Part shown: piece after piece, positions 1 to 64,000 of the stretch
Numbering within the stretch: the first letter of the stretch is position 1
Layout of the letters: the number at the start of each line of letters is the position of its first letter
Origin: Nageia nagi
Taxonomy: Eukaryota > Plantae > Pinophyta
DNA length: 64,000 bases
Reading direction: 5' to 3'
Assembly: GCA_050084985.1 (NCBI GenBank)
Contig: JBITNC010000002.1
Location: 36,952,001-37,016,000 of the forward strand
Made by a program: the position numbers and the translations under genes
The notes under the pieces: model-generated
Told to the model about the DNA's origin: nothing
Seen by the model: the letters and a program-made list of their open reading frames with translations, nothing else
Databases searched by the model: none

Positions 1-634
1 AAATCAAACAACTATGAACATCAATCACACAATGAGAGACACAAGAGATAACGTGGTTCACCCAATGTAGGCTACATCCACGGAGAAGCTTTCAACCCTT
101 TTGCATAACATTCTTCCAAGTCCTCCAAGCAACAAACTAGCAGCACAACCTTGCTACAACCTTCACTTTGGAGCTACAACAAAGCCTCACTACAATCTCT
201 CTCTCTCTCAGGCTATCTACATAAGCCACCAAACTACAATTACAAGCAACTCACAACTGCTGCTAAAACTACTTACAAACTTCAATCTCTATGCCTCAAC
301 TCAAGCCTCTTATTTATAAATACAAACAAACCCAACTTAAACCCAAGCTAGATTTGGAAGGTCGTGAGGTTACCCCCAACCCTTCAGTAACTCATATCCA
401 AGTGTCATGGCTTCTTGGTAACTAAAATTTGGTGTCAAATGAGAAAAGAAATGCTCTCTATTTTTAGCCAGTGCCCTGCAGATCAGTTAGCTTTATTGGA
501 TCGGTATCCTTCAGATCAACTAGCACTAGCAGGTCAATCTCTTAGCCAGTTGGCCGATTGATTGGTCGATTGGCTGGTTCTGACAGGGTCTGGCCAGCTG
601 GTTGGTCGGCTAGCTGTAGTCTCCATTTTCAACA
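1..634 (-). mobile_element. LTR of a retrotransposon (runs off window start), inserted in the PPR array
   Basis: Ends in ...TTTTCAACA at 634 (TGTTG start on - strand), after which PPR sequence resumes immediately. Contains GTGGTTCACCCAATGTAGGCTA (53-74), whose reverse complement resembles a motif in the Gypsy LTRs (about 18773-18793). Retains several CpGs. Confidence 0.65.
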
Positions 635-2470
635 TACATAAGGCATGCCAATTATTTGATAAAATGCATGATGCACACATGATTTCATGGACTATAATGA
701 TTGCTAGATATGCAATTCATGGATACAATTGGGATACCCTTAAATTCTTTGATATGAATGAGATTGCAATGATACCAATATACGCATAAAATGGGTTTTT
801 TAAAAGAATTTAAAGACTTTTAAGTAGATGTAATTGTTAGGTATAAAGCCAAACTCTAAAATAATTGCCAACATTCTTAGCATGGGCCATGATGGATCTC
901 TCAAAGAAGGCATGAAAATCCATTAAAGAGTAGTTGCAAGTGGCTTCTCATCGAATGTTGTGGTTGTGAACACCTTGATATACATGTATGAAAAATATGG
1001 AATAATACACAAGAACCAAGAATTTTTTTACAAGATGCATCATAAACACACTATTTCCTAGAATAAAATGATTACATGAATTACAATTCATCACTACAAA
1101 CATGATGCCCTTAAACTCTTTGATCTGACGAGATTAGAATAATCCTAGGATATGCACAAAATGGAATGCCTTAAAAGGATTTACACACTTTTAAGTAGAT
1201 GTAATTATCAAGTATAAATTAAAACTCTAAATAAGTAACTTTTATTGATTTATTCCTAGGATGAATAATTATACACTAATTATTTGATAAGATGCATAAT
1301 CTAGACACAATTTCATGGATTACAATGATCGTATGATATGCATAAAATGGATAAGTTAAAAGGCCCCATGGATTGTTTGATAAAATACCTCATTGATATG
1401 CAATCTCATGGATTGAAATAATCCCAAGATATGTACAAAATAGGTTTTCTAAAAAGGCTCTAGAGACTTTTAAATAGATGCAATTGTTAAATGTAAAGCC
1501 AAACTTTGTAACCTTTTCCAACATTATTCCAACATGTGCCACCATGGAAGCTCTAGAATAAGGTATGAACATCTATCAAATAGTAGTTGAAATTTTTTTT
1601 GCATCAAATGTTATTGTTTTAATTCCTTGATATGAATGTATGCAAAATATGGAAAAATACGAAAGGATAGAGAATTGTTTGATAAAATGCATGATGCAGA
1701 CATAGTTTTTTGAAATGCAATGATTGAAGGATATACAATTCATGTATAAAACAAAGATTCTCTTTAAATATTTAATATTCAAAAGCACTTGGGAAATAAC
1801 ATTAATAAAATAACCTTTGTATGTGTTCTACTTGCATGTAGCCATGTAGATCTAGTAGAATGAGGGCTATAAATACTTTAATAGCTTGAATGACTCTTAT
1901 TGCATTATTCCTAGGATGAATAATTATACACACATTTTTAAGATTCAAAATTCACTTCTAAAATACCCATAAACCCTACATTGGGTGTGTGGATGCATGT
2001 ACTTGGTGCTTGTAAGAATGTTGTGGGTTCATGGAGGCTATCTTGAGGGAGATTCATGAACTTCACTGCCAAAATACCTATGAACCCTAAATTAGATGTG
2101 TGGATGCATGTACTTTGTGCTTGTAAAATTGAATGTTATAATTTGTAAAGGCTATCTTGAGGAATATTTCAAATTTAGTGCCAAATTACCAATAAATACT
2201 AAATTGGGTATGTGGATGTGTCTACTTGGTTCTTGTAATTCAAATGTTAGTGTTGTGAATATTTTGATAGACATATATGAAGAATATCAAAGAATACATA
2301 AGAGTAGAGAAATTGTTTAGTAAGATGCATGACACAAACCTATTTTCTGATTTTAAGATACATATAAAATTGGTTTTCTAAAAAACTTGCATAGACCACA
2401 TGAAAAATGTGGAAGAATACATAAGACCCTAGATTTGTTTGATAAGATGAATTATGCAAACATAGTTTCT
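635..2470 (+). pseudogene. Degenerate PLS-class PPR sequence, higher-order copy 1 (P/L/S motifs, then L2-S2 and repeated E-motif starts)
   Basis: Translated fragments LFDKMHDAHMISWTIMIARYAIHG, ITFVCVLLACSHVDLV (about 1809) and KLPINTKLGMWMCLLGSC. Many stops and frameshifts. Confidence 0.9.
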
Positions 2471-3120
2471 AAAAAATGGAAAAAAATACAAGTGATGAAC
2501 ATATATACAAAATGCTAAAGAATACAAGGTCATAGAAAATGAAAAAATTCAAGGTCATAAATTGATGAATTACCTCTTCTCGCTTTATCTCACCTAGTCT
2601 CCTCTCATCTTGCCATGTAAAATATTCCTTGCTTTCTTCTAACCCCTCAATCGGTAAACTCAAAAATCTCAAATGAAACAAAATTTCTAAGTGCCCACCT
2701 AGTTTTATTTATGCATTTTTTTTAATTAAGTAATGGTTATAATCCACCTCATTAACTTTTTTATGGATGATTTTTAACTGTACCATAAAATTTGTCACTA
2801 AAATTGTAAATTGAGGAGGTTAAAATTGGCTCCCAAAAATTGCTTTAAATTACTCATCTCTAAAGCCCATTTTTGGTCTAATGTCATTGAATCTTGGAAT
2901 TATCACCAAAATAATACAAAGTAATGAAATGATACTATATTACATATTTATACCTCAAATATAATAAAAAAATAATTAAATTACGTGAATTACTTATATA
3001 CCTAAAATATGATTTTTAATTAAATATGAAGTCAACTTGATTAATGCTACTAAATGATAAGAAAGTCCTTCAAGTGTACAAGATATAAAATTCATGGGAT
3101 ACTGTTAAGAAAATGAAAAG

Positions 3121-6100
3121 TCTCTATACATTTTTAACATATGCAATTATTATGTATAAAGCCAAACTCTAAAACCTTTTCCAGCATTCTTACAACATGT
3201 GCCACTATGAAAGCTCTCAAAGAAGGTATGAACATTACTCAAAGAGTAGTTGAAAATGGTTTCACATGAATTATTTTGATTGTGAATACCTTGATAAACA
3301 TGTATGAAAAATGTGTAAGAATACACAAGGATCAAGAATTGCTTAATAAGATGTGTGACACAAATATACTTTCATGGACTGCAATGATAGTAGAATATAT
3401 ATAACATGATGTAGACATAATTTAATAGACTACAATGATTTGTAAGATATGAAAAAAATAGATAATTTTAAAGGGCCCATGAATTATTTAATAAATTACA
3501 TCATCAAGATGCAATCTCATGACATGTAGTGATCCTAAGATATGCATAAAATTGGTTATCTAAAAAGGCTATAGAGGCTTTTAAGTAGATGCAATTGTCA
3601 TATATAAAGCCAGACCCTAAAACCTTTACTAACATTATTATCATGTACCATCATGGAGCTCTCAATGAAGGTATAAAAATCCATCAAAGAGTAGTTGAAA
3701 ATGGCTTCTAATTGAATGTTGTGGTTGTGACCACCTTGACAAACATGTATGCAAAATACATAAGGCCAAAAAATTATTTGATAAAATGCATGATGGACAT
3801 ACAATTTCATGGATTGCAATGATTGTAGCATATGCAATTCATGGTTATAGATGGGATACCTTTAAACTCTTCAATCTGATGAGACTACAATGATCCCATG
3901 ATATGCATAAAATGGGTTATATGAAAAGGATTTAAAGAATTTTAAGTAGATGCAATTGTCAAGTTTAAATCCAATCTTTGAAACCTATGCTAGCATTCTT
4001 ATCATTTACCACTATGTAGCTATCAAAGAAGTTAGGAAAATCCATCAAAGAGTAGTTGAAAATGGTTTCTCAATAAATTTTATGGTTTTGAATACCTTGA
4101 TAAATATGTGTGCAAAATATGAAGAATACACAAGACTTGGGAACTATTTAACAACATGCATGATGCAAATAGTTTCTTGGAATACATTGTTTATAGAATA
4201 TGGAATTCATGGATACATATGGGATACCCTTAAACTCTTTGATCTAATAAGACTATAATGATCCTAAGATATGCAAAAAATGGGTTTTCTAAAAAAGTTC
4301 TAGAGACTTTTAAACAGATGTACTTGCTAGGTATAAAGAAAAACTCTAAACTCTTTGCCACCATTCTTAGAATGTGCCACCATGTAGCTCTTTTATAAGG
4401 TATGAACATCCATCAAAGAGTAGTTAAAAAAGGATTTCAATCAAATGTTGTGTTTATAAATGTATGCAAAATATGGAAGAATACTCAAGGCCTAGGAATT
4501 ATTTCATAAGATGCATGATGCACATACAATTTCATGGATTGCAATGATTGTAAGACATGCAATTCATAATAATAACTGGGATTCCCTTAAACTCTTTGAT
4601 CTAATTAGAATACCATAATCCTAAGATATGAATGAAATGGATTATTTAAAAAGTATCTAGATACTTTTAAGTAGATAAGATTTTTAAATATAAAGCTAAA
4701 CTCTAAAACTTTGCCAACATTCTTAGCATGTGTCACACATGTGCTACCATGGAGCTCTTGAATAAGGTATGAAAATCAATCAAAGAGAAGTTAAAAAAGT
4801 ATTCTCATCAAATGTTTTAGTTGTGACCATCTTGATCAAAATGTATGCAAAATATATAAGAATAACACACATATTTTCATGGACTGCAATGATTGTAGGA
4901 TATGTAATTAATGGCTATAACTAAGATGACCTTAAAATATTTGATTAGATGAGATTTAAAAGATCCTAGTATATGGTTAAAATGGGTTGTTTAATAAAAA
5001 TTCTAGATACTTTTAAGTAGATACAATTACTAGGTATAAATCCAAACTCTGAAACCTTTAATAACATTCTTAGCATGTTCTACCATGGATCTCTTAAATA
5101 AGGTATGAACATCCATCAAAGAGTAGTTAAAAATGGATTCTCATTGAATATTATATTTGTGAACACCTTGATAGACATGTATGCAAAATATGGAAGAATA
5201 CACAAGGCTAAATAATTGTTTGAGAAGATGCATGATGCACACATGGTTTCATGGACTACAATAATTTTAGGATATGCAATTCATGGCTACACTCGATATG
5301 CCTTAAACTTATTGATTAGATGAGACTACAAAATGGATTATCTAAAAAAAGCTTCAAAGAATTTTAAGTAGATGCAATTATTAGGTATAAAGCTAAACTC
5401 TAAAACCTTTACTAGTATTCATAGCTTGTTCCACCTTGGAGCTTTCGAAGAAGGTATGAAAATATATCTAATAGAAGTTTAAAATATATTCTCATTGAAT
5501 GTTATGTTTATGATCATCCTCTTAGACATGTATGTAAAATATAAAATAATACACATGGCTCAAGAATTGTTTGATAAGATGCATGATGCACACATGTTTT
5601 CATGGACTGCAATGTTTGTAGGATATGTAATTCATGGTTATAAGTGGGATTCCCTTAAAATATTTGATATGATGAGACTAAAATGATCTCAAGATATGCA
5701 TAAAATGGGTTTTCTTAAAAGGATTTAGACACTTTTAAGTAGATGCAATTATCGGGTATAAAGATAAGCTCTTAAACCTTTGCCAATATTCTTAGCATGT
5801 GCCACTATGGAGCTCTCAAAGCCTATATGAACATCCATCAAAGAGTAGTTGAAAATGGATTCTCATAAAATTTTATGGTTTTGACCACCTTGATAGACAC
5901 GTACGTAAAATGTGGAAGAATACTCAAGGCCTAGTAATTATTTGATAGGATGCATGATGCACATAAGGTTTCATAGATTGCAATCATTGTACTATATGCA
6001 ATTCATGGATATAGCTAGGAAACCCTTAAACTATTTGATATGATGAGAACAAAATGATCCCAAGATATGCATAAAATGGGTTGTCTAAAAAGGCTCTAGA

Positions 6101-7384
6101 GAATTTTAAGTAGATGTAATTATCAAGAATAAAGCCAAAATCTGAAATCTTTTCTTGCATTATTAGCATGTGCCACCATGGAGCTCTTGAAGAAGGTATG
6201 AAAATACATCAAAGAGTAGTTGAAAATGGCTTCTCATAGAACTTATGGTTGTGATCACCTTGATAGACATGTATGAAAAATGTGGAAGTATACATAAGGC
6301 CTAGGAATTATTTGACAAGATGCATGATGCACACATAGTTTCATAGACTTTAATGATTATAGGATATGAAATTTATGGCTATAGTTGGGATGGATTTAAT
6401 CTCTTTTATCTGATGAGATTGCAATGATCATAGGATATGAATAAAATGGATTATATAATAAGGATATAGAATTTTAAGTACATGCAATTATTAGGTATAA
6501 AGCCAAACTCACAATTATTAGGTATAAAGCCAAACTCTAAAACCTTTGCCATCATTCTTAGCATGTGGTACTATGGAGTTCTTGAAGAAGGTATGAACAT
6601 ACATAAAAGAGTAGTTGAAAATGGATTCTCATTAAATATTATGGTTGTGACCACCTTGATAAACATGTATGCAAAATATGTAAGAACACACAAGGTTTGA
6701 GAATTGATTGACAAGATGCATGATGCACAAATGGTTTCATGGACTACAATGATTGAGGATATGCAATTCAAGATATAATTTGGTTTTAATTAAACTCTTT
6801 AATTTGATGAGATTGAAATGATCCCATAATATCCTCAAAATGGATTATTTGAAAAGGCTATAGATACTTTTTAGTAGATGCAATTATAAGGTATAAAGAC
6901 AAACTCTAAAATATTTTCCAACATTCTTAACATGTGCCACCATGGAGCTCTTGAAGAAGGTATGAAAATACATCAAAGAGTAGTTGAAAATGGATTCTCA
7001 TTGAATATTGTGGGTGTGACCACCTTGATAGAAATGTATGCATAATATGGAATAATACATAAGACCCAAGAATTATTTGACAAGATGCATGATGCACATA
7101 TGATTTCATTGACTACAATGATTACATGAATTACAATTCATGGATACAATTGGTATGCCCTTAAATGCTTTGATATGATGACATTACAATAATCCTAGGA
7201 TATGCACAAAATGGGTTATCTAAAAAGTATTTAAATAATTTTAAGTAGATGCAATTGTCAAATATAAAACAAAACTTTGAATAAGTAAATTTTATTCCAT
7301 TATTCGTAGGATGAATAATTATAGACCAATTGTTTGACAAGATGCATAATATAGACATAGTTTCATAGATTTTAATGATTATAT
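3121..7384 (+). repeat. Tandem array of about 10 PPR-derived ~345-395-bp units (P-L-S plus truncated P2), non-coding
   Basis: A GATATGCA(C/T)AAAATGG-like anchor recurs near 3540, 3900, 4268, 4626, 4970, 5330, 5693, 6065, 6434, 6830 and 7199. ORF fragments include IHQRVVENGF, TLIDMYAK and ELFDKMHDA. Confidence 0.9.
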
Positions 7385-7841
7385 TGTTGGATTTTTGATC
7401 CCTCCAAGACATGGTACTCATTAGGAACAAGTTCATTTGTTTCATCCAATGTGAATAGGTACAACCAATTAAAACCAATTGGTTAACTAGCTAATTCAAA
7501 CTAACTAGCCTACCGGTTACCAACTGATCTACAATACATTGATGCTTATTATACATGGACAAAATATGATATATTTATGGTTTTCCTTCAATTTTTCTTT
7601 ATTGTATGTATTATATCTTAGGTTAATCATTTGTTATACCTGGTAGAACATGTGATGATGTCAATAAACTATCCATACTAATGTTCATATAGATTTGAGT
7701 GTGTTTTGTAGTGATTTGATTGATGTGTGATTTACTTGTGTGATAATAGTCATGTTTGTAATCTAGTTCCAAACTTGGTACTATGAATCATTGTATTTTA
7801 TTTATCTTAATAATAAATCAATATTAATCATTCTCTCATTA
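7385..7841 (+). repeat. Copia 5' LTR
   Basis: Starts TGTTGGATTTTTGA, aligns with 31352-31807, and is followed by PBS-like TGGTCTCATAGTCA (cf. TGGTATCAGAGCCA) at 7842. Confidence 0.88.
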
Positions 7842-7945
7842 TGGTCTCATAGTCAGTTAAATCTTGTAAAAGCTCTTTAAATTTTTTGCATTTCAAAATT
7901 TTTACAGAGCAATATCAAAATTTGATTTGGCAATAGATACACTAA

Positions 7946-10900
7946 TTGAAGATGAAAAATGGTAACAACAATAATAATTTTCCAATCCCAAAATTTAAAG
8001 GAGATAATTATGATTATTGGGCAACAAGAATGAAGCATCTTCTCAGAAGCAAAGGAGTATGGGAGATCATAGACAATGGATATACTGAGCCAACAAATTG
8101 GTATAAACTTAATCAAGCCACTAAGAAAACTATGAGATATTATCAAAACTATAATAGCCAAGTTATCTTACTCTTATGAAAAAATCATATATGAGATCCT
8201 ATTCTCAAGAATAACAAGCTACACCTCAACCAATAATGCTTGGAAAACCCTCAAAAATAGTTTTGAAGGTTACAAGCAAGTCAAGAAGGTGAGACACCAA
8301 ACTCTTAGAATTGAGTTTTAAAACTTAAGGATGAAAGAATATGAAAAAGTTGGTGATTATTATGCTATATACAATGCTTGTGTAGAAAAAATGAGAGCTC
8401 TTAATGAAGAAGTATCTAATGAAGTCATTATGAAAAAAGTGTTGAGAACACTCTTGCCCAAGTGGAATAAAATTGCTATCATCCTTGAAGAGACAAACTA
8501 TGTCTCCACACTTTTATTTGATCAACTCATTGGTTTCCTATTCTCTCATGAAAAGAGAGTTTCTTCAACTCCATATGTTGGGGAAATGGAAGAAAAATCT
8601 TTTTCATCCAAGAAGGGTGAAGTAAGCACAAGTGGGCAAGGTAGAGGACAAGGATCCCAAAGTAAAGGTAGAAGAAGATATCTAATAGGAAGAGAAAGAC
8701 CCATGATAAAAGTAATAAGTAATGTTACTATTGTAACAAATTTAGCCACTAAAAGAATAAGTGTAGAACAAAGGTAGCCAATGAAGCTAGAGTTAGTGTA
8801 CACTATGGGGAAGTAGAAGGGGAATCTCGAACTCTCTTCTTATATTATGGTAAATTTGATCAAAGTGTGGATTCAATATGGATACTTGACACCAGATGCT
8901 CTAATCATATGAATGTAAAGGGAGAATTGTTCATGTCATTGAATAAATCATACAAATCCAAGATCATCCTTGGAGATAATAAATCACTCAATGTTGAAGG
9001 CATTGGATCCATGGAGGTGCCTACCAAGGAGGGAAGCAAAAAGGTAAATGATGTCTATCATATCCCTAATTTGAAATACAACCTTTTGAGTGTTGATCAA
9101 ATTATGGAGCATAATTACTAGCTTATGTTTAAGGATTAAAAAAGTGATATCTTTAATAATAATCATAGTCATAGGCATGTAACCACAATACATATGATAA
9201 AAAAATAGATTGTTCCTGCTCAAATTTGGGGAGAAAAGCACTAATTTTCACCATGTAGTTATAGATAACAAGAATTGGTTACGGTACTTAAGATTTGGAT
9301 ATGTGAACTTTCAAAATATTAAGATGATTTCCTCCAAGGAGATGATATACGAATTATGAACTACCCAAGATTGAAGAGTAAAAATATGCATATGAAGGGT
9401 GTATTTTGGGAAAGCACAAAAGGTCAAAGTTTTTAAGAGGACAAGCATGGAGAGCCTCCTATCCTCTATAATTGGTCTATTTTTATTATTTTGGGCTTAT
9501 GCACATACAAAGAATTAGTAAGAACTCATAATTACTCATTTTTATTGATGATTATTCAATAATGTGTTGTGTTTACTTACTCAAGCATAAAGATGAAGCT
9601 ATTGAATGCTTTAAAAACTTCAAAACCTTTTTGAAAAGAAAAGTGGCTACTATATAAAATGCTTAAGAATTGATAGGAAAGGAGCATAATATTCAATTAA
9701 ATTTTTGCAATATTGTAAAGATTATGGTATGATAAGGAAACTCACAAATGTTTAAATCCCACAATAAAATGGAGTGGTTAAATGTAAAAATAGGATTGTT
9801 CAAAATTTGGCAAGAAGTGTGTTGTAATCTAAAAATTTGCCAAACATTTTTTGGGTTGAAGAAATTAGGAGAATCATCTACATTCTAAGTAGGATTCCTA
9901 CTTCAAGCTTGGAAGGTATAACACCATATGAAACTTAGTTTGAAATAAAGCTAAATGTATCACAATTTAGAATTTTTGGTTGTCCTGCATATGCACATAT
10001 TCACAACGAATATAGAAAAAATCTTGATGTCAAATTTGAAGCATGTATTTTCATAGGCTATTATGAAGATACAAAAGGTTATAGAATCTCTAGTCCAAAA
10101 ACTCACAAAGCTATTATTTCTATAGAGATGTGATTATTGATGAAGGGGGAGCATGGGTTCATCAAAAGATCTCCATTGATGGTGATTCCATAGAATAAAG
10201 CTCTCTAAATGAACCAAGAAAAGATCATCCCAACCAAACAAAGCCACCAAGTTCTCCTCAAAATAGTCTTCAAGAGACCAAGTAAGTTTTTCAAGGCCTT
10301 TCCCAAGATCTCCTTCAACACCAAGTGATAGAATATCACTAGAAAAGGTAAAAGAAAGTATTGGTAAATGGAAAAGAATTCTTACTAGCCATCCAAAAAC
10401 TAAAAAGTTGGATAAAAATTTCCTTGGAAGAACCATAATATCCCAATCTAAATAAATGGATAATTTTGTTTACAAGCTCCAAAACTTGCAATTGTATGGT
10501 GATGAGGATGATGGTGAATCAAAGGGGATGCAGTAAGTTATGATTTAATATCTTTGAATGATTTATAGCCTTGTAATTTTGAGTACGCATACACTAAAAA
10601 TTTTTGGATGAAGGAAATGGAGGATGAGATGAATTTCATCAAGAAGAATGATAAATGGGAGCTTGTTGAGATTCCAAGAGAAAACAAGGTTGTAGGCTCT
10701 AAATGGGTCTATAAAACTAAATATAATACTAATGAAACAATTCAAAGACTCAAAGAAAGGATCATTGTAAAGGGATTCACGTAAAAATATGGTATAGACT
10801 ATGAGGAGACCTTTGCACATGTGGTTAGGCAAGAAACCATGGAAATGGTCCTTTCATTGGCATGCCTTAAAGGATGAAGTGTACACCATCTGGATGTAAA

Positions 10901-11801
10901 TAGTATACTTTTGAATGGCTATCTTGATGAGGAGGTTTATGTGCAACAACCTAAAGGTTTTAATATAGAAGGAAAACAAGACCATGTCTAACATTGAATA
11001 AGGTACTATATGGACTCAAACAAGCTCCAAGATCTTGGTACTCATGTATTGATAGATACTTCCATCAAGTTGGCTTTCTAAGGAGCAAAAGTGAGCCAAC
11101 TCTTTACTTCAAGAAGGAAGGTAATTAAAGTAATGACATTATTCTTGTTTTATTTTATGTTTATGAATTAATTTATTTAGGAAGTAATCCTAAAATAAAT
11201 GATGAATTTAAAAATTCAATGATGAAAGAATTTGAGATGAAGGACCTTGGTTTAATGCACTACTTCCTCCACATGGAAGTACATAAACAAAATGATGAGA
11301 TCATTGTATGTCAAACCAAATATACCAAAGATATGTTAAAAAGGTTGGCATGTATAATTGTAAATATGTTGCAACACCAATTACTCATGGAGCATTGTTG
11401 AGAAAAGATGATGGGATTGATAAGGTAGACATAATCTCATATAGAAGCATGGTAAGGAGTCTCATATTTCTCACCAATACTATACTTGATATAGCATGTT
11501 ATATTTCACTTTTGTATAGATATATGAGTGAGCCATAAAAATCACACCTAAAGAAAACCAAAAGGATACTTAGATATATGATGTTGTAAAACTTATGGGT
11601 CGTAATGATTCCAATTAGGGTAGCAATATAGATGATAGCAAGTCCACATCCTGTAATTATTTCAAACTTGGTTATTGTATGATTACTTGGTCATCTAAAA
11701 AGCAAACTATAGTTGCATTATCATCCACAAAGGATGAGTATATTGCAACCATAATTTCTAGTGCACAAGCATTATGGTTGAGGAAGCTACTATAAAAGAT
11801 T
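7946..11801 (+). pseudogene. Copia gag-pol polyprotein remnant
   Basis: Gag FKGDNYDYWATRMK and KKVLRTLLPKWN, zinc knuckle CYYCNKF..H (about 8723), protease WILDTRCSNHM, integrase EGCILGKH (about 9394), RT MMKEFEMKDLGLMHYFL, start of RNase H ITWSSKKQTIVALSS. Many stops. Confidence 0.92.
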
Positions 11802-13769
11802 TGAAATATCTTATTTTCTAATACAAAATAGAACTCTTATTTAATACTAGTTTTTGTTTATAAACAAAATATTACATGTTTAGGCTTGAACAATTTAATA
11901 ACCATTTCATTCAAATATAAATCAAGTGTGAAACTTTACATTTTTACAATGTTTAACATTCATACCAATACAAAGGTAATCACATTTTTTATATAATTAT
12001 TAAACATAACAATATATTCCTTTAAAACATAATGAAGGAAAATAAATACACATTTCTATTACAAAATTTGACATATGTTTAGATATAAAAGTATATCTCA
12101 TTTTCATCAAGTATATGCATGAATAATTTCCCTTTACAAATTATTAAAAAAAAAATAACTTATTAGTATAAAATTATATTTCCATACTAAGCCTCCATTT
12201 TCTTCACCATCCTCAAACTTTCTTGTACCATTCCTGACCTACTAACCACTTTTGAGATAAGTAATTTTTTAGGATTAGAACCAAATATTCAAATGAGATG
12301 CATAAATAATTAAAACTTATGCATTACTATTATTTTTCAAACAAGATATGTATGACACAATTTTCAACAATCATATGATACATACTTGGTATGATATAGA
12401 ATTCAAATTTGATGCACTCTTAGCACTCATGCATCCTACAATGCACAAATATCAGTTATGCATCAAATAAATATTATCAACATTAGAATCATTATAATTA
12501 ATTTGTGAGCTCATCATCTTACAATGCCTCCTTGTTCAAATATATAAAATAATATTACAAATATAATCAAGTGATATACATAAGATCAAGAATAGAACAA
12601 GAATCATATAAATCTTAATTCCTAGATTAAAGTTGTATAATCAAATCATTTTCAAAAAATTCAATAATCATTAGTTAATACTCATACCTTGTTTCATTAG
12701 CATACTACCCTATGCCAATGAATACTCCTCATCCTTTCTTAACAATCCACTCTTAAACCAACTTGTTTAAGAATGCTTCCAAATCAATAGGCCATTCATA
12801 ACTTACCTAAAATACATTTTTTTGATTTGAAAACATACACCCATAACTTATAATTCACATTCATTAACTACTCTATGGATGATGTCTTCATGTTCTCTTT
12901 TCTTCATTAAAAAATATAGACATACATGTAACATCAAGACAAGAATCAAGGACCTATCATTGTAGCATACTTCCCTATGCCAAAAAGATATATCAACCTT
13001 TAATTCTTCACATATTCAACTACACAATTATTATACTTACTTTCGTAATAAGGTATCCAAAAGTATACATTGTGCCTTATTATAAAACTTCTCTTAGTAA
13101 ACACTTTTACCCATAATAAATCATAAAATATAGTTTGTTAATGAGGATAATCAGATATTGAAAATTTACCTTTCCCAATATTATGATCATATCCATATTC
13201 ATGCATATAATATTTAGAAGTTTATATATTTATAGCATTGTGAATACTTCATTTGTGTCACATATTCACCTTATGCTAACAATCCTTAGCTTATTTAGAT
13301 CAAAAGAATTCATTCCATATATGCTTCTTTGCATAAAAATGCTTCTATAATCAAATAATAACAAATGAATAATATCAAAATAATGTAATAATTTTTTAAT
13401 TCCATCATAAAGATCACACATTTTAAGAATTATATATTATTTTCATAAATATTATAACCATGTCATGATTAAATATCCTACTTGATGTTATGATGATAAT
13501 AAATTAATATCATAAAAGGATATCATATCATTTAACAATTATTTGGTCTAATAATATTATAGGTTAATTTAAATCAAACTATGATATAAACTTAACATTA
13601 ACATATTAACCTTTGTAATTTATTTATAGCTCAAAATTTTATTTGAACATATTAATCTTACAAGCTTAAGTTATTGACATAGAATAACATTTAACTATGT
13701 CATTTTAAGTCACAATTATTCTTTTAAGTATTTAATTTTTTTGCCTAAATATTTAATCTCCATTAAATA

Positions 13770-16700
13770 TTTTTTTTGAATGATTAAACTTTATAATAAT
13801 AAAATCTTAAATCATACAAATGTAAAATGAATGGAAAATATCACATCCCCTACACAACCACATACAACAATAAAAGGATACATCAACTACACACTACTCG
13901 ATACATGGTAGGATTTAAAAAAGCCACCTCACATCATGGCATAAAAAAACAAAAAAGCCATTGTAACTTATGGCACAAAAACCAATCCATAGGGACACCA
14001 AAATATGCATTAAACCCACATAAATCATCATGCAATGTAATAAGTACTCATGATAAAGATAGCTACTGCCAGCATTTAATCATTGGCAGGAAGAGGAGAG
14101 GTGTTAGCTAGTGGCATGGGCACCAAGGGAATTTCCTTAAAGTTCTTATTGACATGATCATGTGCATTAACTTCCTCATTATGCTTCCAAATGTTACATG
14201 AGATATGTGGCTAGTGGGTTTCATCAAGTGTATCCCAAATTTCCTTCCAATTAGAATCAATATTAGTTGTGGGTTTAATGGTAGCAAAAGATATTGAAAC
14301 CCATCCATCCAAAACTTCCTCCTCCTCATTTGGAGTGGAATACCATCCACTACCACTAGGAATTAATGTCCATACACTACCTTCACCTTTAGTCTAGTCA
14401 CCCCTTCCATCATTAGTATGATCTCCCTAGCCTTCATTATGATGTGGGGAAACCAAATGATTATCCCATCCCAAGCAATGCCAAGGGGATGTTGGTTGAT
14501 AATATCTCATTTGAGCATGCATCATTGGAAAGAAAGGGGCTCCATTTTCTAGCTGTGGCCTCTAAACTACATGTGAGGAGCTTCAATCTTGCTCCTAAAG
14601 TGGCTTGCGATGATGCTGTATTGAGCATGATTACTCTAGGAGAGAGGTTTATAGTTGAACCTAGCTAATAGAACATGGACATCCCACTAAGGAGCTCTTA
14701 GAGGTGCTTCACTTCCAAATCTACCTTATTGACTTGATTAGTAATCTAGAACTAGATATCATGAAACACAATTATCTTATTAGCTAGCAAAATAATCCAC
14801 AAAAGGTAGCTTGCTAGAAAAAATGACTACATTTTTTTCTTTCCATAAATGAAAAAGAATTCTAATTATGAACATATTCCAAAAATCTTCTAGCTTTTCA
14901 GAAAAATCTAAAGGATCCCCAAGAAGATTATCTAACCATGTTAATGATTTCTTTAGAAATGTGTGAAAAAAGGACTCCATCCACAACCAACCTTTTTTGG
15001 CTTTTTTGCAAAGCCAAAAAAGGTGTATAAAGGTTTCCTCTGAATTACAAAAGGGACAAGATGAATTTTCCATAACTAGATGCTTTAGAAGGTGTCCTAT
15101 TGGAAGACCTTTAAAAATTTGGTTGCAACTTCAAGTTCTCTTGAGAAGAGAGATGATTCCATCTTTCATTGAGATTAGGCACCATAAAAAGGTTTAGCAA
15201 CAACCAATTGTATCTTATCTTTATTGAGTATGAAAGAAAAGGAACATATTTAAACCATTTCCATTCTATCCACCATGGATATTGGGCATGCTAATCCATC
15301 TTAGGCCAAAGGATGAAAGGTATATAATTAAGTTCAAAATCATATGTTTCCTTATCCTTGGACTATGGCAAAATTTATCTTTGAAAATATCTTAGGGAAT
15401 TCAAATTTTGGAATTTTGGTCAAAAAATCTTACACAGAGGTAATGCCTTTTTTATAAAATCTTTTACCCCTAATCCATTGAAAGATAGCTTAAGGCATAT
15501 TCTGAAACTTAATGATGATATACCACCAAATATTAAGATGAGAAAGAACTATGCCTTTGCTCTTTCCACCCCCTTTCCAAATAAGCCATGGTTTGACAAC
15601 TTCTCAGGCTTTATATTCTTTTGATAACAAAAGAACCATTAATTTATATAGGGATAGGGGTGATAATAATGGATGGAAAATCCTTATCTCTAGCAATTAA
15701 AAATACCCATTCCTCTAGAGTGCTTAAGAAGATAACATAATTCCCATGCAACTTAGTGAAAGCCATTTTTTCTTTATTATTGGCCTATAAAAAATATCTG
15801 AGAAGCTTTTTCATCTTCTTATAATATGCTTGGGAGGGGACCCAACAAGATGAATAATAAACATGAGTGGAGGTAAGGAATTTAGAACAAATTTGAAATT
15901 TCCCTTTCAATGAAAGCTTTTTAGAAATATAGTAAGAATTTTTTTTTCCCACTCTTTGAATCACATGAGACCATAAATGGGTTGAGGTGGCTTGGAAATA
16001 AAAGGGAATACCTAATAATTTGAACACTTGTCTTGGTTGAATTCATTACCATTGATATTGTAAAGCTAATTAGGAAAATCTATCATAGACTATCTATAAC
16101 AAGAAGTTTTTTCCATTAAATACTAGAGCTAGAAGCTTTGCAGAATGTGTCCAAACAAGAGAAAGCTTATAATATAGAATATTGATCTTCCCTCAAAGTG
16201 AGGAAAGAATCATATGTAAAGTGACCATTGTGAGCTACCCTTGGTTTCGAGGAAAAGAGATTCCATGGAGACTCCCTTGGGAGGCACTAGAAGCAAGAAG
16301 ATAGCCAAATGCTTCAAAAACTAAGACACAAAGAGAGGGAGCTAAAGGGAAACCTTGTCTAACTGATATGTGCAACCCAAAAGGAATCATCTAATTACCA
16401 TCAAGGGTAATAACTATTGAAGAATTAGAGAAAAGCATCTTAACTGAAGTAATGAAACCAAGTCCAAAGCTAAGATCTTGGAGCATTGTAAGAATAAAAG
16501 ACCACTCAATTTTATTATATGCTCTCTCAAAAATAATTTTTACAAATAAGGCATTTTTATAAGAAGCCAAAGCCCATTTCATATCTTCCCAAAATGTAAT
16601 GACATTGTCAAGAATGTATTGACTCTGAAAAAAGCTAATTTTTTTTAGGCAAAATATTTGAGGCAAAAAAAGTCTAAGTATTAAAGCTAAGACTTTGGCT

Positions 16701-17754
16701 ATGATTAATTTTGTAGCTAACATTTAGTAAAGTGATACATCTCCAAATAGTGATAAGCTTAGGATTTCCAAACTTGGGGATGAGCTTAATATTTTCTTTA
16801 TTTATAATATCCATCAATGAGCTAGTGGCAAAGGCTTCATGATAGACACACAAATGTATGGGCTAACCACATCTTAGAATTTCTTGTAAAATTCATAAGG
16901 GAAACCATCAAGTCTAGGAGCTTTCTCATTCGCCATACATGAAAGAGCCTACTAGAGATCCTCAATAGTGAGCAAGCGATTACAATCCTCTTTCTGAGAG
17001 CTAAAGAGTTTGATAGGGACAACTCTGCAACATTTTGCTAAGGATTATTATCTTTCCAAAGTAAGGGGTTATGAGGTGAAGACTTGTTGGTAATGCTTAA
17101 CAAAGGCATGAGAAATACTAGGAGGGTATGTAATTATCTCATATGCATTCATAATGGCCTTGAATTGAGCAGTCATTCTAGGTGACCTTAATCTTTGAAA
17201 GAATTATTTAGTGACCTTATCCCCAATAGGAAGCCAATGAATTTGGGCTCAAATCTGAGCCCCTTTAGCTTCACAAAGCTCAACTTTTATTAACTCATGT
17301 CTTACTACAACAATATGCTCTTGAAGTTGAGTAATCCAAGGATTGGATTCTAATTGAAGAGAAGTATGAGCATACTCATTTTTGAGTGCATTGTTAGAGT
17401 GCTTATGAATTTCAGCAAGCTTGACTTCCAGTATTCTAAGAATCAATTTTTTTTCTAAAGATAACATCATTCCACCATTCAATTCACCCTATGGCTCCAA
17501 CAGGTTATGGAACCAAGTTCCTGACCTTGTAAATATGAGCAATAATAGTAGGGTGATATAGAAAAGAGACATTAAGATAAAAATATGAATGAAAGATTCT
17601 AAGATAGTATTGTGAAAAAAATTGGCAAATGATTAGAAATGGTATTACCTAGAATAACATGGAAAAGGGGGAATTGGAGGAAGTATACTAGAAAGAATCT
17701 AAAATGCTCAGAGAGCATGGCTCTATCTAATCTTTTGAGGACTCTAGCTCCCTA
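13770..17754 (-). mobile_element. 5'-truncated, decayed L1-clade LINE (end of endonuclease, RT, zinc finger)
   Basis: Minus-strand fragments LKRLDR (about 17722-17739), IIAKVLALIL...FERAYNKIEWSF, KLLGIPF and CPFCNSEETFIHLFWLC. T-run at 13770-13777 corresponds to the poly(A). Imperfect 26/27-bp TSD at 13744-13769 and 17755-17781. Confidence 0.9.
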
Positions 17755-18003
17755 CCTAAATATTTAAATCACTATTAAATACTTTTACTTCTATGAACTT
17801 AATTTTTTAAGTACAAATCAATTGAGTATTTTAATGATTATTTTCCATATAATAAATCTATTATTAAAAAAAATAATACATTTATTATACAACCTTCACA
17901 ATCCTTATTTGTTATAATAACCATAATATTTAATTAAATATTTAAATTTTCAATTAAATACTTAATTACCTTAATTTTTTTTTAAAATAATATAATCCTT
18001 CTA

Positions 18004-18244
18004 TTTTTTTGATGAAACCACTCTTGCAAGTCAATTTCTTAGAATTAGATTTTGTGTTTGAGGGGTTCTCTTCCGTAAAATTTATCCAAGATTCACACTT
18101 GACTTCATCCACACCAACATGGTCACCTATCAATTGGACTTACATATCTACATGATGTGAGGGGGGAGAGTTTTGAACTTGGGACCTCCCTTTTTCAACT
18201 TGAGAGTTTTATCTTCCCACTCCTCTCCAACTCCCCTCACATCA
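18004..18244 (-). mobile_element. tRNA-derived SINE (~240 bp)
   Basis: Minus-strand head has a perfect 12-bp stem (18153-18164 / 18233-18244) and a B-box-like GGTCCCAAGTTCAAAACT. It is followed by a ~140-bp body and an A7 tail (T-run 18004-18010). Confidence 0.7.
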
Positions 18245-18246
18245 TT

Positions 18247-18970
18247 TGATCCAAATTGGATCATGTGTCAAGTTATCTTTTTAGGAGAAATACTCATTCT
18301 AGAGGTATATGTGCTTGGAGATAGATTGAAGACCAAAATTTGAAGTTTTTTGGCATTAGTTTTAGGCATCCAGTGATGTGCAAATTGCTATTTTTAGGTT
18401 GCTAACGACATGCACCTTGATGAGTCAGTAGGGGCGTTTAAAGACATATTGGAGTTTCAAGAGATTAAGCAGTTTAGGTTCCTTAGATAATATTTTAGAG
18501 TGTTTTGGAGGCTTATTTAGTAACTTATCTTATTATTTATACTTAATTGGAGAGGATTGTAGAGTTTTAGGATTTTAGACTTGTAATAGTTTGAAGCAAG
18601 ACCAAGAGTCATGCTAGAATTGTTGTAGTTCTAAGATTATTTCTTCTTGTTGTAGGATATTGTAGTAATTATAGGAGATTGTATTGTCATTGTATTGATG
18701 GTATTTCTGTATGCATGTAATATTGTAATATCCATAGACAATGAGAAGAGAAGGCTCTAATTCCATGTTGGATTAGCCCACATTGGGTGAACCAGGGTAA
18801 AATCATTGTGTTGATCTTATTGTGTATTTGAGATTGCTATTTTATAATTCACATTGTGCAATTTTTAAATTTATTTACAATTTGTATGATATCATAATGG
18901 TTAACTATTATCATTCGAATCTATAAGTGAGGATTCAAGTATGCTATAAGCATTTAGTGATTATGGATCA
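18247..18970 (+). repeat. Gypsy 5' LTR
   Basis: 724 bp, colinear with 23690-24416, followed by a tRNA-Met PBS. Confidence 0.93.
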
Positions 18971-19164
18971 CATGGTATCAGAGCTTGTGTGCATCAAATT
19001 TGGGGCCAAAATTTTGGGTATTTCAAGCCACCAATGATGTATTTTTTTATGTTTAAGAGGAGATATCAAAGACCAAAATTAATTCCAGAGGATCCTAAGA
19101 ATGGTTATAAGGGTAGAGAAATTGAAATGGATAATGCAAAGGAGAAAAATCTACTATTCATACC

Positions 19165-22100
19165 ATGAAGGATACTAATTTTAAAAGGAGATTCTTGGCA
19201 ATGGAGAATCATTTGGCTCATTTGGTTGAGTTGTTGGCTATTAGAGTAAATGTGAATATCAATAAAAGATATCATGATATAGTTGGGATACTTGGTTCAT
19301 CATCTTTATCAAATAGAGTTCCATTCAAGGTGGAGGCCAAAGTGGACATTCCTACTTTTGGAAGAGAGGTTGATGCAGAAAAGGTGAACAATTGGCTAAA
19401 ATAATTCGAGGTTTATTTTCAAATTCATGGTGTTGTAAATGATGTTGATAAAATCTCTTTTGATAAATTAAATATGAGTGGGCATGCTTTATTTTGGTGG
19501 AAAAGCCATGTAGAAATTCTTAATCATGAACACTTATCAAAAATATCTTCTTGGAATGAATTTAAGGAGTTGTTAAGAGATCAATTTTATCTATTAGGAC
19601 ATCATAATAAACAATTGATGAAATAGTAATTCTTTATATAATAAAGAGAGAAAAATGTTCAAGAATACACTACAAAATTTAGGAAACAAGCTACTTTACT
19701 TGGGGTTTCACTAAAAGATCCTTAAACTTTAATGAAGTACATTGGAGGTTTACATAGTCATTTGCAAAAGACTATCATGTTGTTTACTCCTACTAATCTT
19801 GATCAAGTGTGTGTGCAAGAATAATACTTAGAGGAGGATGGTAAATAAAGGAGACAATATATATGATGAATCTAAGAAGGTTTCTAATTCAAGGGAAGGG
19901 CAAGAAAAAGGTAAATCTCAAGATAAAGACAAAGGTAAGCAAGAAACTAAGACCAATAATATTTCAAAGAAAGAAGGTGATGGTAGAAATTGTAGTCATT
20001 GTGATAAATATGGTCATGTTGATGATAAATATTGGAAATTACATTCATATAAGCATAAGAATAAGGAGAAAACTAATGCTATGGTTCTTAGATGTGATGA
20101 TATTGAGGGAAGTTTAGATGTTGATGAGAGAATAAATTGTTCAGCCATTCAAAAGGTTAAGGAACCTCAAGAAATTGAAGAACAAAGGATTCAATTATTC
20201 CACCTCAAAATCCAAATCAAGAAAACCAAGGTAGATTCCATTGTTGATCTAGGTTCTCAAGCAAATTTGATTTCTGAGACTATGGTAAGTAATTTGGGAA
20301 TGGAAACTTTCAACCATCCAAATCGATATCTTTTGGGTTGGGTGCATCCAATGCTAGTTTGTAAGTCACTAAGCAATGTAAGTTGAAATTTTCCATTTGT
20401 ACAAAGTACATTGATAAAGTTATGGTTGATGTTGTTCATTTAGACATTTGTGGTGTTATTCTTGGTAACCCTTATATGTGGGATAGAGATGGCATTTATT
20501 ATAGAAGATTAAACAAATTGTGATTGGTGAAAGATGGAAAGATGTTTCTAGCTAGTGCACATAAAAGCATGAAAAAACTACCTTTGGTAATTGCTAGTTA
20601 GGTAAAATGTCTTATAAATGCTTCTAAAAAGTTTATTCTAATCATGGTGAAAATAGGAGCCTTGGGTGAGGCAAATTTCATGCTATTAATTGCATGCAAT
20701 ACTGATTTTAGGCTACTAGTAGTGTGTAAAAGAGAGGAACATATGCAAAAATTAGTTTAAGAGTTTACTAACTTATTTGCAGAGCCATAGGGATTACCTC
20801 ATATGTGAGATATGCAATATGATATTTAGTTGTTAGTTGATTCTTCATTGCCCAACATAGCTTTGTATCGAAAATTAGTTTTAGAGCAAGGGGAGATAAG
20901 AAGGTAGATTTAGGAGTTGGTTGATCAAAGTGTGATCAAACCAAGTACATCTCCATGTGAATCACCTATTATTTTGGTTCCCAAGAAGGATAAAACTTGG
21001 AGAATATGCATTGATTATAGAGCACTAAATAAAATCTCCATAAAAAATCACTATCCTTTGCCTTGGATAGATGATCTTTTGGATTAGTTGCAAGGGGTAA
21101 TATTCTTCACAAAATTGGACTTGAGGAGTGGATATCACCAAGTTAGAATCAAGGAGGAGGAAATTTGGAAGACTACTTTCAAGATAAGACAAGGCCTATT
21201 TGAGTGGCTTGTTTTGCTGTTTGGTTTGTGTAATGCACCAGCCACTTTCATGAGGTTAATGGATGATGTACTTCATCTATTTATTGATTTTTTTTTGTAT
21301 ACTTGGATGATATTCTTGTTTATAGTTCTAATTAGGAAGAACATGTTGTACATATTAGAAAACTATTTCAAAATTTGCATAGGGAGAAGTTGTTATTGAA
21401 ACATTCAAAATGTGAGTTTGGAAAATAATCTTTGATGTATTTGGGCCATGTTATTGGTCATGGACAACTTAAGATAGATCCTAGTAAAGTAAGTGCTATA
21501 GTAGATTGGCCAAGGCCATCTAATGTAACTAAAGTAACAAGTTTCTTAGGTGCTATCCAATACTTGAGAAATTTTATTATTGATTTTTCTCATATTACTT
21601 CACCTTTACATGATGTAACTAAAAAGAGGTAAGTTTTCCAATGGTGAAACAAAAACAAACATATTTTGATACTTTGAAGAAAAAGATTATTAGTGCACCT
21701 ATGCTAGCACTTCCTAATTTGCAGAAGCCATTTACAGTGGATACTGATGCAAGTAACTATGCCATGGGAGCCATTTTGATGCAAGAAGGTAAACCAATTT
21801 GTATCATTTTGAAAGTTTCATGGGGCTATTTTGAATTATCCTACTTATGATAAGGAAATGTATGCATTGGTTCAAGTTGTTAAAAATTGGAAACATTTAC
21901 TTAACAAGAAAAGAAATAATCATTCATACTGATCATAAACCATTAAAGTATTTTCAAACTCAATCAAAATTGCAACAAACTAGACACTATAAATGGATGA
22001 GTTTTCTACAACAATTTCATATAGTGATCAAGCATAAGAAAGGAACACAAAATAAAGTTACTGACATGCTTTTTAGATTGCTTGTAACTATAGATTCCAT

Positions 22101-23680
22101 GCCATTAGCAGTGTGTAGTACTAATTGTGGGCCATTAGTAGTATGCAAACAAGGTCTAGTGAGTTCCCTCTTAGTGCTGAAATTTCTTCCTTTTCTATTT
22201 ATGTCATTTTTAGAGGCATATGTGTAGAATACTAACTTCAAAGAAGTGTATGAGTAGTTATTTTCATCTAGGTCCAAGTATGAGGATTTAGATGAATATC
22301 ATTGCAAAATGGACTTATTTATCATTTTAATGCATTATATGTACCTATAGGGGAAAGAATTGGACTAATTAGAGAAGCATGGACTTCAAAGATTGTAGAA
22401 CATTTTGGGGTTGGAAAGATATTGTACAATTTGCAAAGGTATGTATATTGGCCAAAGATGCAAGATCAAGTTGTCAAGTACATAAGGGGGTGTTCTTTAT
22501 GTTGCACTAGCAAGCCAAGTAACAAGAAATTAAGTTTGTATCAACTACTTCCAATACCTTCACATCCATGGGAGTGTATCTTAATGGATTTTGTGGGAGG
22601 ATTTCCTATGAATAAGAAGGGTCATGACTATTTATTTATTGTTGTAGATAGATTTAGCAAGATGTGTGTTTAGATTCCTTGTAAAAATACTCTAAGAAGA
22701 CAAGATGTTGCAAATTTATTCTTTTCTCATGTTTGGATTCATTTTGGATTGCCTAATTCCATTATTTCAGATAGAGATAGTAGATTTTTGGGCAAGTTTT
22801 GGATGTTTTTGTGAGAAAACATGGATACAAGGTTGAAGAGGAGTACTGCCTTTCATCCTCAAATGGATGGACAAGCTAAGGTGGTAAATAGGATAGTAGT
22901 TAAGCACTTGAGGGGTTATTATGTCAAACATACTAAGTCTTGGGATTAACATCTTGAATATATACAACATGCATACAATAGGGAAATTCATTCTTACATT
23001 AATTAGATTCCTTTGATACTTGTTTTGGTTATTTACCACCTTCAACTTTTGATTATGTGTTTGGGAAGCAAAGGGATGAAGAAGATTCACTTGAGAAAGT
23101 GGAAAAGCAAGCTAAAAAATTTGTTGAAAAGATTAGGCAAATTCATTCGAAAGTCCAAGAGTAACTTGAGACAAGCCAAGACAAGTACAAGATGAGAAAT
23201 GAAAAATATAGAGTTGACCATAAGTTTCATGTAGGAGACCATGTTTGGTTGCATCTTAGTAAGGAGAGATTGCAAGTACAAGCCAAGAAGTTGAAAACTA
23301 TAAGGTATGGACCATTTGAGATTGTGGAGCAAGTAAGTGAGAATGCTTTTAGATTATACCTTCTAGAATATATGAACACCTATTCAATTGTGAATGTTGA
23401 GCATTTGAAATTGTATGAGCCATCTATGTTGATTGAAGATGAAGCAGGTTTAGATCAAATTTTACCATATCTTGATGAATTATCTCCTAATACTATGGAT
23501 GAACTCAAGGAGGATTCCATGTTACAAAAGAAGATTCATGCTATAAGAAGAGGTGAGACAGAGCTATGGTTGGTTGGATTGAAAGGATAAAATCCTAATA
23601 AAGCCAAGTGGATGGATAGGTCTATATTTGGGGAGTTGTATCCTTATTTATGCATTTATGGGATTGAATGCTTCTCCATT
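19165..23680 (+). pseudogene. Gypsy gag-pol remnant
   Basis: [87 protein letters not shown], plus a chromodomain-like tail ELWLVGLKG. Interrupted by stops and frameshifts. Confidence 0.95.
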
Positions 23681-23689
23681 GGAGAGGTA

Positions 23690-24416
23690 TGACCCAAATT
23701 AGATCATGTATCAGGTTATCTTTTTAGAATAAATACTCATTTTAGAGGTATATGTACTTGGATATAGATCAAAGATAGAAATTTGGAGTTTTTTGGCATT
23801 CAATTTTAGGCCTCTAAAAACATGCAAATTGCTATTTTTAGGTTGTTAATGACATGCACCTTGATGAGTCAGTAGGGGCATTTGAAGAGATATTGGATTT
23901 TTAGGAGATAGAGTAGTTTAGGTTCCTTGGACAATATTTCAAAGTGTTTTGGATGCTTATTTAATGGCATATCTCATTCTTGATTCTTAATGAGAGAGGA
24001 TTATAGAGTTTTAGGATTTTATAATTGTAATAGTTTGAAGGAAGACCAAGAGTCATGCTAGAATTGTTGTAGTTTTGAGATTATTTCTTCTTGTTGTAGG
24101 ATATTACATTAATTGTAAGAGATTGTATTATCATTGTATTAATGGTATTTCTGTATGCATGTAATATTGTAATGTCCATAGATAATGAGAAGAGAAGGCT
24201 CCAATTCCATGTTGGATTAGCCCACATTAGGTGAACCAAGGTAAAATCATTATGTTAAAATCTTATTGTGTGTTTGACATTTCTAGTTTGTGATTCACAT
24301 TATGCAATTTTCAAATTTATATGCAATTTGTATGATCTCATAATGATTAACTATTTTCATTCAAATCTATAAGTGAGGATCCGAGTATGCTATAAGCATC
24401 TGATGATTATGAATCA
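23690..24416 (+). repeat. Gypsy 3' LTR
   Basis: 727 bp, TG...CA, preceded by the PPT. Confidence 0.93.
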
Positions 24417-27400
24417 TAATTGGATATTTAAAACAACATCATTTAAATATTTAAATACTCAAGTTATATTATCATGAAAGAGGTAATTTAAAACTATAAG
24501 ATGTGACTTTGTTGTACAAACATTGACACAACTTTTCCAAATGAAACTAGTAGCAATAGTAGATGGAAAAAGATATTTTCTCATGGGAGTTTTGCAATAG
24601 GAATATAAATACTTCAAAAACTCTTCAAAAATGAATTTCCATATCATATTGTGATGTGATTACCATAGAAAAACTCTTCAAAGCATGAATCAAAATACTA
24701 GTATAATTTTGGTAGATATATGACTATGTGACAAAAATTATTAGTCATGACTAAAAATTTTAGTTATGTGACTAAAACTATTAGTCATGTGACTAAAACT
24801 AATCAAATTATACTATTTTTTTGTAATTTAAAATTATAAATTACTAAAAATATGACTAATTTAGTCATCAAGTAAAATCACAAGGTAAAATCATGTCATA
24901 ATCCCTTTTTGTGCTTTGCTCCTTCCACATCTTTTGATAGTAAAAGTTGAATTTATTGCTTTAAAATTTACTTAAAATAGCTTTAATTTCCAAGGTAATG
25001 CTTATAAGGTAGGAAATGAAGGAAAACATTTTTATGTAAATGTTTTGTGGCATTAACATGGTCTAAGGTCTTAAAAACTTAGTACCATTTGTATACTTGG
25101 CATCTAGAAGTCAAGGTGGATTAAGAAAAAATAAAATAAATTATAGGGGAGCCTTTTAATTTTAATTTTAAATTTAAAAATAAATAAATAAACCCTAAAC
25201 TATAGGGGAGTGCATTGTGTGTTTTAACCATGACAAAGGCATTGAATTTTAAACCTAAGGGAAATAAATTAAATATCTTAATTTTTCTCTAAGCATTGGG
25301 TATCTAGCTTGGAAAAGTGAAAACAAAATTAGGAAAACAAAAGCCTTCATGTTCATTGAAACCCTTATAATTTGGCTTGCAACATTTGGAATGTGGGAGA
25401 AGGAGAGATGATAGGAAAACCCTAGTCACCATGCTTGTAGAATCTAAACAAACTATTTTAGGCCACCATGGATGGGTTTGTGAGCATTTTTTTGAGCCTA
25501 CAAGCTAATTTATCCCACCCCATTCATTGTTTTAGCATTGCAAATCATGTTGGGGTGTAGAAAAACATGGTGAATCTATTATACCCACATTGTGGTAGCT
25601 TTTTGGTGCTATAAATCATGATTTTTGGGATGAGAGGGTATCTTAGTGCAAAGAGGGAAGGTTGAAAATGAAATATACCCATTGTGGGAGGTTTCTAGTG
25701 CTTCAATTTGATTCATGAAGATATAAAAACTTAAACCTTGAGTGTTATTATTTGATTATTACCTAAGTAGTATCATTTTGGCTACAAGGAGACTTAGGAA
25801 TCATCTTATGTAGGCCATCTCTACTTGGAATCGATTTTGGGTGAGTTTTCCTTCAATATTTTACTAATACTTTTGCATTTTTGAGAACAAATTCATATCT
25901 TGGTTCAAACTCATGATGGGTGCTTGTTTAGTTATTATAGTAAGAAAATAAACTTTTATTTTGGATTACATCTATGTTGGGTTTTCAATTCTTATCATTA
26001 TTATATTTTTTCCTTAAGCTTATGGGCACCAAATTGCCAGGAGAGTTTGTCTTACGTTGGTTTCTCATTGTTTAGGTTGAGTTTGAGGATTTAGAACCCT
26101 TTCCCTACAAAGTTTGTGAGGTTAAAATTGGGTCCATATGATTTTGGATAAGAGTTTCATCTAGCTAAGGATTGAGGTGAGTTTTTAGGTTTGGACCAAT
26201 TCTACCAATGATTGATCCTGGAAAGAAATAGCATAGAACAAGCATCATTAAAAAAATAATAAGAAACATTCATTTTTGTAATTTTTTCATTTTAAAAATG
26301 TGCTTAATTCTGAAACATAATTATGGAAAAACCCTATTTCCTGTATATTCAATAAGTTCTAGGAATGTGCTTGAATTTGTTAGGAATGAAACCATAGGTG
26401 ACCATGATCATAGTATAATTTGAAATTGTATCCATGATTAATAAATCCCCAACACCTTACTTTTCAAACACAAAAATCATAAATCAATTTGAAAACTAAT
26501 TGAAATATGTTTAAAATAAAGATAAAATGGATATGCATTTTATTTTAAAGATAAAATGGATATGTATGATTTTTAAATTGGTTCTACAATACTCATTTTA
26601 CATGGGTGGATGGATATACTTACTATTATTTTTTTGAATATTATTCATTCATTACATTTTTAGACACATGTTACATAAAAGAATCATACTTTACTGCATC
26701 ATATCTTCTCCAGCATGTCATTCCTGTTATTTCATTTTGGAAGTTAAATTCATTGCTCCTACTTGTATGCATACCTTTGCAAGGATACTAACTTGCATGT
26801 AGATGGTGTTCTAATTCTTTACATAAATTTATTATCATTCTTTGTTGAATATTAAACTCACAAAGATTGAAAAATCTCACACTCAATTGTATTTAATTTT
26901 TCAAAGATAGAACCCCAGTTGAATACTTCTAGCTTGGACCATTTTTGTCACTTGAAACTTTACCATTTAGTATACTTGCTATACAATCTTGCTTTAGAGA
27001 GGATTTTTAAACTTGATTTGAGTCCACTACTATAACTCACTTGTATGTTCATGGCTGCTATTCCAAATCAAAAATAGGAAATGGCATTTCTATTTGATTT
27101 ATAATATCACTCTATAAATCTATATGTTGTTATGTTTCATAAGCTAATTATGATAATGGTATTGGATTCAAGGGTATAATGATGTAAATGATTCTAGTGA
27201 ATATCAATGTGATCAACAGTTACTATTTACCATATGCTATTACTACTTCTTTTGGGGATGCTACAAAGAAGTATTAGCTATCCTTAATGCATTGTTAGTT
27301 TTTGGATATAGAAGATAGTTTGAATTGAGTTTTGAATGTTCAAGTGATGTATCATTTCATATTCTTGTTATGTATTTCATTTTGATATGTATTCCTTATT

Positions 27401-28880
27401 GATTCTTATATCCATAGGCTGAATATATTGTGGAGAGGTGTATCATATAACCCTTCCATGGTCATAATGAAGGCCCTTATATTTTATAAATTGTAAGTCA
27501 CTTATTTTACTAAGTTTCTAAACTATTTATGATGATGTTAGAGAGTTTATGTTGTATTGTTTGAAATCAATATATGGATAATGAAGTTACATATAAATGT
27601 ATTAATTAAAATTAATTAAATATTACTTTTAATTTATACATTTATCTACATGTGCTTGTAATGATCATGGTTAACAATGTGAACTTTCTGATTAATTTAT
27701 GTGGAAAGTATAACATATACTTGTATTGCATAGCCTAGTATAATAGTACAGTTGCAAAGTAAGAAATGATGATGTTAACAATGAATATTATATGTTTTAA
27801 TCCTTAGAAAAGGGATTAGATCCCTTTGTATAAATTATTTGGGGACAATATTTCCTAAGAGTGGAAACAATATATAGACATTTGTATTGTATTTCATTTT
27901 GAAGTGGACCTTACCATGATTTGAATTAGTTCATGTTTATTTCTTTTGGTTGTGAAAATTATGGCATTTGAAGTGAAATTGAATGAAATTGGTCTATTAT
28001 TGATTGTAAATTCATTAGAATTGAGGTAATAGAATATCTTGTGCTAAAGGTGACCTTTGCATATTGTTGACCAATAGTTGAATATGACCTCTATGTACTG
28101 TAGCCAATGATTTCTTTAGTATCTTGAACGTATGTTGGTAAAGTATTAAGCTCTTTTTAAAACAAAAATATCACAAAGGAGATTTAAAGGCCATTTTGTA
28201 ATCCAAAGTGAACTCAAGTTAGGATGAAAACTTAAGAAAACTATTGAGAGTGTAGAACATATTTTAAGGTGACACTTCTATGTACACTTGGGTAAACATA
28301 GTTGGAATCCTTCCTGTTTTAATATTGTACATCTTATTGTTGTTATATTTACTATTGTGGAATGATGAAAGCAAAGATTTTAGTTTTTGTATGTTCCTCA
28401 TGTGTTGATGAGGTAGTAAGAACCCTTATTGTGTTCTATTGTATACATGTTACTAGCATGAAATGATATAGAGATTGTTGTTATTAAATGCAGATTAGAA
28501 CAATTTTATCCAAGCAACAAAAAATCAAAAATACCTTGATGCCAACAAAAATCATGCCAATATTGATAGTGATCATGAACTAGTGGACAAGAATGTACAA
28601 CCCAATAATAGTTGTGTTGAGGTAATATAGTAGTTTTTAAGGAATTATATTTTAGTTATGAAATGAGATAACAATTTTGTTTAAATATTTTCTAAGGAAT
28701 TATAATTTACTTATGAAATTGATAGACAATATTTTTTGATAAAGTTTAGACTAATCAAATGCATAACAATGATCTCATAATTTTATGTGTCTGGTATGCA
28801 TGCATGGTAATGATATTTATGTTTGTGTCCTTTCATAACTTATTGATATAATGTGTTTTTATTTTTTCTTTATGCAAAAA

Positions 28881-29135
28881 TGTATTGATAAACTCAAAGA
28901 AGGGGATAAAGTTAAGGTATTGGATCCATTTGATGGTGATGTTGTGGGCATTGGATGAATTCACTCTATATCAATTGTACATGGAGTCAACTTGAAAGGA
29001 ACAAGAGATGCAAATGTAAACATTTTAAAGGTTACAAGTAATGCACCCCTTGCTTATGAGGAAAAAATAGATGGAGATCCTCGCATGAAAGAGAAAGAGG
29101 GATCCTTCATAAGATAGCCACTAAAATATTTGTAA
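28881..29135 (+). pseudogene. Tnp1/En/Spm-like (CACTA accessory protein) terminal exon remnant
   Basis: Manual translation KVKVLDPFDGDVVGIG*IHSISIVHGVNL...LAYEE...GSFIR*PLKYL resembles the VV.G...HG..L...G.FI.WP pattern. The two stops are explainable as CGA>TGA and TGG>TAG. Confidence 0.65.
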
Positions 29136-29557
29136 AAAATGATTGTGTAGTTGATCAACATGTTTATCATGTACTAGTTGTTAGACATCATGGCTCACTC
29201 CTTTATGTAGTATTTTATTTTTGTTGTTTAGGGATTTTATTTATAAAGGTGTTTTTGAAAGAGTTGGAAACTCTTATACAACTTTGAAATTTTTTATTAT
29301 ATTTACATATACACTCTTAGACATCTTATAATTTGATATGTATATTTCTATTAATATTTTTTAATTACATATTACCTTTATTTATCATGATGTTGAATCA
29401 ATCCTTTAATTTTAGCTTGTTGTATCTTGTTCGAATGTGTAATATTTTTATTTAATTTTATCTTTTTAGTTCAATTTTAATATTATGCTATTTTTGCATT
29501 ATTAAATTTATTTCATGACTTTATTTACTACCAACTACTGGTGATCAATAAATAAAA

Positions 29558-30020
29558 ATGACTAAATTTATGACTAATGCAATGACTACATATATGATGA
29601 ATGCAATGACTAAATATATGAATAAATATGCAATTAAATTAATGACTAAATATATGATTAAATTAATGACTAAATATACTACTAAATTCATGAATAAATA
29701 TATGACTAAATTAATGACTAAATATATGACTAAATATATGACTAAATCAATGATTAAATTAATGACTAAATCAATGACTAAATATATGATTAAATCAATG
29801 AATAAATATACTACTAAATTCATGACTAAATTAGTGACTAAATATATTACTAAATTCATGACTAAATATATGATTAAATTAATGAATAAATATACTACTA
29901 AATTCATGACTAAATTAGTGACTAAATATATTACTAAATTCATGACTAAATATATGATTAAATTAATGAATAAATATACTACTAAATTCATGACTAAATC
30001 AATGACCAAATAAATGACTA
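29558..30020. repeat. 12-bp minisatellite (ATGACTAAATAT variants), expanded CACTA subterminal repeat
   Basis: About 38 tandem 12-mers sharing the TGACTAAA core found at the other end of the element (24721-24870). Confidence 0.9.
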
Positions 30021-30157
30021 ACATAGTTTACTCATAAATTTGATCATGAGATAAATGATCGATAATAAACTACTAATGGTCAAGTGATAAAACATAGTTA
30101 TTTATCTACAATTTTTAGTAGTTTATTTAGTCATATATTGCTACTTTTGTATTAGTG

Positions 30158-30480
30158 TTAAAGGTTTTGTGAATTGATAAGATAAATGCCTCATTATAAT
30201 GCAATCTCATAAAATAAAATGATCACAGGATAGGCATAAGATTAATAGATTAAAAAGGGTCCATGACTATTTGCAAGAATTTCTCATCGAAGTATAGTTT
30301 TTTGGGTAGATTAGAACAAAATGGTCACATTAGAAAATCCAATGAATTGTTTTATTAAACATTTCATCAATATATATTCTCATGGGTTACATTGATCAAA
30401 GATTATGCCTCAATGTAATGGCCTATAAAATTTTGATAAAATGCCATTTTGAAAGCAATTCTATGAAACATAAATACTCT
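30158..30480 (+). pseudogene. Highly degenerate PPR fragment; upstream part probably at about 24530-24695
   Basis: Traces such as ATGATCACAGGATAGGCA, CAAAATGGTCACATTAGAAAA and TTTGATAAAATGCC (FDKMP) match the array motifs. Confidence 0.5.
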
Positions 30481-31073
30481 TAAGCAAATGTAGTTTTCAC
30501 ATGTGAAGCTAAATTATCATCTATTCACAACAAGAAACTCCATACTATTAGATTAAATTCATAGAAAGGAATTATTCTTCCTTATGTTCTTCTCCTTCCC
30601 AGTCCTTCTGCTAAGTAGACCACCTCCTCCATTAAATTTTCTTCCCCCTTTTATCCTCTCCCACTAGAAGATTTGGAAGACAACAAGGGAGGTTGAGGAT
30701 GGAATTTATTTCCAACTAAATAACCAAGTGCTCCTCCTTATAATTACATCTTATTGTATTATAGTATAAAACCAAATACAATACATTTTAAGAACTAATT
30801 AATTAATTATTAATATTATATTATAATATTATCAACAATAATATTATATTTTTTATTTATTTTAAAATTTTATATTTAAAATAATACATAAATTAATAAA
30901 TATTAATGATTCATTCATTGATATAAATAAAATAAAATAATATAGATAGTATATATAATACAAGACTTACTATTTACTTCTACTCAACATGAGTAAATAA
31001 TACTTTTTAGATATTTTATTTATTTTCAAACACTTAAAAATGAAAGTACCAAGAATAAAAAAATTTGGGCCAT

Positions 31074-31340
31074 GAAAAGATTGATGAGAAACAAAATGAT
31101 GCTACAACTCTATTTTGTGACAACATGAATACAATACAACTTGCATACAATCCAATCCATTACAACATGTCCAAACACTTCGACATCAAGTACCACTTCA
31201 TTCAAGATATGGTAGAGAATAAGGTGTTGGAGTTGTAATACATTTATATTGAAGATAAGGTGGTTTATTTGTTCATTAAGAGAGTCTCCAAGACTTAGTT
31301 TCTAAAGTTGAGAGACTTCCTGGTATGTCCCCTCAGCATC
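31074..31340 (+). pseudogene. Copia RNase H C-terminal half
   Basis: EKIDEKQNDATTLFCDNMNTIQLAYNPIHYNMSKHFDIKYHFIQD, followed by PPT AAGGGGGAGAA (31341-31351). Confidence 0.92.
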
Positions 31341-31351
31341 AAGGGGGAGAA

Positions 31352-31807
31352 TGTTGGATTTTTGAGCTCTAAAGCCATGGTACTCACAAGGAACAAGTAC
31401 AATAGTCTCATCCAATGGGGATACATCCAACCAATTTAAACCAACTAGTGAATCATCTAATTCAAACTAACTGATCTACAGATTAGCCAACCAATCTGCA
31501 ACACACTAGTTCTTACTGTACACAAGTAGAATGTGATAGATTTATGGTTTTCCTTTAGTTTTTCTTTATTTGGTATGTTATAGCTTAGGTTTATGGTTTG
31601 TTATAGATGGTATAACATGTAAAGATGTTAATAAACTATACATATGGATGTTCACATGGATTTGAGTATTTTTTGTAGTGATTTAGTTGATTTGTGATTT
31701 ACTTGTATGATAAAAGTCATGTTTGTAATATAGTTCCAAACTTGGGAGTATAAATCATTGTATTTAATTTATTTTAATAATCAATCAATGTTGATCATTC
31801 TCTAACA
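31352..31807 (+). repeat. Copia 3' LTR
   Basis: TGTTGG...CTAACA, 456 bp, homologous to 7385-7841. Confidence 0.9.
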
Positions 31808-33540
31808 TGGGATATGCATAAAATAGATAAGTTGAAATACCCCATGAATTATTTGACATAATACCTGATCAAGATGCAACCTCATGGATTGCAATAATCC
31901 TAGGATATGCACAAAATGAGTTTTTTGAAAAGGCTCTAGAGAATTTTAAGTAGATGCAATTGTTATATGTAAATCTAAATATTGTAACCTTTTTCAAGAT
32001 TTTTCTAACATGTGCCACCATGGGCACTCTAGAAGAAGGTATAAACATGTGTCAAAGAGTAGTTTAAAATGGTTTTGTATTGAATATTATGGTTGTGAAT
32101 GCCTTGATAGGCATGTATGCAAAATATGAAAAAATACACAAGGCCAAAGAATTGATTGATAAGATGCATGATGTAGATACAATTTTATGAAATACAATAA
32201 TTGGAGGATATACAATTCATGGTTACAACAAGGATGCCCTTAAAATATTTTATCTTCTGAACCAATCTTGACAATATAACCTTTGTATATGTATTCTACT
32301 TACATGAAGTCATGTAGATCTAGTAGAATGAGGCTTATAAATACTTTAATAACATGAGTGAATCTTATTTCATTATTTTTGGGATGAATAATTATACAAA
32401 CATTGTTGAGCTTCAAAAATTATTGCTAAAATACCCATAAACCCTAAATTGGATGTGTGGCTATATGTACTTGGTGCTTGTAAATCAAATTTTATGGTTC
32501 ATGAAGGATATATTGAGGGATCTTAATGAACTTCACTACCAAAATACCTATAAAATTTAAATTGGGTATGTGGATGCATGTACTTGTTGCTTGTAAAATT
32601 GAATGTTGTGGTTTGTGAAGACTATCTCGAGGAAGCTAAAAATTCAATTCCAAAATACCCATAAACCCTAAATTGGGTATGTGGATATATCTACTTGGTT
32701 CTTGTAAGTTGAATGTTATGGTTGTGAGTATTTTGATAGAAATCTATGAATAATATCAAATAATACACAAGATTGAAGAATTATTTGATAAGATGCATGA
32801 TACAAACCTATTTTCATAGTCTACAATGATTATAAGATACATATGAAATAGGTTTTGTAAAAAAATCCTATAGACCACATGAAAAATATGGAAGAATACA
32901 CAAGACCCTAGATTCATTTGATAAGATGCATTATGCAAATACAATTTCTTAAAAAATGAAAAAAATACAAGGCATGAACATATATGCAATGTGAAGTAGA
33001 ATACAAGGTCATAAAATAAGAAAAAACACATGGTCATAAATTAATGAATTACATCTTCTCACTTCGTCTCACCTTATCTCCTCTCATATTGCCTTGCAAA
33101 ATACCCCTTGCTATCCTCTAACCACTCAATTGGTAAACTAAAAAACTCAAATGAAATAAAAATTCCAAGTTCTTGCCTAGTTCTATGTGCATGCTTTTTT
33201 TAGTTTTTTTCATTAAAGCATGATTATAAGCTACCTCATTAAGTTTTTTAGTGATAATTTTTAGCCAATCGACAAAAATTATCACTAACACCCAAAATTG
33301 AGATGGTTAAAATTGCCTCAAATTGCTCGCCTCCAAAACCCAGTTTTGGTCTAGTGTTATCGCATCTTAGGCCTATCACCAAAATGACATGAAGGAATGA
33401 AATTACACTATATTCCATATTTATATCTCAAATATAATAAATAAATATTTAAATTGTGTTAATTACTTATTACCTAAAATATGATTTTTGATTAAATATG
33501 AAGTCAATTTGATTAATGATACTAAATGATAATAAATCCC
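31808..33540 (+). pseudogene. Continuation of PPR higher-order copy 2 (paralog of about 1335-3070)
   Basis: Colinear with 1335-3070, including three E-motif starts and the non-PPR tail module (2560-3070 vs 33040-33540). Confidence 0.9.
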
Positions 33541-35486
33541 TTTAATAGTATCAAATAAAGAATCAATGTGATAGTTTTAAGGTAAAATAAGTTTGTATAG
33601 GCTTACTATGATCTTTCCTTTACATTGATAAGATTTCTTGTACACTTTCAATAATGAAGAAGTGTATGGTAGTATTTGAACATAATTGTTATATAAAATG
33701 TTTGATTTATGGATAAAATAAATAAAAATTAAAATTAAAGCTAATAAGGTCCAAAGAAATGATTATCTAAATAAGGAAGAGAAGCCAATTTTGGACAAAG
33801 AAGAAAAAATCACAATAATTGAAATAAGCATGGAGATGTATACAATTTGAAAGAATTTAATATATTTAACTCATTTAAAAGTCTTTGTAGTTTATAATAT
33901 TTAAAAGATATGATACACCAATGCGTAGAGAAAGAAGAAACCATATTCCAACATACTAAGACTAGTAAAGATGATGGGTAGAAAGAGATTAGTTAAGTAT
34001 AATACAATGAAGAAAGAAGGGAAATAGTACCATAATGATCAAATATAATTTCAAAATCCTTTGAAAAGATAAAATTGAAAAAGAAGATTCTAAATAAAAT
34101 AAAAACATTTTAAAAAAATGTAAAAAAGCATAAACAAATAATATCATACAATTTGCAAGATGTTCAATTTACAATTGTTAGCATGGAAAAAATAGTAAAG
34201 AATAATAAAGTGTTAAAGATCAATCATATGCTTTTATTTTTTAGGAATATTAACTCCTTTAATTTATTCTTGGGAGTGAGAGAGTTTTTCCCTACTTATT
34301 GAATTTTTATTTTTTTCAAAACAATTGGGGGCAACTCAAGGAGGTGATTAATTAGTTAATTAATTTTAAGATGATTTCAATCAATCATATTTAGGGTCCT
34401 TGGTATGTAAACACATTGTGGTATACCAATGTATACAGTTTATGAATAACTTCAAGAGTTATAGAGTTCATTTGATTGAGAGGTTAAATTTAATTAGAAA
34501 GTCCTAGAAGTTGGTTATTTAGCAATTAAGAAAATAAAAAAATAAGATGAAAACAATGATTATTAGAATTTTTATTGAAGTATTATTTATATCATTTTTA
34601 TGAATTAAGTATAATGGAGAATGATGATGCCTAAACATTAGTTTCAAATGCTTCATTTAATCTTTACTCAACATCATAGGAGAAAATTCCTAGAGAATAT
34701 ATATAATGATGTACGATGTATAAAAGATTTTTCTTTTTCAATTCTCTAATTTATTTTCTTGTTATTCTCAATATTTTAATCTATTCCAAAATGTAAGTGC
34801 AGGCTTATTTTCTTAGTCTCTACTTTTGCAATTCAAGTAATTATAGTAATTCAAATATTTATTTGGTATATATGTAGCATAAAGTGGAATTTTGCTCCTT
34901 ATATTTATGGTGATAGTTCCAAGGAGTGCAACCAAGGTATTATGAATGAAGGTAGATAATCTCATCTATAAAGGAAGGAAAGATTGTTCTTTATGAATCA
35001 TGGTATAATTTAAACCTTCATAGATACATCGATACATAATATCGTTCTATGTCTCTTGACACCATCTATCAAGTTTGGATATGTGCATTCATTACTATGC
35101 TCCTTATTCATGATAATATAGTTTATGTTTTACATATTATTAGGAATTCTTGAAAGTTCATGCAAAATATTCAAAGGTACTAAAGGAGGAAGCAATATGA
35201 TAACATACCATTATACATTATCACACCATAATATGCTAGCATAATGTGCTTATGATGAATAAAGGTCTGAGTTTGATGAGTATATTGACTAAATCTTCTT
35301 GATCCTAAATATGGGCTTCAATCCATAGAGAATAGTTAAACATAATGTTTGTAGTTCATTTGATTTTAGATTTTATTAGATCAAGGTCAATTGAAATATT
35401 AGGTCTCATTTAAATTATCTATGGATTTAATTAATATTATTATATATTATAATTGATATTAAATAAATTGAGAAAAATTAACTTTT

Positions 35487-35580
35487 ATTACCAATACTAG
35501 ATCCAATAGAATCCTAGATAATCAATCAATTTAACCATTACCAATACTAGATCCAATAGAGTACTAGATATTCAATCAAT
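35487..35580. repeat. Two-copy tandem duplication, 50-bp period
   Basis: ATTACCAATACTAGATCCAATAGA at 35487 and 35537. Confidence 0.85.
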
Positions 35581-36904
35581 GTTTAATCCATCTAGCCTAC
35601 TATCATCAACCATTACATTCCATCTACTTAGCATCACCTTTAAAACCTAGGATAACAAGATAAATAAAAAATTAATAAGTTTAAAAATATGTAGATAATA
35701 AAATCCATGGTTAATTATTTTCTTTTGAATACCTTAATCTCTATTTTTTTGTATTAACAACTTATTAAAATAATTATTTATTCCAGAACTAGACCCTAAG
35801 GCCTAAGTAGTACCATAAATAATGCAATACTATCAAAATAATTAATTTCCATTTTATAGGAGAATAGATACCTTGAATCAAGAATAGAAAATCAAGGTAC
35901 CATCTATTTCTAATGCAAAAAAGGAATATTCCATAAGAAAATGATCGTAATATAGTATAATCCTTAAATCCTAGCTCATTTGATGAGAGAATATTTTCTT
36001 AGATATTTTTTTTAAAAAAAAAAAAACCTTTTATTTTCTTTGTATGATCAAATTAAACTTGGATTAATCCTATCTAACTTATCAAAATAACACTTCTACT
36101 CACTTGAAAAAGGCATAATTAAATAAATGCTTCTCAAGGAGTGCCTAACATAATTTTGAAGAAGGGAAACTAGATTCTAACTATGTTGAATTTACTAAAG
36201 GGAAAAATTAGACCAAGTAAGAGGGGAAGCTTATTCATAGAAAAAAATTGATTACTATCTATATTAAATATATGAAGGATAAGGTATAGAGGATTTTCAT
36301 TTAGAAGCACCAAGGTCCTATTCAAACTAGGACTAGTGTTGTTACATTCATTGTCTTAAATTTTTAGTCTAATATACTTTGAAAGTCTAATTTGGTATTA
36401 AATAAGGGTGGAATTTTTAACAAAATTCAAATTTAACATTATTATTTATGATATAAATATTTAATATTCCTACTAAGCTTCAAATCAAGAATCATAGGAT
36501 TGAAATTTAAAATGAAAATAACTTATATGAGATTATATTTTTTTTTTCAAAATACAAAGTTTCTTGAAAATCAAATTTTCTTTCACACCATTACTTAGAA
36601 AAAAATTACTAATCAAAATCCATAATTTTATAAAAAAAAAACATAAACTTTAGAGAGAATTAAAATAAAATATTATTGTATCCTATAGTTTAATGTTAGA
36701 TTTGATAGTAAAAATTGAAACTTTTTACTAATCCTTGATAAATTAAGTAAGATTTATATAATATTCCAAGTATATGACTCAATACAAATTTAAATAACCA
36801 TAATTTATATTGTTAGAAAGGTCATATTTTTAATCCTTATAAACAATGATATCATTAATAGAAGTTAGAAAGTTAGGATTTCACACATTTTATCTTTTAA
36901 AGTT

Positions 36905-39900
36905 TATCATGTTTTCAAATTATTCTTATTCCAAATTAATAATGAATCAAGCAGTAATTGAGAAAATAAGCTAAAATAGTGAAACCATGAAAAATAAATC
37001 CAACACATAAGCAAGAATGAGAGAAAAATATCAATGCCTCAAATTATATCAATAATGGAGCAAGATACAACCAAATAAGTCCAAGAGGGCCAATGCATGA
37101 CTCTATGGACTAGATCTAGGGAATACAATCTCCAAATGTTGATGTCACACTACTAGGGCCTTCAACACCTAGATATGAGCTACAAAGCTAATATGAATAA
37201 GGGTTTGTATCCTTATCCAAAGTATAGTAAGGGATACATCCCACTAAACTCTTCACCACACTAGGTTTCCATCCAATGAGACTCCCAAGAGGTGGTACTT
37301 ACACTTTGAATATAGAATATATCAAATGTACTCAAGATATCCCCTCAATATTGCACCATCCAAATATATAGGAATGCCTCAAGGTTGGGCATCCACACAC
37401 CCCTTAAGGAGATATCATGCTTGGGTGTCCAAATCATACCTTTGGATCACTTCAAATCATGCACCCATATTATAATCATGTGTTGTGCTTTGGGATAAGT
37501 ATGATTACATTTAAATGCTCCTAATCTACCTCTAGGAGGGAGACATCCTATTTTGGGGCTCACAATTGGTCCATATGACCCATAAGTCTCCTATCCCAAG
37601 TTACAATGATGCCAAAGTATACATGTAAATAATTAAGTAAATAATCCTAACTACACAACTACCATTAAAAGAAACAAATTCTAAAAGGGAACATTACATT
37701 CCTCTCTTCTTGAATTGCTTGACCCCAAGCAATGCAAGATTGTTGCATATCATAACTTATTCAAAATGATAAAGTGTTGTATTTAATGTATCCTTGGTAA
37801 CATCTATATTCATACATGTTGTGAATGAGTTTTTTAAGTACAAGCTTCATCATGTTAGCTTCATTATTCATGTCTTACAAATAAGCATATATAAAATCTA
37901 CTAACTCATATCTCCCTTGCTTAGCTATGATGTATAATTGATCACAAACTGAAAGAGAAAGGCTCATAACAACTTTTCTTAGATATGTATCAATGTTGAG
38001 AAATAAGTAAGCTAATTTTGGATCTTCATCAATACTCCTTAGCAATACCAAGTATCTCATCCACCATATCCTCAACTGAACTCTAACAATAACCATCCAG
38101 TCACCCTAAACAATCCACATAATTCCTCCTTCTCTTTTATCTTGTATTGTTGTCTTGCTCTCCTCTAATGCAACCCATGAGGAATGGTATTAATCATCCA
38201 AAATTCAATCCAAGAACTCCTAAACTACCCCATCTTCAATAGCATTCAAACCATCATCAATTGTAACCATGATATCACCAAGTTCCATAAATAAGTCTAT
38301 TTCATCTTGGATGCCTTTAATCTTGCAATGAAAGTTTATCCAAGTAATATTTAATAAGATGATTAATGTTCCTCTTGTAGAAACTAGTAAGGCATGTTCA
38401 TGTGCTATCCTTATAATAAATATTACCAAAATACTCATCTCATCAGCCACTAATGTAATCCTCCACACATGCATTCTATTATCCAAGCCATCAACATATG
38501 ATGTAAAAATAGAAAATATTTTAATAGTATACCTTACAATCTTCATGATATGGACTAGAATCTCCATTTCCATTAGTGTAAGAGGTTTTTCCTCCAAATG
38601 ACATCCATACCCTAGCCACATGCTACCCTTGGATGTGTTATCATCTCTAAATTCAAAATAAGGTAAAAAATTAATGAATCAACATAATCATGCAAAGCAT
38701 ACCTTCCAAGGATTGGATGAGCATCTTCCTAATTGGTGGAATGATAACTCAAGAGTGTAGAGATGCTCCTAAATCCCTTAGAAGCCAAACATCCCACATT
38801 CAATTTGGAGGAGTTCTTCTCTCCTTCTACATCCTTCTTGCCTAGTCATCCATATCCATGCACTATCTCCAAATAACTAGACGAAGCTAGGAAAGTAGTC
38901 CTTTATGCCTTGTAGTGTATATTCCTTTCTATACACTTCAAATTTCATCACCAACTTTTGATAATTTGAATGGATATCTCCTAAATTATATAGCCACTAG
39001 ATACTCCAAAACTTAAATACAAAATACCATATAAAGGATAGACATAGAAGTCCTCCCTTGCCACATAATCTTGGATGCTTACGCAAAATTCCTTTACTAT
39101 TCTCTCCACCAACATAAGTTTCCTATTTGCATTATTCATACAAAAGCCTTCAAACTCCTTGCTCTTGAGGCCCTTATTCCATACAAATTCCTCATTGATG
39201 AAGTTGTGGGCGGATCCTAGATCTATCAATACCATAACCTCTTGATTTACAACCATGCATTTGACCTTAAGTGTGAAGTATTTGGGTACCCACATAATAA
39301 TGTGATAATTCATCCTATGGCATTTTTACTATCAAGAGTAGGAAGTTATTACTTTTGATCAAATCCTCTTAAATATAACTTCAAGTTTGAATCATCATCC
39401 TCTAAGATCACCTCAATATAGTAAACTTTTTCTTTACCTAAAAATTGATGGCCACACTCCAAAGGTTGCTTGCAATTGAAATAAATGTTCCTCTACCTCA
39501 ACTTATTCTTACTGTTAGGGGTAGTAAGTTTTTACTTCTGATCAAATCCTCGTAAATCTAGTTGCAATTTTGAATCATCATCCTCTAAGATCATCTCAAT
39601 ATAGTGAACTTATAATTTCCCTAAGCACCTATGGAAATGATCCCAAAGTTTCTTGCAACTAAAATAAAAACTACTTTTGATAGTTGGATGTCCCATCTCT
39701 AACATTCCTCTTCTAATTTTCCCTATCATGGTTGGAGTAGTGGGCTTGATCCTCATCATGTTAGGCTCCAAATATAACACCATTTTGATGACATATTGTA
39801 CTTATGTTGGGGAGAAATCCTTCACTAATCCCCTCTAATATTCTACCAAACCTTTAGTCAAGAGGAAGGTAACCCTCTTCTCCAAAATGCTAGGAATCAT

Positions 39901-41918
39901 CACGATAATCGACTAAAATTTTGCTACATATTCTTTAATTGAACTCCTTTTCTTCACTTTCATCAAATATTTGATGTAATTATCCTCATCGTTTTACTCA
40001 AATAATTCTATTATCCTTCTACCAAATATGTTAAAGGAGGTAATGGCTACATATTCATATCTACTCATGCTATGCTATTACTAGTCATATGCTATGCTAT
40101 TCAAGTGTAGGATTGAAAGTCATATGGCATCCTCCTCTATCATGAAATTAAGCATGAAGTAAGTTTGTAACTCCTATAACCATATGCTTACATTCATCTT
40201 ATTACTTCTATCAAACAAGGGAACCTACATTCTTCTCATCCTTTGTTCTAGATATATTCTATCCTCTTGTGATCCCCCATGAGAATAACTTATATTAGCC
40301 TTCTTAAACTTAGATGTATTCAAAGAGTACTCTTGATACAACTAGTTGAGCTAAAGTGGAGATATCACACTTACATTACTCTCTTCCCTTGGAAAAATAT
40401 TGGCTTGCTAGGACATGGTGGAGGTATCATGGCCATTTTTGGTGCATTCCTCTTGAAGAATCTCCCTATCAATGACTCTCTAGCAAGTGGATATTTGATT
40501 GATCTTATCTTTAATAGTGAGTATTCCCCATATTCCACCATAATAGTAGATCTAGACCTCTAAAAAATAGGTTATTATTGATAAAAATCTAAGCATCCTT
40601 GATTTCATCCTAGGCCTCCTCAATAAAACCCTAGGCTTCTAGATATATGATGTGTGGCTTCCTCTTCTCCTAGATCCTTATCATGAGTCCTATGTAGGGA
40701 TGCTTCTCCTCCCAACTTCCTTTCATGAGTGGAAGTAGATCTTTGAGTGTGGGGTGTTCTAGGGCTTCCAAGCCTAATGTCCCTCTCCTATGCTTCTCTT
40801 TGGGATATGCACTCATTTTGTTGCTATATTTTCTCTTTAATATTTTTCATCATACTTAGCAAGTTATCAAATATCTATTTCACTAGATCCATGGATGGGA
40901 TCTTCCTCTCCTCATACATATTCTCTTCTTCATATGCCTACTCTAGTTCATTCATCTAACTTTGTTGAAATGCATCTTTATGTTGCCTCCCTACATCATC
41001 CTTGGATCTAGTCTAAGGTGCCATGGGAGACTTTTTCCCTTTCCAGTATGAGTAAACCTTCTCAACTAAAGATTGCATTCAATAAAACTCCTACAATATA
41101 GAAGTACTATATCTATAATACCACTATGATATTTCCAAATTATTCTTATTCCATATTAATAATGAATTAAGCAATAATTTAGGAAATGAGCTAAAATAAT
41201 AAAATTATGCAATAGAATATCCAATGCACAAGCAAGAATGAAAGAGAAATGCTAACACGTCAAATTATATCAATGATAGAAAAATATACAATCAAATAAA
41301 TATAAGAGGGCTAATGTTTAGCTCTATGGACTAAATATAGGGTATACACTCTCCAAATGATGACATCTTATAGCTAGGACCTTCAAACATTGGATTTGGG
41401 TTGTAAAGTTGGTCTAACTAAGGGTTTACATCCTTAGCCAAAGTCTAGAAAAGGCTACATCTTATGAAACTCTTCACCATGATGGGTTTCCATACAATGA
41501 GAGGCTTAACAAGTGGTGCTACTATTCCAAAGATAGAATATGTCAAATGTATTCAAGATATCCCCTCAATGTTGTATCAACCAAATACATAGGAATCCCT
41601 TACGGTTGTTCATAAGCACACCCCTAAAGGAAATGTCATGTGTAAGCATCTGGATCATGCCTTAGGATCACTCCATATCATGCTCCCATATTCAAATCAT
41701 GTGTTGTTCCCTAAGATCTATATCATTACACTTAAAATTATTGTAATCTATGTCTAAGAGGAAGACATCCCACTTTGGGGCTCACAATTGGTCCATGGGA
41801 CTATAAGTCTCCTATCCCATGTTATAATGATGCTTAAGTACAAATGTGACTAATTAAGTAAATAATATTAACTACAAAACCACCTTAAAAGTAATGAATT
41901 TTGAGAGGGAACATAACA
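36905..41918 (-). mobile_element. Non-autonomous Gypsy-derived LTR element with gag and protease only (TR-GAG-like)
   Basis: LTRs 36905-37698 and 41125-41918 (794 bp each), TSD AAGTT/AAGTA, degenerate PBS at about 41112-41123, PPT next to 37699. Protease VLIDLGSAHNFINE. No RT, RNase H or integrase core seen in the 3.4-kb interior. Confidence 0.85.
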
Positions 41919-42216
41919 AAGTAATTAAACATCATTTCATGATTTGAGCTCTTAGATAATCATAATGAAATATTGACAACATCCATACTTTTTATCTTTG
42001 AAAGAATATTTATATTGCAAAAATAAATTTATTTGAGTATATAACATTAGCTATACTATTCCTAGGTATTTAATCCATTAATTATATACCTCTAAGGTTC
42101 AGTAGGGAAATATTATGCTAGCATTAATGTTGGGAACAATGCTAATCCTAGAAAACACACCTTTTAATGCCATTAATTTAACAACATAAAAATTGAAGTA
42201 GCTAGAAATGGAGGTA

Positions 42217-45200
42217 TACAATAATGCTTAAGTTGACATGTAACTAATTAAGTAAATATTCCTAATGACAAAACTACCCTTAAAAGGAACAACTTCTAAA
42301 AGGGAACATCATAGTCCTCCCTTCCTGAATTGATTGACCCCAAGCAATGCAAGATTGTTGCATATCATTACTTATTCATAATGATAATGTGTTGTATTCA
42401 ATGTATCATTGGAAACATCAAGATTCATACATGCTGTGAATGATTTTTGAAGTACAACTTTCATCATGTTAGCTTCATTAGTCATGTCTTACAAATAATT
42501 ATATATGAAATCTATTAACTCATATCTCCCTAGAAAGAATTAAGCCAATTTTGGATCTTCATCAATACCCCTTAGCAATACCAAGTATCTCATCCACCAT
42601 ATCCTCAACTGAACTCTAACGATAACCATTCAATCATCCTCAACCATCTACATAATTCTTGCATCTCTTTTATCCTGTAATATTGTCTTGCTCTCCTCCA
42701 ATGCAACCCATGAGGAATGGTAGGAATCATCCAAAATTCAATCCAAGAACTCCTAAAATGACCCATCTTTAAAAGTATTCAAACCATCATCAAGTGTAAT
42801 TGTGATATCACCAAGTGCCATAAACAAGTCTATTACATATTGGATGCCTTCAATCTTGCAATGAGAGTTTTTCTAAGTAATCTTGAAGAAGATAATTAAT
42901 GTTCCTCTTGTAGAAACTAGTAAGGCATGTTCCTGTGCTATGCTTGGAATAAATGTTACCAAAACACTTCTTGTCTCATCAACCACTAATGTAATCCTCC
43001 ATGCATACATTCTATTATCCAAGCCATCAACAAATGATGTAAAAATAGAAAATATTTTGATAGTATACCTTACAATCTTCATGATATGGAGTAGAGCCTC
43101 CATTTCCCTTATATTAAGAGATTTTTCCTCCAAACTTACTTCCATACCCTAGTCACATGCTACCATTGGACATGTTATCTTCTCTAAATTTAAAATACAG
43201 TAAAAAAAATTAATGAATCAACATAATCATGCAAAGCATACCGTCCAAGGATTGGACAAGTATCTTACTAATTGGTGGAATGAGAACTCAAGAGTGTAGA
43301 GATGCTCCTAAATCCCTTATAAGCCAAATATCCCACATGCACTTTGGAGGGGTTCTTCTCTCCTTCCACATCCTTCTTTCCTAGTCATCCATATTCATGC
43401 ATCATCTCCAAATGACTAGATGAACCCTTAGAAAAGTAGTCGTTTATGCCTTGCAGTGTAGATTCCTTTCTATCGAAGTCAAATTTCATCACTAAATTTT
43501 GATAATTTGAGAAGATATCTCCCAAATTATATAGCCACTAGATACTCCAAAACTTAAATGTAGAATACTATATAAATGGTAGACATAGAAGTCCTCCCTA
43601 GCCACATATTCTTGGCTGATTACACAAAATTTCTCCACTATTCTCTCCACCATCGTAAGTTTCCTATTTACATTATTCATACAGAAGCCTTCAAACTCCT
43701 TGCTCTTAAGGTCCTTATTTCATATAAATTCCTCATCGATGAAGTTATGGATGGATCCTAGATCTATCAATACCATAACCTCTTGATTTACAACCATATA
43801 TTTGAACTTAAGTATGAAGTATCTGGGTGCCCACATAATAATATGATCATTCATCCTATGGCATTCTTACTATTAGGAGTAGGAAGTTATTACTTACGAT
43901 CAAATCCAACTTCAAGTTCGAATCATCATCCTATGAGATCACCTCAATATAGTGAAGTTTTCCTCTATCTAAGAACCTATGACCATACTCCCAAGGTTTC
44001 TTGCAACTAAAATAAAATTTTCTCTTCCTCAACTTGTTCTTATTGTTAGGAGCATGCAGTTCTTCTTTATGATCAAATCCTCCTAAATCTAGCTCTAAGT
44101 TTGAATCATTATCCTTTGAGATCATCTTAATATAGTGAAATTATCATTTTCCTAGGCACCTATGGAAATGCTCCCAAGGTTTCTTGTAACTAAAATAAAA
44201 TCTTCTTTTGATAGTTGAAGGTATCATATCTACCATCCATCTTCTAATTGTCCCTATCTTGGTTGGAGTAGTGGGCTTGATCCTCATCATGCTGGGCTCA
44301 AAATCTAACACCCTTTTGATGGCATATTGCAATTATGTTCGGTAGAAATCCTTCACTAATCCCCTCCAAGATTATACCAAATGTTTCATCAAGAGGAAGG
44401 TAACCCTCTTCATTAAAATGCTAGGAATCATCATGATAATCCACTAAAATTTTTCTATATATTATTCAATTGAACCCTTTTACTTCACTTCCATCAAATA
44501 TTTGAAGTAATTATCCTCATATTTTTTTTAAAACTATTCTATCATCCTTCTTTTAAATACATCAAAGGAGGTAATGGCTCCATATCCCTGTATAGTCATG
44601 CTATGCTGCTACTAGTCATACACTATGCCATTCAAATGTATGATGGTAAATTATATGACATCCTCCTCCATCTTGAAATTAAGCATGAAGTATTTTTGTA
44701 ACTTCTATAACCATACCCTTAAATTCATTTTATTACTTCCATAAAATAAGGGCACCTGCATTCTTCTTAGCCTCTATTGTAGATCTCTTCTATCCTCTTG
44801 TGATCCCCCATGATAATAACTTCTTCTATCCTTGTTTTCCAAAAGTTCCAAGTACATGGATAAGGTAATATCACTCTTCAACTTAGGTGTATTCAGAGAG
44901 TACTCCTGATACAATTGGTTGAGCTCAAGTGGAGATATCACATTTATATTACTATCCTAACTTGGAAAAATATTGGCTTGCTGGGACATGGTGGAGGTAT
45001 CATAGCCATTTTTGGTGCATTCCTCTCAAGGAATCTCTCCATCAATGACTCTCTAGCAAGTGGATATTTTATTGATATTATCTTGAATAGTGAGTATTCC
45101 CCATCTTCCACCATACTAGCATATCTGGACCTCTAAAACATAGGTTCTTATTGATCAAACTCTAAGCATCCTTGATTTCATCCTAGGCCTCCTTAATAAA

Positions 45201-48200
45201 ACCCTAGGCCTCTAGATATATGATGTGTGGCTTCCTCTTCTCCTAGATCCTTATCATGAGTCCTATGTAGGGATGCTTCTCCTCCCAACTTCCATTCATG
45301 AGTGGAAGTAGATCTTTGAGTGTGGGGTGTTCTAGGGCTTCCAAGCCTAATTTCCTTCTCCTATGCTTCTCTTTCGGCCATGCACTCATTTTATTACTAT
45401 ATTTTCTCTTTAATATTTTTCATCATACTTAGCAAGTTATCAAATCTCTATTTCACTAGATCCATGGATGGGATCTCCCTCTCATACATCTCCTCTACGT
45501 CATCCTTGGATCTGGTCTAAGGTGCCATGGGAGATCTTTTCCCTTTCCAGTACGAGTAAACCTTCTCAACTAAAGATTGCATTCAATAAACCTCCTACAA
45601 TATAGAAGTATTATAGCTCTGATACCACTATTATATTTCCAAATTATTCTTATTCCAAATTAATAATGAATCAAGCAATAATCTAAAAAATGAGCTAAAA
45701 TAATAAAATTATGCAATTAAATATCCAATGCATAAGCAAGAATGAGAGAGAAAAGCTAACACCTTAAATTATATCAATGATAGAAAAAGATACAATCAAA
45801 TAAGTCTAATAGGGCTAATGTTTAGCTCTATGGACCAAATATAGGGTATACGCTCTCCAAATGATGACATCAAATAGCTAGGACCTTCAAATGTTGGATT
45901 TGGGTTATAAAGTTGGTCTAACTAAGGGTTTACATCCTTAGCCAAATTCTAGCAAAGGCTACATCTCATGAAACTCTTCACCATGATGGGTTTCCATACA
46001 ACGATAGGCTTAATAAGTGGTGCTACTATTCCAAAGATAGAATATGTCAAATGTATTCAAGATAGCCCCTTAATGTTGTATCAACCAAATACATAGGAAT
46101 CCCTTATGGTTGTTCATAAGCACACCCCTCAAGGAAATGTCATGTGTAAGCATCTGGATCATGCCTTGGGATCACTTTATATCATGCTCCCATATTCAAA
46201 TCATGTGTTGTGCCTTAAGATCTATATCATTACACTTAGATTATTATAATCTATGTCTAAGAGGAATAAATCCCAATTTTGGATCTTCATCAATACCCCT
46301 TAGCAATACCAAGTATCTCATCCACCATATCCTCAACTGAACTCTAACGATAACCATTCAATCATCCTCAACCATCTACATAATTATTGCATCTCTTTTA
46401 TCCTGTAATATTTTCTTGCTCTCCTCCAATGCAACCCATGAGGAATGGTAGGAATCATCCAAAATTCAATCCAAGAACTCCTAAAATGACCCATCTTTAA
46501 TAGTATTCAAACCATCATCAAGTGTAATTGTGATATCACCAAGTGCCATAAACAAGTCTATTACATCTTGGATGCCTTCAATCTTGCAATGAGAGTTTTT
46601 CTAAGTAATCTTGAAGAAGATAATTAATGTTCCTCTTGTAGAAACTAGTAAGGCATGTTCATGTGCTATGCTTGGAATAAATGTTACCAAAACACTTCTT
46701 GTCTCATCAACCACTAATGTAATCCTCCATGCATACATTCTATTATCCAAGCCATCAACAAATGATGTAAAAATAGAAAATATTTTGATAGTATACCTTA
46801 CAATCTTCATGATATGGAGTAGAGCCTCCATTTCCCTTATATTAAGAGATTTTTCCTCCAAACTTACTTCCATACCCTAGTCACATGCTACCATTGGACA
46901 TGTTATCTTCTCTAAATTTAAAATATGGTAAAAAAAATTAATGAATCAACATAATCATGCAAAGCATACCTTCCAAGGATTGGACAAGTATCTTACTAAT
47001 TGGTGGAATGAGAACTCAAGAGTGTAGAGATGCTCCTAAATCCCTTATAAGCCAAATATCCCACATGCACTTTGGAGGGGTTCTTCTCTCCTTCCACATC
47101 CTTCTTTCCTAGTCATCCATATTCATGCATCATCTCCAAATGACTAGATGAACCCTTAGAAAAGTAGTCGTTTATGCCTTGTAGTGTAGATTCCTTTCTA
47201 TCAAATTCAAATTTCATCACTAACTTTTGATAATTTGAGAAGATATCTCCCAAATTATATAGCCACTAGATACTCCAAAACTTAAATGTAGAATACTATA
47301 TAAATGGTAGACATAGAAGTCCTCCCTAGCCACATATTCTTGGTTGATTACACAAAATTTCTCCACTATTCTCTCCACCAGCGTAAGTTTCCTATTTACA
47401 TTATTCATACAAAAGCCTTCAAACTCTTTGCTCTTAAGGTCCTTATTTCATATAAATTCCTCATCGATGAAGTTATGGATGGATCCTAGATCTATCAATA
47501 CCATAACCTCTTGATTTACAACCATATATTTGACCTTAAGTATGAAGTATCTGGGTGCCCACATAATAATATGATCATTCATCCTATGGCATTCTTACTA
47601 TTAGGAGTAGGAAGTTATTACTTACGATCAAATCCAACTTCAAGTTCGAATCATCATCCTATGAGATCACCTCAATATAGTGAAGTTTTCCTCTATCTAA
47701 GAACCTATGACCATACTCCCAAGGTTTCTTGCAACTAAAATAAAATTTTCTCTTCCTTAACTTGTTCTTATTGTTAGGAGCATGCAGTTCTTGCTTCTGA
47801 TCAAATCCTCCTAAATCTAGCTCTAAGTTTGAATCATTATCCTTTGAGATCATCTTAATATAGTGAAATTATCATTTTCCTAGGCACCTATGGAAATGCT
47901 CCCAAGGTTTCTTGTAACTAAAATAAAATCTTCTTTTGATAGTTGAAGGTATCATATCTAACATCCCTCTTCTAATTGTCCCTATCTTGGTTGGAGTAGT
48001 GGGCTTGATCCTCATCATGCTGGGCTCAAAATATAAGACCCTTTTGATGGCATATTGCAATTATGTTGGGGATAAATCCTTCACTAATCCCCTCCAAGAT
48101 TATACCAAATGTTTCATCAAGAGGAAGGTAACCCTCTTCTTTAAAATGCTAGGAATCATCATGATAATGCACTAAAATTTTGCTATATATTATTCAATTG

Positions 48201-50122
48201 AACCCTTTTAATTCACTTCCATCAAATATTTGAAGTAATTATCCTCATATTTTTTTAAAACTATTCTATCATCCTTCTTTTAAATACATCAAAGGAGGTA
48301 ATGGCTCCATATCCCTGTATAGTCATGCTATGTTGCTACTAGTCATACACTATGCCATTCAAATGTATGATGGTAAATTATATGACATCCTCCTCCATCT
48401 TGAAATTAGCATGAAGTATTTTTATAACTTCTATAACCATACCCATAAATTCATTTTATTACTTCCATAAAATAAGGGCACCTGCATTCTTCTTAGCCTC
48501 TATTGTAGATCTCTTCTATCCTCTTGTGAGCCCCCATGATAATAACTTCTTCTATCCTTGTTTTCCAAAAGTTCCAAGTACATGGATAAGGTAATATCAC
48601 TCTTCAACTTAGGTGTATTCAGAGAGTACTCCTGATACAATTGGTTGAGCTCAAGTGGAGATATCACACTTATATTACTATCCTATCTTGGAAAAATATT
48701 GGCTTGCTGGGACATGGTGGAGGTATCATAGCCATTTTTGGTGCATTCCTCTCAAGGAATCTCTCCATCAATGACTCTCTAGCAAGTGGATATTTTATTG
48801 ATATTATCTTGAATAGTGAGTATTCCCCATCTTCCACCATACTAGCATATCTAGACCTCTAAAACATAGGTTCTTATTGATCAAACTCTAAGCATCCTTG
48901 ATTTCATCCTAGGCCTCCTTAATAAAACCCTAGGCCTCTAGATATATGATGTGTGGCTTCCTCTTCTCCTAGATCCTTATCATGAGTCCTATGTAGGGAT
49001 GCTTCTCCTCCCAACTTCCATTCATGAGTGGAAGTAGATCTTTGAGTGTGGGGTGTTCTAGGGCTTCCAAGCCTAATTTCCTTCTCCTATGCTTCTCTTT
49101 CGGCCATGCACTCATTTTATTACTATATTTTCTCTTTAATATTTTTCATCATACTTAGCAAGTTATCAAATCTCTATTTCACTAGATCCATGGATGGGAT
49201 CTCCCTCTCATACATCTCCTCTACGTCATCCTTGGATCTGGTCTAAGGTGCCATGGGAGATCTTTTCCCTTTCCAGTACGAGTAAACCTTCTCAACTAAA
49301 TATTGCATTCAATAAACCTCCTACAATATAGAAGTATTATAGCTCTGATACCACTATTATATTTCCAAATTATTCTTATTCCAAATTAATAATGAATCAA
49401 GCAATAATCTAAAAAATGAGCTAAAATAATAAAATTATGCAATTAAATATCCAATGCACAAGCAAGAATGAGAGAGAAAAGCTAACACCTTAAATTATAT
49501 CAATGATAGAAAAAGATACAATCAAATAAGACTAATAGGGCAAATGTTTAGCTCTATGGACCAAATATAGGGTATACACTCTCCAAATGATGACATCATA
49601 TAGCTAGGACCTTCAAATGTTGGATTTGGGTTATAAAGTTGGTCTAACTAAGGGTTTACATCCTTAGCCAAAGTCTAGCAAAGGCTACATCTCATGAAAC
49701 TCTTCACCATGATGGGTTTCCATACAATGACTACTATTCCAAACATAGAATATGTCAAATGTATTCAAGATAGCCCCTCAATGTTGTATCAACCAAATAC
49801 ATAGGAATCCCTTATGGTTTTTCATAAGCACACCCCTCAAGGAAATGTCATGTGTAAGCATCTGGATCATGCCTTGGGATCACCCCATATCATGCTCCCA
49901 TATTCAAATCATGTGTTGTGCCTTAAGATCTATATCATTACACTTAGATTATTGTAATCTATGTCTAAGAGGAATAAATCCCACTTTGGGGCTCACAATT
50001 GTTCCATGGGACCATAAGTCTCCTATCCCATGTTATAATGATGCTTAAGTACACATGCGACTAATTAAGTAAATAATCTTAACTACAAAACCACCCTTAA
50101 AAGGAACGACTTCTAAGAGGGA
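42217..50122 (-). mobile_element. Tandem dimer of the same gag-protease element (period ~3727 bp), both outer LTR ends truncated
   Basis: Paired ORFs at 42873/46601, 43783/47511 and 45320/49046. Intact PBS (GCTCTGATACCA) before the LTRs at 45629 and 49355. Left LTR reduced to ~95 bp; middle LTR deleted at about 46275; right LTR lacks its terminal bases. Confidence 0.92.
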
Positions 50123-50399
50123 TCTTAAATGATAAGAGCATAAAACTTAGAAGGGATTGGAGACTAGTTTAAGTAATTACAATTTTCTAGTTAGACTAAG
50201 TAGGTTAACCTTCTAATCTAACAATTTCCTATTTGAACCTAATATGAGGGATTTTCAGAGATTTTGTTTTGAATTTGACCGTGAAAGAGAGATATTCCTA
50301 GATAAAATGAAATAAAATTATCTTTTTCATAATAATTAAATTTATATCTTATATTTGATGTATTAAGGAATAAAAATTTATTTTTTAATCAAAATTGTA

Positions 50400-52150
50400 A
50401 CATTGAAAGAACATAACCTCATACCTAATCATAATTTATTTAACATCTTTAGCTTATATAATAAAGGCTTCTCCAAACTTATCACTATCCTTGAAAAATT
50501 ACAGATGTGTGACTTCACCCAATCTATTTGAGAATTGAAGTCCTTTGATTTATCTTAATAGTTTTAAGTTGTAATAATTCTTCCTAGGAAAATGTCCACA
50601 ATGATTGAAAGTGTTTGTAATATGATATCCTCTTTTTTATAAGATATAAGTTCTTTCAAAATATTCAATAAGGATTCCATTAAAACTAGAATGGATAAGC
50701 TAGGTGTTAAGATGTGTTGGTTATAATATTTATCCAATGAAAAGAAAGCCCAAATTTCTCTAAGAGAATGACCAAGAACTTTGATGATACTCTATTATAA
50801 AACTTACATCAAAATTTATGATTATACATGCACTCTTATTTTTCGCTACTAAGTGCATAATCTTATGTCCCATGAAAATACTACCATCTAATATTTATGT
50901 ACTATTTAAAAAATATTTTATGGATATAGAATAATGTACATAAAATTCTATTCAACCTTATAGCAATTGCCTTCGTGATCATCTTGTAGGTGATATTGCA
51001 TAAGCTTATACGTATGAACTCCATGATGTTTATGGTTAGTTGATCAATTTTTATTAGGGTGATAAAAAGGGTATTCGTATTTTTGTTGACACACACTTTA
51101 TCTTATATGTCATGAATCAATTTCACTATATGCTCCTTTATAATATTCTAAATCTATTGAAAGAAACCATTTGGCCTAGAAGCCTTTTTCATAAGGAAAA
51201 GAAGTGGTCCTTTATTATTTTACTATGACAATTTCATATTTGAGTTCCACTTTAGAGCTATAGTAAAGTTTCTAAAAATAATCTTCAGAATCTTCTAAAC
51301 CTCCTTTGTATTCTTTCTTTGATTTTCCTCAATATGTCCTCTAAAAAGTTGATAATTTGTTCTTTTATTACTTCTATGTTGATTATATTAAGCCATGTTA
51401 TGGAAAATATCTTCTATACTTTATGGTTCTTTAGTTTTCATAACTATTATATGAAATAAAAAAGTGTCATATCTCTTTTTTTGGGTGCAAATTCTTGAGA
51501 CTTTTATTTACATTTGTTCTCTTCCTCATTTAACATGTTAAGATAACCCATTAGGAAATTTTTATCCTCTACACTTAAAATTATATATTCACCTCTCTCT
51601 TTCAACTTTCTTATTTATATGATCCATTTCTATTTTTTTTCCATATTATATTAAAATCAAAATAAATAAAGTATAAATTGAATCTTTAATTTAGTAGACA
51701 TAATTTGCTTACTTGATACTTTTACATAGATTTCCTACCAATCTTTGATACTATCCTTGATATGCTTATGTTCTAGTTAGATAAGTATAAATCTTGATAA
51801 AAAAAACTTCTTTCATTAATAGCCTTCTCTATAATTATAAGGATTATATTATGATTTGAACCTATCCTTGAAGAGAATATATTTTATTTTCCATCCTTTC
51901 AATATACCATCTATGACTTATTCATGTTCTATAAGCCCATATTAAATAAAGTATTTCCCTAATCCTTGAAGAGAATATAGTTTATTTTCCATCCTTTTAA
52001 TATATAATTTATTATTATTCACATTCTATCAAGTCCATATGAAATAAAGTATTCCCCTAATCCTTTATTCTATCCATGTGTAATATACTCCATCCACCCA
52101 AATATCCATAAAATTCAATTAGTCTTGAAGATGATAAGACTTCAAGTTCT
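50400..52150 (-). mobile_element. Strongly decayed LINE ORF2 fragment (endonuclease end to RT)
   Basis: RISLCNITYKMITKAIAIRLNRIL (cf. RPISLCN..YK..AK.IANRL) and a KA.G.NGF-like motif near 51165-51187. Boundaries approximate. Confidence 0.75.
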
Positions 52151-53256
52151 ATTGCTTTTTTCTAGATAGTAAGATTTTAAGCTTTATTTCTTTATAATAA
52201 TAATGCTCAATACGATAAGACTTGAATCTCTATTTCTTTGTAATAATAATAGAAACTCATAGAAAATGATAAATTTTTAAGCTTTCACCAAAATTAATGA
52301 TACAATTTTAGATGTCTATATTCATAAAAAATTTTGAACATCTACATTAATTAGCTTTTATATAACCCCTTATATATCACGAAAAATATCATTCCTAAAG
52401 GTACCTATCTTGGATATAGTAAATTATTACAGTAAAATGATTCTAATTAGTTTTATTTTGTGATTTGAAATTAATTAAACAATTTATTTATATATAAAAA
52501 ATATTTATTAAAATTAATATAGTCCATTTTGTATTAAAATTTTAATAAAATGAAAATAGTCAACCAAATATTTATGACAACACGACATTTAAGGGATGCT
52601 AAAAAATTTAAGAAAATTGAAAGATATTAAAAGATGAGAAAAATTCTAGTAAATTGAAAATTACTTTTGATATGGGAAAATATTTTATAATAAATTGAAA
52701 TTAAGCATTTGTATAATAGCTAAATTATTAAATATTTTCATTCATTTTATAATATTATTATTACTATGATACTAAATCTCTTGATATGATTTCATTTTAA
52801 ATTAAATACTTTCTTGATCATCATATGATCTTAATTTTTCCTCTCTTCATTCATTCATTCATATATATAGTCTTTAGTTAAGAGGATTTGTAGGTTAGAT
52901 AAAAAAGAGCAAGGGTGTATCATCTTATTATTTTTTCATTCTTGAGATGCATACAAAATTATATATATCAAACTCTACTTTATTTTAAAGGATTCTTAGG
53001 TCATATGAGAAGAGCATGGGTGCGTAATCATTTTTTAACCTAACTTTTTTTTAGGGCTTCACGCATGCAGAATCATATATATTGTATATTATTTTTACAT
53101 ATCAAACTCTACTTTAGTTTAGAGGATCATAGGATACATGAAAAGAGAACATGTGAAGGGTTTCATAAGGTGCGGGTGAAGGTCTTCATGAGGGTTTCAT
53201 GAGATCAATGTGAAGTGTTGCATGTGAAGAACATCGTTGAAGGGATCAAAAATAAG

Positions 53257-53603
53257 GTTTGAAGGGCTGCACACAAAGAATATAGTTGAAGGAAAATCTG
53301 ATGCTTGAAGGGTTGAAGGGATCAAACATGAGGTTTGAAGGGTTGCATGCAAAGAATATAGTTGAAGACAAATATGATGCTTGAAGGGTTGTATAAGAAT
53401 GATATGGTTGAAGCGATACATGAGAAGGATGGGATGATAGCTTGAAAGATCTACAATTCATTCAAAGGGCTGAAGATTAATGAGATCTATGAGGTATGCA
53501 TGATATTGAAACTAGATTTATGAGGTATGCATAATATTGAAATGAGATCTATGAGGCATCCATAATGTTGAAATGAGATCTATGAGGCATGCATAATAGT
53601 AAA
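53257..53603. repeat. Short tandem repeats: ~59-bp block twice (76-bp period) and four 31-bp units
   Basis: GTTTGAAGGG.TGCA..CAAAGAATATAGTTGAAG at about 53257 and 53333. ATGAGATCTATGAGG.ATGCAT.ATATTGAA-like units at 53480, 53511, 53542 and 53573. Confidence 0.9.
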
Positions 53604-55074
53604 ATGGATGATCCTGCTAAAACTAAGTGAGGTTCATTATATAAGATGGTTCTTGATTGGAAGAATGTAAACTAACATACAATTTCATATTATTAGTTGA
53701 AATTTAATTTGTAGGTTATGGATATAAAATATGATAGATATTCATATTTTTAACCCTATCATATTTTTATTTTTGTATTATTTTAGAAATTAAATTTGTT
53801 ATTCAATTTGGAGGATGAAGGGAAATGGTGGATTGTAGAAGTGCAAAGGAGCCCAAAGAAAATGTGAAGCGGTAGTAGAGGAAGATAAATTGTGATCAAA
53901 GTAAGGCTAAATTATTTCAGGAGCAAGGACAAAAGATCAAAAATAAATTTTTAGAAAAAGTGAGGTACATTAATCTTTATACAAGTATCATTTTTTGTAT
54001 TTTTCAAAATCATCATCAATTGTTGATTAATATATTGAAGTTTTTAGTAAGTATGATGTAGTGAAAGAGAAATATTTATTTTCTTAATTTGAATCTAAAT
54101 TTAAAATAGTTTATATATGGAATCATCTAGAATAATTTAATAAAAATACATCATATAGATTAGTATTTGGATTATTCTTAGATTACTCTTTCCTCTATGC
54201 TCTACCGATATTCTCTATATATTTATTTTCTTATCATAATTATTATAAATAACATATTATACCATGTTTGTTATTGATATATGTAAAAATTATTATTCAT
54301 TTATTATCTTTTTCATCTATATATTATGAGAATAATGTGAGTGAATGATTCATCTAAAGATAGAAATTGGCTTCACAAAGATTGTAAGATTGTGGTAGTA
54401 TCTCCACCAATAATAAAATAAAATATAATCATAAGATAATAAACTTTCAATACATAATACTTACAGTTGTAGCAAATTATTTTTTCTTAACAATCGAAAA
54501 TTAAAGGATTTATGTGACACAAGATATATTTTTTGGTACATTTGAAGATAGAGTTTTTACGTAATATTTAATTATTAAATACTTTATTTCGTTTAATTTA
54601 TAATTTTTTTTTTTACTGCTAAATGTCATGATATGACTGTATTTTAGATTGTATATTTACCACAATTCATATAATATTATTTAGAGCTTGATATCATTTT
54701 TATATTAATTCTGAAAATTAAATAATGATGTAGTTTAAAAGGAGGACAATTGTGCATTATTGAAGTGCAAAGGGGTCAAAGGAAATATTGGAAAGCCAAA
54801 AAGAATAGGAGCCACGAGGACAAAAGATATAAACAAAAGAGTTAAAGAAAGAAATAGGTATATTTATCTTCTCACAAGTATCGATATGAATGATTTTTAT
54901 CATCATTAATTCAATTGAATATATTACCTTTTTGTTAAGTCTAAGATTGTTAAAAAGTTTTTATTAATTTGTTAATTTAATTTTTGTAGGAAATCATTTA
55001 TATGAAAAAGATTAAAATATTTAATGATAATAAACATTTTTAGTGTTTTTTCAAATAATTTTTTTAATTACATA

Positions 55075-55104
<30 letters not shown>
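55075..55104. repeat. (AAT)10 microsatellite
   Basis: Direct reading. Confidence 0.95.
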
Positions 55105-55105
<1 letters not shown>

Positions 55106-55474
55106 TGACAATTAATATTATATTACTTCATAGTACAAATACAATTAGAATTTATTATTTTTTATATTATATATTATAAAAGTGTAAGCTAATAATATAT
55201 ACATAAAAATTACATGTTAAAATTGTTTTTTTTTTTTTTTTTCAATTTTATAAAGTATGCTTGCTTAACATTTGATAGTTTATTTTATATTTGAAATATT
55301 TAGTTTATTGTTTTCTCTATTTTAACTTAAATTTAATATAAATGTAATATTTATTAAATTTTGTAAAATAATAATTATATAAATTAATATATTTATAATC
55401 CATATAGCTAAGTAAATTTCTTTTAGATTATTTGCAAATTTTTCTTTTAATAAAAATGAAATCTGTTAACAGAG

Positions 55475-56636
55475 ATGACTAATCCAAGAAAGAGAGGTAG
55501 AGGGAGACCTTTTGGTTCTATAATTGTAGCAAACCCGAAGGGCTTTCTGAAGAGTGGATAACAAGAGTTAAATACAGACCATGTGGAAGAATTGATCGGG
55601 TATGATCATTTTTCATTTATTGCTTTGAATTTGCATTTCAAACTTTTAAATTTTTATTTATTATCATAACTGTTCTTTATTCATTGTGTAGTATTATATC
55701 AACATCTATGTTGATCATATTTTTCGTTCATGGAAAGAAGTTGAGTATTTTGAAGCTAATGGTCAAATACGTCCACAAGCTACCCGTCAAAAACGTCAAC
55801 AAAAACCAATGTCAAAGAGTAAGTTTTTTAAGTTTTTGAACAACAATATATAGTACTAAACTTTATTTCTTTAAAATATATAATTATTATTATATTAATA
55901 ATTTTATTTTTATTTAGTTAAAACATTTTGAAGATGAAAATGTTTTATTTTTATTTTTTAAATATATATAAGTATTTTATCAATTATTTCTGGATGTAGA
56001 TATTTCATTGTTCTGTGATTGATAGCGTAGAGAAATGAATATAAATGATATCATTGTAAGTTGATTTTACTTTATTTTATTTTATTGTAATATAAATAAT
56101 ATAATATTACTTTTGATGTAGGACATCACTTGTTGAAAGATGCAGCTATAAAGACACAAAGAGGTCATCCAAGAGTTGATGACATTGTTAAAATACCACG
56201 CATGCACCTTCAATTCTTGTTAGGTGTGATACTGAACTCAAGCCTCCCTAAAGTTTCTTACTCGGATTTGTACCAGAATGAGGTGAAGAAGTTACAAGAA
56301 TTAAACATTGAGTTGTGGCCAATTGCAAGGCATTTAATCTTTTGGTGCTCAGTTAGAGATTTTGGCCAATACAGAAAGCCATCTACAGCTATGGATCAAT
56401 CAAGTTCATCAAAAGATCTCTGGAGAGATGTAGAGAGGGATAAAGGTTATAGAGGGCTTAGCTACACTGTTAAGGTTCCAGGCAGCCACCTTGAGTGCTT
56501 GCTTCAGTTCATATTAAACTCACAGATGCCCAAAAGATCATTTCTGGATTTAAATGAACATCAATTGCTAAATTTAAACAAGTTACACCCTGCATTAAGG
56601 CCATTGGGTGTATATGTAATTAGTTTCTTTTTATAA
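55475..56636 (+). CDS. Spliced methyl-CpG-binding domain (MBD) protein gene: AT-hook + MBD + duplicated C-terminal domain; exons 55475-55599, 55692-55818, 56122-56636; one apparent frameshift near 55519 (gene or young pseudogene)
   Basis: GT-AG introns with matching phases (0 then 1) give KPEGLSEEWITRVKYRPCGRIDR|YYINIYVDHIFRSWKEVEYFEANG...MSK(R)HHLLKDAA..., which has the MBD pattern L...W......R..G..D.YY.......FRS..EV. It is preceded in another frame by MTNPRKRGRGRPFGS. Confidence 0.8.
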
Positions 56637-59149
56637 ACTGTGTCAGTAATACTTTGGTTGTGCGAGGCATATTTATGTAGCAAGATTTTCAAATATCAAG
56701 ATTGATATATTGTCTTAGTTTTTATTTTAAATATCTAATTTAAGGGAAGATTGAAGATTATTTTTTTATGGTTCTCTATTTTTAATATGCAAACCTATCC
56801 ACTCTTCATGCTTGGCCCCAAAGAAAAGGATTTTATATTGTAACAGTTTTGTTATGTTCATTGATTAATTAGCTATTTTTGGGCTATAGAGGTAGTTCAA
56901 AAATATTGGGTAAAGTAGTTTATAAGGAAGGGACTAGCTGAAACAGTGCTCAGATCCTTTTCATCTTTTACATGCTCAGTTGAAGCATCTTTGTCATATA
57001 GGAAAGACTGCAGCAAAGTATGATGGCTACGGATGTGTATTTTGTGCCTACTTGCTCATGAAGGTGCTAGGAACCAAGGACATGCATGTATGCAGCATTT
57101 CATATCTTTTGTGTGTGTCTGTAAGGAGGCCTGTGTGCCTTGATCATGTAATAGAGTCTGTGTTTAGTGAGGTATTGGTTAGTGTTGCAGGCAGTTGAGA
57201 AGGCCCTATTGATTGTACTAATTGAAATCAGTGTATGTTGCACTCCCTGCCCATTTGCATCTCCCCATACCTTCTTCGACTTTCTTTGTCCATTCTCTTT
57301 GTTTGTATTCTTTTCTGTTATTTTGGAAAGAATAATGTTGCAAGCACAACTATTGGGTAGATTGATAGTTGAGGATTAGCTTGGTGTTTACATCACACCC
57401 AGAAAGTAACCTTTAGCTTGGTCATAACAGTTTTCCCAGGAATTGGATTGAGTACCATCTATTATGGATTTTATATGATTTCAATCCAAAGGACAGATTA
57501 AGATATTGATTTTGTAAACTTGATTATCTAATTATTATTGAATTGTCAAATGCTTTTTACAATATTTTGTATTTTTATAAAGCGATTATATTTAGATATG
57601 ACTTAATTTTTAACTAAATATATTTTGTTTTATTTATAGTAGTTATCCAACAAGAATGTTTTAGGTTTTAATTTAGAATAGATTAATGTTGAAACATAAA
57701 TAATAATATTCTCCAATATCAACATGAAGAATGCTTGCTTCATCTGAAACCACTGTTATTTTTCACTTGTATAGCAACCCTTCTTCACAGGAAGGCTGAT
57801 ATGAATTCAATTATAGCAAGACCCATTGAAACATCACCACAACTGCTACTGAAGCCAAATGTGCCATCACCAAAAACCCCAGCGTCACTACAGGGATTGA
57901 TGCTAGTAGTCTCCTCCGCCACCTCATTCAAAGTCTTCCATGCACCAATGTGATTGATTCTAGTAGTTTCCATCACCAATGTGACTTATGCTATTAGTTT
58001 CCACCACCAAAAGACAATGCAGGTCCTACCTGGTTTTAGACACCACCTGAAGTAAACCTGCTTTACTTGTCAAGTTGAATAAGAAGTTGATGTCCTCCTG
58101 TGTGAACTCAGCAGTAACCACATTGAAGGGATGTCTTCCATGTAACCACATTGGTATTCATACCATGTATAGATTCAAAATCAGATGATCCAGAATCTGC
58201 ATTACAAAATAAGGATAGATTATTTGCATTATTTTGTAAAGGTAAAAAGTTAAAAAATTGTGGGAACAATTGATCTTAAACACACAGAGATTTCCTCGTA
58301 CCACTTTCCGAACCATTTGCGAAATCTGTTTATGAGGATTATTCTTCAACTTTCAGCAACTGTTGTTTGGAGATTATTATACGATGACTAGAAACCTACC
58401 TCTCCGAGCTTGCTTTTCTACAAATGAAGAAGCTGGAAGGACTGCATATTATACGTCAAGACAGGAATTAGGATTTAAAAACATAAATATGAAGAATCAA
58501 ATCTTATATTAAACTAATGTTAAGAGCATTATTTATATGAGGGAAATTTCTGTTCCAATATTGAATAGTCATGTTTTATGATCTTTAATTGCATATATTT
58601 GTAATGATTACTGTAAATAATCTTGTTGGCCATAAGGGTGAAACTAAATATAATTCTATTTGAAATGGTAAATACTTACTAAAAAAATATAAATATGAAT
58701 GTAATTAAAAAAAATGGAAAAGTAAAGATTAATATAATATGATAAATATTTAGCTTTATCCATTGAATCTTACAAATTCAAAGATAATTTAGATATTTAC
58801 AAAATAAAAATATTAGTAGGATCACTCACTTTATTATATTATTAATTTTAATTTTTTTGAAAATAAACAAAATCTCAAATATAATACCATGACTTTAGAT
58901 TATAGTGTGATCCTCATTAATGCATGATGTTGAATATGAATAAAAAATTTGATATCTTATATCATTTGAAAATAAAAACACTTTTAAGATCAAATCATTC
59001 TTCTATCTTTATAAATAATTAACTTTAGGTCTTTGAAAATAAATTAAACATCAAAACAACTCTATTGTAGGCAATATTTGATCCTTTTGAGAGCATGATG
59101 TTAGATATGAATCCTAAGCCATATATTTGTAAAGATAAAAATATATTTT

Positions 59150-60140
59150 TCAATATATGTTTAGATCTTCCTCTTCTTCTTGTAACTCCTTTTTTAGATC
59201 TTCCTTTTCCTTCTTAAATTCTTCTTTTTCCTCACTCCCCTCTTAAGATTTAGAATAGAAAGAAGTCTAAGACAAAAACTTAATACAAAATCATGTTTCC
59301 TCACATATGAGGCGCATTTTTTTTATATTACTCCTAGAGGTTTTTGGCCCTTGAACCTTTGCAAAATTACACATAGGTCAGCTTGAAGCAAAATAAGTAG
59401 CATATCTTCCTAATATAACTTAATAGCCTAAAACATAACATTATATATGAAAATAATACAAATCTAAAGCAAAGATCCTACTTTTTACTATTGCTTTTTC
59501 CCTTAGATGATTCACTCTTTTCTTCCTCATCAACTTGTCTCAAGAATTTCATTGAGGCCCTGATATGTATAGCTAGTTCCACTCCTAGTAGTTTCATATA
59601 TGTCATAGTAGTTTGCGACATTTGGGACAAGTCTTTCATCAACTTGTGATTGATTTGAATGCATCAAGAGTTAGCTTCTAAGTTTCCTCCATTGACATTT
59701 TCCCCTTTTCCAATGTTAGCTCTTAGAGGGGTGGAAATTCAGTTCATTGCCTCTTCAACTACTTCTTTGAGATATGCTAACTCTTCATATGTTATTTCCT
59801 CCTCCGCATTATGTACTTCAATTTCCTCCTCCTCTACCTCTTGTGATCTTGCCACCTCCTCCTCCTTTGAAGCCTTCTTTTAATTCTACCTTCTTCTTGG
59901 ATATGGGTTCCATTGAATCAAATTCATCATTGTAGTTAACAATCTTCTTCTTGTTTCCTTTACTAATATGAGTAGATCTTTAAAATCCTTAAAACTTCCT
60001 CTTCTCTTCTATAAAGGAAAACCTTCTATTGCAAAGAGGTATGTTATCCTCCTCATCCTTCATCTATGGTACCTCTTCCACCCATATCTCTTTGCCTTTT
60101 GTTGATTCATTCCCTTTCCTCTTGGTGCAAAGAAACATTA
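59150..60140 (-). other. Degenerate Glu/Lys-rich coding-like remnant, probably transposon-derived
   Basis: Purine-rich minus strand with GAG/GAA/AAG runs interrupted by stops. No recognisable domain. Confidence 0.3.
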
Positions 60141-60146
60141 GCTATT

Positions 60147-60898
60147 TGTAACACTTAAATTTGGTCTACCTTAGGTATCCTTATTAGGTGTTTTGTTATA
60201 TTAATATTATATTATGTTATGTGCATTATGTTGTTCCACTTAAGATACTTCTTAGGTAATTTCATCTTTATTTTTGCAAGGTACCCCAACATCGATGTTA
60301 GCTTCTATGTGGAGGTTCACTTGCATATTTAAAGGTAAATATGATTACATGGGAAAGAATCAAGATCTGATCTTGATAGTTGATATATACATTTAAGTTT
60401 TTGTCAATGCTTCCTATTGAGATTAGGATCTTGTTATCACATGCGCATATATGTTATTTCATCTTCTGCAATTATATGTTTGGCTTAACTTATCGATACT
60501 TTGTTATATATTGGATCTTGGTTGTGAAGTTTACTCTTGAGATGCTTAGCATCTACATTTTCTTATGGGCTATAGCTACTATTCATGGGTCCATATTCAT
60601 GCTCCCTTGGGCATCCATGCTTTGATTCTAGTTTTCTGTTTTGCATGGAGATTCGCATATTGGGATCACTATCTTCGATAAGCTCTTGTATGCATATAAT
60701 ATTATTCATCCCAGGTAAGTTTAAGAGGTATATAACAATCTCTTGATCCCTTTCTCATCAGTGTTTGGTGTTATCTTGATCTCATAATCTAGATTCATTA
60801 TTTACTGTTACATTCATTTATATTTAGATTATTGTTCTTTGTTATCTTTACAGTTGGATCCATTTTTATCTTATTAATAAAGATAATACATTATCACA
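60147..60898. mobile_element. Possible solo LTR
   Basis: TGTAACAC...ATCACA, ~750 bp, composition distinct from flanks. No clear TSD and no second copy. Confidence 0.3.
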
Positions 60899-61741
60899 TA
60901 TAAATATTTAACATAGTTACTACTTATCTCATCCTAAGGATCACTAAAAATATTCAACATAATTACGACACCCACCTTTTTATAGCATATCCATCTCTTA
61001 ACCAGGGTTGAAATATTTGTTGTTTGAACCACAATATTTTAATTTTATGGTATCATATTTTCTATATAATTTTTCATAAGAAACCCTAAGTTTTATTTAA
61101 TTTTCTACAAAATTAGGAAACCCTAATGCTTTTACATTATTGAAAGTTTGAAGGTATTTTTATTTTGTAGAATTTTATTTTTGGTTAAAACCTTAGGTTT
61201 TGAACCTAATTTATGGGGATTTTATGCATATTTATACCCTACAACTTTGCCTAAACCTTATATATTCATGGTAGGTAATTTTTTAGAAGGTAAGATTAGG
61301 TCTATTTGCAAGCATTATGAAGGTATTTTGAGTTGAAGAATTTTTTTTGGGGTTTCATTTTTACATAAAACATTAGATTTTAAGCCTAATTTTTAAATAT
61401 TTGGTGGATGTTTATGCCCTAAAATTTTGCCTAATCCTTAGATATGCACGATAGAAAAACATGGGAAGGTGAAATTGAGATTATTATATGTATTTTTTTG
61501 AGGTTTTTGGTTAAGAAATAAATATTTTTATAGAAAAATCTAAATTTTCAAGGTGATTTTAGTCAATTTGGTTATTTTTTACATTAGAAAATCTTGTATT
61601 ACACATGTATATTTCATATTGGGATATTTTGGTGATTTTTCAAAAATTACATATTTTTGGATAATTTTTTATCAACAAAAATCCCAAAGGTTTTGGAGGT
61701 ATTTTATGTCTATTTCTTTGATTGTGATATATATGACAATA

Positions 61742-64000
61742 TCAGTAGGGAAATATTATGCTAGCATTAATGCTGGGAACAATGCTAATCCTAGAAAACA
61801 CACCTTTTAATGCCATTAATTTAACAACATAAAAATTGAAGCAGCTAGAAATGGAGGTATACAATAATGCTTAAGTCGACATGTAACTAATTAAGTAAAT
61901 ATTCCTAATGACAAAACTACCCTTAAAAGGAACAACTTCTAAAAGGGAACATCATAGTCCTCCCTTCCTGAATCGATTGACCCCAAGCAATGCAAGATTG
62001 TTGCATATCATTACTTATTCATAATGATAATGTGTTGTATTCAATGTATCATTGGAAACATCAAGATTCATACATGCTATGAATGATTTTTGAAGTACAA
62101 ACCTTCATCATGTTAGCTTCATTAGTCATGTCTTACAAATAATTATATATGAAATCTATTAAATCATATCTCCCTTGCTTTGCTATGATGCATAATTGAT
62201 CATAAATTGAAAAAGAAAGGTTCATAACAACTTTTGTTAGATATGTATCAATGTTGAGAAAGAATTAAGCCAATTTTGGATCTTCATCAATACCCCTTAG
62301 CAATACCAAGTATCTCATCCACCATATCCTCAACTGAACTCTAACGATAACCATTCAATCATCCTCAACCATCTACATAATTCTTGCATCTCTTTTATCC
62401 TGTAATATTGTCTTGCTCTCCTCCAATGCAACCCATGAGGAATGGTAGGAATCATCCAAAATTCAATCCAAGAACTCCTAAAATGACCCATCTTTAATAG
62501 TATTCAAACCATCATCAAGTGTAATTGTGATATCACCAAGTGCCATAAACAAGTCTATTACATCTTGGATGCCTTCAATCTTGCAATGAGAGTTTTTCTA
62601 AGTAATCTTGAAGAAGATAATTAATGTTCCTCTTGTAGAAACTAGTAAGGCATGTTCATGTGCTATGCTTGGAATAAATGTTACCAAAACACTTCTTGTC
62701 TCATCAACCACTAATGTAATCCTCCATGCATACATTCTATTATCCAAGCCATCAACAAATGATGTAAAAATAGAAAATATTTTGATAGTATACCTTACAA
62801 TCTTCATGATATGGAGTAGAGCCTCCATTTCCCTTATATTAAGAGATTTTTCCTCCAAACTTACTTCCATACCCTAGTCACATGCTACCATTGGACATGT
62901 TATCTTCTCTAAATTTAAAATACGGTAAAAAAAATTAACGAATCAACATAATCATGCAAAGCATACCTTCCAAGGATTGGACAAGTATCTTACTAATTGG
63001 TGGAATGAGAACTCAAGAGTGTAGAGATGCTCCTAAATCCCTTATAAGCCAAATATCCCACATGCACTTTGGAGGGGTTCTTCTCTCCTTCCACATCCTT
63101 CTTTCCTAGTCATCCATATTCATGCATCATCTCCAAATGACTAGATGAACCCTTAGAAAAGTAGTCATTTATGCCTTGCAGTGTAGATTCCTTTCTATCG
63201 AAGTCAAATTTCATCACTAAATTTTGATAATTTGAGAAGATATCTCCCAAATTATATAGCCACTAGATACTCCAAAACTTAAATGTAGAATACTATATAA
63301 ATGGTAGACATAGAAGTCCTCCCTAGCCACATATTCTTGGCTGATTACACAAAATTTCTCCACTATTCTCTCCACCATCGTAAGTTTCCTATTTACATTA
63401 TTCATACAAAGCCTTCAAACTCCTTGCTCTTAAGGTCCTTATTTCATATAAATTCCTCATGATGAAGTTATGGATGGATCCTAGATCTATCAATACCATA
63501 ACCTCTTGATTTACAACCATATATTTGACCTTAAGTATGAAGTATCTGGGTGCCCACATAATAATATGATCATTCATCCTATGGCATTCTTACTATTAGG
63601 AGTAGGAAGTTATTACTTACGATCAAATCCAACTTCAAGTTCGAATCATCATCCTATGAGATCACCTCAATATAGTGAAGTTTTCCTCTATCTAAGAACC
63701 TATGACCATACTCCCAAGGTTTCTTGCAACTAAAATAAAATTTTCTCTTCCTCAACTTGTTCTTATTGTTAGGAGCATGCAGTTCTTGCTTCTGATCAAA
63801 TCCTCCTAAATCTAGCTCTAAGTTTGAATCATTATCCTTTGAGATCATCTTAATATAGTGAAATTATCATTTTCCTAGGCACCTATGGAAATGCTCCCAA
63901 GGTTTCTTGTAACTAAAATAAAATCTTGTTTTGATAGTTGAAGGTATCATATCTAACATCCCTCTTCTAATTGTCCCTATCTTGGTTGGAGTAGTGGGCT
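61742..64000. repeat. Near-identical second copy of the block starting at 42099 (leader, truncated LTR, gag-protease element interior); runs off window end
   Basis: Homology starts abruptly at TCAGTAGGGAAATATTATGC (42099 and 61742). Same ORFs recur (62598 vs 42873/46601). Retains 82 bp that are missing in the first copy near 42531. Confidence 0.95.

Follow-up and report, generated by a model that had tools for sequence, protein, structure and literature searches.

[quoted passage not shown]

The proposed gene comprises three exons and two introns (Table 1). Its donor sites read CGG/GTATGA at 55599/55600 and AGA/GTAAGT at 55818/55819, the acceptor sites read TGTGTAG/T at 55691/55692 and GATGTAG/G at 56121/56122, and the exon phases are compatible (0 after exon 1 and 1 after exon 2, with a split codon A + GA). 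The G+C content is 41%, 33% and 38% in exons 1, 2 and 3, respectively, against 21% and 15% in introns 1 and 2, both of which are T-rich (49–54% T), and it is 0.12 in the 500 nt upstream of the ATG versus 0.41 in exon 1. This exon/intron composition is that of a genuine plant gene. Exon 3 is open over 171 codons up to its TAA; for a stop-free run of at least 170 codons, simulation gives an expectation of 0.005 per window, and of 0.115 per 64 kb if the sequence is simulated at the composition of exon 3 itself. The earlier note had described three exons with canonical splice sites and compatible phases, as well as an open exon of about 171 codons behind the MBD part, and the sequence bears out both descriptions.

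Table 1. Features of the candidate gene and of the duplicated segments, in window coordinates.
Feature	Positions	Strand	Remarks
Exon 1	55475–55599	+	ATG at 55475; AT-hook and N-terminal half of MBD-like domain
AT-hook PRKRGRGRP	55484–55510	+	Gly-Arg-Pro core with basic flanks
One-base difference site	55542–55543	+	Extra A behind 55542 in X1, X4 and X5 contigs
MBD-like domain, N-terminal half, LSEEWITRVKYRPCGRIDR	55543–55599	+	Trp, first Arg (KYRPCG), Asp of D-x-Y
TAA closing the ATG frame	55559–55561	+	After 28 codons, window as assembled
Intron 1	55600–55691	+	92 nt, GT..AG, phase 0, 54% T
Exon 2	55692–55818	+	C-terminal half of MBD-like domain, then basic linker
MBD-like domain, C-terminal half, YYINIYVDHIFRSWKEVEYFEANGQ	55692–55766	+	Tyr of D-x-Y, FRS with second Arg, start of helix
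Basic linker IRPQATRQKRQQKPMSK	55767–55818	+	End of exon 2
Intron 2	55819–56121	+	303 nt, GT..AG, phase 1, G+C 0.15
Exon 3	56122–56636	+	171 codons and TAA stop; orphan tail
Orphan repeat, copy 1	56148–56339	+	About 64 aa; self-comparison
Orphan repeat, copy 2	56430–56621	+	About 64 aa; self-comparison
Start of possible duplication, copy 1	42099–44277		Would extend to 61741, with the gene inside
Start of duplication, copy 2	61742–64000		98.2% and 99.1% identical to 42099–44277; cut by the window end

The window copy as assembled has a coding capacity of 28 residues only, since a missing base divides exon 1 between two frames lying one base apart. The frame opened by the ATG reads MTNPRKRGRGRPFGSIIVANPKGFLKSG and then the TAA, and the MBD-like frame, which has no ATG, contains a TAG at 55498–55500. 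This break had been overlooked previously. The claim that the AT-hook precedes the MBD within one gene is correct as to the order of the two parts, but in the window they lie in different frames and are joined only with an extra A.

Such an A was found in other sequence data. Logan contigs of four DNA runs, designated X1, X4, X5 and X7, were aligned to positions 55300–56800 at a likeness of at least 85%. In X1, X4 and X5, which are labelled as three different organisms and come from three studies, the additional A makes the codon GG + A (Gly), with which the AT-hook frame continues into the MBD part (..ANPKG LSEEW..), and the 767 coding bases of these contigs contain no further stop or indel. 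The presence of the A in three other read sets means that an intact form exists in the population, and the window therefore reflects an error of the assembly or else a null allele. X1, the best-matching run, which may be the assembled sample, differs from the window over 1.4 kb by two single-A insertions (behind 55364 and 55542) and one substitution, an indel-heavy pattern that suggests assembly error. Balancing the two explanations, we consider an assembly error only slightly the more probable and a real null allele nearly as credible. At 55364, as at 55542, X1 carries one more A in a run of A. Two single-base losses within 709 nt with no substitutions are themselves a hint of assembly indel errors. 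A tiny intron separating the AT-hook from the MBD was also considered as the cause of the frame change and rejected, as the gap measures less than 35 nt and what the reads reveal is an additional base.

The RGRP AT-hook that had been placed ahead of the MBD was confirmed: PRKRGRGRP is a canonical form of the motif, with the Gly-Arg-Pro core and basic flanks that characterise SMART SM00384 and Pfam PF02178. The window contains a single KRGRGRP heptapeptide, and none of 200 simulated windows contains one. A Pfam scan of the 28-aa piece encoded by the ATG frame returned no match, as is usual for the 13-residue AT-hook model. One variant in X5 changes the proline of the AT-hook to leucine.

The MBD-like part follows in two motif runs, LSEEW..KYRPCG..IDR in exon 1 and YY..FRSWKEVEYF in exon 2. 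Together they provide the DNA-contact signature of the family, namely an arginine finger, Asp-x-Tyr, and a second arginine in F/L-R-S followed by glutamate, in the form of KYRPCG, IDR/Y across the exon junction, and FRSWKE. KRGRGRP, LSEEWITRVKYRPCGRIDR and YYINIYVDHIFRSWKEVEYF are all present in the gene. KRGRGRP and the MBD half-motifs each occur once in the window, on one strand and within a span of at most 280 nt, against 0 to 0.15 occurrences expected per simulated 64-kb window, and the regular-expression forms of the MBD halves likewise occur once each against 0–0.075 expected, all these patterns having been written after the sequence had been viewed. One X4 variant replaces the proline of KYRPCG with serine.

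Profile searches were carried out on separate exon pieces, so that the domain, divided by the phase-0 intron, was represented by halves of 33 and 42 aa. Pfam, queried with four exon pieces singly at E values up to 10, returned no families; a phmmer search of PDB with three exon pieces recovered no MBD chain, the only match being a ribosomal S21 chain with E = 1; and exon 2 compared with 5.8 billion clustered proteins gave no candidate with enough shared words. In the ESM Atlas, which makes no use of the motif patterns, the first named match of exon 2 was a cluster from Streptophyta, made up of 34-aa fragments and bearing PF01429, with a score of 0.90, which is of lead grade, since shuffled sequences reach 0.9 in 4–10% of cases. 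This match has 209 of 256 features in common with exon 2, and all 10 of the 10 best family-bearing matches agree in family or clan. Because MBD was the family predicted beforehand, we regard the region encoded by exons 1 and 2 as very probably homologous to the MBD. The previous identification of an MBD thus has less support than had been claimed: it is backed by the positions of the Arg, Asp-x-Tyr and Arg (FRS) residues and, among the databases, by the PF01429 match, but not by the Pfam and PDB searches of the exon pieces.

By eye, the domain shares with MeCP2 and the animal MBD family (PF01429) the tryptophan, the arginine finger K-x-R-x-x-G, the Asp-x-Tyr, and the F-R-S arginine with a glutamate four residues on; the key residues of exons 1 and 2 presumably correspond to R111, D121, Y123 and R133 of MeCP2. 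MeCP2 carries AT-hooks too. Unlike in MeCP2, the loop between the first arginine and the aspartate is about 4 residues shorter, S-E-E-W replaces P-x-G-W, one extra residue precedes FRS and the helix has one residue fewer; neither exon piece gave a significant sequence match. The shorter loop and the S-E-E-W make methyl-specific binding uncertain, and we consider it possible but rather doubtful that the predicted domain would bind DNA in this manner.

Among small plant MBD proteins, MBD7 of Arabidopsis exerts its anti-silencing action together with IDM1 and the Harbinger-derived HDP1/2. The candidate gene resembles MBD5, MBD6 and MBD7 as a small plant MBD protein; unlike them, it offers no StkyC-like motif or alpha-crystallin-partner motif for comparison, and the likeness is drawn at the level of the family. 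The MBD7 complex is reported to oppose silencing (PMC4416881, PMC5339849). Binding of methylated cytosine in vitro has been confirmed only for MBD5, MBD6 and MBD7 (PMC13157976); the majority of plant MBD proteins (MBD1, MBD2, MBD4 and MBD8–MBD11) do not show it.

[quoted passage not shown] The candidate protein would have the same pair of domains, and the DNA in which it would work has a G+C content of about 30%. At the level of architecture, at which the two proteins are compared here, they differ in several respects: in the candidate protein the AT-hook precedes the MBD, whereas the AT-hook region of MBD8 (residues 174–269) is the part lost in a C-terminal deletion construct; the N-terminal LDL2-binding region of MBD8 is absent here; and the candidate protein has an orphan repeat tail instead. 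The pairing of MBD and AT-hook is therefore already known in plants from MBD8, and the gene considered here departs from it in the order of the domains, in its short loop and in having an orphan tail.

The tail encoded by exon 3 contains two copies of a repeat, which are 34% identical with 63% positives (E = 4e-12). No relatives of exon 3 were found among 5.8 billion clustered proteins indexed by words, in a complete HMMER search of 1.84 billion representative proteins, in Pfam at E values up to 10, or in the ESM Atlas. Neither a relative nor an exact 30-mer of exon 3 was present in metagenome contigs, the search for relatives having been made in those of JGI. A single-sequence AlphaFold2 model of exon 3 is all-helical and unreliable (pLDDT 38), and the predicted repeat is probably helical.

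The same runs allowed an estimate of coding constraint. There are 12 coding differences among X4, X5 and X7, of which 9 are nonsynonymous and 3 synonymous (602 and 157 sites), giving an omega of about 0.78; values up to 0.2 are disfavoured (P = 0.03), and a value of 1 fits. The divergence of X5 amounts to 5/767 in exons versus 6/555 in non-coding positions (P = 0.54), so the exons have not changed more slowly. For exon 3 of X7, the most diverged run, 4 nonsynonymous and 3 synonymous differences give a rough omega of 0.35 by hand count. As the runs are very close kin, with 97.5–99.6% identity (differences being counted on aligned pieces), the test is a weak one, and at an omega of about 0.8 the constraint on the coding sequence is weak or below what these data resolve. 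None of the listed runs carrying the locus is recorded as RNA, nor did any spliced joint appear among them. Air metagenomes contain 0.79–0.83 of the words of the stretch, which fits airborne plant material.

The methylation environment of the gene is reflected in its dinucleotides. The observed/expected ratio of CpG is 0.11 over the 64-kb window, 0.34 in the gene, 0.11 in exon 3 and 0.03 in the interior of a Gypsy element, while that of GpC over the window is 0.95; exon 2 retains 4 CpGs, with a ratio of 1.16. The window-wide depletion of CpG is the trace left by heavy CG methylation over a long time.

The proposal that the gene is multicopy and borne by a mobile element is not supported by the analysis of its surroundings. 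No second copy was found in the window by self-blastn or tblastn, and each of the four runs provided one contig path over the gene at a likeness of at least 85%, which argues against diverged paralogues; identical copies would merge into one path. In X1, the contig with exon 3 has twice the depth of the contig with exons 1 and 2, a depth that is not a measure of copy number. The gene is located in an 11.7-kb interval between an LTR array ending at 50128 and the next element, beginning at 61860. The 30 flanking ORFs of at least 55 aa that were tested in this interval (50128–61860) contain no Pfam transposon domains (transposase, reverse transcriptase, integrase), and a search for terminal inverted or direct repeats bracketing the gene yielded none, but only AT-rich chance pairs. 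The sole match of the interval to the rest of the window is 61742–61859.

This match belongs to a larger repetition, in which the sequence starting at 42099 recurs from 61742 onwards with 81 extra nt at 62176–62256 in the second copy. The visible part of that copy is its first 2.26 kb, and because the window ends there, a second copy of the gene would be beyond view; past that end, a tandem duplication some 19.6 kb in size may continue. The repeated segment is large and adjoins arrays of LTR retrotransposons, a pattern that speaks for segmental duplication and not for transposition, and the gene-bearing stretch probably lies within the first copy of a recent duplication of this kind. The earlier note had placed the gene in a duplicated block; the duplication stands at 98–99% identity, but the gene itself is not repeated in the window. 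The 19.6-kb unit was also considered as a transposon in its own right and rejected, since its start falls in the middle of an array of LTR elements.

Altogether, we lean towards a genuine three-exon gene of a narrow lineage, coding for an AT-hook, a divergent MBD-type domain and orphan repeats, broken in frame in this copy and not carried by a transposon, and we consider this somewhat more probable than not. The explanation that there is no gene at all, but only a chance open frame and look-alike motifs in AT-rich DNA, is hardly credible: three independent motifs stand in the right order between canonical splice sites of compatible phase, an open frame of this length is very rarely expected in simulated windows, the internal repeat of the tail is highly significant, exons and introns differ in composition, and the ESM Atlas pointed to the very family predicted beforehand, even though no exon piece has a profile match and the tail has no homologue. 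A more serious competitor, though in our estimate still unlikely, is a young gene that is decaying or was never functional, in which an MBD-derived fragment, fused to de novo sequence, is now subject to neutral drift within heterochromatin; the frameshift would then be a true null allele. An omega of about 0.78 and the similar divergence of exons and non-coding positions would fit such a relic, as would the broken frame of the window copy, the depletion of CpG in exon 3 to the level of the surrounding transposons, the tail without a homologue in the proteins searched, and the lack of an RNA run among the listed carriers. It fits less well with the open frame in three other samples, free of additional stops and indels over the whole coding length, the retained composition contrast and both sets of splice sites, the persisting likeness of the two tail repeats at the protein level, and the lower rough omega of exon 3 in X7.

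The third competitor is a multicopy gene that is borne by a mobile element and reads or counters the methylation of that element. Its model would be VANC, the anti-silencing protein of the VANDAL (Mutator-like) transposons; all that the two have in common is the idea that silencing could be opposed by a DNA-binding protein associated with repeats (PMC5735166, PMC10398659). Unlike VANC, the candidate protein has no similarity to any protein found, and its gene lies outside an element with termini and has no transposase nearby. The position of the gene between retrotransposon arrays, the repetition of its block from 61742 and the doubled depth of the exon 3 contig in X1 (which gives no copy number) are what this explanation can draw upon; it has to contend with the absence of bracketing terminal repeats, of transposase, reverse transcriptase or integrase domains in the 11.7-kb interval, and of any second window copy or divergent paralogue contig at 85% likeness or more in the four runs, as well as with a repeat of about 19.6 kb whose start in mid-array looks like segmental duplication. 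We regard it as very improbable; the transposon-borne, anti-silencing reading is unsupported, and so far nothing supports a transposon carrying its own methylation reader. One could also hypothesise that the locus is a recently born reader of heterochromatin, in which an anchor of AT-hook and MBD acquired the orphan tandem repeat as a new effector module, and whose copy number shifts through tandem duplication mediated by retrotransposon arrays, with intact and null alleles in circulation. We consider this scenario improbable, but if it were true, the gene could be a dosage-variable modifier of the silencing of the surrounding repeats.

Under the preferred reading of a genuine, narrowly distributed gene, its product would be a nuclear protein of about 260 aa composed of an AT-hook, a divergent MBD-type domain, a basic linker and two repeats of about 64 aa. 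The AT-hook would dock in the minor groove of repeat DNA that is very rich in AT and heavily methylated, and a contact in the major groove, possibly specific for methylated CG, might come from the MBD-like domain; the basic linker might serve as a nuclear-localisation signal, and the C-terminal repeats could bind partner proteins. Such a mode of action would resemble that of Arabidopsis MBD8, with its essential AT-hook and dispensable MBD. Judged from its sequence, the gene appears to be an unannotated, lineage-restricted variant of plant MBD genes with putative function and expression. Its architecture (AT-hook first, short-loop MBD, repeated tail) is outside the types described in Arabidopsis; if expressed, it would extend the plant MBD set by a lineage-specific member and offer a way to study how repeat DNA that is rich in AT and heavily methylated is read. 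The loss of one base in a coding exon of the reference assembly would conceal such a gene from annotation.

Outside the gene-bearing interval, the window is rich in transposons and other repeats. Copia gag/pol fragments are located at 8.3–9.1 kb, a reverse-transcriptase zinc-binding domain at 14.8–15.1 kb, and the interior of a Ty3/Gypsy element with protease, RNase H, integrase and SH3 domains at 19.8–23.6 kb. This interior is flanked by direct repeats (18247–18970 and 23690–24416, 87% identical), which probably represent the two LTRs of an old insertion. In the array at 36905–50128, an LTR-like piece of 0.8–0.93 kb alternates with a piece of 2.95 kb in three to four rounds at 86–98% identity. 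The 2.95-kb piece contains a remnant of a retroviral protease (RVP_2) on the minus strand, and the whole looks like a recombinant LTR-interior-LTR-interior array. A satellite with a period of about 370 bp is present at 3512–7276 in roughly ten copies of 73–77% identity, and also at 634–1231 and 1278–1778. A minisatellite at 29547–30021, with periods of 24, 36 and 84 bp, is open on both strands, and this repetition produces artefactual ORFs of 159 and 151 aa. Another repeat, dispersed and 1.8 kb long, is found at 1335–3128 and 31811–33599 with 80% identity and includes 111-bp tandem sub-repeats at 1948–2238 and 32428–32727.
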